Assembly: GCA_016874945.1 (NCBI GenBank)
Contig: VGSO01000001.1
Location: 1-39,178, forward strand
DNA from: Deltaproteobacteria bacterium
Lineage (GTDB): Bacteria > Desulfobacterota > Desulfobaccia > Desulfobaccales > 0-14-0-80-60-11
DNA length: 39,178 nucleotides
Direction of reading: 5' to 3'
Shown here: piece after piece, positions 1 through 39,178 of the stretch
Position numbering within the stretch: position 1 is the first letter of the stretch
Layout: the number at the start of each line of letters is the position of its first letter
Notes under the pieces: model-generated
What the model was told of the DNA's origin: nothing
Seen by the model: only the letters and a program-made list of their open reading frames with translations
Databases searched by the model: none
Translations under genes and position numbers: made by a program

Positions 1-2
1 AG

Positions 3-58
3 TGAGCAGGGAGCGGTGAGCAGTAAGCAGTTGGCTGTTGGCTGTTGGCTGTTAGTGT
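3..58. repeat. Tandem heptanucleotide array of 8 units in one 7-nt phase: TGAGCAG GGAGCGG TGAGCAG TAAGCAG TTGGCTG TTGGCTG TTGGCTG TTAGTGT
   Basis: Direct reading. The 7-nt register is kept across the switch from the TGAGCAG family to the TTGGCTG family. Confidence 0.9.
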
Positions 59-80
59 TTTTTTTCGTCCTACGTTCGCG

Positions 81-143
81 AAACTCAAAACTCAAAACTC
101 AAAACTCAAAACTGTCAACTGTTAACTGTTAACTGTCAACTCA
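81..143. repeat. Tandem heptanucleotide array of 9 units: AAACTCA x4, then AAACTGT CAACTGT TAACTGT TAACTGT CAACTCA
   Basis: Direct reading. It holds a single 7-nt phase and ends exactly at the base before the rimO ATG (144). Confidence 0.9.
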
Positions 144-1478
144 ATGAAAATCTACACCGTCAGCCTGGGGTGTCCCAAAAACCTGGTGGACACCGAAATA
201 ATGTTAGGTAATTTAACCCGGGAGGGCTGGGAGGTGGTGGATGATCCCCGGGCCGCGTCCCTCCTCCTGGTGAACACCTGCGCCTTTATCGCCCCCGCGT
301 CCCAGGAGGCGGTGGATGCCATATTGGAGTTGGCCCGTTATAAGGAAAATGACTCCGGCAAACTATTGGCCGTCACCGGCTGCCTGGTGCAGCGGTATGG
401 GCCGGACTTGGAGCAGCTTCTCCCCGAAGTGGACCTCTTTGTGGGGGTCCACGATTTCCCCCAACTTCCCCATTTGTTGCGGCAGCTCGGAGAAGGCCGG
501 GGCCGCCGCCTGTGGCATCATGCCCGGCCCTACGACTACCGCGAGCCCCAGCCCCGGTTGGCCGCCACCCCCCGGCATCTGGCCTACCTCAAGATCGCCG
601 AAGGCTGCAGCCACGCCTGCACTTTCTGCGTCATTCCCCGGATCCGGGGGCCATACCGCAGCCGCCCCCTGGATACCCTTATTCACGAGGCCCTGGACCT
701 GGCCGCCCAAGGGGTCAAGGAGCTGATACTGGTGGCCCAGGACACCACCGCCTACAGCCGGGATGGGGGGGGCCGGCCCGGTTTGCCGGACTTGCTCCGG
801 GAACTGGGCCGCCTGCCGGGGTTCACCTGGCTCCGGGTGCTGTACAGCCACCCGGCCCGCATCACTCGGGAGCTGGTCGAGACCATGGCCGCCCTGCCCC
901 AGGTGGCCCCTTATCTGGACCTCCCCATCCAGCACGGACATGACGAGATGCTGCGGCGCATGGGCCGGGGGTATAACCGGGCGAAGGTTATAGAGGCCTG
1001 CCGCCTCATCCGGGAGGTCCTGCCCCAGGCGGCGCTGCGCACCAGCGTCATGGTGGGATTTCCGGGGGAGACGGAAGACCATTTCCAGGCCCTGTTAGAC
1101 CTGGTCCAGGAAGTCCGGTTCCACCACCTGGGGGTCTTTCTTTATTCGCCCGAAGAAGGAGCGCCCGCGGCGAAATTTGCCGGTGCCCCGCCCCGCCGGG
1201 TTGTCCGCCGGCGGGCCCAGCGCCTCAAGGCGCTCCAGGCCCGCATCGTCAAAGAAAGACTCAAGGCCCTGGTGGGCGCCCGCCAACCGGTGCTGGTGGA
1301 AGGGGTCAGCCCGGAAAGCGAATATCTTCTCAGTGGCCGCCTCATCACCCAGGCGCCGGACATCGACGGCCAGGTTTATATCACCGCAGGAGAAGGCCGC
1401 GTCGGCGAGGTCCAGATGGTCAAAATAACCCGGGCCTTGGCTTATGACCTGGTGGGGGAGATTGTAACCGCCGATTAA
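144..1478 (+). CDS. rimO: Ribosomal protein S12 methylthiotransferase RimO (radical SAM MiaB/RimO family)
   Basis: 444-aa ORF. The N-terminus MKIYTVSLGCPKNLVD, with NTCAF and VTGCL, gives the MTTase N-domain Cys triad. Radical-SAM CxxxCxxC is present in EGCSHACTFC, and the C-terminus is TRAM-like. No SD precedes the ATG. Confidence 0.92.
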   Translation: MKIYTVSLGCPKNLVDTEIMLGNLTREGWEVVDDPRAASLLLVNTCAFIAPASQEAVDAILELARYKENDSGKLLAVTGCLVQRYGPDLEQLLPEVDLFVGVHDFPQLPHLLRQLGEGRGRRLWHHARPYDYREPQPRLAATPRHLAYLKIAEGCSHACTFCVIPRIRGPYRSRPLDTLIHEALDLAAQGVKELILVAQDTTAYSRDGGGRPGLPDLLRELGRLPGFTWLRVLYSHPARITRELVETMAALPQVAPYLDLPIQHGHDEMLRRMGRGYNRAKVIEACRLIREVLPQAALRTSVMVGFPGETEDHFQALLDLVQEVRFHHLGVFLYSPEEGAPAAKFAGAPPRRVVRRRAQRLKALQARIVKERLKALVGARQPVLVEGVSPESEYLLSGRLITQAPDIDGQVYITAGEGRVGEVQMVKITRALAYDLVGEIVTAD

Positions 1479-1546
1479 CGCGGATGAACCCAGATATTAT
1501 TATCTGTGTTTATCCCGGGGCATCTGTGGCTCCTCTCCATCTTCAG

Positions 1547-1575
1547 TTGACTTCCTGCCGGAAGTAAGTTATTTT
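1547..1575 (+). promoter_or_regulatory. Candidate sigma70 promoter for the polyprenyl synthase gene (TTGACT-17 nt-TATTTT)
   Basis: TTGACT lies at 1547-1552 and TATTTT at 1570-1575. A small hairpin ACTTCC/GGAAGT (1550-1565) overlaps it. The -10 box is weak. Confidence 0.3.
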
Positions 1576-1596
1576 CTTCACAATAATAAACCCTTT

Positions 1597-2565
1597 ATGA
1601 AGCCCAACTCCATTCTCCGGGAACTGAAAGGCGAGGTGGCCGCCATCAACCAGGCCCTGGCGGCTAATCTCCAGACCCATGTGCCCCTGATTTCCCAGGT
1701 GGGGCAGCACATCCTGCTCTCCGGCGGGAAACGGGTCCGGCCCCTCCTTTTCCTCCTTTCCGCCCGCATGTGCGGCTGCCGGGGCGAGCACCTGGCCGAT
1801 TTCTCCACCATTTTTGAATACCTCCACGCCGCCACCCTGCTCCACGACGACGTGGTGGACGCAGCCGCGGTGCGCCGGGGCCTGTCCACCGCCAACACCA
1901 TCTGGGGGAACCAGGCCGTCATCCTGGTGGGGGATTTTCTCCTGGCCAAAGCCCTGTCCCTGGCAGTGACCACCAACCGGCTGAAGGTCCTCCAGGTGCT
2001 GTCCCACACCACCACCATGATGGCGGAAGGGGAGATTTTGCAGCTTCTGCACACCGGCAACCTGGATTTAACGGAAGCCGAATATTTCGAAGTCATCAAC
2101 CGGAAGACCGCCATCCTCATGGCCGCGGCCTGCCGCATCGGCGCCATCCTGGGGGATGCCCCGCCGGAGCAGGAAGAGGCCCTGGCCCAGATGGGCCTCA
2201 ACCTGGGCATCACCTTCCAGGTGGTGGACGATATCCTGGATTTTGTGGGCGATGAAAAGGAGTTGGGGAAACCGGTGTGCGCCGATCTTAAAGAGGGCCG
2301 GGTCACCCTGCCCTTGATTCATGCCTTGAGCCGCGCCGAGTCCCAGGACCGGCAGCGCCTCCAAGAGGCGGCTCGGAATTTAACCCCGGAATTGGTCCCG
2401 GAACTGAGGAAACTCCTGGATCAATACGGCTCCCTGAACCACGCCCGGAGCACTGCCCGCCAATACACCCTCAAGGCCCAGGACAACCTGGCCCTTTTCC
2501 CTCCCAGCCGGGAAAAAGAGTATTTCCAGGCCATTACCGCGGAACTGCTTGACCGTACGCATTAA
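1597..2565 (+). CDS. Long-chain trans-polyprenyl diphosphate synthase (IspB/hepta-octaprenyl type)
   Basis: 322-aa ORF with both Asp-rich prenyltransferase motifs (LLHDDVVD and QVVDDILD). Confidence 0.9.
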   Translation: MKPNSILRELKGEVAAINQALAANLQTHVPLISQVGQHILLSGGKRVRPLLFLLSARMCGCRGEHLADFSTIFEYLHAATLLHDDVVDAAAVRRGLSTANTIWGNQAVILVGDFLLAKALSLAVTTNRLKVLQVLSHTTTMMAEGEILQLLHTGNLDLTEAEYFEVINRKTAILMAAACRIGAILGDAPPEQEEALAQMGLNLGITFQVVDDILDFVGDEKELGKPVCADLKEGRVTLPLIHALSRAESQDRQRLQEAARNLTPELVPELRKLLDQYGSLNHARSTARQYTLKAQDNLALFPPSREKEYFQAITAELLDRTH

Positions 2566-2631
2566 TTCCTGAATTCTCCCGCAAAATTTTGGGGGAAATG
2601 GGGCAACTCTGCCCCTGCCCCAAAAAATTTT

Positions 2632-2660
2632 TTGACTTGTGTCTAACAGGAAATTATGGT
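2632..2660 (+). promoter_or_regulatory. Candidate sigma70 promoter (TTGACT-17 nt-TATGGT) with an A/T-rich upstream tract
   Basis: TTGACT lies at 2632-2637 and TATGGT at 2655-2660, preceded by aaaaaattttt. It sits in a 490-bp lower-GC gap after the synthase stop. Confidence 0.45.
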
Positions 2661-2690
2661 ATATTTTTATTAACCTTTAAAGGAAGACCC

Positions 2691-2852
2691 ATGTTTACCC
2701 CGCAAGGATCATGTTCTATTAAAAACTGTTGCCGTAGGGAGCCCAGCCGATCCTCTAACCCCATAGCGCTCTTCCTAATTGGGCCGACGCTCATAACCAG
2801 CATCTTCGAAACGCTGCAACCGTCTAACCCCTTTACAAAACCGAAAAAATAA
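2691..2852 (+). CDS. Hypothetical 53-aa small membrane peptide with an N-terminal Cys cluster (MFTPQGSCSIKNCC...IALFLIGPTLITSIF...)
   Basis: An internal ATG of the 2589..2852 ORF, about 25 nt downstream of the predicted TSS. AGGAAG lies 4-5 nt upstream of the ATG. There is one hydrophobic segment and no recognisable family. Confidence 0.25.
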   Translation: MFTPQGSCSIKNCCRREPSRSSNPIALFLIGPTLITSIFETLQPSNPFTKPKK

Positions 2853-3057
2853 ATCCCTTGTCCGGAGTTCAAAGAGGAGGTCCGGAAGTGGGCGCAGCCG
2901 GCTGCAAACTTCACCTGGATAAATCCCGAGAGAAGGGAGGTGGCTATCGAGGTAAAGGTTTCTAGCCTGATGGAAAGCAATTTTGGTCGGATCAGTCGGA
3001 CACAGCATCCTTAACAGATTTCTTAAAGTATCGGGGCAGAAGAAAAGGAGGTTTGAC

Positions 3058-4170
3058 ATGAAGGCGCCCAAAATTTTGTTGAGCGCTTTGGCCATCCTGG
3101 CCACCTTGTCCCTTCTGATTTCCGTCGGGCCCGTAGTGGGGGCTGATTGCGGCTTTACCCTGCCGTGCGACGACAGCGTGAGCGTTGCACCCCCCACCCC
3201 GGCCCTGAAGATTTCCAATCCCGCCGGGGCCGGCATCGGCATCATGGGCGCCGCTCACGGCATCGGGGTTTTGGGGCAAACTGAGATCAATTTTGGCGTG
3301 GTGGGAGAAGCCACGGGTTCCGGGAAGGGCGTGAGGGGTTACTCTGCAAGCGGCGTGGGGGTTGAAGGCTGGAGCACCGGGTCCTCTGCCGGGGTAAACG
3401 GGGTGAATGGCAATATGACCGATACCGGCGGCCCGGGGGTATACGGGAACAGTTATAACACTGGCGTGTACGGCCTGGCCCCGAAAATCGGAGTCTTTGG
3501 CAAAACCGGCGGCACGGCCCCCCATGCCGGCGTCAAGGGGCAAAACACGGGGACCGGCTACGGCGTCTATGGCATCAGTTTTAATGGTGTCGCCGGCTAT
3601 TTTGCAATCACCAACCGGGCCAGTGCCAAAACGGCTCTCATGGCGGTAACCAGCGGCAACGGCTGGGCCGGGCAATTTGTTGCCAAAGGCGCCCAGGGCC
3701 GCGGCGTCTATATCTCCACCCCCATCGGCAACCAGGGGCTGGAGGTGGTGGGCGGCCTCAAGAACGCGGTGGTGGCCACCTCCCAGGGAGCCCGCTCCCT
3801 TTCGGCCGAGGAGTCCACGGGCGTCTACTTCACTGATTACGGCTTCGGCAAGCTCAAGGACGGCCAGGCGGTAATCAAAATCGATCCCGTCTTCGCCGAG
3901 ACCGTCAACCTGAACCAGGATTACTTTGTCTTTTTGCAGCCCTACGCCAAGGCGGAATTGTATGTGAGCCAAACCGGCCCCAAGGCCTTTGAGGTGCGCC
4001 TGAACACGGGCGACCCCGAGGCCCGATTCGCCTACCGTCTGGTGGGCAAGCGCCGGGGCTTCGAGCAGGCCCGCCTGCAGCCCGCTCCCTGGGCCGACAA
4101 CGACCCCAACCTATATCCCCAGAAGGGCGCCGACAAGGTGGCTGCAGTCCAGGTAAAGGAAAACAAATAG
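3058..4170 (+). CDS. Secreted glycine-rich repeat protein (G-[VI]-x-G repeats about every 10-13 aa) with a C-terminal globular domain; function unknown
   Basis: ATG at 3058 with AAGGAGG 7 nt upstream; the 2983 start in the track is a TTG artefact. A signal peptide is present (MKAPKILLSALAILATLSLLISVGPVVGA). The repeats read GVLG, GVVG, GVRG, GVEG, GVNG, GVYG, GVFG, GVKG. Confidence 0.8.
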   Translation: MKAPKILLSALAILATLSLLISVGPVVGADCGFTLPCDDSVSVAPPTPALKISNPAGAGIGIMGAAHGIGVLGQTEINFGVVGEATGSGKGVRGYSASGVGVEGWSTGSSAGVNGVNGNMTDTGGPGVYGNSYNTGVYGLAPKIGVFGKTGGTAPHAGVKGQNTGTGYGVYGISFNGVAGYFAITNRASAKTALMAVTSGNGWAGQFVAKGAQGRGVYISTPIGNQGLEVVGGLKNAVVATSQGARSLSAEESTGVYFTDYGFGKLKDGQAVIKIDPVFAETVNLNQDYFVFLQPYAKAELYVSQTGPKAFEVRLNTGDPEARFAYRLVGKRRGFEQARLQPAPWADNDPNLYPQKGADKVAAVQVKENK

Positions 4171-4227
4171 TTCGAGTCATTGTTAACCGCCTAGCCCCAA
4201 AGAACCCGGAGGCTTGCAAAATCTCCC

Positions 4228-4253
4228 GGCCCTGGCCGCAGGCCGCCAGGGCC
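4228..4253. terminator. GC-rich hairpin between convergent genes (GGCCCTGGC-8 nt-GCCAGGGCC)
   Basis: 9-bp perfect stem. Partial T-tracts follow on both strands (gtaaatttctt on plus, gagatttt on minus). Confidence 0.4.
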
Positions 4254-4301
4254 GTAAATTTCTTCCCGGTGTAATTCTTTGTGCCCTCTGTGCCTCTGTG
4301 G

Positions 4302-5057
4302 TTAAACTTGAACCCGCAACCCGTCTTCCGCCCGGATAATTTCGCCGGGAAATTCCTGCCCGGCCAAAGCCGCCACGTCCACCTCATCACAAGGGGGATA
4401 AAAATGGGTCAGCACCAGCCTTTTCACCCCGGCCCGGGCCGCCAGGCGCCCGGCCTCCTGGGGAGTGAGATGCCCCGGCACCTTGAAGGGGTTGGCGGCT
4501 TCCAGCACCAGCAAGTCCGCGCCGTTCGCCAGATCCACCAATGAATCGCTTTCGTCCGTGTCGCCGGAATAGACCAGACTGACCCCTTCAGCCTCCAGGC
4601 GGTAGGCCAGGCTGCTCTCGATGTGGTTGGGGGGCGCGCTTCTGATCACCAGCCCCGGCCAGGAAATTTCACTTGGTCCGTCCGTGGGTAATTCCCTAAG
4701 TTCCATCAAGCCCGGAGGCGCCTTTACCCAATCGCCGTAGGCCATGCTGAGGCCGGCATAAAAATCCGTGAAACCCCGGGCCGCCAGCAGGGTAAACGGC
4801 TCTTTCCGGGTATATCCCAGAGAATAACGGGTGGCAAAGAGAAAAGGGACCAGGTCGCCCACGTGGTCCGGGTGGAAATGGCTCAAGGCGATGATGTCCA
4901 CCTGGTTGAAGTCCAGGCCGTATTTTAACATGGACCGCAGGGCGCCGCTCCCCAGATCCAGAAGGATCAGCTTCTCCGCGGCCTTCACCGCCAGGGCGGG
5001 GGCGCCCCGGCGCAAGGACGGAACCCCGGTCCCCGAGCCGATGACGAGCAGTTCCAT
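4302..5057 (-). CDS. MBL-fold metallo-hydrolase (RNase Z/beta-lactamase superfamily)
   Basis: 251-aa ORF with the HxHxDH motif in SHFHPDHVGD. ATG start. The only SD-like GAGGA lies inside the heptamer repeat arm. Confidence 0.85.
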   Translation of the reverse strand: MELLVIGSGTGVPSLRRGAPALAVKAAEKLILLDLGSGALRSMLKYGLDFNQVDIIALSHFHPDHVGDLVPFLFATRYSLGYTRKEPFTLLAARGFTDFYAGLSMAYGDWVKAPPGLMELRELPTDGPSEISWPGLVIRSAPPNHIESSLAYRLEAEGVSLVYSGDTDESDSLVDLANGADLLVLEAANPFKVPGHLTPQEAGRLAARAGVKRLVLTHFYPPCDEVDVAALAGQEFPGEIIRAEDGLRVQV

Positions 5058-5065
5058 AAAATAAT

Positions 5066-5141
5066 GGTCCTCGGTCTTCGGTCTTCGGTCAAAGAAGACG
5101 AAATTAAATACCGAAAACCGAAGACCGAAAACCGAAAACCG
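5066..5141. repeat. Two inverted heptamer arrays (GGTCCTC GGTCTTC GGTCTTC GGTC ... CCGAAAA CCGAAGA CCGAAAA CCGAAAA CCG) forming a long imperfect hairpin
   Basis: CGGTCTTCGG (5079-5088) is the exact complement of CCGAAGACCG (5118-5127). Flanking units extend the pairing with one mismatch. The array fills the whole gap between two minus-strand genes. Confidence 0.85.
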
Positions 5142-5144
5142 TCT

Positions 5145-5669
5145 TTATTGTCCGTCCACGTGGCCCATCTGTTTGACGTAGAACCAGTCCGCCGGGTCGG
5201 AGAGGTAGTTGTGCATATCCAGGAGGGCCAGGAGGTGGCCCCGTTCCTCGTGGGCCACGCTCATGAAGAAGCGCCGGGCCAGAGGGTCCAGGGTTTCCTT
5301 GGCCAACTTGGTGTAGTAATCGATGGAGCACTCTTCCATTTTGATGCCGGTGCGTAGGGCCTGAAGGTCATCCTGGCCCCCGGCCCCCTCTTTTTCCTTG
5401 GCCATGGCCAGGACGCAGACGTACGGCTCGTGCTTGGGAGGCTTGAATTCCGCCAGGGACGCGGTCCAGTGGGGGTCTTTCTGAATGCTCTGGTAGATTT
5501 CGTTGAACTTCTGGATGTGGTAGATCTCCGATTCCGCCAGGTATTCCAGAATTTCCCGGACGCCTTCGCTTTGAACTTTTTTGGCGGCCTCCAGGTAGAA
5601 CTGGCGGCCCTCCACTTCCATCTGCACCGCGTCTTTTAAGGCCTGGAGCATGTATTCCTGCACTTTCAT
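5145..5669 (-). CDS. Rubrerythrin/ferritin-like di-iron protein (no rubredoxin domain)
   Basis: 174-aa ORF. Di-iron ligand pattern E...ExxH...E...ExxH is present (MEVEG, ESEIYH, KMEEC, EERGH). SD GAGGAGA lies upstream of the ATG. Confidence 0.8.
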   Translation of the reverse strand: MKVQEYMLQALKDAVQMEVEGRQFYLEAAKKVQSEGVREILEYLAESEIYHIQKFNEIYQSIQKDPHWTASLAEFKPPKHEPYVCVLAMAKEKEGAGGQDDLQALRTGIKMEECSIDYYTKLAKETLDPLARRFFMSVAHEERGHLLALLDMHNYLSDPADWFYVKQMGHVDGQ

Positions 5670-5761
5670 GGGAGGGTCTCCTCTATAGAGAATGCACCGG
5701 GAGCAACCCCGGACGGGTGATTAGACTCTTTACCCAAACATAAAGCCAGGCCGCAGCTTTG

Positions 5762-5799
5762 TCAATTCCCCGCGCCAAGACGCCAAGATGCAGAAAAAG
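5762..5799. repeat. Copy A of a dispersed ~40-nt element (tcaattcc..gccaagacgccaag..atgcagaaaaag) containing a CGCCAAGA tandem
   Basis: It aligns with 33549-33594. Both copies lie in divergent intergenic regions. Confidence 0.6.
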
Positions 5800-5910
5800 T
5801 TAACTTTGGGCGGACCCAACCCTCCATAAATTTATTTATTGCCCTCTTGGGTTGGGGCTTTAACGCCCCCCAATGTTGCCATGGCCCCAGGTTCCATGGT
5901 AAAAAAGACC

Positions 5911-6516
5911 ATGCCCAGGTTCAGTCTGGATTTTCTCAAGAAGCGCCTCGCACTGGAATCTCCCCGCCCGGTTCCGGAAGAGGGCATGGTGCCTGCCGGG
6001 GTGCTGGCGCCCTTGTTTCTGAAAAATGGGACGCTCCATATCCTTTTCACCCAGCGGACCCTGACGGTGAAAGACCACAAGGGTCAGATCTCTTTTCCCG
6101 GGGGAGTCCAACACTCCGAAGATCCGGACCTGCTGACCACGGCCCTGCGGGAAACCCAGGAGGAAATCGGCTTGGACCCCCAGGCGGTGGAAGTGCTGGG
6201 GTCCTTGAAACCCATTGCCACCATCACCGGTTACTGGGTCACCGGTTTCGTGGGAGTTATCCCCCACCCTTACGACTTTCACCTCAACCCCCAGGAGGTG
6301 AAACGCCTGCTTTTCTTTCCATTGGAGGGGTTTTGCGATTCCGGGCGCTGGAGCACGGGAAATTATACCTACCGGAGCCGCAATACCCGGGTCTGTTATT
6401 GGACCCATGACAAAACGGTGATCTGGGGAGCCACCGCCCGGATTCTCCTCCATTTCCTGGCCCGCCTGGGGGAATATCCCATCCCCGGAGACCGGGAGGC
6501 CACGTGTTTGGATTAG
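5911..6516 (+). CDS. NUDIX hydrolase, CoA pyrophosphatase type (NudL-like)
   Basis: Nudix box GGVQHSEDPDLLTTALRETQEEIGL is present. The 5911 start (MPRFSLDFLKKRL) is chosen because about 31 aa precede the conserved AGVLAPL, as in NudL. In-frame ATGs at 5881 and 5896 are possible, and the 5839 start in the track is TTG. Confidence 0.82.
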   Translation: MPRFSLDFLKKRLALESPRPVPEEGMVPAGVLAPLFLKNGTLHILFTQRTLTVKDHKGQISFPGGVQHSEDPDLLTTALRETQEEIGLDPQAVEVLGSLKPIATITGYWVTGFVGVIPHPYDFHLNPQEVKRLLFFPLEGFCDSGRWSTGNYTYRSRNTRVCYWTHDKTVIWGATARILLHFLARLGEYPIPGDREATCLD

Positions 6517-6593
6517 TGAACGGTGAGCGGTGAGCAGTAAACAATAAGGAATAAACAGCCTGATAGCCGATAACCCGCAACCCGCAACCGCAA
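6517..6593. repeat. Degenerating heptamer array: TGAACGG TGAGCGG TGAGCAG TAAACAA TAAGGAA TAAACAG CCTGATA GCCGATA ACCCGCA ACCCGCA ACCGCAA
   Basis: It starts at the base after the NUDIX stop codon. It belongs to the same TGAGCRG family as positions 3-30. Confidence 0.8.
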
Positions 6594-6723
6594 TATCAGG
6601 GATTATTCCCGGAAAATCAGGCCATCCCCGATTTACTCCCCGTCTGTCTTGCCTCAATCTGAAGTAAAGGGTGGATTCCAAACTTTGCCGCCACCAGCCG
6701 GGTTATTTCAGGAGAAGACGCTC

Positions 6724-6909
6724 ATGCTCAGGCAATTTTCCGTAAATAATCTCACCTTGAGGCTCCTGGCCTCCCTCTGGGGCGGCTTGCTTTGCCTTTC
6801 CCTGCTCTGGCCGTCCACCCTCCATGCCGGAGATACCTCCGGGTATGGCGGCAAGCGGCAAAATACCTCCTCCTCCAGTAAGAAGTACGTCTCCAAGAAC
6901 AGGGGGTGA
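6724..6909 (+). CDS. Hypothetical small secreted peptide (61 aa)
   Basis: AGGAGAAG lies 6-7 nt upstream of an internal ATG. A signal-like segment LRLLASLWGGLLCLSLLWPSTLHA is followed by a Ser/Lys-rich tail. No family is recognised. Confidence 0.3.
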   Translation: MLRQFSVNNLTLRLLASLWGGLLCLSLLWPSTLHAGDTSGYGGKRQNTSSSSKKYVSKNRG

Positions 6910-7060
6910 CGGCGGGTCGCCTCATCTTCCCCGGCGGGGAAGAAAAGAAGTTCTGGCAAATTGCCGGGAGCCAAGTTCTATACCTGGAATTGCGATTAGC
7001 GGATAAAAGGCTCACCACCAAGATGGGATAGCAGCCCCCGTCCTCGCATCCGGAGGGGAG

Positions 7061-8044
7061 TTATGTTTCCATCATTCGTGGAAGCCAGTGGAAGGGGGAT
7101 ATTGCCTGGACAGAATAACCGCTGGGCTGCATAATGCCGTGTTTGTCGTACAAGTTTATCCCGAATGATTTGACGATATCCAGGACCCCATCGACCTCTT
7201 CCTCATTGAGTATGGAATCCCAGAAGAACGAGACGCCCTTTTGCTTATAAACTTGTTCCGGCACTTCCAAACCATGGACTGTGGCCAGGGCGGTCATGGA
7301 AGGCGTGAACAAAAAGGACGGGTGAATGTCAACATTTTCATAGCCCAGGTAGTTAAACATTTCCCGGCTGGAGGAAAAGGGATGGTCATAGAAGTTTTCA
7401 TAAAAGAATAACGGTAATCCCAACCTTTCCAGCTCCGGCAGGGCTATGGCGTGGGTGATGGCCCACATTACCGCGTACTTGGCGATATCGGAGTCGGCCC
7501 GCCGGACGACCTCAACACAATTCTGGATTGGATGATTCTGGTAATGTTCGTTAAAAAGGGTTTTTCCCAAAAAAAGGTCATAGGTATAAGGCCAACCGAA
7601 TTCCCAGAAGTTTACTCTCTTCTTGATGGAGGCAACGGTGGCACAGGGGTGGCGAATGACAAATACGATTTTGCCAGGTAGATTTTCCAAGTACCATTCC
7701 ATCATAAAATTGGCGCGGATTTCCTTAAAGCCAATTATGCCGCATTCTTCCCATAGCATAGTCAGGAAATCCGGGTTGATATGTTCCAATCTATCGGGAA
7801 CGTGGTTGCGCAACAACCACATCTTCCGATGTTGTTTATTCAAAACTTTATTGTAAAAGTCTTTCAACAGACTTGAAGTCTCTCGATCAGTGATCGTAGC
7901 ATATGCAAATCTTTCCACATGCTCGGTCACACTGGGATGAACTGGCTCAAAAAGAACCAATTTACCTGTAATTTTAGAGACAATATCTGAGATCCAGGTA
8001 GTCCCGGATCTTCCGAAGCCTAAGATGATGATGTTTTTTGACAT
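7061..8044 (-). CDS. Sulfotransferase family protein (PAPS-dependent)
   Basis: 327-aa ORF. An N-terminal 5'-phosphosulfate-binding loop IIILGFGRSGTTW lies at 7997-8020. GC is about 40%, well below the window average. Confidence 0.8.
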   Translation of the reverse strand: MSKNIIILGFGRSGTTWISDIVSKITGKLVLFEPVHPSVTEHVERFAYATITDRETSSLLKDFYNKVLNKQHRKMWLLRNHVPDRLEHINPDFLTMLWEECGIIGFKEIRANFMMEWYLENLPGKIVFVIRHPCATVASIKKRVNFWEFGWPYTYDLFLGKTLFNEHYQNHPIQNCVEVVRRADSDIAKYAVMWAITHAIALPELERLGLPLFFYENFYDHPFSSSREMFNYLGYENVDIHPSFLFTPSMTALATVHGLEVPEQVYKQKGVSFFWDSILNEEEVDGVLDIVKSFGINLYDKHGIMQPSGYSVQAISPFHWLPRMMET

Positions 8045-8392
8045 TTTATTTTCATCCTATTATTGTTTTTTATTATTAGTTTAAACATAGGGGCCCAGGA
8101 AGTCAAGTTTCCCAAGGCAACTTGTTTAAACTTTGGGCGATTAGGCCGAATAACGACGGAACTGCGAATGGTCAAATTCGGCTCCCCGGCAATATCCCAA
8201 GTTGAAGAGGATAAAGTGCGCCCCCTTAACCCGGCGGCGCTGAGGTTGACGATTATCAGTACCTAAAGGGCGGGACCGGCCAGGGGTCGCAACCACCTGA
8301 TGCATGGGGGCGCCTCCTGGAAGGGCCGATTTTAACCCAAACTGTGCCCCCAGGAATTGACCAAGCCAATTTCATTCGCATGTGGTGGAAAA

Positions 8393-9751
8393 TTAACGCC
8401 CCTTGGCCCAGACCAATACCCGGATAGTCTTCAATAATATTATTATATCCATTAACAGAGACTGATGCATCAGGTAAAAGAGATCATATTGCAATTTTTC
8501 CTTATGCCCCTCATTTGTTCCAGCATAATCATGATTAACTTGAGCCCAACCGGTTAAGCCGGGTTTGCCCAGGAACCGCAAACGATAGTAGGGAGTCTCA
8601 TTCTCCAGGATTTCCGCAAAATGCCGGCGGATAGGCCTGGGCCCGATAACGCTCATTTCCCCCTTAAGGACATTGATGAGTTGGGGCACTTCATCAATCC
8701 GGAGTTTGCGCAAAATCCTCCCCACCCGGGTGATGCGGGGGTCGTCCTTCAGGGCCCATTGCGGCCCGGTGAAGCTCTCGGCATTATCAATCATGGTGCG
8801 TAATTTAAAGAGCCGGAAAGGGACTTCGTTCTTCCCCAACCTCTCGTGAATGAAAAGGACCGGCCCTTTGCTATCCAGTTTGATGGCCAAGGCGGCGATC
8901 AAGAAAAGGGGCACTGCCACGGGCAAAAGGAGCAAGACGAAAAGCAGGTCAAGGGCCCTTTTCAGATTGGCGGCAGCAGTGGGAAAGAAAATCTCCTTTT
9001 GAGCATTGACCAAAAGCCAAAACTCGTCTGGAAAAGAGATGGGATACTTGCATGTCAGGTGTTGATAAAAATTGTAGGCGTCAATGGTATTCTTCTGGCC
9101 AAACTTTACGGTAATCAGATCATTCGTGATCTGCTTGAGAATTTTAGAATGAACCGAATAAACAATCATATCAGCATTAGTGTCTCGAATGAAATTATTA
9201 AGATTAGGTAAGTGGGGATTGCAACTGTGACTATGCCAATGACCAACTATTTCATAATACTGTGAATTATTATCTTTGATATATTGTATTATATCCTCAA
9301 TTATTTTCTCTTTGCCAATAAATAAGATGCGGTGCGGTTTGATTTTAATCAATTTATTAAATGAAGTATGCCAAATTAATGTTAACAGCCAGATCATTAA
9401 CATGCAAATGAGCAAGTTAAATTTTCCAAGACGTAAAATAATAATAAGATATGATAGGGAGCTGTAAAGTGTCATTACTAACACCATCCCCAGGCAACTG
9501 GAAAGTAATATAATTACAAAACTCTTTGGGTCCGACACCTCATATAAGTCCAAAATATAATATATAAAAACTGTAATAGCGGAAAGAACAAGGCTAACAA
9601 TGGTGAAGTTTGAATTATCCAATGGAATAAACATTTTGACAGACACCGCTAATAAAATAACCAGGAACAGGGAGCCGAGGATGATCACCACGTCCCCCAA
9701 CATTAGCAGGAGCCGAAGCCGCTGGTCTGGTTGTAGAATTATATTGCGCAT
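8393..9751 (-). CDS. Polyprenyl-phosphate glycosyl-1-phosphate transferase (WbaP/EpsL-type priming sugar transferase)
   Basis: 452-aa ORF. N-terminal TM segments precede a C-terminal bacterial sugar transferase domain (KRALDLLFVLLLLP...FRLFKLRTM...DPRITRVGRILRKLRIDEVPQLINVLKGEMSVIGPRP). Confidence 0.9.
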   Translation of the reverse strand: MRNIILQPDQRLRLLLMLGDVVIILGSLFLVILLAVSVKMFIPLDNSNFTIVSLVLSAITVFIYYILDLYEVSDPKSFVIILLSSCLGMVLVMTLYSSLSYLIIILRLGKFNLLICMLMIWLLTLIWHTSFNKLIKIKPHRILFIGKEKIIEDIIQYIKDNNSQYYEIVGHWHSHSCNPHLPNLNNFIRDTNADMIVYSVHSKILKQITNDLITVKFGQKNTIDAYNFYQHLTCKYPISFPDEFWLLVNAQKEIFFPTAAANLKRALDLLFVLLLLPVAVPLFLIAALAIKLDSKGPVLFIHERLGKNEVPFRLFKLRTMIDNAESFTGPQWALKDDPRITRVGRILRKLRIDEVPQLINVLKGEMSVIGPRPIRRHFAEILENETPYYRLRFLGKPGLTGWAQVNHDYAGTNEGHKEKLQYDLFYLMHQSLLMDIIILLKTIRVLVWAKGR

Positions 9752-9813
9752 AATGAGTTAGATTACCTTCTATTTTAATTCGAAATGGTTAGAAAGTTCA
9801 GCCGCTTTTACCC

Positions 9814-10054
9814 TTATCCATATGATGATAGACCGAATAGTACATCCCTGGTCACCACCGAAACCTCGGCAATGATGCTACCCCGGCCGATTACCACCCC
9901 GGGTAGGATGGCGGATTTGCCTCCAATCCATCGCTTGCCCCGAAAGATGGGAAAGGGAAAGCCGGATAGAAAACCGCGCACTACATTGCCGGTTTTCCCG
10001 GTATAATCCCTATGATGGTATTGAACCAAACCCATAACCCCTGGCCGATATTCG
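9814..10054 (-). pseudogene. 5'-truncated, frameshifted remnant of a hexapeptide-repeat (LbH) O-acetyltransferase
   Basis: The 73-aa ORF carries only the C-terminal half (GKRWIGGKSAILPGVVIGRGSIIAEVSVVTRDV). LbH-like sequence continues upstream in another frame (NIGQGLWVWFNTII) until it meets the GT4 stop. The expected C-terminal PYSV..G.PAK-like tail appears in a shifted frame (YYSVYHH). Confidence 0.6.
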
Positions 10055-11320
10055 TCAAATTAATCTTAATATTTCCTTCTCATGGCTTAATTCCCATGAT
10101 CCGACAAACTCCGGGAAGTGATTCCCTAATATGAGATCCTGATAGAAATCGGTCAAGTTCTTCCTCCAGCGGGCAGGAGAAAATGTTTCCACGAGCTTTT
10201 TCCGAAAAGCCGGCGAAGACTGCTTGTGCCCGGCCATCACCTGGGTGATGGCCTGCTCCAGCCCCCGGCTTAACCCGGCAATATCCCCCAAAGGAGTAAT
10301 AATGGCCGTAGCGGAGAAAAACTCCGATATTGCCGGGATGTTGAAAGCCACTACCGGCAATTCCATGAGCACCGCTTCCGTCACGTTCAGGGGGCTTCCC
10401 TCAAAAAGGGAGGGAGAAACATAGACATCGAACATCTGATAATATTGAACTACCTGACTTTGATGGCCCGCAAAAATGACCTTGCCCGACACCCCGGACT
10501 CTTGCACCAGCGCCTGCAACTCACCAAAAAACTTCTTTTCCTCGGGCCAGATAGCTCCTCCAATGAGAAAGAGTTTTGCCTGGGGGCGCCGGTCCAAGAG
10601 CAACCGCAGGGCCCGGATGGCCAGATCGTGTCCCTTGGACGGAACCATGCGGGCCACATAGCCGATTACCAATTCCTGGGGGCTCAGGCCCCAGACGGCG
10701 CGCTTCTGGTCGCGTTCCCGGGGGGACAGTTTGGGCGCGGTTAAGAAGGAAGAAAAATCTACCCCGGTATGAATTACGGTTTTAGAGGCCCTGGGGCCGA
10801 TTCTCATTGCCTCGAAGGTCTCCAGGAGATGTTTGGCATAAAAGATGTAGTGGGTGGTAAAGTGGCCAGCCCAGCGATCCAAGGCGAGATAGAGCCTCCT
10901 GAGAGGCCGCGCATGGGTTGGCGGGTACCCATAACCGGGGACGTCGTGGACCACCACCGGCACCCGAGCCAGTCCCGCGGCGATCCGTCCCAGCACCCCG
11001 GCTTTCGCCAGATGGGTCTGGACCACCTGATAGCGGCGCTTCCGGAAAAGCCGGTAAAGGCCGATCAGGGCTTGGAAGTCTTGCCGAGGAGAGACATACT
11101 TGGTCAAATAAGGCAGGCGGTGATAAACGACTCCGGCGAGAGGCGGGGAGACCAACCCCGGGTCGTTTAACCCCCATCCGGTGACCACGTCCACCTCGAA
11201 CCCCAGATCTTGACAGATCTGGGCCTGTAACCTAGTTCTTAAACCAGAGGCAAACTGGTCCTGCGGGGTGGTAATTACGTGGCAGATGCGGGCAGGAACC
11301 GGCCGAGCAGTCTTAGCCAT
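10055..11320 (-). CDS. Glycosyltransferase, GT4 family (GT-B fold)
   Basis: The C-terminal GT4 signature is present (SPSLFEGSPLNVTEAVLMELPVVA). ATG at 11320 is preceded by GGAGG, and the 11332 start in the track is GTG. There is an 8-nt overlap (ATGGCTAA) with the upstream gene's stop. Confidence 0.85.
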   Translation of the reverse strand: MAKTARPVPARICHVITTPQDQFASGLRTRLQAQICQDLGFEVDVVTGWGLNDPGLVSPPLAGVVYHRLPYLTKYVSPRQDFQALIGLYRLFRKRRYQVVQTHLAKAGVLGRIAAGLARVPVVVHDVPGYGYPPTHARPLRRLYLALDRWAGHFTTHYIFYAKHLLETFEAMRIGPRASKTVIHTGVDFSSFLTAPKLSPRERDQKRAVWGLSPQELVIGYVARMVPSKGHDLAIRALRLLLDRRPQAKLFLIGGAIWPEEKKFFGELQALVQESGVSGKVIFAGHQSQVVQYYQMFDVYVSPSLFEGSPLNVTEAVLMELPVVAFNIPAISEFFSATAIITPLGDIAGLSRGLEQAITQVMAGHKQSSPAFRKKLVETFSPARWRKNLTDFYQDLILGNHFPEFVGSWELSHEKEILRLI

Positions 11321-12917
11321 GCCGACCTCCACCGGCTCGATCCAGCATTTCCCCGATCTGCAGGCGTAAATCTTCCAGCTGTGGCCAAGTCACCCTAGGA
11401 TTTTTTTCTCTCAGATCAGGAACTGATGACGTAATTTTCTCCTGAAGTCGTTTGTATGCCGCTTGGTCCACCAGCCCCTTGCTGGCCGCCTCTTGGAGAA
11501 GAACGAGATATTGAAAGTCTTCCCAGCCCCGGCGCAGCGTCTCCAGGCGCAGGGAGGGAAGAGGCCGGCCGGTTTGGGGATCGGGGTAGAGGAAGGTTCC
11601 GCGCCGGAAAAAATCGCCGCCCCGACGGCCGGCGCTGGGGGGATTAGTCCAGGGATCAAGGGGCCAATAATTCACCGACCACAATAAATACCCCGAAAAC
11701 CCGTACTGGTAAAGGTACCAGCCAATAACGCGCTGATACGTGGGGGGCTGGTGAGGGGCGTGCAACATATTGGCGTAGAGCCAGATCTCCTGGCCCTGGC
11801 GCCGGGCGGCGGCCACCTTGTCCGGTTCGTAATGGGCATTATAGACCGCCCAGATGTCCACCACCCGGGCCAGATCGGGGGACGGCGATTTCCCGGCCGA
11901 TTCGGTGCGCAACCCCGGCGCCGCGGCCTTAATTAAACCATAAGCCTTCACCACCTGGGGATAAGCCAGGGGATCCGGTTCATCCCATACTTTCACCAGC
12001 GCTTTGTTCACCCAACCTTTAGACTGTAGGTAGCGGTAAAATGATGGGTAAAATTTTCCCACCTGTTGCTGAAAAGCATTCCCTCTTTGCTCCAGGTTCG
12101 GGGCTCCGGGAAGGGGGGGCAGGCGGAAGTGTCGGAACCCCAGTTGCACCACCATATCTAAGAACCTTAGATACTGGGGGAAATCAGTGAGCGGTTGGCC
12201 TTGGGCCACTTTGGCCGCCGGAAAGGGGTAAAACCCGGCGATGGCATTGATTTTATACTGCCGCAACAGGCTTAAATAAGCGGGCGCCAGCCGTTCCCAA
12301 GCGTCCAGAGACCCGACTCCATACCGCTTGAACCACTCCTGCCGGGGCCACAAATTGGCCATGATGGATATGGGCAAATCGGCGGGCAAGGTGAAATCCC
12401 AGACTCTCATTTCCAGGCGCTGGCGGCACCAGCGCCGGCCGTGGCGGAAAATCAGGTCGTAGTGGTGCGACCCCGCCGGATGACCGGGACGGAGGGTGAT
12501 TTTTACCATCAACCGGACCGGCGGTTCGGGATACACCAGAGGGCTCCCCAGGGGCACCAGGCCGTCCCAAAAGTAACGGCGAGGCAGATTCGTCGGAATA
12601 GGCCGCACCTGCAAAACCTGCCAATCAGGCAGGGGGGCGCCCTTCTGGCCAGTTAATTTCACCTCCAGGTTCGTAGCCGGAGTCCCGGACAACTCAAAGA
12701 ACAGCAAAAGAGTTTCATTCCTGGCTCCCTGAAGTTGAAGCACCGGGGGCTGGCCGCCTTGCGCCTGCAATGCCAGGGAGTGGATAGGATAGCCCTGCTG
12801 CTGCCAGCCCGGCATGGGGGCCGCGTCCAGGGGCAATCCCCCCAGGCTGGTCAAGCTGATCACGATCAGACCGGCTATGCCCCAACACCTCGACTTGGCC
12901 AGGTTGCAATTGTTCAT
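11313..12917 (-). CDS. Secreted/anchored DUF4091-like (GH123-like) protein; assignment tentative
   Basis: ATG at 12917 (MNNCNLAKSRCWGIAGLIVISL...) has GGAGG 8 nt upstream. The 92-codon N-terminal extension in the track starts at TTG and overlaps the previous gene. Motifs KVWDEPDP and GYLLWSVNYW recall DUF4091. Confidence 0.7.
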   Translation of the reverse strand: MNNCNLAKSRCWGIAGLIVISLTSLGGLPLDAAPMPGWQQQGYPIHSLALQAQGGQPPVLQLQGARNETLLLFFELSGTPATNLEVKLTGQKGAPLPDWQVLQVRPIPTNLPRRYFWDGLVPLGSPLVYPEPPVRLMVKITLRPGHPAGSHHYDLIFRHGRRWCRQRLEMRVWDFTLPADLPISIMANLWPRQEWFKRYGVGSLDAWERLAPAYLSLLRQYKINAIAGFYPFPAAKVAQGQPLTDFPQYLRFLDMVVQLGFRHFRLPPLPGAPNLEQRGNAFQQQVGKFYPSFYRYLQSKGWVNKALVKVWDEPDPLAYPQVVKAYGLIKAAAPGLRTESAGKSPSPDLARVVDIWAVYNAHYEPDKVAAARRQGQEIWLYANMLHAPHQPPTYQRVIGWYLYQYGFSGYLLWSVNYWPLDPWTNPPSAGRRGGDFFRRGTFLYPDPQTGRPLPSLRLETLRRGWEDFQYLVLLQEAASKGLVDQAAYKRLQEKITSSVPDLREKNPRVTWPQLEDLRLQIGEMLDRAGGGRHG

Positions 12918-12942
12918 CCCATGACCTCCATGAACAAATTGC

Positions 12943-14313
12943 TTAAAGCCGCCGGGCAGGAGCGACCCTGCCGGATCCGGCGGCACTGGGACCACTATTC
13001 CTTGAGGCCAGGGGGCGGCCGACCCCGGGAGCCCAGAGGGGTTTGCGGACTGCAATCCGGCCCCGCCGCTTTTCCCACCACAGGACCAGCCGGTGGGCTG
13101 CCAAGGGAAGGATGAAAATCGTAAAGGGCAACCGGTGCCGCATAGCATTGGAAATGTTGGCTTGCAACAGCGACGCCCCGGCGATGCCAATGGCCAGGTA
13201 AGAAAACAATATCAAAGCCCACTTGCGGTTGCCCTGCCATAGAGTTCTGGCGTCGAAGATCGCCAGGAGATAGATAAACCACAGAGCCCCTGAATCCAGT
13301 AAGCATACGAGGAGCTTGGCGTTAAACACATGCCAGGGCAACGGCACAGTCATAAAGTAGAAGGACATTTTGGGTATGCTGTTGATAATATCCACGAAAG
13401 AGTTGAATTTTACCGGCTCGGCGTAAGAGAAAGAGATTTCGGAGCTGAATTCCTCCCTGGCCTCCATCCGCTCCAATTGGGCATACTTGAAACCTTCCAA
13501 AAGGGTATTCTGCAGGATCTCGGGCCTATAGTTGATCAAGAGGAACATTCCCAGGGTGATGGAGGAGGCCACGGTTAATAAGCCCTTCAGGCCGATCCTC
13601 CGGAAGAAAATAAAACTAAGGCCATAAATCGCCACGACCAGCATGAGCAGGGCCGCGAATTGGGCTCGCAAGAAGAGCAAAAAGAGGATCAACAGACCCA
13701 TGGAAATGACATTTTTCCAAGCAAAATGCCGCTGTTGCTTTTGCCACAAGCGGAAGAACGTAACAATGGTTAATAAACATAATGTTTCACGTAATAGTCT
13801 GGTAGAAAGATAAATATAAAAAGGGGAGATCGCAAGCATAAAAGTAGTATATAAGGCAGTTCTTTTATTGTAGATAAACTCTGTAAAGTAATATAATTGG
13901 TAAAGCGTCAGTGCTCCACAGAGAGCGCTGAATAATTCTCCTGCAATCATGGAATTATAGAAAACAATATAAATTATTGTTAGAAGTATAATATAAGGAG
14001 GATTATGATATGCTTTACGCTCCAAAGGAAGATAAGAAAATATATTTATTGGGTCTGATTTAATATTGTTTGCTACTTTAACAGCAACAAGATTAAAATT
14101 ATAAGAGTCGAATTGTGAACGATAAGGATCTTTTACAAAAAGATTGATTGAAAAGATAAGAATAGAAACTATTATAAAATAAGCTAGAATTATTTTTGAC
14201 AAAGTTGATTTTTTGCGGCAGAAAAATACCAGTATGAAAACCATTATGATGGAAAAGAAAGCCAGTCCGCATAAGAAGGCCGGGTCAAGCAATTTGTATA
14301 TTATTTTCATCAT
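12943..14313 (-). CDS. Polytopic membrane protein, Wzy-type polymerase or GT-C-like glycosyltransferase candidate
   Basis: 456-aa ORF with about 10 or more hydrophobic segments. Its position in a Wzx/Wzc locus fits this role. The start overlaps the upstream stop (TAATG). The 5' third is about 25-30% GC and the 3' part about 55-60%. Confidence 0.72.
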   Translation of the reverse strand: MMKIIYKLLDPAFLCGLAFFSIIMVFILVFFCRKKSTLSKIILAYFIIVSILIFSINLFVKDPYRSQFDSYNFNLVAVKVANNIKSDPINIFSYLPLERKAYHNPPYIILLTIIYIVFYNSMIAGELFSALCGALTLYQLYYFTEFIYNKRTALYTTFMLAISPFYIYLSTRLLRETLCLLTIVTFFRLWQKQQRHFAWKNVISMGLLILFLLFLRAQFAALLMLVVAIYGLSFIFFRRIGLKGLLTVASSITLGMFLLINYRPEILQNTLLEGFKYAQLERMEAREEFSSEISFSYAEPVKFNSFVDIINSIPKMSFYFMTVPLPWHVFNAKLLVCLLDSGALWFIYLLAIFDARTLWQGNRKWALILFSYLAIGIAGASLLQANISNAMRHRLPFTIFILPLAAHRLVLWWEKRRGRIAVRKPLWAPGVGRPLASRNSGPSAAGSGRVAPARRL

Positions 14314-15104
14314 TACTCAGCTATCTCCAGTTTGGGGAAAAATCCCATCTTACGCAGGGCAACATACATCACATAAGAAGGGGGATACATCAGCAATTTG
14401 GCCAGAAACTGATGGTTCAGACCGCGGCGCCGGATAACCCGGGGCAAGGCCCGGTCTTTGACGGCCTGGATATCCAGGTGAAAAGCCGGCCGGTGGCGCA
14501 GCCGCCAATAACCGGGATGGGGGTATAAAGGGGGCAGCGGGGCAGAAGGATGGCCCCAGGCCTCCAGGACGATTTGTCCGGAAAAAGGCTCCAGGAGTTG
14601 GCGGATGGACTCTCTTTCCCCCAAGAAGAAGGGGCGCGCCCCATGGAAGTGGATAGGCACATTCAAGAGGACCCGCCCTCCGGGTTTGACCACCCGGAAA
14701 CATTGGTAGAGCCCCCAGGACAGGGAACAACCGTATTCCGGCCAGTGCTCCATGCTTTGACTGCCCACCACCAGGTCAAAAGAGTCATCCGGAAAGGTGA
14801 GGTTGGCCAGGTTTTCCAGGCGCGTGGCAATGGTGGGGCGGCCAAAGGAGGCGGCCGCGGTATCGATTCCTTCATAGTGGGCCCCCAACTCCTGGCAATG
14901 GCGCCTGAGTCGCTCCCAGGAGCCGCAGCCCACCTCCAGGACCCGCATGCCGGGGCGGAGGTATTCCAGATATCCCTCCACTATGGGAATGAAACAGGCC
15001 CCCAGGGGGGGCGGCGCCAGGGGCCGGCCCAAACTGCTTCTGGCCAGTGGATGCGCAGCACAGGCTTGATCCTGCAAATACCGGCATTGTTTGCATGCAG
15101 CCAT
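14313..15104 (-). CDS. Class I SAM-dependent methyltransferase
   Basis: SAM motif I is present in VLEVGCGSW. ATG at 15104 (MAACKQCRY) lies 10 nt after the upstream stop. The longer 15185 start is TTG and would overlap the upstream gene by 71 nt. Confidence 0.8.
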   Translation of the reverse strand: MAACKQCRYLQDQACAAHPLARSSLGRPLAPPPLGACFIPIVEGYLEYLRPGMRVLEVGCGSWERLRRHCQELGAHYEGIDTAAASFGRPTIATRLENLANLTFPDDSFDLVVGSQSMEHWPEYGCSLSWGLYQCFRVVKPGGRVLLNVPIHFHGARPFFLGERESIRQLLEPFSGQIVLEAWGHPSAPLPPLYPHPGYWRLRHRPAFHLDIQAVKDRALPRVIRRRGLNHQFLAKLLMYPPSYVMYVALRKMGFFPKLEIAE

Positions 15105-15114
15105 GATTATCCGC

Positions 15115-16332
15115 TCAGGCCCCCACTGCCGTAACCAGTTGGCGATGCAACGCCTCCAGCCTGGCAACGTTGGTGCGAATATCAAAGAAGGTGTTTTCTA
15201 TCTGCGCCAGGGCCTCCCGGGGAGACAGGGTGGGCGGGGAGTCTTTAATCGCCAACAAGGCGCCCGCCCAGGCGGCGGCTGACGTCTCCAGGGACAAACG
15301 CTGCACCAGAGTGGGGATCACCACCGCTTCCTCGGCGATGTCCTCGTTCACCATGCAGGGCAATCCGGCGCCCTGGGCCTCGATCATGACCAGGGGCATG
15401 CCCTCGAAAAAAGAGGGAAAGAGAAAGGCATCCATGGCCCCCTGCATCAGCCGGGGCACGTCCCGGCGCACTCCGGTAAAAATAAAGTTCCGGGTCAGTC
15501 CGGCCTGCTCCACTTTCTCCTGGATGGCCGGTTTGAGGGGGCCATCCCCTATCAATAGAAAATACGCCTGGGGTTCCCGGTTGACCACCTCCCGGGCGAT
15601 TTCCACCAGAAAGGCATGATTCTTCTGGGCGAAAAATCTACCCACATGGCCGATGACCCAGGCAGGAGCCGGAATGCCCAGATCCCGCCGCACCTCCTGC
15701 CGGTCCACCGGGGCGGTAAAAGGCGCCAAGTCAATGCTGCAAGGGAAAAACCGCCAGCGGGGATCGGACTGCCAGTTGTCGCCGAAAATCCCCACCGCGG
15801 CGACACGGCTCACCGCCAGGCCATGGGTGGCGTATTTCCGGATCAGATGTCGGGATAGAGCCAGGGAAAAACGTCGCCGCCAATTAACCTTGGTTTTGAG
15901 GATGGTTTCATCAATATGGCAATGAAAAATGCGGCCTGGGACTCCTGCCCACCGTGCTAAAAACAGAATAAAACCGCTGAGGGGCAAATGGCTGTGGATA
16001 ATCTGGTAAGGGCCGTGTTCCCGCAGGAGGCGGAAGAATCTGGCCGCAAAAACCGGAGGGGAGGAAGGATAAGGGACCACAAAAATATTGGCGCCCAGGG
16101 CCTGGGCCTCTCGGTCATAGAGCCCCGCTTCCCGGACCAGGAGATCTATCTGCATCTGCTTCCGGTCCATATGACGCAGCACTTGTATGAGCCAGTTCTC
16201 CAAGCCGCCGGCTCCCATCCTCCCCAAGACGTGCAGTATCTTCACGGTCTTTGGTCCGCGGGAGGCATTAAGGGGACGTTCCCCTTGATTGGTCTGATGG
16301 GTAAGCTTTTTCCCCAACTTCATCCTCCGCAC
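15115..16332 (-). CDS. Glycosyltransferase, GT4 family
   Basis: VKILHVLGRMGAGGLENW lies at the N-terminus and FPSFFEGMPLVMIEAQGAGLPCMV is the EX7E region. The start is uncertain between GTG at 16332, one nt after the upstream stop, and ATG at 16323. Confidence 0.85.
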   Translation of the reverse strand: MRRMKLGKKLTHQTNQGERPLNASRGPKTVKILHVLGRMGAGGLENWLIQVLRHMDRKQMQIDLLVREAGLYDREAQALGANIFVVPYPSSPPVFAARFFRLLREHGPYQIIHSHLPLSGFILFLARWAGVPGRIFHCHIDETILKTKVNWRRRFSLALSRHLIRKYATHGLAVSRVAAVGIFGDNWQSDPRWRFFPCSIDLAPFTAPVDRQEVRRDLGIPAPAWVIGHVGRFFAQKNHAFLVEIAREVVNREPQAYFLLIGDGPLKPAIQEKVEQAGLTRNFIFTGVRRDVPRLMQGAMDAFLFPSFFEGMPLVMIEAQGAGLPCMVNEDIAEEAVVIPTLVQRLSLETSAAAWAGALLAIKDSPPTLSPREALAQIENTFFDIRTNVARLEALHRQLVTAVGA

Positions 16333-16333
16333 T

Positions 16334-17086
16334 TCAACGCCTGGCGTTATCTTTATGGAAGTTCCCCCGATTGAAACCCACCCCGATGATATTCGTGTGG
16401 AAGTGGCGTTCTAGCCGCTTCCCGCAGAAGAGGTAAAGGACGCGGTGAAAGAAGGTCACGGCTCCGAGGTGGATGCGGCGCACCAAGGCATGGTGCCTCA
16501 AGGGGATGATCCGGCAATCCGCCAGACCCCCCGTCTCGAGCAGTTGGATGAGGGAAAAGCTCGTAAAGGAACGCTTGTGGGTGAAGTCCATGTACCGGCT
16601 GTGGGACGCGATGATATTGGCGGCATTGGGCGCCCGGCAGATGAAGAACCCCCCGGGAATCAACGCCTGGCGGGCCGCGGTGACCCAATCGACGCAGATC
16701 TCGTCGGTGGGCAAGTGTTCCAGGACGTCATGACAGAAAATGGCAGAGAAGCCGGCAGGATGGTTCCGGAGGTGGGACAGGCCGTCATCGAGCACGATTT
16801 CTGCCTCTGGGAGGAACTGGCGGGCCGCAGCCACCATACTGGGAGACCGGTCTACCCCCACAGCAATGAGGCCCGGTTTTCGGGAGAGCCAGCAGAGAAG
16901 ATGGCCGGTGCCGCAGCCCAGGTCCAAGACCCGGCTCCCCGGGGCCAAGTGGTTTATATAAGGGCCGTAAGTGGCATCAAGGTTCCGTGCTGATGCATCC
17001 AACATGAGGCGCGGATCTACCTTATAATTTACCCGGTTATAATGGCTAAGGTAGGTTTCAGCAAACAGATCCTCATATTTGCTCAT
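16334..17086 (-). CDS. Class I SAM-dependent methyltransferase
   Basis: SAM motif I is present in VLDLGCGTGHL. A strong SD AAGGAGA lies 5 nt upstream of the ATG. Confidence 0.85.
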   Translation of the reverse strand: MSKYEDLFAETYLSHYNRVNYKVDPRLMLDASARNLDATYGPYINHLAPGSRVLDLGCGTGHLLCWLSRKPGLIAVGVDRSPSMVAAARQFLPEAEIVLDDGLSHLRNHPAGFSAIFCHDVLEHLPTDEICVDWVTAARQALIPGGFFICRAPNAANIIASHSRYMDFTHKRSFTSFSLIQLLETGGLADCRIIPLRHHALVRRIHLGAVTFFHRVLYLFCGKRLERHFHTNIIGVGFNRGNFHKDNARR

Positions 17087-17447
17087 GGGGTCTCCTTGGT
17101 GCTTGACTTTAAGGAACGACGGGCCCAGGGAAAGTCATCTGGCCAGGATCAGGACACTCTTGATCCCGGCGGCTCCTTTCAAACAAAGCGCAGTAATCTA
17201 AAATCAAAGCCATCGCAGGCCCCAGCCCCACAAATCACCTAAAAAGCCAATGGCAGCGCAATTCGGGAATCATTAGCCAATGACTCTCGCCCCCATGAGC
17301 AAACCAGGATGTCTTGCAGCTCAGTATACCCAGGTCAGGGGAACCGGGCCAGAGTCTGTCCCTATTCGCCCCGCGCCCCTGCCATCCCGCTCCCCCCGCG
17401 CTAGATATTGTCTTACTAGGTTTACTTAGGTTCGAATCTTGACCTCA

Positions 17448-18968
17448 TTAGTTGTTGTTGGATAATATCCCCTCCAAACCGGTTCTTGTTACGCCATCTT
17501 CCACCGCCTCATAGTAATTGGTCTCTATCTTAATGTCTTCCAGCAGCTCATGATAGGCCCCCAGAGCCTCGGGGGTTAGATGCGGCGCTAAGTTATGATT
17601 CTCGGACATATTGGAATTTAGGTTATAAACCTCGAGATTGCCTGGACGGTCTTCAATTATTTTGTAGCCATTCTTTGTAATTACCGCCAGGATATGGGGG
17701 TAATAGTCCACCCCCGTTTTTCTGCACAGGTTGCGCTTGGCCTCCAGTTGGGCTTTAAACTGTTCCGGTAAAACCAACTGGGCCAGGGCCAGTTCCCTCG
17801 TTTGCCCATCCAGAAGAGATAAGGAAGTCCAGGGGCGCGGCATGGGGCTGCCAATGAGGTCCAGGATGGTGGAATAGAAGTCGGTTAAGGACACCAGACG
17901 TTGGTCTTCGCCTTTCTTCCCATACTCCCGGGGAAATTTCACCACCAGGGGAACCCAGATTAACTCGTTGTAGAGAGAAAGGTAATGTCCATAATGCTCC
18001 TTTTCTCCCAGGTGCTCCCCATGGTCGCTGGTGATGATGATCAGTGTTTCATCAAAGTACTTGGTATTTTTAAAAATATCCCATAATTGTCTGATGATGC
18101 GATCCAGAAAATATATCTCATCGTCATACAAGTTTAGGTATTTTCTTATAAAGTTCTCCTTAGCAGGAGAATTTTCGGTCTTATAACAACGTAAACTACT
18201 CAGCAATTGTTTGTCATACCAATGCGAAAATTTTCTGTATCGTAAAGGTGGACGATAACGTTGATGGGCTTCAATAAAATTAATAAATATGAAAAAAGGG
18301 TGATCGTTCTGGACAATATTAGTATCAAAGATTTCGTTAAAAATCTTGACTGTATCCTTGGTAAGGCCTGATGATTTATCTATGGGGGTCGGGTTGAGCA
18401 CGCTTTGCAGACTTGATTTGGCCACCCATTGAACCAACCTGATCAATTCGCCGATCCCCCCATTCTTAGAAAAGTGCTGGAGGGAAGCTTGGCAAAAATG
18501 CCGCACCGATAATTTCCGTGTCAGCTCTATCCAAAGTTCCCTAGAACTCTCCATGGGCTTGTGTTGCATTCTATCCAGAAACTGATCAAAGAGTCCAAAA
18601 CCCAGGTCTTTAAAATAATCGAAATCCGGGCATAATCCTGAAGCGGGGGCCACCAGGCCATTGGCGGAAACACCCAGGGTTTGATAACCCGCCATCTTAA
18701 GAATGGAGGCCAGATGATGCACATTGTCCCACAGGGTCAAATTTCCCTCATAGACACCGTGCTGACTGGGGTACAAGCCGGTGAACATTGAGGCGTGGGA
18801 TGGCATGGTCCAATTGGAGGTGGCAAAGCAACGGGGATACACCATACACTCCCCCGCAATCTCCTCCAGATTGGGGGTGGTGCGTCGCGGGTAGCCATAC
18901 AGAGACAGGTGTTTGGCCCCCACCGTGTCTAGGACGATCAAGATGATATTGGGGGGCTTGGAAGTCAT
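17448..18968 (-). CDS. Sulfatase-like (alkaline phosphatase superfamily) hydrolase/transferase lacking the formylglycine motif
   Basis: The N-terminus PPNIILIVLDTVGAKHL is the metal-binding Asp region. The nucleophile motif reads T-M-P-S-H-ASMFTG (18777-18809) where sulfatases have C/S-x-P-x-R. ITSDHGEHLGE is also present. ATGA overlaps the wzx stop. Confidence 0.85.
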   Translation of the reverse strand: MTSKPPNIILIVLDTVGAKHLSLYGYPRRTTPNLEEIAGECMVYPRCFATSNWTMPSHASMFTGLYPSQHGVYEGNLTLWDNVHHLASILKMAGYQTLGVSANGLVAPASGLCPDFDYFKDLGFGLFDQFLDRMQHKPMESSRELWIELTRKLSVRHFCQASLQHFSKNGGIGELIRLVQWVAKSSLQSVLNPTPIDKSSGLTKDTVKIFNEIFDTNIVQNDHPFFIFINFIEAHQRYRPPLRYRKFSHWYDKQLLSSLRCYKTENSPAKENFIRKYLNLYDDEIYFLDRIIRQLWDIFKNTKYFDETLIIITSDHGEHLGEKEHYGHYLSLYNELIWVPLVVKFPREYGKKGEDQRLVSLTDFYSTILDLIGSPMPRPWTSLSLLDGQTRELALAQLVLPEQFKAQLEAKRNLCRKTGVDYYPHILAVITKNGYKIIEDRPGNLEVYNLNSNMSENHNLAPHLTPEALGAYHELLEDIKIETNYYEAVEDGVTRTGLEGILSNNN

Positions 18969-20443
18969 TTGATCTCCTCAAATTGGGGTTGGCGCAGCAA
19001 CCGGGCAAATTCTTCACGCATAAGTTTGGCCACCACCGCCAGATAGCCCAGAGAAAAGACCACCAGCCCCCCGATGACACCCAAATAAGGTTCAGCAATA
19101 TAGAAAAGCGCCACACCGATGATCCCGCCCACCAGTATTGCCTGGACCTTGCCGGCGAAGGCCTTGATGCCCAGATGGCGCCACACCGCCCAGCTCATCA
19201 ACAGATTGAGAGCTACGAGCCATAATGCCCTGACCCCCGCCAGGCCGGTCAGGCCATATTTCCAGGAGGTGAGGATCATCAAAGGAATACCCACTGCGGT
19301 GGAGCCGGCCTGGATGAGGGTGTAGGACCATTGGTGGCCGGTCATCGCCAGGATGTAGCCCACCGAACCGCAGGCTACGTTGAAGAGCTGGCCCAGGACC
19401 ACCAGGCGCAGGGCCCACTTAGCCTCCACAAATTCCATCCCGAAGAATTGGAGCAGGTCGGCGGCCATGAGGAGACCCACCAGGGATAAGGGCAGGGCCA
19501 AGGAAAAAGTCCAGCCCGCCGTGGCCCGGGCCAACGACTCCAGTCCGGCATGGTCTTGCCAGTGATAAAATTTGGCAAACAGCGGCGGGACCACGGCATT
19601 AATGGCCACCAAGGGAAAGACCACCAGGCTGGCGGTCTTGATGGCGGCCTCATAGTAGGCCACCTTTTCCGGGGTGTTGAAAAGCCCCAGGATGAGGTTG
19701 TCCCACGAACTCATGGAGAGCATGATAATGGAACTTAAAAAGAGAGGCCAACTATAGCGCATCAGTTCACGGAACGAATTCTCCCGGGCGTAAGTTTGGC
19801 ACTTCAAATCCACCCTGAGCTTCACTCCCAGGAAGACCAAACCCAGGACATTGCTTAATAACAGGGCCAATCCCAGGGTCCTGGCGGGCAAAATCACCTG
19901 GGGAACCAGAAAGGCGGGGAGGGTGGCTAAAACCAACATAAGCAGAGGGGTTAAAATACTGTACTGAAAGATTACCCAACGGACCCCTCCCAAGGCTCTA
20001 ATGGTCTCCCGGAACATAAAGGCCGCCACGATGACCGGGAGGGCAAATGCGGCAAAGGTCAACATGGTGGGCAGTTGGGGAGCGTGAAACCGGTGCGCCA
20101 GCCAGTCGCCCAAAAAAAATATCACCAGAGTAAGCACCCCGCTCAACGAGGTTGCCAGGAAGAGAGCCGGCCATAACAGGCGCTGGGCATCTCCGGCCTT
20201 TCCTTTGGCTTGCAGCTCGGCGACAAAACGCAGGATCCCCTGGTCCAACCCCAAACGGCAAAAAACCGCGATGGTTAAGAGCAAATTGGCCACAATGGAA
20301 TAGGTGCCCAGCAGTTGGGCCCCATAAAGACGCGCCACCATCAAAGGTATAAGGTAGGCGATGGGCACGGCCAAGATTTTGAAGCTGAAAACGACCAGGG
20401 AGTCGGTGGCTGTCTGCTTCAGGATAGAGGAAAAAGAAGCCAT
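18965..20443 (-). CDS. wzx: Oligosaccharide flippase (Wzx, MOP superfamily)
   Basis: 492-aa ORF with about 12-14 TM segments and a typical polysaccharide biosynthesis protein N-terminus. The start immediately follows the upstream stop (TAAATG). Confidence 0.85.
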   Translation of the reverse strand: MASFSSILKQTATDSLVVFSFKILAVPIAYLIPLMVARLYGAQLLGTYSIVANLLLTIAVFCRLGLDQGILRFVAELQAKGKAGDAQRLLWPALFLATSLSGVLTLVIFFLGDWLAHRFHAPQLPTMLTFAAFALPVIVAAFMFRETIRALGGVRWVIFQYSILTPLLMLVLATLPAFLVPQVILPARTLGLALLLSNVLGLVFLGVKLRVDLKCQTYARENSFRELMRYSWPLFLSSIIMLSMSSWDNLILGLFNTPEKVAYYEAAIKTASLVVFPLVAINAVVPPLFAKFYHWQDHAGLESLARATAGWTFSLALPLSLVGLLMAADLLQFFGMEFVEAKWALRLVVLGQLFNVACGSVGYILAMTGHQWSYTLIQAGSTAVGIPLMILTSWKYGLTGLAGVRALWLVALNLLMSWAVWRHLGIKAFAGKVQAILVGGIIGVALFYIAEPYLGVIGGLVVFSLGYLAVVAKLMREEFARLLRQPQFEEIK

Positions 20444-21130
20444 TTAGAAATATCCCATGCCCCTTAACCGTTTCATGATCTCCTCTTTGCGTTGATCCCG
20501 GCCCACCCTTTCGGCGCCGCCGGGAATGCCCTTTTTTGTGCAAGGCTCACATCCCAGGCTCCGGTAGCCCCGGCGGTAAAGGCTGGAATAAGGCACCTGG
20601 AAATCGTTAATGTATTGCCAGATATCCATCTCGGTAAAATGCAAGATAGGGTGGACCCTGATATGAGGGGGAGCTTCCCGGAGAGCAAAATACTCTTCCT
20701 TTTGCCGTTCCGGTTGTTCATCCCAACGCATGCCGGTGATCAATGCCTGCCAGCCATAGGTGACGATGGATTTGGCAATCATCTCCACCTTTAGCCTGAA
20801 GCAGCATTCTTCTTTATCTTCCGCAATCTTGAGGGATTTTAGGGCTTCGTCATTACGAACAATGATGAGGTTCAAGTTCCATTCCTGGGCCAGGCGGTCA
20901 CGAAACTCATAAATTTCTTTAAATTTTACGCCCGTATCGATATTCAACACGGGTATGGGGACCTGGCCGCCGCACAAATCCCGGAGCAGATGCAAGGTAG
21001 TGGTGGAATCTTTGCCTCCAGTCCAGGCCAGGGCTATTTGGCCCGGGAACTTGGCCAGGGCTTCTTTCAAGACTTCTTTGCTTTTGGCAATCTTGCTGTC
21101 GAGGTTATTAATGTCCATTCTCCCTTCCAT
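20444..21130 (-). CDS. PAPS reductase/CysD-superfamily PP-loop protein (hybrid of sulfate adenylyltransferase subunit 2 and APS reductase features)
   Basis: PP-loop WTGGKDS lies at 21005-21022. LNIDTGVKFKEIYEFRDR and a C-terminal ...GYF resemble CysD. EECCFRLKVE and SLGCEPCT resemble Fe-S APS reductases. No C-terminal ECG[LI]H is present. Confidence 0.85.
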   Translation of the reverse strand: MEGRMDINNLDSKIAKSKEVLKEALAKFPGQIALAWTGGKDSTTTLHLLRDLCGGQVPIPVLNIDTGVKFKEIYEFRDRLAQEWNLNLIIVRNDEALKSLKIAEDKEECCFRLKVEMIAKSIVTYGWQALITGMRWDEQPERQKEEYFALREAPPHIRVHPILHFTEMDIWQYINDFQVPYSSLYRRGYRSLGCEPCTKKGIPGGAERVGRDQRKEEIMKRLRGMGYF

Positions 21131-21182
21131 TTACTCGAATATTTATAGCGATTGCCAAAAGTTTTTTCCGATTGTTTTTTGA

Positions 21183-21242
21183 CGTAGGGGGCACAGCGTG
21201 CTGTGCCCCTGTACCTTGGGCACGGCGAGCCGTGCCCCTACG
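21183..21242. repeat. Twin GC-rich hairpins (GGGGCACAG/CTGTGCCCC and GGGCACGGC/GCCGTGCCC) bracketed by CGTAGGGG...CCCCTACG
   Basis: Direct reading. It lies in the 229-nt gap between the wzc stop and the next gene's start. It looks like a REP-like element or an intra-operon RNA structure. Confidence 0.7.
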
Positions 21243-21359
21243 GGAAAATTACTTTGGGCAACCCCTATAATAGAATGTTCAGATGAATGCAAATAAAGAC
21301 CTCTTTCCAACTGCTCCTTGGCAAGCCAGTAAATTGCGGCGCCCCAGGTTGCCGGTGAG

Positions 21360-23630
21360 TTATTGCCGGCCTGGCCGGGATTCATCCGAAAGCTCGCCTT
21401 TACCGGATTTTGCAGCGTCGCCATAGTATTTTTGGTAATCCCTGTAGTAGCCGTAGTAGCCGCCATATCCCACGCGAGTCATGGTCAAAATGCCGCCCAG
21501 GATGCGGGTGTGGTTCTGGGTCAACAGTTGGATGGCCAGGCGTCCGATTTCCCGGGTGGTGAAATGGTGTTTGACCACGAACAGGACCCCGTCCACGAAA
21601 GTGGAAATCGTCCGGCCATCGGCAAAACCAATTATGGGGGGGGAATCAATGATGACGTTTTGGTATTCTCTACGGAGATGATTTAAGAGGTTTTCAAAAA
21701 CCGCAGAACTGAAAAGTTCATTGGGGTTGGGTGGAGTTGGCCCCGCCGGAATAAAATATAGGTTAGGTATATCCGTGGGGCGGATAATGTCCTCTAACGC
21801 GGCGGTGCCGGTGAGGTAGTTGGTCAGACCGGGACGGAGGGGCTGATCAAGGACTTGATGAATTCTGGGCTTCCGAAGATCACAGTCCAAGATGACGCAT
21901 CGGCGGTCAGAACCGGCCAACACCGCGGCCAGATTTAAACAAACCGTGGTCTTGCCCTCTGCGGGGCCGCCGCTGGCGATCATGAGGACTCTGGGCGCGG
22001 ACCCTGAGGCTGAGAGTAAGATGGACGTGCGGATGTGTTGGATGGCTTCGCCCATCATCGACATAGGATTGTTATAAGCCATAAGTTCAAAGGGGTTTGT
22101 GGTGGTCGAGGGCAACTTTCGGGAATCGGCGGTGATCATGGGAAGTTTCCATGAATCGGCGCTGACCAGGGGAATCACTCCCAAAGAAGGGATGTGGCAG
22201 ATCTTTTCCATTTCATCGGTGGTCTTGATGGAGTCATCCAGATATTCTACGAAGAAGGCGGTCCCCACACCGAACATGGATCCAATGACCCCGGCCAGGG
22301 CCAGAAACAACAACAATTTGGGGATCCAGGGCTCGTACGGCTCTTTGGCCGGGGTGATTACCGACACGTTGCTGGCCACCATGGTGCTGGCCACGCTGGC
22401 CTCTTTCATGCGGGCCAGCAAGCCTTCATAAAGGGTCTGGTTGGTTTGCAGGTCGCGCTTTAAGACGTGGTGATGCACCAGGAGGTTCTGCAGGTCTATA
22501 ACCCTGGCTTTTTGGAGGTTGTATTCCTGTTGCAGTAAAGCTTCGGCGCGGGAGGCCGCTTCGAAATCCGCCTTGATGCTGGCCTCGAGACGCCTGACCT
22601 CCTGGGCGAGACGCAGACGCAGATCTTTCATCCTGGCGGTAATGGCCGAGTATTCAGGGAATTTGGAGCCGAATATCTTACTTTGTCCGGAAACCGAGGC
22701 CTCGAGGTCAATCAGCGACTGGCGCAATTGAGTGATCAAAGGATGGTTGGTGATCAACGGCGCATCCGCGCCTTTTTCCTTGATCTGGCGATACTGCGCC
22801 TCTTTATTGGCCTTTTCCGCCTGGGCCACGGTCAATAATTTACTCACCTCAATGTACTTCCTGACGACCACGTTTTCCTCGGATCCTTCCAGGGACAAAA
22901 AGTCTTGTTGCTGGCCATGGCCGTAAAGGGTTTTTTCCGAATCTTCCAACTTCCGACCCAGGCGGACAAGCTCCTTATCCAACCATTCCCTCAGCGTGGT
23001 ATAGGACTGCTCCCGGGCGACCATGGCGAGTTTCAGATATTCTTTGGGAATGACTTCCGTGACTTTCCAGGCCAGATTTTTGTCCGTGGATTTATACGAG
23101 ACGTCCACCAGAAATGAATTTTTAGTCGGCTCCACCGTCAGGTTGTCATACATATATTTGGCGTACTTCTCTCGAATAACCCAGGGGGGGTCTTTGGGGT
23201 ACTGTTGTTCCATCTCCTTGTAAGAGGGATGTTCCTTGAGGTTAAGGGTGTCCATGATCCTCAGAAGGATAGTGGGACTTTTCAAGATGCTGTACTGGGT
23301 TTCATAGAACCTATCAATTGAGCTGCTGGCGGTTAAAGCTCCCAGGGGGTCGGAACTTGTCCCTCCCATGATGGCCGAAGGGTTGTCCTGGATGATTTGA
23401 ATGGTGGTGGTGACTTTAAAAATGGGCGACATCAGTAAGCACACCAATAAGGTAGTGGCCACTATCGCCAGCATCACGCCGAGACACCACCACTTGCGCT
23501 TTTTAATGATATTCCAGTAATCCCGTAAATTAGAGGCCTGCTCAAACTCGGTCTTGTAATAAGTTTCCAGTGTCGCCGGCATGGATGGGGAGGTTGACAT
23601 TGGCATCAGACTCTGGGCATCGTTTGGCAT
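21360..23630 (-). CDS. wzc: Polysaccharide co-polymerase / BY-kinase (Wzc/GumC-type tyrosine autokinase)
   Basis: 756-aa ORF. An N-terminal Wzz-like domain with a coiled-coil region precedes Walker A GGPAEGKTT (21945-21971). The C-terminal Tyr cluster GYGGYYGYYRDYQKYYGD lies at 21423-21467. Confidence 0.92.
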   Translation of the reverse strand: MPNDAQSLMPMSTSPSMPATLETYYKTEFEQASNLRDYWNIIKKRKWWCLGVMLAIVATTLLVCLLMSPIFKVTTTIQIIQDNPSAIMGGTSSDPLGALTASSSIDRFYETQYSILKSPTILLRIMDTLNLKEHPSYKEMEQQYPKDPPWVIREKYAKYMYDNLTVEPTKNSFLVDVSYKSTDKNLAWKVTEVIPKEYLKLAMVAREQSYTTLREWLDKELVRLGRKLEDSEKTLYGHGQQQDFLSLEGSEENVVVRKYIEVSKLLTVAQAEKANKEAQYRQIKEKGADAPLITNHPLITQLRQSLIDLEASVSGQSKIFGSKFPEYSAITARMKDLRLRLAQEVRRLEASIKADFEAASRAEALLQQEYNLQKARVIDLQNLLVHHHVLKRDLQTNQTLYEGLLARMKEASVASTMVASNVSVITPAKEPYEPWIPKLLLFLALAGVIGSMFGVGTAFFVEYLDDSIKTTDEMEKICHIPSLGVIPLVSADSWKLPMITADSRKLPSTTTNPFELMAYNNPMSMMGEAIQHIRTSILLSASGSAPRVLMIASGGPAEGKTTVCLNLAAVLAGSDRRCVILDCDLRKPRIHQVLDQPLRPGLTNYLTGTAALEDIIRPTDIPNLYFIPAGPTPPNPNELFSSAVFENLLNHLRREYQNVIIDSPPIIGFADGRTISTFVDGVLFVVKHHFTTREIGRLAIQLLTQNHTRILGGILTMTRVGYGGYYGYYRDYQKYYGDAAKSGKGELSDESRPGRQ

Positions 23631-23810
23631 AGCGCTTATCCTTGCTGATCCGGAATCTCAGACCCTTTAGCCAAGGGTCAAATTTCTGGGGCGGCAGTTA
23701 ATCTGGCCATGGAGTGTTAGGTTACCAAACCTCCAGGCCGCGGCAAAATCCAGGTCAACGTTTCCTGATTTTTCAGGAAAAGACCGCTACGGCTGGCGTC
23801 CAGCCTTTAT

Positions 23811-24854
23811 TTACAACATGGCCGGGATGCCCGCGCCGACGGCGCCGGGGTTAAACATCTTTAAGTCGAAGAGAAACCGGCGCATCCCACTTTCATGCAC
23901 GAATACAATGTCATTTTCCTTGAGGGGCACGTCGGGTTCATGTCCCTTGGTGATAGAGGCGATGTTAATGGGAATGGTCTGGCGCTGGCCATTCTCATCC
24001 ACCCTTAAAATGGTGGCGCTGTTGGAAGCCAGTATTATGTGCTGACCCCCTGCTTGGGCCACCGCCTTGGTCACCGTCATATTGTTCTTGACAGGGACCT
24101 CCCCCGGCTTGTGAACCGCTCCCAGCACAAAGGCGAGATTGGCAAAGGGAACATGGATCACATCCCCGTTCTGGATAGGATAATTCAAATCCACCGCTCC
24201 CTTGAGCAACAGCCGATTTAAATCCACCACCACAGTCTCCGTGCCCGGGGAAAAAGACGAGACGCCACGGGGGGAGGATGATCCTTTCTGGGAGCGGATT
24301 ATATGCGCCACTTCGCCGGCCTTGTCGGAGAGTCCGCCGGCCATCCCCAGCACCTCCAGCAGGTAGCGGGGTCCTATGAGGGCATAATGATCAGGTTTGT
24401 TAACCGCGCCGGTGACGGCCACCTTCTGGTGGCGGAATTCTTTGACGGATACCCTGATTTGAGGGTTCTTGAGAATATCTTCTTCTTTGTATAATTGGAC
24501 CAGCTTCTTTTCAATTTCGTTGGTGGTTAAACCTCCCACCTTGAGTATCCCCACCAGAAGCAGACTGATTTCACCCTGCCCGTTGACCCGGATCTCTGCA
24601 CGCAGCTTGTCGGTGTCCAGGAAATTGATTTCCAGGAGATCCTCCGGGCCGACTTTATAATCTTTAAAATCCACGGCGGAGACCTGGGCCTGGGCCACCT
24701 GCTTTAACAACTGCTCCTGGAGGCGGTTTTTGGCCTGGGAGTCCGCCTGGGCCATGATCTGCGGGGGCGGCAGCTGGGCTCCGGGGCCGCCGCAACCCAA
24801 TGCTCCCAGCAAGATGCCCAAAAACGCCGCCAACCAAGATTTCCCCAATTTCAT
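23811..24854 (-). CDS. wza: Outer-membrane polysaccharide export lipoprotein (Wza-like, Poly_export + SLBB domains)
   Basis: ATG at 24854 (MKLGKSWLAAFLGILLGALGC, lipobox-like) has AGGAA 7 nt upstream, and an alternative ATG lies at 24869. PEDLLEINF and NGDVIHVP motifs are present. Confidence 0.9.
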   Translation of the reverse strand: MKLGKSWLAAFLGILLGALGCGGPGAQLPPPQIMAQADSQAKNRLQEQLLKQVAQAQVSAVDFKDYKVGPEDLLEINFLDTDKLRAEIRVNGQGEISLLLVGILKVGGLTTNEIEKKLVQLYKEEDILKNPQIRVSVKEFRHQKVAVTGAVNKPDHYALIGPRYLLEVLGMAGGLSDKAGEVAHIIRSQKGSSSPRGVSSFSPGTETVVVDLNRLLLKGAVDLNYPIQNGDVIHVPFANLAFVLGAVHKPGEVPVKNNMTVTKAVAQAGGQHIILASNSATILRVDENGQRQTIPINIASITKGHEPDVPLKENDIVFVHESGMRRFLFDLKMFNPGAVGAGIPAML

Positions 24855-24947
24855 TTTACGGTTCCTCATAAAGCTTGTGTAAACTCCCCCCCATCGGGGG
24901 ATTAACCTAAATATTTCACCTCATAGTCTTAAGCCGGTTTCTGATAA

Positions 24948-24975
24948 AGTATACTCCTGAAGACAAAATTGTCAA
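24948..24975 (-). promoter_or_regulatory. Candidate sigma70 promoter of the EPS operon (TTGACA-16 nt-TATACT on the minus strand)
   Basis: The minus strand reads TATGCTTGACAATTTTGTCTTCAGGAGTATACTTTATCAG. It lies in an AT-rich 360-bp gap, about 75-90 nt upstream of the wza start. Confidence 0.55.
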
Positions 24976-25174
24976 GCATACATCTACGCTGTCTCGTATA
25001 GATAATATTTACTTTATATTACTACCCTTATACAGAAGAGTTGCATTCGAAATCGTTTTATTTTATCCGATTTTTTCAGGAAATATATAGAAATAATGCC
25101 TTTTTCACTTCCAATCCATTTTTTAGTTATCTGCTTATAATAATTATTTTTTTGCCGAAAACAGAAATAACCAA

Positions 25175-25208
25175 GGCGGCCGGGTCCCCTTGGGAGAACC
25201 CGGCCGCC
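25175..25208 (-). terminator. Intrinsic terminator after the cytochrome c peroxidase gene
   Basis: A 10-11 bp GC stem (GCGGCCGGGT / ACCCGGCCGC) sits 24 nt after the stop. On the minus strand it is followed by TTGGTTATTTCTGTTTTC. Confidence 0.55.
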
Positions 25209-25231
25209 GGGAAAGTAACTTCGCCCTCCTG

Positions 25232-27298
25232 TTAATGCAAGAACTGGTTCACGTTTAAGAATGGCTGCAGGGGCTGCAGCCCGGCCGGAATGCGGCCGGC
25301 GGCGCCCACCGGCGGAATCTCCATGACGAAGTCGGCGGGCGGCGTGACCGAGAAGTTCACCCCATGGGGAACGAAGAGCTGGGGATGATCGAAGGGCGCC
25401 CGCTCTTCCTGAACCCGGGGATCCGTGAGGCCCATGAGAAAGGCCACCACGGCCGATTTATTGGCATTGTTGCCCCGGATAAAGCCGATGGGAGAAATCT
25501 CCAGGGGGATATCCCCATCCTCATCTATGGTCACATCCGGGAAGTTCCCAAACCGGAAGTTACCGCCCCGGGAGTAAAAGTCCACCACCTGCATCAGGGT
25601 CGCGGCGCTCCCGCTGTGGAAGTAGGGACCCGTCAGGTTGATGTTGCGCAGATGGGGGACCTTGGTGGCGCCGGCATTAACTGCCCGGTCCGGCGTGGGA
25701 CGGGTATCGTTGGGTCTGAAACCAACCGGCAGATCGGGGGTAAACGCGGCCACCGAGGGGGGCAGCAACCCGTCCCGTTTCAGGATGGCCAAACTGGCCC
25801 AGGACAGGGGATACTCCGCCCCGGTGCGGGGGTTGACAAAGGGCGCGGTCCCCGCCCGGCCGGGGTCGTTGGCGGTCCGCACCACGCTGATGTTGGTAAA
25901 ATCCACGTCATAAAGGGCGTCACCCACCGAGAAAGGCATGAGTTCTATGGCGTTGGGCGGGTTTTTGGTCGGGTCGGGGGCAGGAACCGGGACTCCGGGT
26001 ACGGGATCGGGAGGCGCCAGCAGATTCCCCACCGACGCGCCGGTCATTTCGGGGCCAAGGTGGCAAACATTGCACTGCCCATTCCCCTGGAAAATCTGCA
26101 TGCCGAACACCTGCTGCGGAGTCAGGGCATTGGGGAACCCCTCCTGAAAGCGGTCGAAGGGGGTGTCGTCGGCGATCAGGGTGGCCTCGTAGAGCTGCAC
26201 CGCCAGGCCAAAGAAGAGGCTAAAATTGGCCTCCATCTGGTTGTACTGATCGGTGCCCACGGGGGCGCCGGTTTGGACGGTGGGAAGCCCATTGGCGTCA
26301 AAGGTGACAAATTGCGTGGTATTGCTCCAGTACCGGGGCGCGAAGGCTTGCTTGATCAAGTCCGCATAGGTGGCGTTGATGCCTGGGACATTGGTGGGCA
26401 CCCCGGAGACCAGGGTGGACTTGGAGAGGGCGCCCAGGACGCTGTCCTGGGGGTGCACCACCTGCTGGGCCAGGGGCGGCAGACTGAGCATCTTCTTGCC
26501 CACCTTGGGCCAGGTGCGTCCCCTCCAGGACATCTCGAAGTCGCTGAGGGGCGGTCCCACGGCCTGCGAAGCCAGGCTGGCGTTGCGGATGCGGATAACC
26601 ACCGGGGTCAGCGCCCCGCTGATATTCGCCACGATCCTTCTGTTGGGATTGCCGGTCGCGTCCGTGTCCGCGGCGCCGAAGGGGTTGGCGCCGTTGAAGA
26701 TATTGTTGGCCCGGCCGTCCCAGAAGTTGGCGAAGTTGAAGACGGCATTGATCACGGTGGGGGTATTGCGGGGCTCCACCCGGCGAAATCTCCTGCCCCA
26801 AATGGGGTCGGTTAGGGGAGTCCCGGCATCCACGGCATTTCCCGGAACGATATCGGTGAACTGGAAAAGCCGCACCCCCTGGGAAGAGACCACGTCATTC
26901 CAATCCCGGAGTACGCCTTGGCTGGGATCATTGGGATTGACAAACTTGACGAAGGGGAATTTGAACCTGCTCAGGTTGGTGTTGCGAGTGCCCGCCTGGA
27001 AGGTGGTATCCCCCCCCAGGGTGTCGGGGTTGAGTTGGGCCCGGGTCCGGTTGTCGGCCCCGGCGTGGAAATGGCAACTGGCGCAGGCGGTGAAGCCGTC
27101 GCTGCCCACCTGCATGTCCCAGAACAGGGCCTTGCCCAACGTGATGGCCGCGGCTCTATCCCGGACAAAACTGCCGATAGTGGGGGGCTCAGGCACCAGG
27201 ATGGTTTTCAGGGATTGCCCCCAAACGGCTCCGGGCAGAAGAGCCAGTCCCAAGACCATGGCCAGGATAAAACTGGCCCTTAACTTAGAAGCTTGCAT
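25232..27298 (-). CDS. Secreted dihaem cytochrome c peroxidase/MauG-family protein, unusually long (688 aa)
   Basis: A Sec signal is present (MQASKLRASFILAMVLGLALLPGAVWG). There are two CxxCH motifs, CASCH (27071-27085) and CNVCH (26060-26074). SD GGAGGAG lies 8 nt upstream. Confidence 0.9.
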   Translation of the reverse strand: MQASKLRASFILAMVLGLALLPGAVWGQSLKTILVPEPPTIGSFVRDRAAAITLGKALFWDMQVGSDGFTACASCHFHAGADNRTRAQLNPDTLGGDTTFQAGTRNTNLSRFKFPFVKFVNPNDPSQGVLRDWNDVVSSQGVRLFQFTDIVPGNAVDAGTPLTDPIWGRRFRRVEPRNTPTVINAVFNFANFWDGRANNIFNGANPFGAADTDATGNPNRRIVANISGALTPVVIRIRNASLASQAVGPPLSDFEMSWRGRTWPKVGKKMLSLPPLAQQVVHPQDSVLGALSKSTLVSGVPTNVPGINATYADLIKQAFAPRYWSNTTQFVTFDANGLPTVQTGAPVGTDQYNQMEANFSLFFGLAVQLYEATLIADDTPFDRFQEGFPNALTPQQVFGMQIFQGNGQCNVCHLGPEMTGASVGNLLAPPDPVPGVPVPAPDPTKNPPNAIELMPFSVGDALYDVDFTNISVVRTANDPGRAGTAPFVNPRTGAEYPLSWASLAILKRDGLLPPSVAAFTPDLPVGFRPNDTRPTPDRAVNAGATKVPHLRNINLTGPYFHSGSAATLMQVVDFYSRGGNFRFGNFPDVTIDEDGDIPLEISPIGFIRGNNANKSAVVAFLMGLTDPRVQEERAPFDHPQLFVPHGVNFSVTPPADFVMEIPPVGAAGRIPAGLQPLQPFLNVNQFLH

Positions 27299-27497
27299 AA
27301 CCTATTCTCCTCCCCTTTCTCCCCTGCAATTTACTCCATTTTAATTACAACGGTCATCCTCTTCATGCTTTTGCGGCTTAATTTGGCAAAACTGGAGAAG
27401 CCTTATAATAAAGAGGGGATCCTCGGGCCAGACGCCCGGAGAACCCCGTTTGGTTAACCGGTCTCGGGGGCCTTAGGCCCCCGAGGCTGAAGGTTAG

Positions 27498-28757
27498 TTA
27501 CGGCAACAGAGTGGTCTGGATGGTTGCCGCGCCGCCCAAGGCGGACCTCACGGTGACCGAAACCGGGGCATTGACGTTCGCGATCACCGTGTCGGCCCCG
27601 CCGACGTTCAACAGCCGGCCGGCGGCCCCCGCACCTGGGAAGAAGGCCCTCAGGGCCGGCGGGTTGACGGCCACGGAGGAAACGGCCGCCACGGTCAACG
27701 TCCGGGTGGCGATGGCATAGGTGGCCTTGGTGATGGTGACCACGTCCTTGAGGGGGGCCGTCAGAATAGTCTGTTGCACCGGAGGGCCGGCGATGGTCCC
27801 GGTGACCGTCACGTTCGCCGGGAAAGCCGGGGCTGCCCAGGGGATGAGGGCGGCGAAGACCGCGGTGGCGCCCTGCCTCACCAAGGGAACGGCCGCCTGG
27901 CCCGGCAACCCCGCGGTAATCGTCGAACCGGCGGGGATGGGTCGGGGGAAGTTGGCGAACACCTGGGCAGTGGCCCCGCCGACGGCCGGCACGCTAACGG
28001 TGGACTGGGTGACTTTGAAGGGGACGCCGGTGAACAACTCGGCCCCGGTGACAAACAGGTTGGTCTGGGCGTTGTTCCAACCCCCCCCGTTGACCCGGAA
28101 AAAGTTGTTGCCGGTGGGGCTGCCGGTGACCGGGGCGAGGGTGGCGGCGTCACCGAGAGACCCCGGAGGCGCGCCCACCTGCTTCAGGAAAGGCCCGATA
28201 TCCCCGACCCGCGCGGCATTGAAGTTTAACGGCACGGCCCCGATGTCAATGGTGTCGTTGATGGACCGGTTGCCCGGTTGGACGTTCTGATAGGTCCGGG
28301 CGCCGTAAGGATGAGTCACCGTGACGTCTCCGGCGACGGTGGTGTCAATGCGGATCCGGACCCGGGCGAAGACCATCTGATCCCCGTTGGCGGCGTCTCC
28401 TTGGGCAAAAGCGGCCTCCAACGCCAGAACCAATAAGGCATCTCCCGGAACGCCGGGATTGCTGACGGGGTCCATGGTGGCGGTGCTATGCCAATACATG
28501 GCTTCGCTGTTGAAGCCGATCTGGAGGGCAAAAGGGTTAACCGGGAACCCATCCAGTACGGGATCATTGTCCGGAATGCTCAGGGGGCTGGGCGGGACGG
28601 ACAACGTCACCGTCTGGCCCAGGGAGTCCCGGTACCAGACGGGAAAGCCGTTAGTCGGGTTTACCGGACCCACGGCCGTCAAAGCCGGCAGCGCCGCCTG
28701 GGCGAAAGCCAGGACCAGCGCCGCGGCCAACAAAAGGACTCTACCCTTCTTCAACAT
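27498..28757 (-). CDS. Secreted hypothetical protein (419 aa), no recognisable domain
   Basis: A Sec signal is present (MLKKGRVLLLAAALVLAFAQAALPA). SD AAGGAGA lies 8 nt upstream. The protein is Cys-free and rich in Ala/Gly/Val/Thr/Pro, with beta-rich-looking C-terminal segments (VTITKATYAIATRTLTVAAVSS). Confidence 0.8.
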   Translation of the reverse strand: MLKKGRVLLLAAALVLAFAQAALPALTAVGPVNPTNGFPVWYRDSLGQTVTLSVPPSPLSIPDNDPVLDGFPVNPFALQIGFNSEAMYWHSTATMDPVSNPGVPGDALLVLALEAAFAQGDAANGDQMVFARVRIRIDTTVAGDVTVTHPYGARTYQNVQPGNRSINDTIDIGAVPLNFNAARVGDIGPFLKQVGAPPGSLGDAATLAPVTGSPTGNNFFRVNGGGWNNAQTNLFVTGAELFTGVPFKVTQSTVSVPAVGGATAQVFANFPRPIPAGSTITAGLPGQAAVPLVRQGATAVFAALIPWAAPAFPANVTVTGTIAGPPVQQTILTAPLKDVVTITKATYAIATRTLTVAAVSSVAVNPPALRAFFPGAGAAGRLLNVGGADTVIANVNAPVSVTVRSALGGAATIQTTLLP

Positions 28758-28868
28758 GATTCTTGTCTCCTTTTTTTGGGCCTGGCCGGGCCAACCCCGG
28801 GGTGATCCGGCAACAGGGCAGTTTTAACCTTAATTATTGATGCGAGAGAGGAAACGATCAATGGGCAT

Positions 28869-28916
28869 TTTTACCTATTTTAGTATAGGTACTTTTTTGG
28901 ATAGGTATAGGTAAAA
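28869..28916. promoter_or_regulatory. Cluster of four ATAGGTA/TACCTAT half-sites upstream of the 419-aa gene
   Basis: TACCTAT lies at 28872-28878 and ATAGGTA at 28885-28891, 28901-28907 and 28907-28913. A 10-nt inverted repeat pairs TTTTACCTAT (28869-78) with ATAGGTAAAA (28907-16). The half-site matches the palindromes at 32391-32691. Confidence 0.55.
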
Positions 28917-28942
28917 CTACCAGGTTAATAAAACCTCACGCG

Positions 28943-28971
28943 GGACCGCGGCCCCTGGGGGGCCGCGGTCC
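28943..28971 (-). terminator. Intrinsic terminator after MCO-A
   Basis: A 13-bp GC stem (GGACCGCGGCCCC / GGGGCCGCGGTCC) sits 10 nt after the stop. On the minus strand GCGTGAGGTTTTATT follows. Confidence 0.6.
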
Positions 28972-28980
28972 GAAGCCGGG

Positions 28981-30459
28981 TTAAGCGGTGATATTGATGG
29001 GAATCCGGGCGGTAAATCTCCGGGAGCGACCCCTTAAGGTGTCCAGAAAGTCCACCGTGGCGAAGCCGCTGAAGGGCGCACTCTCCCGGATCAGGCAGTC
29101 AAAGCGCCGGGCCACGCTGAACTCCATGGGGGTGCCGGCCGGCACCAGCACGGGGGAATTGTACGTGCCGAAAGGCGGCACTCCCAGGGCCCGGCCGTCC
29201 CAGGCGATGATCACGATGTTCACCGGGAAGGTCACCCGGACGCTGTTGTAGGCCGCGTTGAGGACCCGGACCAGGATGTTCCGGTTGACCCGGGAGTTGA
29301 TGGACACCTGGACGCCGGAAACGCCGCTCATCAGATACGGCGGGACGACGATGCCCGGGGGCAGGTCCCCCGTTCCCCCCAGCGGGCCCGGCACGTTGAC
29401 CCCGGTGACGTACCAGTGGGTGGAGCGGTAATCGTTGAAGGCGAAGAAATCCGTGGGGAGGACCGGGACCAGGGGATCCCCGTGGGAATAAAAATTATCG
29501 TTGACCCCCGGTATGGTGCCTTCCACGGGAAAAGTTTGCGCAGAATTCTGAGCCAGGCGGGACCAGCGGATGTCCCGGTCGTCGAACACCCAGATGGCCT
29601 CGTTTTGGTAATGGACGGTATAGGCATGGGGGTTGGTGGGAAACTGGCCCTGGGGGTCCGGACTGGTCAGGGGGACGCGGTACGACGGATGCTGGTTGAA
29701 CTGGGGGAAGTTCGCCAGGTTGGCCGCCACCCGGCGGCTGCCGTTGGGGAAACCCAGGGACGGCCGGCTGAAACCGATGGGCCGGTTGTTCAGGACCACG
29801 GAGCCATTCGGGTTGACGGATGCAATGGAGGCATAAAAGGCGTCCGGCGGGTCCACCACGAAAAAGCCGTACAACCCGAACTCGAAGTGCTGCACGGTGT
29901 TCCGGTGGCAGTGGTAGAAGTAGCTGCCCATGTGGTTGGGCTGGAACTGGTAGGTATAGCGGCCCAGCTCCATGGAGCAGTGCCCCACCCCGTCGTTGAT
30001 GGGGGTGGGCTCGAACCCGTGCCAGTGGATGGTGTGGGGCGGTTGCGGGCTGCCCTGGGTTTCGCACTTGAAATCGCAGCCCCGGGGGGCCCGGATGGTG
30101 GGCGCGGGGAAGCTCCCGTCAATCGCTTCATTGATGCCGGTAGGGTCATTCATGAGGAAAAAGTCCATGGGCCGGTTGTCCCAGGTGGGCATAATCATGC
30201 CGTGCAACAGGGACCGATGCACCGTATTAGGCGGGCGGGGCGGGTTTCGGTCCAGGAAACCGGCCGCGGCCATGACCTCCGGCACGGGGTTGGGAAAGGG
30301 AAAATTGGCGGCAGTCAGCGGCACCGCCAGGGGCGGGCGAACCACCAGATCCGGGGTGGCCGGGCTCTCTCTGGGGGGGTCGAACATCTTGCTGTGCATC
30401 CCCTCCATGCCCGCCACCGACCTGCGAAGGACTCGAAACGCTGGATTTTGGAATGACAT
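28981..30459 (-). CDS. Multicopper-oxidase-like protein A: N-terminal cupredoxin domain with T1 ligands and four trinuclear-cluster His, a degenerate C-terminal domain, and no signal peptide
   Basis: HTIHWHG lies at 30016-30036 and YHCHRNTVQHFEFGLYG at 29872-29913. The C-terminal region ILVRVLNA...VIIAWDG has no HxH pairs. SD AAGGAGAA lies 5 nt upstream of the ATG. Confidence 0.85.
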   Translation of the reverse strand: MSFQNPAFRVLRRSVAGMEGMHSKMFDPPRESPATPDLVVRPPLAVPLTAANFPFPNPVPEVMAAAGFLDRNPPRPPNTVHRSLLHGMIMPTWDNRPMDFFLMNDPTGINEAIDGSFPAPTIRAPRGCDFKCETQGSPQPPHTIHWHGFEPTPINDGVGHCSMELGRYTYQFQPNHMGSYFYHCHRNTVQHFEFGLYGFFVVDPPDAFYASIASVNPNGSVVLNNRPIGFSRPSLGFPNGSRRVAANLANFPQFNQHPSYRVPLTSPDPQGQFPTNPHAYTVHYQNEAIWVFDDRDIRWSRLAQNSAQTFPVEGTIPGVNDNFYSHGDPLVPVLPTDFFAFNDYRSTHWYVTGVNVPGPLGGTGDLPPGIVVPPYLMSGVSGVQVSINSRVNRNILVRVLNAAYNSVRVTFPVNIVIIAWDGRALGVPPFGTYNSPVLVPAGTPMEFSVARRFDCLIRESAPFSGFATVDFLDTLRGRSRRFTARIPINITA

Positions 30460-30490
30460 ATTCGTTCTCCTTTAAAATCTCAGGGAAGGT

Positions 30491-32128
30491 TTACGGGAAC
30501 GCCGGGTCCACAAAGGGCGGCGGGAACGGCGGCCGGGGAGTCTGGGATAACAACTCCGAGTCCTTGCTGGGCCCCATGACGCCGTCGCGCCGCGCCTCGT
30601 CAATGCCATACACCAGGATCTGGGGAACTTGATCGAGACCGAGCATCATGGCGAAATCCTCGTCCATGGGGAAGGTCTGCGGCGGCAGCAGGGGCATATC
30701 CGGGTTGCTGCCGGGAGCGGCAAACCGGTCGTTGACGTTAAAGCGCGGCAGGGTGATGTTTAGGTCGCCGATGAAATATTGTCCGCCGATGACGCCGCAG
30801 TTGTAGTTGCCCCCCTGGGAGGTCTGGGAGGGCTCGGAATGGTCGTGAGCCGGATAGCACAGGGGCGACAGCCGCACCGGAATGGTATTGCCGAAGGCCA
30901 GGTCAAACTCCTCCACGGGCGGCCAGGTGGTGGCGCCGTTGGCAGTGGGAAGCGGAGCGTCCGCCAGGCCGATGCCCCGGACATTGTGAACGTCCGGCGG
31001 CCGCTGGAAGAGCATCAGTATATCATACCGGCTGGAGGGAGCCCCGAATTGGTTGGCCTGGAAGGTGTCCACCCAGATGACCCCGGGGCGGGTGAGGGTG
31101 GCATTGGCGGGAACCGGGGCGCCCATGACCACGCCGTCCACCGAGAGGAGGTAAAAGTGGTTGGCGTGGATGTGCATGGAATGGGTCATCAACCCGGCGT
31201 TCAGGACCCGGAGCACGCAGGGCTCGCCTACCCGGGCCATGGGGGTGACCACCGGGTTGTTATGGGAGAAATGGCCGGACTGGCCCATGGAGGTGAAGTA
31301 TTGGGGGATGTCGCTGGCCACGGTCAGGTCGTGATTATTGCGGCCGAAGGCGTCTCTGGTGAATCTCCGCACGAATTCCGCGGCCGGGAAGATCTGCCCG
31401 GCCGGGAGGCTGCCCACGTCCCGGAAGAGGAGGGGGCTGGCCTGGCTGAGGAGCCAGATATACTGCCGGAAGGGTGGGGTCTGGGTGGGCGCATTGGCCT
31501 GTTCCCAGGCCAGGCCGGGGAAGTGGGCGGCGGCGCCCAGGTCGTTGAACAATTGCTGCACCTGGGGAGTGGGATTGGCATAGGGCGTCCATTTTTGCCC
31601 CGCCGCCGGCGCCGCGGGCATGACGACGAAGGCGCCGTGCAGCCCCATCACCCGGTTCACCGGGGCATTCAGGGAGTCGAAATAGAGATAGGTGCCCGGG
31701 GCGCCGGCCGCAAATATGAAATCTCTCGGGACGCCGTCCGGCGGGATGGGCCCGCTGTTGAACATTCCTCGAATGACCAGGCTATGTGGCTCATCCAGGG
31801 CGTTGGTGATTCTGAGAGAGATGATGTCCCCCGTGGTGGCAAAGAGGGTGGGGCCGGGGCAATCGGCGGGAAGGTCAATGACCCGGCCGTCGCCCAGAGT
31901 CGCGGTCATCTTGTAAATCCAGAAGTAACATTCGCCGTTGCCGGGCCCGGCAATTACCGAGAGGGCGTTAAAGGTCGCCATCTCCTTGATGCAATCGGTG
32001 ATGGTGATGTCAAGACGGGCGATGTGGTCGGCCTGGGCCGGCTTGGCTCCCAGCCAGGGGAGCTTGGTACCCAACATCAAGGCGGCCGAGGCGCCGGTGG
32101 CGTACTTGATAAAATCTCGTCTTTCCAT
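30491..32128 (-). CDS. Multicopper-oxidase-like protein B with a Tat signal: degenerate N-terminal domain, C-terminal domain with HxxHxH and H-D-H
   Basis: ATG at 32128 (MERRDFIKYATGASAALMLG...AQA) has AGGAG 7 nt upstream, and the 32143 start in the track is TTG. The twin-Arg motif lies at 32105-32122. HSMHIH lies at 31166-31183 and HDH at 30839-30847. EPHSLVIRG and GTYLYFDS occupy the places of HWHG and WYHSH. Confidence 0.85.
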   Translation of the reverse strand: MERRDFIKYATGASAALMLGTKLPWLGAKPAQADHIARLDITITDCIKEMATFNALSVIAGPGNGECYFWIYKMTATLGDGRVIDLPADCPGPTLFATTGDIISLRITNALDEPHSLVIRGMFNSGPIPPDGVPRDFIFAAGAPGTYLYFDSLNAPVNRVMGLHGAFVVMPAAPAAGQKWTPYANPTPQVQQLFNDLGAAAHFPGLAWEQANAPTQTPPFRQYIWLLSQASPLLFRDVGSLPAGQIFPAAEFVRRFTRDAFGRNNHDLTVASDIPQYFTSMGQSGHFSHNNPVVTPMARVGEPCVLRVLNAGLMTHSMHIHANHFYLLSVDGVVMGAPVPANATLTRPGVIWVDTFQANQFGAPSSRYDILMLFQRPPDVHNVRGIGLADAPLPTANGATTWPPVEEFDLAFGNTIPVRLSPLCYPAHDHSEPSQTSQGGNYNCGVIGGQYFIGDLNITLPRFNVNDRFAAPGSNPDMPLLPPQTFPMDEDFAMMLGLDQVPQILVYGIDEARRDGVMGPSKDSELLSQTPRPPFPPPFVDPAFP

Positions 32129-32172
32129 GGGTGTTCTCCTCAATTTAAGGATTAATCACATCATTTGGCCTC

Positions 32173-32212
32173 ATGTTTATCTACGAAGCCTCATGTTTAT
32201 CTATGTTTATCT
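32173..32212. promoter_or_regulatory. Three direct copies of ATGTTTATCT at 32173, 32193 and 32203 (10- and 20-bp phasing), 45-85 nt upstream of the MCO-B start
   Basis: Direct reading. Longer units CCTCATGTTTATCTA x2 and TGTTTATCTACGAA x2 are present. On the coding (minus) strand the repeat is AGATAAACAT. Confidence 0.5.
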
Positions 32213-32262
32213 ACGAAACTAATTTTTGTGAGTTCCTCCTCCTGCCTTGAAAAGTTCAAGAT

Positions 32263-32284
32263 GCACAGGCTGGAAAGCCTGTGC
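32263..32284. other. Perfect 9-bp hairpin GCACAGGCT-ggaa-AGCCTGTGC in the MCO upstream region
   Basis: Direct reading. A second hairpin TGAGCC-gaa-GGCTCA lies at 32311-32325. Confidence 0.6.
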
Positions 32285-32390
32285 TACTGATACTTTTCAT
32301 GGTTTATGGGTGAGCCGAAGGCTCATGGCCAACTGCTTTAATTAAAGTTTCATGTTAGGTTTGATTATATGAGTCCCCAGATTATAATAA

Positions 32391-32408
32391 ATAGGTAAAA
32401 GTGCCTAT
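32391..32408. promoter_or_regulatory. Palindromic operator candidate ATAGGTA-aaag-TGCCTAT
   Basis: It sits next to two minus-strand TATAAT boxes (32381-32386 and 32364-32369). It is the first part of a ~40-nt module repeated at 32650. Confidence 0.5.
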
Positions 32409-32649
32409 TTTAGATGGACAACCAACTGAATCATGGGCAAAAGCAGTTAGTTGGCCTCCCTGGCGGAAAGGATGCCTGGCATTGGCCATGGTCCTCTCCT
32501 GGCAGCATCAATCCTTTCCCGGCGACTTGTGGCCCGGTAACGTCTTGTTGCATGGGAAGTTTCTCCTTCCTGAGGCTTATTTGCGCTCAACACCGGAGGA
32601 CTGAGCAGTTACTGCATGATATTTTAATGGTATGTAAGATAAAAAATCC

Positions 32650-32691
32650 ATAGGCATAAATGCCTATTTTGAGGATAGACAATCTGTCTAT
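32650..32691. promoter_or_regulatory. Two adjacent perfect palindromes: ATAGGCA-taaa-TGCCTAT (32650-32667) and ATAGACA-atc-TGTCTAT (32675-32691)
   Basis: Direct reading. The half-site consensus is ATAGRYA. Confidence 0.6.
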
Positions 32692-32861
32692 TGGGAAGAG
32701 GCCACCGACTATCCGGCGGTTGAGAAAATCCTGAACGATGCAGGAAATCTATGAAGTAATTGCAACAACTGGATTCTGCGCTTTGGTCAGAATGGCAAAT
32801 TCACACAAATAGAAATTTATCAACGGCCTGACAGAATCCATAATCCCTCGCTACTCTCTTG

Positions 32862-33476
32862 CTATCGGACCAGCCGCCAGGCCACCCAGGTGAAACTCCC
32901 CTCGGGGGGCATCTCGATAACCCATTCATCTTGAGTGGCGCGGCGCCTCCGGGACCAGCCCATTTTCCGGTAAAGGGTTAGGAGCTCTTCCTCCTGGGTG
33001 TCCTTGAAACCGGAAAGGATCAAGGCGGCCCCCGGCGCGGCCAATCGGGACAGTTCCGCGGCTTTGGCCAACTGCACCGGGAGGGGCAGGTTGGCCATGA
33101 TCAGCGGGAAACTGCCTTTGATGGCCTCGGTGGACCCCTGGACCACGGGAACCTGTCTTTCCAACCCATTCCTCCGGGCATTGTCCCGGGAGACCTGCAC
33201 CGCTTGCGAGCTAAGATCCACTCCCACGCAGAAGGGAGCGCCCAGGGCCGCGGCGGCCAGGGCCAGGATGCCGGAGCCGCACCCCACGTCCAGGACCGGG
33301 GCGCCGGGGTGTTCGGTCAAAGTTGCGGCCAGCAGTTGCAGGCAAAGGCGGGTGGTGGGGTGGCTGGGCGGAAAGACCTGGGGCGCTTGCAGCACCAGGA
33401 CCCGCTCGCCCCGGCGGGGAAAGTATGGCCGCCAGGGAGAGCGCAGCACCAGGCCGGGGGTGAGGCGGTGGAACAT
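32862..33476 (-). CDS. PrmA-like class I SAM methyltransferase (ribosomal protein L11 methyltransferase family) lacking the usual N-terminal domain
   Basis: HPTTRLCLQLL, VLDVGCGSGILALAAAALGA and VGVDLSSQAVQVSRDNARRNGL are present. At 204 aa it is short of the roughly 290 aa typical for PrmA. No clear SD. Confidence 0.7.
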   Translation of the reverse strand: MFHRLTPGLVLRSPWRPYFPRRGERVLVLQAPQVFPPSHPTTRLCLQLLAATLTEHPGAPVLDVGCGSGILALAAAALGAPFCVGVDLSSQAVQVSRDNARRNGLERQVPVVQGSTEAIKGSFPLIMANLPLPVQLAKAAELSRLAAPGAALILSGFKDTQEEELLTLYRKMGWSRRRRATQDEWVIEMPPEGSFTWVAWRLVR

Positions 33477-33548
33477 GGGGGCACTTTAGCACAACATGGG
33501 GGGATTTGCTATTTGGGCTTATGTTGTGGGTTGGCTTCTGGCGTTGAC

Positions 33549-33594
33549 TCAATTCCTGACGCCAAGACGCGAAGGATTAAAGATGCAAGGAAAG
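33549..33594. repeat. Copy B of the dispersed ~40-nt element (tcaattcctgacgccaagacgcgaagg..atgcaaggaaag)
   Basis: It aligns with 5762-5799 with a 7-nt insertion. Confidence 0.6.
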
Positions 33595-33702
33595 TCGCCA
33601 AGGGCCTTGACCGTGCTTAGCTTTTTGGGTAAGAATAGACGCATTGGGAAAAGCCCCTGATTATTCATGACTTATTTATATGTAGGTTTATTATCATTTC
33701 AA

Positions 33703-34182
33703 ATGGAAAAGATTTTACTAACCCGGGCCGGTTATGAGAACCTTCTCCAGGAACTGGACCTGTTGAGCCAGGTGGAGCGGCCCCAGATTGTCCAGGAATT
33801 GCAGGAAGCCGCCCATGGCGGCCGGCTGGAGAAGAATCCGGACTACCAATCGGCCCTGGCCCAGCGGCAGAAAGTGGACCGCCGCATCCGGCACATCCAG
33901 CAGATACTGGCCAACGCCGAAGTCCTGGTGGGCAGCAACGTCAATCCTACCCGGGTGGGATTCAACTGCCGGGTCCGGGTCCGGAACCTGGGCGCCGGCC
34001 AGGAGAAGGAATTCAAGATAGTCAGCGCGGTGGAGGCGGACGCGGCCCGGGGTCTCATCTCCAAGACCGCGCCTCTGGGCCGGGCTTTGCTGGGCCGGGG
34101 TCCGGGCGAGCGGGTTACGGTCAAGACGCCTGGAGGGTTCCGGACGTACCAGATCCTGACCATTGAGATGGAAGAGCTGTGA
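33703..34182 (+). CDS. greA: Transcription elongation factor GreA
   Basis: MEKILLTRAGYENLLQELDLL forms the coiled-coil N-domain, and the C-terminal domain has ISKTAPLGRALLGRGPGERV. ATG at 33703 is preferred over 33667. Confidence 0.88.
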   Translation: MEKILLTRAGYENLLQELDLLSQVERPQIVQELQEAAHGGRLEKNPDYQSALAQRQKVDRRIRHIQQILANAEVLVGSNVNPTRVGFNCRVRVRNLGAGQEKEFKIVSAVEADAARGLISKTAPLGRALLGRGPGERVTVKTPGGFRTYQILTIEMEEL

Positions 34183-34186
34183 GGCC

Positions 34187-34291
34187 GGTTTCAGGGGTCA
34201 GGTTTCAGGTTTCAGGTTTCAGGTTTCAGGTTTTAGGTTTCAGGTTTTAGGTTTTAGGTTTCAGGTTTCAGGTCTTAGGTTTCAGGTTTTA
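34187..34291. repeat. 15-unit tandem heptamer array (GGTTTCA / GGTTTTA, with GGGGTCA and GGTCTTA variants)
   Basis: Direct reading. It starts 5 nt after the greA stop. The 34163..34366 ORF in the track is a translation artefact of this array. Confidence 0.95.
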
Positions 34292-34534
34292 GTTAAAAGA
34301 AATCAGCTATTTAAATCTATAAAAATCAATAATGTAGAACAGCCGCCCGCGTCTGTTCAATATTAGTTCAACCGTCAGGTGGAGCTTTCTGGCCGATTTT
34401 TGAAAATCTCAGTTTGCCGCTTGTAGATAAAACGATGAGTATAATCGTTTAATTTAACATGAGAGTTGCAGTATTTGAAATTGCAAAAAATAAGCCACAT
34501 AATAAGTTTTAGAAACTTCGGAGAGACAACTAGG

Positions 34535-35476
34535 TTGAACGACCACACTCACTCCCATCCCCACCCCCACCGCCTGAGCAGCCGCCGCCGCCTGGCCGTG
34601 GCCTTTTGGACCCAGGCCGCGTTTTTCGTGGTGGAGCTGGTGGGGGGGCTGCTTACCAACAGTCTGGCTTTGCTGGCGGATGCGGGCCACATGCTCAGCG
34701 ACGTGGGGGCCTTGGGCCTAAGCCTCCTGGCTCTGCACTGGGCCGGCAAGCCGCCCACTCTCCGCAAGACCTACGGCTACCACCGCCTGGAAATTTTGGT
34801 GGCGCTGGTCAACGGCCTCATCTTGTGGGGCATGGCGGCCTACATACTTTACGAGGCCTATCTGCGGTTTTATCAGCCGCCGGCCATCAGCGGCTTTCCC
34901 ATGCTGATCATCGCCTCCCTGGGGCTCCTGGTGAACCTCCTGGGAATGTTCGTCCTTTTCCCCCACCGGGAGCACAGCATAAATATCCGTTCCGCGTTTC
35001 TCCATCTGCTGGCCGACTCCCTGGGTTCGGTGGCAGCCATCGCCGCCGGCGCGGCCATCCTGTGGCAAGGCTGGTACTGGTTCGACCCCCTGGCCGGCGC
35101 GGTGGTGGGGGTGATGATCATCGTGGGAAGCTGGCAACTGGTCTGGGAGGCCGGGGATATTTTGCTGGAAGCTACACCCAAACATATCGACCTGGGGCAG
35201 GTGCAGGCGGCCCTGGAAGCCCATCCCGGAGTGTCCCACGTGCACGATCTCCACGTGTGGACCATCGCGTCGGGCATTTATGCCCTGAGCGTGCATGTGG
35301 GGGTGGACGGCCGGAATGACCGGGACTGCCTCACCCGGGAGCTGGAAGAATTGGTGCGGCAGCGCTTCGGACTGGAACATGCCACCATCCAGACGGAAGG
35401 CCCGGATTATCAAAATCCCCGGGTATGCCCGTTGCATCCCCTAGCAGAAGCAAACTCCAAGCACCACCACGATTGA
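34535..35476 (+). CDS. Cation diffusion facilitator (CzcD/ZitB-type Zn/Co/Cd efflux)
   Basis: An N-terminal His-rich segment (HTHSHPHPH) is present, with the TM2 motif LLADAGHMLSD, the TM5 motif HLLADSLGS and a C-terminal His tail. There is no in-frame ATG before TM1. TTG at 34535 has GGAGAG 9 nt upstream, and the alternative at 34466 is also TTG. Confidence 0.88.
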   Translation: MNDHTHSHPHPHRLSSRRRLAVAFWTQAAFFVVELVGGLLTNSLALLADAGHMLSDVGALGLSLLALHWAGKPPTLRKTYGYHRLEILVALVNGLILWGMAAYILYEAYLRFYQPPAISGFPMLIIASLGLLVNLLGMFVLFPHREHSINIRSAFLHLLADSLGSVAAIAAGAAILWQGWYWFDPLAGAVVGVMIIVGSWQLVWEAGDILLEATPKHIDLGQVQAALEAHPGVSHVHDLHVWTIASGIYALSVHVGVDGRNDRDCLTRELEELVRQRFGLEHATIQTEGPDYQNPRVCPLHPLAEANSKHHHD

Positions 35477-35496
35477 CCTGTAGCTGAGGAGGAGAC

Positions 35497-37944
35497 ATGT
35501 CTCAAAGCACGTGGGAATTGAAGCCGGAAAATCTGCGCGCCGTTTGTGACCCGGATTCTTTGGGATTCGAAACCACCCTGGACCTCACCCCCTTGAAAGA
35601 GAAAGTGGTGGGCCAGGATCGGGCAGTGACCGCGCTGGAGTTCGGCCTGGGGATCAAGGACCTGGAATATAATATCTTCGTGGCCGGGCCGCCCCGGGCC
35701 AATAAGACGGAAACCATCATGGCCTATGTGTCCGAGCTGGCCGCGGGCATGCCGGTGCCGCCGGATTATATCTATGTTCACAACTTCAAAGACGGGGACC
35801 GTCCCCAGGCCCTGAGCCTGCCCGCGGGCCAGGGCCGGGTTCTAAAGGCGGACATGGAGGATCTCATCGCCACCCTGCGGGTGCGGATCCCCGAAGTCTT
35901 CGAGAGCGAAGATTACTCCAGCCGGCGGGAATCCCTGGTGCACGGCTTTACCCAGGAACGCAACGCCATCCTTCAGGAACTGGACGCCAAGGCCACCGAG
36001 GAGGGCTTTATCCTCAACATCTCCCCCACGGGCTTGATGATTTTCCCGGGACGGGAGGGCAAACCCATGAGCGAGGAAGAGCTCAAGGCCCTGAATGACG
36101 AGGAACGGGAAGCCCTGCGCACCAAGTCCAGCGCCCTGCACACGGAGATGAATGAAGCCATCCGCCGCATCCGCAAGATGGAAAAAGAGTTTCAGGAGAA
36201 GGAAAAGAAGTTGGACCAGGACGTGGCCCTGTACGTGGTGGGCCATCTCATGGAAGAATTGCGGGAAAAATACAAGAACTTGCGCCAGGTTCTGGAGTAC
36301 TTTAAGGAGGTGCAAGAGGAGATTCTCAAAAATATCGATGAGCTGAAGCGCCGCCCCGGCGCGCCCACCCCTTTTCCCTTTCCCACCCCGGAGCCGACGT
36401 TCACCCAGTACCAGGTGAACGTGCTGGTGGATAACTCGAAGACCAAAGGCGCGCCGGTAATCCTGGAGGGCAACCCCACCTATCCCAATATCTTCGGCGC
36501 GGTGGAACGCCGGGCCCAGTTTGGCGCCCTGGTCACCGACTTTACCCTGATCCGCCCCGGGTCTCTGCACCGGGCCAATGGGGGGTTCCTGATCCTGGAA
36601 GCCCTGCCCCTGCTCCGCTGGTATTTCTCTTACGAGGCATTGAAGCGCTGCCTCAAGGATGGAGAGATCAAGATCGAAGACCTGGCGGAGCAAATCGGCC
36701 TCATCAGCACCCGGGCCTTGCAGGCCCAGCCAATCTCCCTGGACATCAAGGTCATTATCATCGGCGATCCTTATATTTATCAGCTTCTTTATATTTACGA
36801 CGAAGACTTCACCAAGCTCTTCAAGATCAAGGCCCACTTCGACTGGCGGATGCGCCGGACCGACGACCACGTGGAGAAGTTCTCCGCCCTGGTGGCGGGC
36901 TACTGTCAGGAGCACAAACTGATGCCGGTGCACAAAACCGGCATGGCCCGCCTGGTGGAATACGCCGGGGAACTGGCCGGCCACTCCAAGAAGCTCACCC
37001 TGCAGCTCAAGGAGGTCCTGGACGTCCTCAAGGAAGCCAATTTCTGGGCCCGGAGCAACACCCATGAAGTCATTTTCGGCTCCGACGTGGAGAAGGCCAT
37101 CCGGGAAAAGATTTACCGCTCCGACCTGCCGGAAGAAAAGATGCAGGAGTTCATCGACGAAGGCATGCTCTTTATCGAAACCGCCGGCGATGTGGTGGGG
37201 CAGGTTAACGGCCTGTCGGTTTACATGCTGGGGGACCATGCCTTTGCCCGCCCCAGCCGCATCACCGCCACTGTCTCCCTGGGCAAAGAAGGGGTGGTGG
37301 CCATCGACCGGGAGGCCCAACTGGCCGGGAACATCCATAACAAGGGGGTATTGATCCTATCAAGCTATCTCCGGAGCCGCTTCGCCCAGGACAAGCCGCT
37401 GACGTTGTCCGCCAGCCTCACCTTTGAGCAGAGTTACGGCATGGTGGAAGGGGACAGCGCCTCCTGCGCCGAATTAATCGCCCTCCTGTCAGTCCTGGCC
37501 GAGGCGCCTCTCAAGCAGAACATCGCCCTCACCGGCTCCGTGAGCCAGCGGGGCGAGGTGCAGCCCATCGGCGGGGTAACCTGGAAGGTCGAAGGCTTCT
37601 ACAAGGTCTGCAAAGCCCGGGGGCTGGACGGCGTCCAGGGGGTCGTCATCCCCAAGGTCAACGTCCAGGACCTGATGTTGGACCGGGAGGTGGTGGACGC
37701 GGTCAAGGAAGGCAAGTTCCACGTCTGGGCCGTGGGCCACGCGGACGAGGCTCTGGAACTCTTAACCGGCCTGCCCGCGGGAAAGCGCCTGGAGGATGGG
37801 ACTTGGGAACCGGACACCGTCAACTTTAAAGTGGACCAAAAACTGCGTCAGATAATGGAACTGGCCCGGGAGCTGATGAAGGGCGAGGAGGAAAAGAAGA
37901 GTCCCAGCCCGCCGCCGGCGTCTTGTCCGGAGTGCGGCAAGTAA
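35497..37944 (+). CDS. Lon-like protease of the LonC/LonB-like type, with an AAA-like domain carrying a long helical insertion
   Basis: SD GAGGAGGAG is present. The P-loop is GPPRANKT (35686-35709) and the Walker-B region is GGFLILEA. A coiled-coil-like insert spans about residues 115-300. The S16 protease Ser motif GDSAS lies at 37450-37464 and the Lys in IGGVTWK. The protein ends with CPECGK. Confidence 0.88.
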   Translation: MSQSTWELKPENLRAVCDPDSLGFETTLDLTPLKEKVVGQDRAVTALEFGLGIKDLEYNIFVAGPPRANKTETIMAYVSELAAGMPVPPDYIYVHNFKDGDRPQALSLPAGQGRVLKADMEDLIATLRVRIPEVFESEDYSSRRESLVHGFTQERNAILQELDAKATEEGFILNISPTGLMIFPGREGKPMSEEELKALNDEEREALRTKSSALHTEMNEAIRRIRKMEKEFQEKEKKLDQDVALYVVGHLMEELREKYKNLRQVLEYFKEVQEEILKNIDELKRRPGAPTPFPFPTPEPTFTQYQVNVLVDNSKTKGAPVILEGNPTYPNIFGAVERRAQFGALVTDFTLIRPGSLHRANGGFLILEALPLLRWYFSYEALKRCLKDGEIKIEDLAEQIGLISTRALQAQPISLDIKVIIIGDPYIYQLLYIYDEDFTKLFKIKAHFDWRMRRTDDHVEKFSALVAGYCQEHKLMPVHKTGMARLVEYAGELAGHSKKLTLQLKEVLDVLKEANFWARSNTHEVIFGSDVEKAIREKIYRSDLPEEKMQEFIDEGMLFIETAGDVVGQVNGLSVYMLGDHAFARPSRITATVSLGKEGVVAIDREAQLAGNIHNKGVLILSSYLRSRFAQDKPLTLSASLTFEQSYGMVEGDSASCAELIALLSVLAEAPLKQNIALTGSVSQRGEVQPIGGVTWKVEGFYKVCKARGLDGVQGVVIPKVNVQDLMLDREVVDAVKEGKFHVWAVGHADEALELLTGLPAGKRLEDGTWEPDTVNFKVDQKLRQIMELARELMKGEEEKKSPSPPPASCPECGK

Positions 37945-38053
37945 TGCAAGCAGTCAGCAGTCAGCTAGAGAAAAACATGATAAAAGGGTGATTCCCCTGG
38001 CTACTGGCAGCCGGCGGCTGGCTGCCAAAACACTTTCGGAGGTATGCTCATTC

Positions 38054-38821
38054 ATGAAACCGGCCAGGTTTCTTCTATCATGCGCCGTTTTCCTGGCAGT
38101 ATCCGCCTGTCCCCTGTTCGCCGCGGCCCCTGGAGGGCCGGGGCTCTCCGCCGACGAAGCCCTGAAGCTGCTCAAAGACGGCAACGCCCGCTATGTGGAG
38201 GGCAAGGCCCAGCATCCCAACCAGACCCGGGAGCGCCGGGCCTTGACCGCCGGCCAGGGCCAGAAGCCCTTTGCCTCGGTGCTTTCCTGCTCCGATTCCC
38301 GGGCGCCGGTGGAAATTCTCTTCGACCGGGGCGTGGGTGACATTTTAGTAAGCCGGGTGCCCGGCAACGTCGTCGGGGTGAATGAAATGGGCGCCATGGA
38401 ATACGGAGTGGAGTATCTTAGTACACCCCTGGTGCTGGTCCTGGGCCACAGCCAGTGCGGCGCGGTCTCTGCAGTGGTGGAAGGGGTCAAGTTGCCCGGC
38501 CACATGGCGGCCCCGGTGAAGCCCATCCAGCCGGCGGTGAGCAGGGCCAAGGCCGATAACCCCGGGGTTTCCGGCGAAGCCCTGGTGAATGCGGCCGTCA
38601 AGGCCAATGTCTTCCAGGCCATGGAAGATCTGCTGCAGAAAAGCAGCATCATCAAAGGCAAAGTGAAGGCGGGGAAGGCCCGGGTCATGGGCGCCCTTTA
38701 CGAGCTGGACACCGGCCAGGTGCAATGGCTGGGGTCCCATCCCAACCAGGACAAACTGTTGGGCCTGCCCAAACCGGGTAAGCCGGCGCCCGCGAAGAAA
38801 AAAGGGAGGGATAGGGAATAG
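38054..38821 (+). CDS. Beta-class carbonic anhydrase with a signal peptide/lipobox
   Basis: CSDSR and HSQCG zinc-ligand motifs are present. ATG at 38054 (MKPARFLLSCAVFLAVSAC) has GGAGG 11 nt upstream. Confidence 0.88.
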   Translation: MKPARFLLSCAVFLAVSACPLFAAAPGGPGLSADEALKLLKDGNARYVEGKAQHPNQTRERRALTAGQGQKPFASVLSCSDSRAPVEILFDRGVGDILVSRVPGNVVGVNEMGAMEYGVEYLSTPLVLVLGHSQCGAVSAVVEGVKLPGHMAAPVKPIQPAVSRAKADNPGVSGEALVNAAVKANVFQAMEDLLQKSSIIKGKVKAGKARVMGALYELDTGQVQWLGSHPNQDKLLGLPKPGKPAPAKKKGRDRE

Positions 38822-38897
38822 GGATTAGGTTTCAGGTTTCAGGTTTTAGGTTTTAGGTTTTTTACCGTTTTCGGTTTTCGGTCTTCGGTTTTCGGTT
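38822..38897. repeat. Compound heptamer array: GGTTTCA x2, GGTTTTA x2, GGTTTTT, then CGGTTTT CGGTCTT CGGTTTT CGGTT
   Basis: It starts at the base after the carbonic anhydrase stop. It combines the family seen at 34187 with the family seen at 5066-5141. Confidence 0.9.
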
Positions 38898-38965
38898 AAA
38901 ATAAATAAGATTTATCAATAAGTTACAGGTTGAGTTTGTTGCACCTGAAAGCGGACACGGTATTA

Positions 38966-38993
38966 GGGGTCAGGTTTCAGGTTTTAAGGTCAG
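38966..38993. repeat. Short heptamer array GGGGTCA GGTTTCA GGTTTTA AGGTCAG
   Basis: It has the same GGGGTCAGGTTTCAGGTTT opening as 34194-34212. Confidence 0.8.
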
Positions 38994-39083
38994 AGACCAG
39001 GATTGTTGGCTATTAATGGATATAAGCCCCTATCACTACAACGTTAATTACCCGCCTGCTTCAGTACAACCCTTTGTATTTAT

Positions 39084-39139
39084 TGTCATTCTGAGCGCAG
39101 CGAAGAATCTAGACCCTTCGCCTACGGCTCAGGGTGACA
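39084..39139. repeat. Extended hairpin element TGTCATTCTGAGC-GCAGCGAAG...CTTCGC-...GCTCAGGGTGACA
   Basis: The outer 13-nt arms pair with two G-U positions and the inner GCGAAG/CTTCGC pair is perfect. The motif GTCATTCTGAGCG.AGCGAAGAATC looks to me like a dispersed repeat recurring in many bacterial genomes, but that is memory, not verified. Confidence 0.55.
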
Positions 39140-39178
39140 TAACTGATTGTCAGTAATATCCAATGGTTGTCCTATCAT

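What the first reader, a model, noticed from the sequence alone, without database searches (positions are those of the whole stretch)
28981..32128. Two adjacent multicopper-oxidase-like genes with complementary copper-ligand sets: a candidate split (heteromeric) MCO
Protein A (28981-30459) has in its N-terminal cupredoxin domain H142-T-I-H145-W-H147-G (30016-30036) and H183-C184-H185-x5-H191-x4-L196 (29872-29913). That is the HxxHxH plus HCH...H...L pattern, giving one type-1 Cu site and four trinuclear-cluster (TNC) His. Its C-terminal domain keeps MCO-like scaffold sequence (ILVRVLNA, VIIAWDG) but has no HxH pair. Protein B (30491-32128) is the mirror image. Its N-terminal domain has the L1/L2 scaffolds with the His replaced (EPHSLVIRG for HWHG, GTYLYFDS for WYHSH). 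Its C-terminal domain keeps H321-S-M-H324-I-H326 (31166-31183) and H433-D434-H435 (30839-30847), with Asp where the T1 Cys normally sits and no downstream T1 His. Summed over both proteins there are exactly eight TNC His and one T1 site; neither protein alone has a complete set. Known MCOs build the TNC within one chain, or between identical chains in two-domain MCO trimers. An obligate A+B heteromer with an inter-subunit TNC would be an architecture I do not know to be described. The axial Leu suggests a high-potential T1 site.
Basis: partly seen in the sequence, partly recalled or inferred. Interest (0 to 1): 0.88.

Follow-up and report, generated by a model that had tools for sequence, protein, structure and literature searches.

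The report
Split two-gene multicopper oxidase
Two neighbouring genes each encode half of the copper-binding residues of a multicopper oxidase, so the oxygen-reducing copper cluster can probably form only where the two different proteins meet, an arrangement not described for this well-studied enzyme family.

Summary
Gene B (30491-32128, minus strand, Tat signal) and gene A (28981-30459, no signal peptide) both resemble type C two-domain multicopper oxidases (MCOs). A keeps a full type-1 site (H142, C184, H191, axial L196) and four trinuclear-cluster His (H145, H147, H183, H185) in its N-terminal domain, and none in its C-terminal domain. B is the reverse, with H319, H321, H428 and H430 in its C-terminal domain only.

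These residues are invariant in 120 homologues of each protein and in 74 genome-derived pairs. B sits directly upstream of A in 77 of 80 genomes, and the other three contigs end before B could be seen. All 73 B partners carry a twin-arginine motif, and all A partners start with a conserved signal-less N-terminus, which suggests co-export with B. Natural B-A fusion proteins exist (for example P0435, 931 aa) with the same ligand pattern.

The best reading is an obligate 1:1 A·B heteromer with one type-1 copper and one inter-subunit trinuclear cluster. No structure, curated family or paper describing this was found. Not settled: direct proof of the shared site, the higher-order assembly and the substrate. 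Neighbouring genes point to copper handling.

The parts
30491..32128 (-). Gene B: 545-aa Tat-exported MCO-like subunit. It carries four trinuclear-cluster His in its C-terminal cupredoxin domain and no copper ligands at the canonical positions of its N-terminal domain.
   Evidence: ORF. Pfam Cu-oxidase_3 at 2.9e-10. AF2 pLDDT 83, pTM 0.87. Best Foldseek match 3g5w, E 2.7e-15.
32030..32128 (-). Tat signal peptide of B (MERRDFIKYATGASAALMLGTKLPWLGAKPAQA).
   Evidence: TIGR01409 scores 18.3 bits, above its 16.7 cut-off. Pfam TAT_signal 6e-4. An RRxF/L motif is present in 73/73 B homologues.
31619..32023 (-). B domain 1 (residues 36-170): a degenerate cupredoxin domain. EPHSLVIRG (31766-31792) replaces HxxHxHG. 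YLYFDSLNAPVNRVMGLHG (31634-31690) replaces the HCH...H...L motif.
   Evidence: hhalign A versus B. Profile alignment to 2zwn/3g5w domain 1. H115, D151, N158 and L163 are invariant and H164 nearly so (73/74).
30764..31300 (-). B domain 2 (residues 277-455), carrying HSMHIH (H316, H319, H321; 31166-31183) and HDH (H428-D429-H430; 30839-30847). These supply four trinuclear-cluster His.
   Evidence: H319, H321, H428 and H430 are 120/120 and 73-74/74. HxH aligns to the domain 2 HxH of 2zwn and 3g5w. HDH sits at the end of strand 424-429, before the last strand.
28981..30459 (-). Gene A: 492-aa signal-less MCO-like subunit with a type-1 Cu site and four trinuclear-cluster His in its N-terminal cupredoxin domain.
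   Evidence: ORF. Pfam Cu-oxidase_3 at 1.1e-14. AF2 pLDDT 83, pTM 0.87. Best Foldseek match 3g5w, E 1.4e-14.
30370..30459 (-). Conserved, signal-less N-terminal arm of A (MSFQNPAFRVLRRSVAGMEGMHSKMFDPPR). It is predicted disordered in the monomer and is a candidate docking segment for B.
   Evidence: Conserved consensus. pLDDT 33-42 over residues 1-29. A related motif (FETFGCKP..SPPTPD) follows the B-like half in the fusions.
29845..30225 (-). A domain 1 (residues 79-205). HTIHWHG (30016-30036) gives H142 (T1) and H145/H147 (trinuclear cluster). NDGVGHC (29977-29997) contains the second-sphere D156. HCHRNTVQHFEFGL (29872-29913) gives H183/H185 (trinuclear cluster), C184 and H191 (T1), and axial L196.
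   Evidence: Alignment to 3g5w domain 1. All these residues are invariant.
28984..29619 (-). A domain 2 (residues 281-492): a degenerate cupredoxin domain with no ligands. VLNAAYNSVRVTFPVNI (29215-29265) aligns with B's LNAGLMTHSMHIHANH. The domain is nevertheless strongly conserved.
   Evidence: hhalign. Many invariant non-ligand residues. There is no His after residue 348.
27498..28757 (-). Third operon gene (called P3 in this report): a 419-aa Sec-secreted protein of an uncharacterised family.
   Evidence: No Pfam or NCBIfam hit. Relatives are fused to PKD, Big, dockerin and CarboxypepD_reg domains. Found near B-A in 15 of 80 loci.
25232..27298 (-). Fourth operon gene (called DH in this report): a 688-aa secreted di-haem CCP/MauG/MbnH-like cytochrome c, with CASCH at residue 72 and CNVCH at residue 409.
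   Evidence: Pfam CCP_MauG 8.8e-19. TIGR04039 at 1.9e-25, below its cut-off. Haem motifs. Found near B-A in 25 of 80 loci.
25175..25208 (-). Terminator-like hairpin (15-bp stem followed by a T-run), 24 nt after the DH stop. It marks the likely end of the B-A-P3-DH operon.
32168..32217 (-). Three direct repeats (ATGTTTATCTAYG on the plus strand, spaced 20 and 10 nt), 40-90 nt upstream of the B start. This is a candidate regulator-binding site.
   Evidence: Not tested further.

Best explanation
A and B are paralogous descendants of a type C two-domain MCO that have lost complementary halves of the copper ligands.

They assemble 1:1 in the cytoplasm. The signal-less A is carried across the membrane by the Tat signal of B (hitchhiking). 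Outside the cytoplasm, domain 1 of A (H145, H147, H183, H185) and domain 2 of B (H319, H321, H428, H430) close around one trinuclear copper cluster.

Electrons taken one at a time at the type-1 copper of A (H142, C184, H191, non-coordinating L196) pass through the Cys184-His183/His185 bridge to that cluster, which reduces O2 to water. The ligand-free domains (B domain 1 and A domain 2) and the family-specific insertions act as scaffold.

The physiological electron donor is unknown. Gene neighbourhoods favour a role tied to copper handling, such as cuprous or other metal-ion oxidation, or electron input from the co-encoded di-haem cytochrome.

Shown here: the ligand complementarity and its invariance, the homology to type C two-domain MCOs, the strict B-A synteny, the Tat asymmetry, and the natural fusions. 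Inferred: physical assembly, the shared cluster, co-export, O2 reduction and the substrate.
For: Ligand maps.

Both proteins match type C two-domain MCOs best by sequence and by fold. In that class, two protomers jointly coordinate the trinuclear cluster (PMC13151041).

The A/B profile alignment is colinear and shows reciprocal His loss.

All ligands are invariant in 120+120 homologues and in 74 genome pairs. The second-sphere Asp (A D156) is also 74/74.

B lies immediately upstream of A in 77/80 loci. The other 3 loci are cut by contig ends. The median intergenic gap is 59 bp. Where duplicated, the unit repeats as B-A-B-A. B-first sampling gave 3/3. Distant pairs show the same pattern.

The Tat motif is present in 73/73 B proteins, and every A N-terminus read is the conserved signal-less type. 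A TatA/B/E gene lies in one such locus.

Natural fusions in B-then-A order carry the same ligand pattern: P0435, a second gene in L081, P0499 and P0397.

The conserved N-terminal arm of A and the ligand loops have low pLDDT in the monomer models, as expected for segments that become ordered on binding a partner or copper.

Copper-handling genes lie within 10 kb in 36/80 loci: CusA/B-like, SCO1+YtkA, and CopC/CopD.
Against: There is no direct structural or biochemical evidence. A multimer or fused model could not be run.

Two-domain MCOs form closed trimers, and a 1:1 A·B unit cannot close such a ring by itself. The real quaternary structure is therefore unknown.

The hhalign probability for A versus B is low (19%, E 0.0012), although the alignment is colinear and agrees with the PDB alignments.

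Placement of B's HDH at the canonical position rests on the secondary-structure context of the model. No sequence match to a solved structure covers it.

Many hosts are anaerobes (Geobacteraceae, Syntrophobacteraceae, Methanoperedens), which makes O2 an odd physiological acceptor.

The copper-gene context fits copper delivery to the enzyme as well as it fits copper detoxification.
Confidence: 0.8

Rival explanations
1. A and B do assemble, but the inter-subunit metal site is not a canonical O2-reducing trinuclear cluster. It might hold fewer coppers, or carry out other chemistry (nitrite, hydroxylamine or N-oxide conversion, peroxide handling), as NirK and the archaeal MCO Nmar_1354 do.
For: Many hosts are anaerobes. 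A di-haem peroxidase-like gene is frequently linked. NirK structures are among the fold and sequence matches. A related two-domain MCO oxidises hydroxylamine (PMC11761707).
Against: The full 4 x (H-x-H) pattern and the second-sphere Asp are invariant. That is the trinuclear-cluster signature, not the three-His type-2 site of NirK. The NirK equivalog model TIGR02376 scores 15.8 bits against a cut-off of 296.
Confidence: 0.12
2. The functional particle is not a simple A·B dimer. It could be a trimer-like or larger assembly (A2B, AB2, (AB)n), or A·B plus a third protein such as P3, in which only the A-domain-1:B-domain-2 interfaces carry copper clusters.
For: All solved two-domain MCOs and NirKs are closed trimers, and A and B superpose on them. 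P3 is in the same operon here.
Against: The fusions fix a 1:1 ratio. Duplications occur as B-A units. P3 is near only 15 of 80 loci and has no MCO signature. A2B or AB2 rings would leave orphan half-sites.
Confidence: 0.3
3. The two proteins act separately. A would be a blue-copper electron carrier with vestigial His, and B a largely copper-free MCO-like scaffold of the SufI/FtsP kind. The complementarity would then be a by-product of independent decay after duplication.
For: Copper-free MCO-like proteins exist (SufI/FtsP structures appear among the matches). Each protein has one fully degenerate domain.
Against: Decay would not keep exactly the four complementary His invariant in each family across Bacteria and Archaea. 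Nor would it keep A signal-less next to a Tat-bearing B in every case, or produce repeated B-A fusions.
Confidence: 0.04

Closest known systems
Type C two-domain multicopper oxidases (Nitrosomonas europaea blue copper oxidase 3G5W; metagenomic mgLAC 2ZWN; Arthrobacter 3GDC)
   Same: These are the best sequence and fold matches for both A and B. They share two cupredoxin domains, a type-1 Cu in the N-terminal domain, and a trinuclear cluster built from domain 1 of one chain and domain 2 of another.
   Different: The known enzymes are homotrimers of one gene product. Each chain has all eight-His contributions and a T1 site, giving three clusters per trimer. Here two different gene products each carry only half the ligands. 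There is one T1 and one cluster per A·B pair. Each chain is about 150-230 aa longer, and only one carries an export signal.
Three-domain MCOs of copper homeostasis (CueO, PcoA/CopA) and laccases (CotA, fungal laccases)
   Same: They share the four His-x-His pairs, the Cys-His electron bridge and the second-sphere Asp after HWHG. They are Tat-exported, as CueO is. The operon context includes CopC/CopD or Cus genes.
   Different: They are single chains with the cluster between domains 1 and 3. NCBIfam CueO, CopA and laccase models score far below their cut-offs (23-39 bits against 479-615).
Multi-subunit MCO complexes (Bacillus Mnx MnxE3F3G; fungal POXA3/NLAC large plus small subunit)
   Same: These are MCOs that work as hetero-oligomers (PMC10443355; the Mnx complex is from my own knowledge).
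   Different: The accessory subunits are not MCO paralogues and contribute no trinuclear-cluster ligands. The MCO subunit is complete on its own.
Copper nitrite reductase (NirK)
   Same: It has two cupredoxin domains and a catalytic copper at the interface of domain 1 and domain 2 of neighbouring chains. NirK structures are among the matches.
   Different: It is a homotrimer with a mononuclear type-2 site held by three His. The A/B pattern is that of a trinuclear cluster.
Tat 'hitchhiker' enzyme pairs (for example NiFe-hydrogenase small and large subunits, DmsAB, NxrAB)
   Same: One subunit carries the twin-arginine signal, and the signal-less partner is encoded next to it and exported as a pre-formed complex (the concept is quoted in PMC3578206).
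   Different: I found no description of hitchhiking for MCOs. Co-export is inferred here, not shown.

Membership tests
Multicopper oxidase / cupredoxin superfamily | Cupredoxin domain homologous to MCO domains (Pfam Cu-oxidase_3 above the gathering score). | tested here: met
   A scores 54.9 bits and B 40.7 bits against a cut-off of 21. Foldseek probability is 1.00 to many MCOs.
Canonical multicopper oxidase (single-chain definition) | One polypeptide carries all four copper-binding motifs: eight trinuclear-cluster His plus the type-1 His-Cys-His. | tested here: not met
   A has four cluster His plus the T1 site. B has four cluster His and no T1. Only the sum is complete.
Type C two-domain MCO | Two cupredoxin domains with the 2dMCO/NirK domain arrangement. 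| tested here: met
   The top Foldseek hit for both is 3g5w (TM-score normalised to the target 0.60-0.65). 3gdc, 2zwn and 7rab follow.
Type C two-domain MCO | Type-1 Cu site in the N-terminal domain. | tested here: inconclusive
   Met in A (H142, C184, H191, L196 invariant). Not met in B, where the equivalent positions are H115, D151, N158 and L163.
Type C two-domain MCO | Every protomer supplies cluster His from both of its domains, so that identical chains form the clusters. | tested here: not met
   A domain 2 and B domain 1 have no His at the ligand positions in this window. In 74 pairs, only B position 150 shows a His, in 8 sequences.
Type C two-domain MCO | Homotrimeric quaternary structure. 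| not testable with these tools
Tat-exported protein | N-terminal twin-arginine signal peptide. | tested here: met
   B: TIGR01409 scores 18.3 against a cut-off of 16.7, and the motif is present in 73/73 homologues. A: no signal is possible, because the ORF begins at the first start codon after a stop.
Tat hitchhiker pair | A signal-less partner is exported bound to the signal-bearing subunit. | not testable with these tools
   Consistent with the strict adjacency and the signal asymmetry. Co-export itself needs an experiment.
CueO/PcoA/CopA-type cuprous oxidase | Equivalog-level similarity, a Met-rich Cu(I)-binding region, and a copper-resistance operon context. | tested here: inconclusive
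   NCBIfam CueO scores 23 bits against 525, and copper_res_A 39 bits against 479, so A is not a member by sequence. The window's A has a Met-rich stretch, GMEGMHSKMF, but this is not universal. Copper-handling neighbours occur in 36/80 loci.
Copper nitrite reductase (NirK) | A type-2 site with three His, and a score above the TIGR02376 cut-off. | tested here: not met
   15.8 bits against 296.3. The ligand pattern is four His-x-His pairs.
SufI/FtsP-like copper-free MCO homologues | Loss of all copper ligands. | tested here: not met
   Half-sets of ligands are retained and invariant in both proteins.

The most novel reading that the evidence does not exclude
A·B would represent an unrecognised architectural class of multicopper oxidase. 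It would be an obligate heterodimer whose single trinuclear cluster is shared between two different gene products, exported together by Tat hitchhiking. Single-chain four-domain fused relatives would carry the cluster between domains 2 and 3. The class would be widespread in Bacteria and Archaea, including Geobacteraceae, Methanoperedens, Chloroflexi and Bacillaceae. It would also be a living example of the duplication-and-site-loss route proposed to lead from two-domain trimers to asymmetric multidomain MCOs.
Probability: 0.7. Interest if true: 0.78.

Novelty: new variant of a known kind. Interest (0 to 1): 0.7.

Why it matters
MCOs are textbook metalloenzymes. Their accepted architectures are monomeric three- or six-domain enzymes and homotrimeric two-domain enzymes (PMC13151041). 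A heteromer that splits the catalytic cluster between two paralogous subunits, together with natural four-domain fusions, would add a class to that list.

It would give a concrete intermediate for models of how asymmetric MCOs evolved from symmetric trimers. It would also extend Tat hitchhiking to copper oxidases.

In practice, motif-based surveys that require all four copper motifs in one protein would probably miss or misannotate these genes (my inference). Close relatives of A were found at 470 places among the species-representative genomes scanned, and a search of protein clusters found about 2,000 related clusters, the weakest of which may include ordinary MCOs. They occur in organisms important for metal and methane cycling.

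The asymmetry would also help experiments. With one T1 and one cluster per particle, and ligands on separate polypeptides, each half of the cluster could be mutated or labelled independently.

Tried and rejected
1. A model of the complex. I built 73 true B-A pairs from genomes and a linker-fused query. The natural fusions were found only afterwards, so they could not be folded. Model coordinates are not exposed, so no docking or superposition was possible.

2. A sequence match for B's HDH segment against the PDB returned nothing meaningful. Its placement rests on the model's strand context.

3. Literature. Nine searches were run for heteromeric, split or four-domain MCOs, Tat hitchhiking of MCOs, and Methanoperedens MCOs. 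They found only the fungal small-subunit laccases, a proteolytic 'ααα′' form of one archaeal gene product and unrelated hits.

4. P3 as a third MCO-like subunit was rejected. It has no MCO signature and is not consistently linked. Its function remains unknown.

5. NirK, CueO, laccase and SufI memberships were considered and rejected on scores and ligand pattern.

6. The mirror-tree correlation of A and B distances (r = 0.64) is only what adjacent genes with a shared history would give. I did not count it as evidence of contact. Direct-coupling analysis was not attempted because about 75 pairs are too few.

7. I looked for unsplit relatives among the 150 best representatives. None had canonical domain-2 His pairs on an A-like chain.

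Full report
**What is there**

Four co-directional genes lie on the minus strand:
- B, 30491-32128
- A, 28981-30459
- P3, an uncharacterised secreted protein, 27498-28757
- DH, a di-haem CCP/MauG-like cytochrome, 25232-27298

A strong terminator-like hairpin (25175-25208) follows DH. Both A and B have good ribosome-binding sites. A's ORF starts at the first start codon after an in-frame stop, so it cannot have a hidden signal peptide. B begins with MERRDFIKY, a twin-arginine signal that passes the NCBIfam cut-off. According to the source name on the identical protein P0001, the window is a metagenome-assembled 'Deltaproteobacteria bacterium' contig.

**Checking the observation**

Translation confirms every motif at the coordinates given.
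- A has HTIHWHG (142-148) and HCHRNTVQHFEFGL (183-196) in its N-terminal domain, and no His pair in its C-terminal domain.
- B has EPHSLVIRG and YLYFDSLNAPVNRVMGLHG in its N-terminal domain.
- B has HSMHIH and HDH in its C-terminal domain.

The only error is numbering. Counted from the ATG at 32128, B's residues are H316/H319/H321 and H428/D429/H430, not 321/324/326 and 433-435.

**What the two proteins are**

Pfam places a Cu-oxidase_3 domain in each. The best PDB sequence matches for both are the type C two-domain MCOs 3g5w, 2zwn and 3gdc. The alignments put A's HWH and HCH on the domain-1 ligands of those enzymes, and B's HIH on their domain-2 HxH.

AlphaFold2 monomer models are confident (pLDDT 83, pTM 0.87 for each). 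Foldseek ranks 3g5w first for both, followed by 3gdc, 2zwn and 7rab. So each is a two-cupredoxin-domain protein with long family-specific insertions. In A these are an N-terminal extension, the 206-280 linker and the 303-347 loop. In B they are the 171-276 linker and a C-terminal tail.

A profile-profile alignment of the two families is colinear and shows reciprocal loss:
- A PHTIHWHG aligns with B PHSLVIRG.
- A YFYHCHRNTVQHFEFGLYG aligns with B YLYFDSLNAPVNRVMGLHG.
- A VLNAAYNSVRVTFPVNI aligns with B VLNAGLMTHSMHIHANH.

In type C two-domain MCOs, the trinuclear cluster is coordinated by residues of two protomers, and the T1 site sits in the N-terminal domain (PMC13151041). Mapped onto that frame, A supplies the domain-1 half (two His pairs plus T1). 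B supplies the domain-2 half (two His pairs). Neither can complete a cluster with copies of itself.

**Is this more than chance or decay?**

In the 120 best homologues of each protein, A's H142, H145, H147, H183, C184, H185, H191 and L196 and B's H319, H321, H428 and H430 are invariant. The only exceptions are two gapped fragments. The same holds in 74 pairs extracted independently from genomes. There, A's D156 (in NDGVGH, the position of the second-sphere Asp after HWHG, from my own knowledge of CueO) is also 74/74. Mean column identity is only 36-37%. The ligand-free domains are themselves strongly conserved, so they are not decaying.

**Evidence that the two act as one unit**

1. *Synteny.* A scan of one genome per species found 470 relatives of A. 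In the 80 best loci, B lies immediately upstream on the same strand in 77. In the other three, the contig ends within 700 bp of A. The median gap is 59 bp. Where the unit is duplicated, it repeats as B-A-B-A (L001, L052, L059, L060). Sampling from the B side gave an A-like gene directly downstream in 3 of 3 cases. Distant A-like proteins (35-40% identity: P0394, P0420) are likewise preceded by Tat-bearing B-like genes with a ligand-free domain 1 and HxH plus H(C/D)H in domain 2.

2. *Export asymmetry.* All 73 B partners carry RRxF/L near the N-terminus. All A partners start with the conserved, signal-less MSFxNPA...KMFDPP. That is the signature of Tat hitchhiking, which requires a complex to form before export. 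One locus also encodes a TatA/B/E protein.

3. *Rosetta-stone fusions.* A search of 1.84 billion cluster representatives with A found single polypeptides in B-then-A order. P0435 (931 aa) has a Tat signal. Its B-like half has HIH278 and HPH346. Its A-like half has HTIHWH, HCH521 and an axial Met. P0499 is a truncated second example. P0397 (792 aa) is a third. P0435 was verified on an NCBI assembly contig (L081 5706-8501), which carries a second such fusion downstream. The fusions argue for a 1:1 functional unit. They are in effect four-domain MCOs with the cluster between domains 2 and 3.

4. *Monomer models.* A's highly conserved first 29 residues, and the loops around the ligands of both proteins, have low confidence in the monomer models. 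This is what one expects for parts that become ordered only in the complex or with copper. It is weak evidence.

**Most likely mechanism**

The apo-proteins pair in the cytoplasm. B's Tat signal exports both. Copper is then inserted. The type-1 copper in A, which has an invariant non-coordinating Leu at the axial position, takes single electrons. These pass through the Cys184-His183/His185 bridge to a trinuclear cluster held by four His of A domain 1 and four His of B domain 2, and O2 is reduced to water. The ligand pattern, homology, linkage, signal asymmetry and fusions are shown. Assembly, the shared pocket, co-export and O2 reduction are inferred.

**Substrate and physiology remain open**

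Within 10 kb of B-A, 36 of 80 loci encode copper-handling proteins. These are CusB-like adaptors with a heavy-metal-binding domain (20 loci), CusA-like pumps (13), SCO1/SenC+YtkA (12), and CopC plus CopD (3). In the complete genome of Neobacillus sp. SCS-31 the order is B, A, CopC, CopD, P3-like, which recalls copABCD operons. Di-haem CCP/MauG-like genes accompany 25 of 80 loci and P3-like genes 15 of 80. Six loci add a giant 1,400-1,800-aa MCO.

This favours a copper- or metal-oxidase role, or cytochrome-linked O2 reduction. Copper delivery to the enzyme would explain the same neighbours. Many hosts are anaerobes, which keeps a non-O2 chemistry possible.

**Quaternary structure**

Solved two-domain MCOs are closed trimers. 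A 1:1 A·B pair corresponds to two consecutive protomers of that ring and cannot close it. Either the insertions cap the free faces in a discrete heterodimer, or larger assemblies form. This could not be tested.

**Comparison with what is known**

NCBIfam (June 2026) and Pfam have no specific model for either family. The CueO, CopA, laccase and NirK equivalog models score far below their cut-offs. The PDB (2026 copy) has no closer relative than ordinary two-domain MCOs.

Literature searches found no bacterial or archaeal MCO whose trinuclear cluster is shared by different gene products, and no four-domain MCO. Known 'heteromeric' cases are of three kinds:
- fungal laccases with a non-MCO small subunit (PMC10443355);
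- the Mnx complex (my own knowledge);
- a proteolytic ααα′ form of a single archaeal gene product (PMC11761707).

A 2026 paper still lists only monomeric three- and six-domain MCOs and homotrimeric two-domain MCOs of types A, B and C. The searchable library covers open-access papers only, so a description elsewhere cannot be excluded.

**Verdict**

It is a new variant of a known kind of enzyme rather than a new kind of system. I put the confidence in a shared inter-subunit cluster at about 0.8, and the interest at 0.7.

Noticed in passing
window 31634-31792 (B domain 1): At the positions equivalent to A's type-1 ligands, B keeps an invariant set: H115 (= A H142), D151 (= A C184), N158 (= A H191) and L163 (= A L196). 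The adjacent H164 is 73/74. The loop YxYxDxLNxPVNRxMGLHG is among the most conserved parts of B. This could be a remodelled metal or substrate site, or a docking surface. B domain 2 also has Asp (D429) at the Cys position of HCH.
   Followed up: partly
L081 5706-8501 and 12477 to the contig end; proteins P0435, P0499, P0397: These are natural single-chain B-A fusions, in effect four-domain MCOs with a Tat signal and an axial Met at T1. There are two copies on one contig of NCBI assembly GCA_046756745.1, next to Por_Secre_tail and CCP_MauG-like genes. P0397 and the B-like partner in L082 keep Cys (HCH) in the B-type domain 2, which may be an ancestral state.
   Followed up: partly
window 27498-28757 (P3) and 25232-27298 (DH): P3 belongs to an uncharacterised secreted family with no Pfam domain. 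Its relatives are fused to PKD/K319L, Big, cadherin-like, dockerin or CarboxypepD_reg domains. P3 and the di-haem MauG/MbnH-like gene recur together near B-A, and their BLAST clusters merge. The pairing recalls MbnP/MbnH, but P3 hits no MbnP model.
   Followed up: partly
window 32168-32217: Three direct repeats (ATGTTTATCTAYG, spaced 20 and 10 nt) lie 40-90 nt upstream of the B start codon. A 27-nt imperfect inverted repeat lies at 32245-32302. These are possible regulator-binding sites for the operon.
   Followed up: no
L005 11866-16941, L040 2464-7680, L049, L067 11856-16301, L070, L072: In Methanoperedens, Paenibacillus and Neobacillus, a giant 1,400-1,800-aa protein with several MCO domains (Cu-oxidase_2 and _3) lies close to the B-A pair: just downstream of A in L005, L049 and L067, and on the opposite strand in L040. 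It is often followed by a P3-like gene. It may be MnxG-like, but this was not examined.
   Followed up: no
A homologues P0004-P0120; loci L001-L044: Many A homologues are 570-860 aa long because of C-terminal CarboxypepD_reg, Big or SdrD-type Ig-like domains. This suggests anchoring at the cell surface or in a matrix. The window's A lacks this extension.
   Followed up: no
window 30385-30408 (A residues 18-25): The disordered N-terminal arm of A contains a Met/His-rich stretch, MEGMHSKM. It resembles Cu(I)-binding Met motifs. It is common in the closest homologues (GMEGMxxKMF) but is replaced by GEEAEFVKMF or GHEGEWVKxF in others.
   Followed up: no
window 15115-24869 and 32862-37944: Flanking genes appear unrelated to the finding. 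Downstream lies an exopolysaccharide cluster: Wza-like Poly_export/SLBB, a Wzc-like tyrosine-kinase chain-length determinant, PAPS reductase, a flippase, a sulfatase, a methyltransferase and a glycosyltransferase. Upstream lie a PrmA-like methyltransferase, a His-rich CDF cation-efflux protein (34466-35476) and a LonB/LonC-like protease.
   Followed up: partly

What the first reader, a model, noticed from the sequence alone, without database searches (positions are those of the whole stretch)
32391..32691. Family of ATAGRYA palindromes organised as a duplicated ~40-nt module bracketing a 240-bp GC-rich segment upstream of the MCO genes
Three palindromes are present: ATAGGTA-aaag-TGCCTAT (32391-32408), ATAGGCA-taaa-TGCCTAT (32650-32667, perfect) and ATAGACA-atc-TGTCTAT (32675-32691, perfect). 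The sequences after the first and second are also similar: ...CCTATTTTAGATGGACAA versus ...CCTATTTTGAGGATAGACAA. So 32391-32428 and 32650-32691 look like two diverged copies of one operator module, 259 bp apart. The proximal copy abuts two minus-strand TATAAT boxes (32381-32386 and 32364-32369), which suggests repression by promoter occlusion and possibly DNA looping. No regulator gene is visible in the window.
Basis: seen in the sequence. Interest (0 to 1): 0.6.

Follow-up and report, generated by a model that had tools for sequence, protein, structure and literature searches.

The report
Conserved operator palindromes of oxidase promoters
The three palindromes are real and most likely binding sites for a still unidentified transcription factor that controls a copper-oxidase/peroxidase gene cluster in uncultured sulfate-reducer relatives; this is an ordinary kind of gene switch, but the DNA motif and its regulon appear not to have been described.

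Summary
All three palindromes are at the stated coordinates, against none expected by chance in the window. A fourth copy lies upstream of the 419-aa gene of the same cluster.

The same 18-22 bp dyad, AAATAGGYA-N4-TRCCTATTT, recurs upstream of homologous multicopper-oxidase (MCO) genes and partner genes in other Desulfobaccales, other Desulfobacterota and Nitrospirota. There are 8 hits in 32.6 kb of upstream DNA, against 0.15 expected.

A relative has two tandem copies at the same genomic position, just downstream of prmA. So these are protein-binding regulatory DNA sites. They are not RNA hairpins and not ends of a mobile element.

In 11 of 23 sites a -10-like hexamer lies 21-23 nt on the gene side. 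That puts the dyad centre near -43, abutting the -35 region.

The "duplicated module" is therefore best read as two tandem operator-plus-promoter units. The distal unit would transcribe the single-copy, non-coding GC-rich segment, which folds well only on the gene strand.

This geometry fits activation, or control at the -35 region, better than the proposed occlusion of the -10 box. Looping is untested.

The regulator is unknown. A NarL-type response regulator is the leading, circumstantial candidate.

The parts
32675..32691 (.). Palindrome 3, ATAGACA-N3-TGTCTAT. Auxiliary site 24.5 bp (centre to centre) upstream of palindrome 2.
   Evidence: Tandem dyads 24 bp apart recur in L214, L215 and L206. 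TTGTCTATCC(Y)C-AAATAGGCA is shared with metagenome contig L129.
32650..32667 (.). Palindrome 2, ATAGGCA-N4-TGCCTAT (perfect). Distal operator.
   Evidence: Also scored as a weak terminator-like hairpin on the minus strand.
32621..32626 (-). Predicted -10 hexamer TAAAAT of the distal promoter P2, 23 nt from palindrome 2.
   Evidence: family-wide peak of -10-like hexamers at 21-23 nt. Prediction only; no transcript data.
32409..32620 (-). GC-rich single-copy segment. Probably a structured 5' leader, or a small RNA, transcribed from P2 towards MCO-B. Non-coding by composition.
   Evidence: Fold z = -2.5 on the minus strand against +0.4 on the plus strand. GC3 of all ORFs 0.49-0.54 against 0.75-0.84 in neighbouring genes. 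The 40-aa ORF has 0 homologues among 1.84 billion representatives. No Rfam family. No similar DNA or protein in any fetched locus. Depth 27, equal to the genome, so single copy, and no deletion variants.
32414..32439 (.). Two extra heptamers of the same family: ATGGACA at 32414-32420 and ATGGGCA at 32433-32439. They lie upstream (gene sense) of palindrome 1.
   Evidence: A third half-site 5-7 nt upstream of the dyad is seen at most sites.
32391..32408 (.). Palindrome 1, ATAGGTA-N4-TGCCTAT. Proximal operator.
32364..32369 (-). TATAAT, 21 nt from palindrome 1. Predicted -10 of the proximal promoter P1, in the family-typical geometry.
32381..32386 (-). Second TATAAT, only 4 nt from palindrome 1.
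   Evidence: It also forms part of a plus-strand TTGATT-16-TATAAT match (32361-32388, 10 of 12) that points into the GC-rich segment.
32259..32338 (.). Dispersed two-hairpin repeat inside the leader between P1 and the MCO-B start. Not part of the operator module.
   Evidence: Summed contig depth 2,260-6,500 against 27 on either side, with about 120 contigs per run. Copies in L124 and L085 carry compensatory stem changes.
28861..28878 (.). Fourth dyad. In gene sense it reads ATAGGTA-AAAA-TGCCCAT. It lies upstream of the 419-aa gene.
   Evidence: The scan tool independently calls the minus-strand promoter TTGATC-17-AATAAT (28861 to 28833) abutting it.
28872..28913 (.). Four further ATAGGTA/TACCTAT heptamers just upstream (gene sense) of the fourth dyad. 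The TACCTAT at 28872-28878 is the dyad's own arm.
25232..32128 (-). Genes the sites precede: Tat-signal MCO-B (30491-32128), MCO-A (28981-30459), the 419-aa secreted protein (27498-28757) and a MauG-like di-haem peroxidase (25232-27298).
   Evidence: Homologues of MCO-B, of the 419-aa protein and of the peroxidase carry the same dyad upstream in other genomes.

Best explanation
The palindromes are DNA binding sites of a dimeric, sequence-specific transcription factor encoded outside the window. This factor controls a small regulon: the split multicopper oxidase pair, the 419-aa secreted protein and a MauG-like peroxidase, plus other exported or Cys-rich proteins in relatives.

The basic unit is the heptamer TRCCYAT. 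Its usual arrangement is [TRYCYAT]-N5-7-[ATAGGYA-N4-TRCCYAT], followed 21-23 nt later by a -10-like hexamer. The main dyad is therefore centred near -43 and touches the -35 region.

The window holds three such units:
- P2, the distal unit: palindromes 3 and 2, then TAAAAT at 32621-32626.
- P1, the proximal unit: palindrome 1, then TATAAT at 32364-32369.
- One unit in front of the 419-aa gene.

So the 'duplicated module' is a pair of tandem regulated promoters. P2 would transcribe the GC-rich segment as a structured leader that runs on through P1 into MCO-B.

Shown here: the sites exist, they are conserved across lineages, they are enriched upstream of this gene family, and they keep a fixed distance to a -10-like hexamer.

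Inferred:
- The sites bind a protein (about 0.85).
- The tandem-promoter reading is right (about 0.55).
- The factor activates rather than represses (about 0.5-0.6).
- The factor is a NarL/FixJ-type response regulator (about 0.3-0.35).
For: - Chance in the window: 3 exact matches against 0 in shuffles.
- Conservation upstream of homologues: the same dyad lies upstream of MCO-B homologues in L008, L010 (two sites), L034, L081, L085, L207 and L206. That is 8 hits with at most 1 mismatch in 32.6 kb of upstream DNA from 83 homologues, against 0.15 expected. Only 7 hits lie in the other 885 kb, and 3 of those precede other cluster genes.
- Blind metagenome scan: it recovered sites upstream of homologues of the 419-aa protein (L177, L153), an MCO pair (L170) and another Cu-oxidase protein (L124).
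- Close relatives: L214 (LonC 85% identical) has two tandem dyads at the same position downstream of prmA, in front of a MauG-like peroxidase. L215 and L216 have them in front of a Cys-rich 157-aa gene.
- Fixed geometry: 11 of 23 sites have a -10-like hexamer 21-23 nt on the gene side, against 3 of 23 on the other side (binomial p about 3e-6). The scan tool independently finds TTGATC-17-AATAAT abutting site 4.
- DNA site rather than RNA hairpin: the arm sequence is invariant instead of covarying. Mixed arms (GGCA...TACC in site 1 and in L034) would give C-A mismatches in the gene-sense RNA.
- Not a mobile element: the module and the core are single copy in the lake metagenome.
- Regulator candidate: the response regulators of L211 and L212 (92% relatives; in L211 the gene sits next to prmA) are 52-56% identical to the regulators encoded directly beside MCO-B homologues in L007 and L009. 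Unrelated NarL-type regulators score 31-40%. L009 has TACCCAT-N6-ATGGGTA upstream of its MCO gene.
Against: - There are no transcript data, so every promoter and start site is a prediction.
- Only about half of the sites show the -10 hexamer at 21-23 nt, and the sites are not all phylogenetically independent.
- Three loci (L073, L207, L206b) have good sigma-54-type promoters downstream of the site instead.
- The TATAAT 4 nt from site 1, and a 10-of-12 plus-strand promoter match pointing the other way, allow other readings of the proximal module.
- The whole genome could not be scanned, so the motif's distribution in this genome is unknown.
- No regulator is linked in cis in the window or in most site-bearing loci. 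L211 and L212 carry no sites near their two-component genes. L007, which has the related regulator, uses a different upstream motif.
Confidence: 0.7

Rival explanations
1. A repressor binds palindrome 1 over the -10/-35 of the TATAAT at 32381-32386 and occludes the promoter. Binding is strengthened by a DNA loop to the distal copy 259 bp away.
For: The TATAAT at 32381-32386 lies 4 nt from site 1, so a bound dimer would cover its spacer and -35 region. Two-site arrangements recur: L010 has sites 187 bp apart. A site that abuts the -35 region could also repress.
Against: The conserved geometry places the dyad upstream of -35, not over -10 or the start site. No other site in 23 has a -10 box at 3-5 nt apart from L177, which also has one at 22 nt. 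Extra half-sites extend away from the promoter, as is usual for activators. 259 and 187 bp are not integral numbers of helical turns (24.7 and 17.8).
Confidence: 0.2
2. The dyads are upstream activating sequences for a sigma-54 enhancer-binding protein, acting at a distance on a -24/-12 promoter.
For: The sites lie 140-300 bp upstream of start codons and come as tandem dyads. Good -24/-12 matches lie downstream of the site in L073 (TGGCATGTAACTTGCT, 0 of 500 shuffles), L207 (3 of 500) and L206b (18 of 500). Four contigs have the exact dyad upstream of an orthologous PAS/sigma-54 activator gene.
Against: The window's best -24/-12 match, AGGCCAACTAACTGCT at 32457-32442, is not significant (93 of 500 shuffles) and lies between the two modules. 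L010 has no GG-N10-GC candidate at all and L008 only a weak one that shuffles easily beat. The activator's orthologues in Desulfobulbus propionicus and Desulfogranum japonicum lack the dyad but keep another palindrome, so the activator looks like a target rather than the binder.
Confidence: 0.1
3. The palindromes act in RNA. Palindrome 2 would be the prmA terminator. Alternatively, palindromes 1 and 2 would be the start and terminator of a plus-strand small RNA covering the GC-rich segment.
For: The scan tool scores palindrome 2 plus GGATTTTTTA as terminator-like on the minus strand. It also finds a 10-of-12 plus-strand promoter (32361-32388) aimed at the segment.
Against: The stems have 7 pairs with only 3 G-C pairs, in a genome whose clear terminators are GC-rich (for example 28940-28970). 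The arm sequence is invariant across phyla rather than covarying. Most copies lie upstream of predicted promoters. The segment folds no better than shuffles on the plus strand (z = +0.4).
Confidence: 0.07
4. The 240-bp segment is an inserted mobile element (MITE-like), and the flanking modules are its inverted or direct terminal repeats.
For: Repeats bracket a compositionally distinct segment. The position downstream of prmA varies in gene content among relatives.
Against: The segment and its flanks are single copy in four lake metagenome runs, with no empty-site variant. The same dyads occur at other promoters with no such insert. The real dispersed repeat of this spacer lies elsewhere (32259-32338).
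Confidence: 0.03

Closest known systems
NarL/NarP heptamer sites of Escherichia coli (consensus TACYYMT, often paired as 7-2-7); recalled from memory, not tested against data
   Same: TACCTAT and ATAGGTA fit TACYYMT and its complement exactly. Several heptamers occur in alternating orientation upstream of the promoter. NarL-type two-component genes lie beside MCO homologues in L007, L009, L083 and L069, and beside prmA in the close relative L211.
   Different: The main pair is tail-to-tail with a 4-bp spacer, not head-to-head 7-2-7. TGCCTAT and TGTCTAT depart from TAC. No response regulator has been shown to bind, and none is encoded in the window.
LuxR/TraR-type boxes (18-20 bp dyads centred near -42.5) and other GerE-domain dyads such as the ComA box (6-4-6); recalled from memory
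   Same: An 18-bp dyad with a 4-bp centre lies immediately upstream of, and touching, the -35 region of a promoter with a weak -35.
   Different: The sequence is unrelated. There is no autoinducer-type regulator nearby. The position is predicted, not mapped.
FNR/CRP class II activator sites (TTGAT-N4-ATCAA at -41.5); recalled from memory
   Same: A palindrome with a 4-bp spacer lies close to -41.5 and stands in for a good -35.
   Different: The half-site sequence differs. The centre is about 2 bp further upstream. Extra half-sites are present.
DtxR/IdeR iron boxes (TTAGGTTAGCCTAACCTAA); recalled from memory
   Same: They share the TAGGT/ACCTA pentamers in inverted orientation. IdeR can activate from tandem boxes upstream of -35.
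   Different: The pentamers are 6 bp apart here, not 7. There is no link to iron genes or to a DtxR gene.
Copper-responsive control of multicopper oxidases (CueR at cueO; CopY and CsoR operators); recalled from memory
   Same: A regulated promoter sits in front of a Tat-exported multicopper oxidase.
   Different: The CueR dyad lies between -35 and -10 with a 19-bp spacer. CopY (TACAnnTGTA) and CsoR (G/C-tract) boxes do not resemble this motif.

Membership tests
Transcription-factor operator or activator site (cis-regulatory dyad) | Occurs more often than chance and outside coding sequence | tested here: met
   3 matches against 0 expected in the window. All four window copies lie in the two spacers of the MCO cluster.
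Transcription-factor operator or activator site (cis-regulatory dyad) | Conserved upstream of orthologous genes in other genomes while the flanking spacer diverges | tested here: met
   8 hits in 32.6 kb upstream of 83 MCO-B homologues against 0.15 expected. Sites also occur in L214, L215, L216, L177 and L153.
Transcription-factor operator or activator site (cis-regulatory dyad) | Fixed position relative to core promoter elements | tested here: met
   A -10-like hexamer lies at 21-23 nt in 11 of 23 sites, p about 3e-6. Promoters are predicted only.
Transcription-factor operator or activator site (cis-regulatory dyad) | Specific binding by a protein and an effect on transcription | not testable with these tools
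   Needs EMSA or footprinting and reporter assays.
NarL/FixJ-family response-regulator site | Heptamers matching TACYYMT (consensus recalled from memory) | tested here: met
   TACCTAT and TACCCAT match. TGCCTAT and TGTCTAT differ at position 2.
NarL/FixJ-family response-regulator site | Canonical 7-2-7 head-to-head pairing | tested here: not met
   The main pair is tail-to-tail, 7-4-7. The flanking pair is head-to-head but 7-(5-7)-7.
NarL/FixJ-family response-regulator site | Cognate REC+GerE regulator genetically linked to the sites | tested here: inconclusive
   There is none in the window. A related regulator group (52-56% identical) lies beside MCO homologues in L007 and L009, and beside prmA in L211. 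L211 and L212 have no sites, and L007 has another motif.
Sigma-54 enhancer (UAS) | A -24/-12 promoter (GG-N10-GC) downstream of the sites | tested here: inconclusive
   Strong matches in L073, L207 and L206b. The window's best match is not significant. L010 and L008 have no convincing match.
Intrinsic terminator | Stable G+C-rich stem followed by a U tract | tested here: not met
   Only palindrome 2 passes the loose scan (7 pairs, 3 G-C). Palindromes 1, 3 and 4 do not.
MITE / insertion with terminal repeats | Multiple copies in the genome or population, or empty-site alleles | tested here: not met
   Depth over 32340-32713 equals the genome's (27), and no joints skip the segment in 4 runs.
Known RNA family (riboswitch, leader or small RNA) in the GC-rich segment | Match to an Rfam covariance model | tested here: not met
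   No hit at gathering score in the window. The only hit in 32000-33000 at E up to 10 is a chance-level leuA-Halobacteria match at 32664-32733, right of the segment (14 bits against 47.9).
Small protein gene in the GC-rich segment | Coding-like composition and homologues | tested here: not met
   GC3 is 0.49-0.54 against 0.75-0.84 in neighbouring genes. The 40-aa ORF has no homologue among 1.84 billion representatives.

The most novel reading that the evidence does not exclude
The dyad AAATAGGYA-N4-TRCCTATTT is the recognition site of an undescribed regulator. That regulator would be a NarL-type response regulator paired with a REC-PAS-GAF-HisKA_3 kinase and a FixL-like PAS protein, as seen in the close relative L211. 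In strictly anaerobic Desulfobaccales and Nitrospirota it would switch on an oxygen- or redox-responsive regulon of exported oxidases: the split multicopper oxidase, a MauG-like peroxidase and Cys-rich proteins. This would be a new regulator/operator pair shared across phyla.
Probability: 0.3. Interest if true: 0.55.

Novelty: new member of a known kind. Interest (0 to 1): 0.4.

Why it matters
The motif gives a concrete handle on an otherwise opaque gene cluster of uncultured anaerobes: a two-gene 'split' multicopper oxidase, an orphan secreted protein and a di-haem peroxidase.

With a position weight matrix built from about 25 sites, the full regulon can be read out of any Desulfobaccales or Nitrospirota genome. 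The regulator can be sought by co-occurrence. The inducing signal (oxygen, copper or redox) can be tested with simple reporter constructs.

As regulation goes, the arrangement is conventional: dyad sites next to promoters, in tandem promoter units.

Tried and rejected
- Rfam on the window and on the spacer: nothing.
- The GC-rich segment as a gene or gene remnant: no tblastx or blastn match in any locus, no homologue of the 40-aa ORF, and non-coding GC3.
- Regulator in cis: all-against-all clustering of ORFs around site-bearing MCO loci found only the MCO genes, the 419-aa protein and the peroxidase shared.
- PAS/sigma-54 activator as the binder: rejected as the leading candidate. Its orthologues in D. 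propionicus and Desulfogranum lack the dyad but keep a TTCCG-N6-CGGAA-like palindrome.
- NarL-type regulators next to metagenome hits (L105, L096 and the L131 group): they are only 33-40% identical to each other and to the L211 group. The L131 site sits in a terminator-like long hairpin. I treat these as probably chance.
- Most of the 119 metagenome hits are AT-rich hairpins in low-GC contigs, that is, noise.
- Literature search for the heptamers returned primers and unrelated sites.
- Only DNA runs hold this sequence, so there is no transcript evidence.

Full report
**Observation**

The pattern ATAGRYA-N3-4-TRYCTAT matches only these three places in the 39-kb window, and none of 100 dinucleotide-preserving shuffles gave a match. 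The two longer copies are part of a 26-nt direct repeat at 81% identity, 259 bp apart. The half-site itself is over-represented, 20 against 8.0 +/- 3.0. Its copies cluster in this spacer and at 28872-28913. Both minus-strand TATAAT boxes exist.

**Setting**

Both flanking genes are on the minus strand. They are a PrmA-like methyltransferase (32862-33476) and a Tat-signal multicopper oxidase, MCO-B. Its real start is the ATG at 32128 (MERRDFIKY), preceded by GAGGAGAA. Downstream follow MCO-A, a 419-aa secreted protein and a MauG-like di-haem peroxidase.

The genome is a Lake Tanganyika metagenome bin. An identical contig, L002, comes from JGI sample 3300020084.

**The palindrome is conserved upstream of the same gene family elsewhere**

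I fetched 80 genome loci that encode MCO-B homologues.

- The exact pattern occurs upstream of the homologue in a Deltaproteobacteria MAG (L008) and in two other Lake Tanganyika MAGs (L034, L081).
- With one mismatch it occurs twice upstream of the homologue in a Desulfobacca MAG (L010, sites 187 bp apart) and once in L085.
- It also precedes other cluster genes in L073 and L085.
- Two of the closest homologues found through the protein index show it too. L206 (65% identity) has it upstream of both of its operons, and L207 (59%) has it 140 bp upstream of the start.

Counted formally, the 400 nt upstream of 83 homologues (32.6 kb) hold 8 hits with at most one mismatch, against 0.15 expected from shuffles. 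The other 885 kb hold 7 hits. Three of those precede other cluster genes and four lie in one conserved coding stretch. The consensus extends to AAATAGGYA-N4-TRCCTATTT.

**A blind metagenome scan and close relatives agree**

I scanned the metagenome collection for the 22-nt consensus. It returned 119 contigs, mostly AT-rich hairpins in low-GC DNA. Among the contigs with at least 50% G+C it recovered:

- an MCO pair (L170);
- two homologues of the 419-aa protein with the site upstream (L177, L153);
- another Cu-oxidase protein (L124);
- several exported proteins (FG-GAP, DUF11 and VIT).

Close relatives of the window's organism are the most telling.

- L214 (LonC 85%, PrmA 68% identical) has two tandem dyads 24 bp apart in the spacer just downstream of prmA. 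That is the same genomic position as in the window. There they precede a MauG-like peroxidase that is 43% identical to the window's.
- L215 and L216 (LonC 82-83%) have the dyad upstream of a Cys-rich 157-aa gene.

Inside the window a fourth dyad lies at 28861-28878, upstream of the 419-aa gene. This confirms an earlier first-reader note (e1-3309897).

**Anatomy**

Read in the direction of the genes, most sites have a third heptamer of the same family 5-7 nt upstream of the dyad. The unit is [TRYCYAT]-N5-7-[ATAGGYA-N4-TRCCYAT]. Tandem dyads with centres 24-24.5 bp apart recur in the window (palindromes 3 and 2), in L214, in L215 and in L206.

The strongest regularity is downstream of the dyad. 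In 11 of 23 sites a -10-like hexamer starts 21-23 nt after the dyad on the gene side. Only 3 of 23 have one on the other side, and the background is 9.7% (binomial p about 3e-6; the sites are not all independent). A TTGnnn hexamer often overlaps the last T of the dyad.

The consensus scan tool independently reports TTGATC-17-AATAAT abutting the fourth dyad. This puts the dyad centre near -43.

In the window the fitting hexamers are:

- TATAAT at 32364-32369, 21 nt from palindrome 1;
- TAAAAT at 32621-32626, 23 nt from palindrome 2;
- AATAAT at 28833-28838, 22 nt from the fourth dyad.

**What the duplicated module is**

Each copy is an operator plus its own putative promoter. The two copies are best read as tandem promoters, P2 (distal) and P1 (proximal).

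The segment between them is single copy in four lake metagenome runs. Its depth of 27 equals the genome's, and there are no deletion variants. It matches no Rfam family and has no relative in any fetched locus. It does not look coding: the GC3 of every ORF is 0.49-0.54, against 0.75-0.84 in neighbouring genes. A 40-codon ORF with a good Shine-Dalgarno sequence has no homologue among 1.84 billion representative proteins.

As RNA, the segment folds better than shuffles only on the gene strand. For the core alone z is -2.5 on the minus strand against +0.4 on the plus strand. For 32385-32700 the values are -4.1 and -1.2. That fits a structured leader, or a small RNA, made from P2. This is inference, because only DNA runs contain this sequence.

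**DNA site or RNA hairpin**

The arm sequence is invariant across orders and phyla instead of covarying. Mixed arms occur, and in the gene-sense RNA they would give a C-A mismatch (site 1 and L034). Most copies lie upstream of the predicted promoters. Only palindrome 2 passes a loose terminator scan, with 7 pairs of which 3 are G-C. I therefore give the RNA reading little weight.

**Activator or repressor**

That arrangement is not the conserved one. A dyad at about -43 that touches a weak -35, with further half-sites extending upstream, is the common layout of activators (class II sites, LuxR-type boxes; from general knowledge). A regulator that blocks the -35 region cannot be excluded. I put activation at 0.5-0.6.

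Three loci (L073, L207, L206b) have convincing sigma-54-type promoters downstream of the dyad. The window, L008 and L010 have none that is convincing. A sigma-54 enhancer role is therefore a minor rival for this locus.

**Who binds**

No regulator gene is shared in cis among site-bearing loci, and no regulator was found in the window.

Four metagenome contigs carry the exact dyad upstream of an orthologous PAS/sigma-54 activator of Desulfobulbaceae. Its orthologues in Desulfobulbus propionicus and Desulfogranum japonicum lack the dyad and keep a different palindrome. That protein is therefore more likely a target than the binder.

The leading candidate is a NarL/FixJ-type response regulator, for three reasons.

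- From memory, the heptamers fit the NarL consensus TACYYMT, although the pairing is 7-4-7 tail-to-tail rather than 7-2-7.
- HisKA_3 kinase and REC+GerE regulator pairs lie directly beside MCO-B homologues in L007, L009, L083 and L069.
- In the 92% relative L211, the position downstream of prmA is occupied by REC, REC-PAS-GAF-HisKA_3, REC+GerE and PAS genes.

The L211 and L212 regulators are 52-56% identical to those of L007 and L009. Unrelated NarL-type regulators score 31-40%. L009 has TACCCAT-N6-ATGGGTA upstream of its MCO gene.

Against this, L211 and L212 show no dyads, and L007 uses another motif. NCBIfam places the regulator only generically, with MctR/NarL-like hits below the cut-off.

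Earlier unverified notes of this scan link TAGGTA/TACCTA dyads to NarL-type regulators in other genomes. I take these as leads only. I put this assignment at 0.3-0.35.

**Comparison with known systems, and novelty**

The kind of element is ordinary: dyad operator sites at fixed distance from promoters, in tandem promoter units. The motif does not match, as I recall them, the operators that control multicopper oxidases (CueR, CopY, CsoR). It resembles NarL heptamers, LuxR-type boxes, FNR sites and DtxR boxes only in part. A literature search for the heptamers found nothing relevant.

I file it as a new member of a known kind. Its value is practical, because it defines a regulon around an unusual split oxidase in uncultured anaerobes.

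**Limits**

- There are no transcript data.
- All promoters are predictions.
- The regulator is unidentified.

Noticed in passing
window 32259-32338: A roughly 80-nt element with two hairpins (GCACAGGC...GCCTGTGC and TGAGCC-GAA-GGCTCA) is a dispersed repeat. Summed contig depth is 2,260-6,500 against 27 beside it, with about 120 contigs per lake run, many at this genome's own depth. Assembly contigs break there. Copies in L124 (1794-1839) and L085 (10223-10266) keep the linker sequence and change the first stem by compensatory substitutions. No Rfam match.
   Followed up: partly
window 32361-32388 (+ strand): TTGATT-16-TATAAT, 10 of 12 matches, points away from MCO-B into palindrome 1 and the GC-rich segment. 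It could be an antisense or divergent promoter. The plus-strand RNA of the segment is not unusually structured.
   Followed up: partly
L211 3331-7088; L214 298-2706; L215 3085-3531; L216 7011-7457: The position downstream of prmA varies among close relatives. L211 has a NarL-type two-component cluster, L214 a peroxidase with the dyads, L215 and L216 a TPR protein, and the window the MCO cluster. In L212 the same two-component genes sit next to a DDE transposase.
   Followed up: partly
L145 6700-7120, L147 2650-3150, L148 3050-3500, L179 1500-1830; L209 2860-3000, L210 2800-3000: A PAS/sigma-54 activator conserved in Desulfobulbaceae, downstream of mutY, has a second conserved palindrome, TTCCG-N6-CGGAA, in its upstream region. 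D. propionicus and Desulfogranum keep a related TTTCTCGGAAAAAAAATTGTG stretch. This may be its own autoregulatory site.
   Followed up: partly
L206 324-341 and 3751-3768: In the closest MCO-B homologue locus, each TAGGTA dyad is followed 6-8 nt later by a second, different 6-4-6 palindrome, TGAGTA-GTTT-TACTCA. This forms a composite site duplicated in front of both operons.
   Followed up: no
L007 3040-3080 and 5880-5900: The Thermodesulfovibrionales locus with the related response regulator has a different shared motif, ACGTAGTA(C/G)TAC, in front of both of its MCO operons.
   Followed up: no
L215 9669-10142, L216 13595-14068; L085 1188-1661, L129 161-637: Two unrelated families of about 157-aa Cys-rich proteins with no Pfam or NCBIfam match each carry the dyad upstream. 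They are possible further regulon members. The second family is followed by an FG-GAP protein.
   Followed up: partly
L207 5670-5800: The spacer upstream of this MCO-B homologue also holds three GTCCTACAAA direct repeats and several GAAATGTCAC-like repeats. This suggests additional regulators.
   Followed up: no
window 32166-32217: Tandem 10- and 20-nt repeats (GCCTCATGTTTATCTA twice, ATGTTTATCTACGAA twice) lie 45-90 nt upstream of the MCO-B start, confirmed by the repeat finder. This is already the subject of another first-stage note.
   Followed up: no

Follow-up and report, generated by a model that had tools for sequence, protein, structure and literature searches.

Intergenic heptanucleotide repeat arrays at gene boundaries in a Desulfobaccales-like bacterium

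Immediately downstream of greA, the stretch of bacterial DNA analysed here (39,178 nt, hereafter the window) carries a long tandem array of heptanucleotide units, and further arrays with the same 7-nt period lie between other genes of the window. This raises the question of what such arrays are, how they arise and what keeps them at the ends of genes. The original prediction, made from the sequence alone, compared them with the heptamers of heterocystous cyanobacteria and suggested a role in termination, in mRNA 3' structure or as protein-binding punctuation.

Period-7 arrays in the window

The genes of the window encode RimO, a polyprenyl synthase, an MBL-fold protein, rubrerythrin, a NUDIX protein and a long exopolysaccharide cluster, followed by multicopper oxidases, PrmA, GreA, a CDF transporter, LonC and a beta-carbonic anhydrase. 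For both RimO and GreA, the best named relatives come from MAGs labelled Desulfobaccales, Thermodesulfobacteriota or 'Deltaproteobacteria'. Therefore, the host is not a cyanobacterium, as the gene content had already suggested. Several JGI metagenomes, which are probably samples from Lake Tanganyika, contain near-identical contigs (99.4-99.8%).

Arrays with a 7-nt period were found by TRF at all of the sites named in the original prediction (Table 1). Indeed, TRF calls period-7 repeats at 1-53, 81-144, 5066-5090, 5110-5141, 6516-6535 and 6572-6593 in the first half of the window and at 34187-34289 (14.7 copies, score 157), 38807-38897 and 38970-38984 in the second half. A lag-match census of the window detects eight period-7 runs and none at periods 4-6 or 8-12, and simulating the window 50 times with a first-order Markov model yields no period-7 run. 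According to TRF and these simulations, the window arrays thus consist of head-to-tail 7-nt units that extend beyond chance length, which is the definition of the LSSR class. Their density is about 10 per 39-kb window. Two of the predicted extents have to be corrected, since 5066-5141 and 6517-6593, each described as a single array, both correspond to two arrays around unique sequence. The two arrays of the 6516-6593 site are separated by 36 nt; they display weak complementarity and their fold is no better than that of shuffles (z 0.4).

Table 1. Heptanucleotide arrays and associated features of the window (position 1 is the first base of the window)
Feature	Position	Strand	Basis
G+T-rich array, AGTGAGC-type units (1-28) passing in register to GTTGGCT-type units (29-56)	1-56	+	TRF, sequence
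A+C-rich array, AAACTCA x4, (A/C/T)AACTGT x4 and CAACTCA in a single register	81-143	+	TRF, sequence
Repeat-armed hairpin in the spacer between the rubrerythrin stop and the start of the MBL-fold gene	5066-5140	-	Folding, orthologous spacers
Short G+T-rich array from the NUDIX stop codon, GTGAACG GTGAGCG GTGAGCA GTAAACA	6516-6544	+	TRF, sequence
Short A+C-rich array, AACCCGC x3	6572-6593	+	TRF
greA array, 15 units, GGTTTCA/GGTTTTA with single GGGGTCA and GGTCTTA	34187-34291	+	TRF, sequence
Remainder of the greA-CDF spacer	34292-34534	+	Comparison with relatives L384 and L389
Array starting inside the carbonic anhydrase gene, AGGGAAT-type units, GGTTTCA x2, GGTTTTA x2, GGTTTTT	38807-38862	+	TRF, sequence
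CGGTTTT-family array, CCGTTTT CGGTTTT CGGTCTT CGGTTTT CGGTT	38865-38897	+	Sequence, TRF
Short array, GGGGTCA GGTTTCA GGTTTTA AGGTCAG	38966-38993	+	Sequence, haplotype comparison

The recurrence of unit families at unlinked sites is confirmed by reading of the sequence: GGTTTCA/GGTTTTA at 34187, 38828 and 38973; CGGTYTT at 5110-5141 (read on the - strand) and 38865-38897, with its complement at 5066-5090; and (A/G)GTGAGC, the family predicted as TGAGCRG, at 1-28 and 6516-6537. Globally, at least eight unrelated heptamer units coexist inside 39 kb. Different families had been described as concatenated without loss of the 7-nt register. This holds for 1-56 and 81-143, where mutated units also keep the register, but not for the junction at 38862-38865, where the two arrays are joined through a 3-nt phase slip (8% indels in the TRF call).

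The window arrays are all located between ORFs, except that the segment 38807-38821 covers the last codons of a gene. In this case, the AGGGAAT-type units encode the last residues of the carbonic anhydrase and contain its TAG stop (38819-38821). As predicted, the arrays located downstream of genes start close to stop codons: all five begin 0-4 nt past the stop or overlap it, with gaps of 0 nt after the upstream 305-aa gene, 3 nt after rubrerythrin, 0 nt after NUDIX, 4 nt after greA and an overlap for the carbonic anhydrase. Under uniform placement in spacers, stop adjacency of all five would have a probability of roughly 1e-7, by our own rough estimate. The upstream 305-aa gene and its stop are visible in the related contigs L302 and L303, position 1 of the window being the final base of its TAA. 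On the start side, the array at 81-143 adjoins the rimO ATG at 144, and no Shine-Dalgarno motif is evident just upstream of this codon (AACTGTCAACTCA).

The arrays differ from CRISPRs, as their 7-nt units are contiguous and not 24-48 nt repeats alternating with unique spacers of similar length. Rfam 15 covariance models gave no match in the whole window at gathering thresholds and none at E <= 1 in 38800-39178.

Orthologous spacers and strain variation

Arrays persist at orthologous spacers across species while their units and copy number turn over. The greA array, which has no inverted partner, is found in related bacteria at the same place. Four assemblies (L001-L004) carry 7 units between identical flanks at this site, the 15-unit allele being found only in the window and these copy numbers coming from short-read metagenome assemblies, which may collapse a 105-nt array. 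In L384 and L385, whose GreA is 91% identical, the whole spacer is only 54 nt and consists of the TGA, 6 nt, (GGTTTCA)3 GGTTTTA, a Shine-Dalgarno sequence and a TTG start. In L389 (GreA 87% identical), three related units (GTTTTAA GTTTTGA GTTTTCA) are followed by a flank homologous to 34292-34316, and in L390 (71%) there is no greA-CDF spacer, the genes being overlapping. This comparison indicates that the greA array is a persistent orthologous feature of a subclade, with 3, 4, 7 or 15 units. Searches with the exact RimO and CDF proteins retrieved no further alleles of the greA spacer.

Beyond the flank ending at 34316, the spacer of the window includes an AT-rich stretch of about 205 nt that is absent from the relatives. 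The scan places a terminator-like site at 34374-34393 and a promoter-like site at 34475-34503 in this stretch. The true start of the CDF gene is a TTG at 34535 preceded by a Shine-Dalgarno-like GGAGAGA, and greA, the CDF gene and lonC look like an operon.

The termination role that had been proposed is not borne out at this site. The RNA of the greA array reaches only -5.5 and -0.1 kcal/mol on the two strands (z -0.03 and 0.91), and the terminator scan calls neither this array nor the one after the carbonic anhydrase gene, which does not fold beyond shuffles either (z 0.75). As it is unstructured as RNA and includes no stable G+C-rich stem-loop followed by a U-tract, the greA array is not an intrinsic (Rho-independent) terminator. 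It is best read as a tolerated segment of transcribed spacer. Strong hairpins arise only from inverted pairs of arrays.

Such a pair occupies the spacer between the rubrerythrin and MBL-fold genes. On the - strand, a 5' arm of 4.5 CGGTTTT units (5110-5141) is followed by a loop, by a 3' arm of three GACCGAA units (5066-5090) and then by AUUAUUUU and the ATG of the MBL-fold gene. The predicted stem has 25 bp (-43.3 kcal/mol, z -7.2). Set against the pattern of intrinsic terminators, the stem is present, the loop measures 25 nt and the tail is the sequence preceding the ATG given above. The orthologous spacer of the related species L300 contains an inverted pair made of other units, CAGTGAN and TCACTGN (-53 kcal/mol, z -7.7). 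More generally, 40 of 59 distinct orthologous spacers from metagenomes carry a tandem array, and 34 of the 59 an array plus its inverted complement. These 34 repeat-armed hairpins have a period of 7 (20 cases), 8 (13) or 6 (one) and are built from 15 different units, and 17 of 53 orthologous spacers fold with z < -3. In more distant relatives, the rubrerythrin-MBL spacer is short and plain. The pair of the window is, from this analysis, most likely an intercistronic RNA stem comparable to REPs, which could act in 3'-end protection, processing or attenuation. The complementarity of the arms may be maintained either by selection or by template-switch conversion between them.

The sense strand is predicted to fold more stably than the antisense strand in 44 of 58 orthologous spacers, a bias that could be taken, through G-U wobble, as a sign of selection on RNA. 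This argument was rejected because dinucleotide shuffles are equally biased (excess sense stability of -4.9 kcal/mol versus -4.1 in shuffles, p = 0.17); the bias is thus compositional and was not counted. The spacer downstream of the NUDIX gene provides no second orthologous test, since another gene directly follows in most relatives.

The proposed comparison of array lengths between strains reveals variation in 7-nt steps among strains that are about 99.8% identical, i.e. in multiples of the unit as for other LSSRs, the estimates being drawn from short-read assemblies. Besides the 15 versus 7 units downstream of greA, the rubrerythrin-MBL array is one unit shorter in L124. The region following the carbonic anhydrase gene exists as two haplotypes, each found in two assemblies: L001 and L002 display an uninterrupted 17-unit array and no CGGTTTT array, the short array at 38966-38993 merging in L001 with the one that starts at 38807, and the window and L003 include the CGGTTTT array and about 70 nt of inserted unique sequence. 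The arrays of 1-143 and 6516-6593 are invariant among the strains compared; in particular, 6516-6544 is unchanged in L124 and L302, and 81-143 is identical in L302 and L303 and decayed in the related species L300. The L002 contig breaks off within an array, and an array also marks the beginning of the window.

Such contig ends, and the ease with which short reads misjudge copy number, could suggest that the arrays are assembly or sequencing artefacts. This can hardly be the case, since the same arrays with the same variant units are present in independent assemblies of different samples and since closed genomes of isolates carry GGTTTCA arrays (Flavobacterium anhuiense CP158861, Stieleria CP036432 and Singulisphaera CP155447).

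Unit identity, strand polarity and origin

At least 119 stretches of species-representative genomes contain the sequence (GGTTTCA)3, for a chance expectation that we estimate at about 0.3. These belong to Bacteroidota, Acidobacteriota, Desulfobacterales, Planctomycetota, Verrucomicrobiota, Chloroflexota, Leptolyngbya, Aliivibrio and Wenzhouxiangella and include three closed isolate genomes; the source genome of the window is not among these 119 GTDB loci. GGTTTCA was considered as a privileged cross-phylum unit and rejected. In one collection, tandem stretches number 30 for GGTTTCA and 27 for a permutation of matched composition, a second permutation giving 10 and the published TAACTGA unit 107. 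Furthermore, the 119 loci contain 310 period-7 arrays made of 137 canonical heptamer units. The small number of recurring families, stressed in the original prediction, is thus no sign of specific recognition. No protein family recurs near the arrays in the 119 loci. Taken with the result of the permutation, this shows that the sequence of the unit is immaterial and indicates no linked enzyme. Among clade loci retrieved by protein homology and not by their repeats, there are 72 distinct arrays of period 7 and 33 of period 8.

The placement of these arrays obeys a common polarity. GGTTTCA-family arrays from the cross-phylum loci are intergenic in 111 of 132 cases, and their orientation relative to co-directional genes is balanced (31 sense, 35 antisense); those abutting a stop codon, however, mostly have the G+T-rich strand as the sense strand. 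The ORF located on the 5' side of the G-rich strand lies 12-30 nt away and the ORF on the other side 82-165 nt away, according to longest-ORF calls. As GTG and TTG in G+T-rich units and TGA in A+C-rich units bias such calls, and hence start-codon distances and start-side polarity, only stop-side statistics are relied on. When heptamer arrays of any unit lie within 10 nt of a stop codon, the G+T-rich strand is the sense strand in a ratio of 51:9. If a stricter rule independent of start calls is applied, the ratio becomes 52:27 overall, 30:10 once GGTTTCA is excluded and 39:8 for arrays preceded by the stop. In inverted pairs, the G+T-rich arm comes first in a ratio of 55:7 (30:5 without GGTTTCA), a configuration that reads identically on either strand. 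These pairs were counted with a strict ungapped criterion; a permissive detector, which yielded implausible counts and three pairs in the window, was dropped. All this amounts to one rule: in any transcript, the G+U-rich arm comes first and the A+C-rich arm lies beside the next start codon. Every array of the window obeys it, most exceptions in the clade being period-8 CACAAAGA...TCTTTGTG arrays on either side of canonical G+C-rich terminators. Slippage, being symmetric with respect to the strands, predicts neither this polarity nor stop adjacency, so selection or another mechanism must be added to it.

Our preferred reading, to which we give a probability of roughly 0.6, is that the arrays are slippage-driven heptamer repeats filtered by selection on transcripts, i.e. 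a tolerated by-product. A tandem duplication arising by chance would be resized by replication slippage and by unequal exchange between units, and variant units created by point mutation would be amplified again, producing the in-register gradients between families. A 7-nt unit would be intolerable in coding sequence, so that arrays would survive only between genes, where the loss of useless spacer DNA would leave them flush with stop codons. Selection on transcripts would tolerate G+T-rich arrays past stops and A+C-rich arrays before starts, and this orientation filter would leave inverted pairs with the G+T-rich arm first and hence long hairpins. The filter might reflect avoidance of GUG, UUG and Shine-Dalgarno-like motifs before starts and avoidance of unpaired C-rich, G-poor RNA after stops. 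Two observations could speak against a mere by-product, the retention of the greA array in the 54-nt spacer of L384 and the maintenance of the hairpin architecture through unit turnover, since both might be due to a function and not to tolerance. More tentatively, 7- and 8-nt arrays might be transcript punctuation made by slippage across phyla, a G+T-rich array past a stop pairing with an inverted A+C-rich array before the next start to give a repeat-armed hairpin, whose arms would stay complementary as the units are replaced. If so, the G+T-first order would be selected since the C-rich arm would pair immediately upon synthesis, which might hide it from Rho or set the order of access of ribosomes and RNases. 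A REP-like function would then have arisen without any transposase.

The arrays could instead be cis-regulatory platforms, in which S1, a cold-shock protein or a CsrA-like factor would read the units in 5' or 3' UTRs and copy number would set the strength of the effect. Such a role has been proposed for TAACTGA repeats located just upstream of starts in Beggiatoaceae (PMC4679880), and, according to a preprint, reporter activity in E. coli and Nostoc is modestly altered, by a factor of 1.5 to 2.9, when the heptamer repeats upstream of Nostoc recO are deleted (bioRxiv 10.1101/2022.06.06.494920). The rimO leader of the window (TAACTGT TAACTGT CAACTCA ATG, with no evident Shine-Dalgarno sequence), the preservation of the greA array in a compact operon spacer and the strand polarity relative to genes, which implies that transcripts matter, all fit this proposal. 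It is nevertheless doubtful: at least eight unrelated units are present in 39 kb and 15 at one orthologous spacer, so a single sequence-specific reader serving all of them is unlikely, GGTTTCA is not privileged over its permutation, its orientation with respect to co-directional genes is balanced, and no candidate binding protein is encoded in the window or recurs near arrays. Terminators or mRNA 3'-end stabilisers at all array sites, as originally suggested, are unlikely. Arrays do begin at stop codons, inverted pairs do give long stems, the orthologous hairpins of L306, L308 and L319 are G+C-rich with a T-run before the next gene, and, compared with control repeats, heptamer repeats able to form G4 structures are more frequently sites where Xanthomonas transcripts start or stop (PMC4692102). 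However, the arrays that follow greA and the carbonic anhydrase gene are unfolded, the L384 array ends 20 nt before the start of the next co-oriented gene, many repeat-armed hairpins have no U-tract after them and lone A+C-rich arrays stand directly before starts.

Two further explanations have still lower probabilities. Contingency (phase-variation) loci, where slippage would alter promoter spacing or reading frame and thereby switch neighbouring genes, would account for the differences of copy number among near-identical strains, and the window does contain an exopolysaccharide cluster. This is very unlikely, as no array lies within a reading frame except for the last carbonic anhydrase codons, no sigma-70-like call overlaps an array in the regions scanned (1-7000 and 33400-39178), TRF calls no period-7 array within the exopolysaccharide cluster and the genes next to arrays have housekeeping functions (greA, rimO, rubrerythrin, NUDIX). 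The idea that a dedicated enzyme or a mobile element (REP/RAYT-like, MITE-like or an adder of the reverse-transcriptase type) makes or spreads the arrays would fit their dispersed, extragenic and sometimes palindromic REP-like nature and the presence of the same unit in distant phyla. It is highly improbable: Pfam finds no transposase or reverse transcriptase among the 29 window ORFs scanned, no protein family recurs next to the arrays of the 119 loci, neither terminal inverted repeats nor target duplications were seen at array edges, units turn over gradually in orthologous spacers instead of being inserted or absent, and apparently any heptamer serves.

Known heptamer systems

REPs and BIMEs are extragenic palindromes of enterobacteria that are often intercistronic and whose RNA stems can protect upstream mRNA. 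Each REP has a fixed palindromic unit of roughly 35 nt and is spread by RAYT transposases. The paired arrays of the window are likewise extragenic, give intercistronic RNA stems and may act alike. However, tandem 7- or 8-nt units make up their stems, the sequence of these units changes with locus and lineage, there is no conserved palindromic unit, and no transposase is found in the window ORFs or recurs near arrays.

STRR sequences are short tandemly repeated repetitive heptamers, reportedly described in heterocystous cyanobacteria by Mazel et al. in 1990. Their canonical units are CCCCAGT, TTGGTCA and CAACAGT, and they are scattered over the genome in hundreds of copies. The resemblance to STRRs noted in the original prediction is real, as amplified tandem heptanucleotides occupy many dispersed non-coding sites with several unit families per genome in both cases. 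The window differs in that none of these canonical STRR1-3 units is arrayed in it and in that its host is not a cyanobacterium. An STRR report on Calothrix PCC 7601 is cited in PMC4692102. The confinement of such heptamers to heterocystous cyanobacteria does not stand, since they are also known from Xanthomonas, Nostoc, Beggiatoaceae, Bacteroidetes and Chloroflexus (PMC4692102, PMC4679880, PMC6749651), those of Chloroflexus being heptamer-derived satellites (Subirana and Messeguer 2019, PMC6749651).

In marine Beggiatoaceae, some Cyanobacteria and Bacteroidetes, TAACTGA arrays directly precede starts devoid of a Shine-Dalgarno sequence; they are mixed with other heptamers, strains differ by indels of 7 nt and some contigs end within arrays (MacGregor 2015, PMC4679880). 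The window resembles them by two TAACTGT units at 123-136, which end 7 nt before the rimO ATG, but this unit is one mismatch away from TAACTGA and most window arrays follow stops rather than precede starts. According to the summary of Mrazek 2007 given in PMC4679880, heptanucleotides are the commonest long SSRs, and 7 nt possibly matches a polymerase contact and favours slippage; this slippage proposal is also summarised in PMC4692102.

The closest parallels come from the GGGAATC heptamers of Xanthomonas and the GGGGA(C/T)T heptamers of Nostoc, 89-93% of which are intergenic (Rehm et al. 2015, PMC4692102). There, the ORF on the 5' side lies at about 28 nt and the next ORF at about 160 nt regardless of ORF orientation, neither orientation dominates (30% and 35%), repeats on the coding strand adjoin stop codons or overlap them, 70-75 form convergent inverted pairs, and positions are conserved between related species with variable lengths (PMC4692102). 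The same ORF-side proximity, stop adjacency on the coding strand and convergent pairs are encountered here. However, Xanthomonas and Nostoc each have one dominant unit able to form G-quadruplexes, whereas the present arrays are made of many unrelated units, which have been completely exchanged at one orthologous spacer, and the host is a member of the Thermodesulfobacteriota. Judging from unit sequences, quadruplexes are considered unlikely in the window arrays, since the main units, GGTTTCA and CGGTTTT, hold only G2 tracts instead of G3 or G4, the GGGGTCA variants being sparse.

In many bacteria, no long simple-sequence repeats are more over-represented than heptamers, and the window extends the phenomenon to Thermodesulfobacteriota. 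The gene-boundary rules known from a single unit in Xanthomonas and Nostoc apply to arbitrary units in many phyla, the sequence of the unit is not special, and repeat-armed hairpins are kept at one spacer despite unit replacement. Together, these points favour a structure or a process over sequence-specific recognition, and the outcome includes a polarity rule that can be tested. In practice, heptamer arrays break short-read assemblies and are usable as strain markers. As their anatomy matches that described by Rehm et al. 2015 and MacGregor 2015, the window arrays are assigned to a known, if poorly understood, class, the intergenic heptanucleotide simple-sequence repeats of the STRR/LSSR type, of which this Desulfobaccales-like bacterium now provides a further member.

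Heptamer units at the end of the carbonic anhydrase gene

The final residues (…GRDRE*) and the TAG stop codon of the carbonic anhydrase are encoded by heptamer units (38807-38821), and therefore the array extends into the end of the gene. In L001, a near-identical strain contig carrying the sister haplotype, CCCCTATCACCTATTCCCTAATCCC comes after the carbonic anhydrase array, at about 15250-15300, which corresponds to the window just past 39036. By eye, it approximates the AGGGAAT/AGGGATT units found at the stop codon in inverted-complement form; judging from this complementarity, the two may form a long-range pair, G+T-rich arm first, that would enclose the entire array.

The right end of the window (39037-39178) differs from this sister haplotype (L001, 15275 onward). 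It contains imperfect internal repeats, GTCATTCTGAGCGCAGCGAAGAATC ... GACCCTTCGCCTACGGCTCAGGGTGAC, and has no match in Rfam. Given that one of its 24-mers is found again in two related loci, L365 and L382, the right-end sequence appears to be a small dispersed element that was inserted at this position. Heptamer arrays also tend to be frequent break points of short-read contigs. Indeed, position 1 of the window is both the exact start of an array and the last base of the stop codon of the upstream gene, and the 3' end of L002, another near-identical strain contig, falls within an array.

Coordinates of the features in the window and in related loci
Feature	Sequence	Position	Context
24-mer of window right end	L365	703-726
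24-mer of window right end	L382	513-536
8-nt repeats	L300 (related species)	10665-10810
8-nt repeats	L301 and L306 (related loci)		downstream of NUDIX
8-nt repeats, weaker version	window	4195-4303	around terminator 4227-4254
Terminator-like hairpin	window	34374-34393	inside AT-rich stretch of greA-CDF spacer
Promoter-like site	window	34475-34503	inside AT-rich stretch of greA-CDF spacer

Repeats around terminators and the exopolysaccharide cluster

A second class of repeats consists of 8-nt units, CACAAAGA / TCTTTGTG; their orientation is inverted, and the A+C-rich arm comes first. As these units sit either side of canonical G+C-rich intrinsic terminators, they extend the terminator stems.

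No period-7 array was reported by Tandem Repeats Finder within the exopolysaccharide gene cluster (7061-24869). This cluster encodes a sulfotransferase, a sulfatase and a PAPS reductase-family protein, a combination which hints at a sulfated polysaccharide.

The greA-CDF spacer and gene starts

An AT-rich stretch of about 205 nt (34317-34520), absent from relatives, separates the greA array from the CDF ribosome-binding site. Since it carries the terminator-like hairpin and the promoter-like site, this stretch may have divided what was originally a single greA-CDF operon. The start of CDF is the TTG at 34535, in favour of which both upstream candidates, 34466 (longest ORF) and 34475 (JGI gene call), were rejected. 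Because GreA homologues have 159 aa versus 171 aa for the window ORF (from 33667), the real greA start is probably located about 12 codons downstream of 33667 (region 33667-33702).

Upstream of rimO (109-146), whose leader ends with TAACTGT TAACTGT CAACTCA ATG, there is no evident Shine-Dalgarno motif. The TAACTGT units of this leader each differ by a single base from the TAACTGA repeats that precede start codons in marine Beggiatoaceae (MacGregor 2015, PMC4679880).
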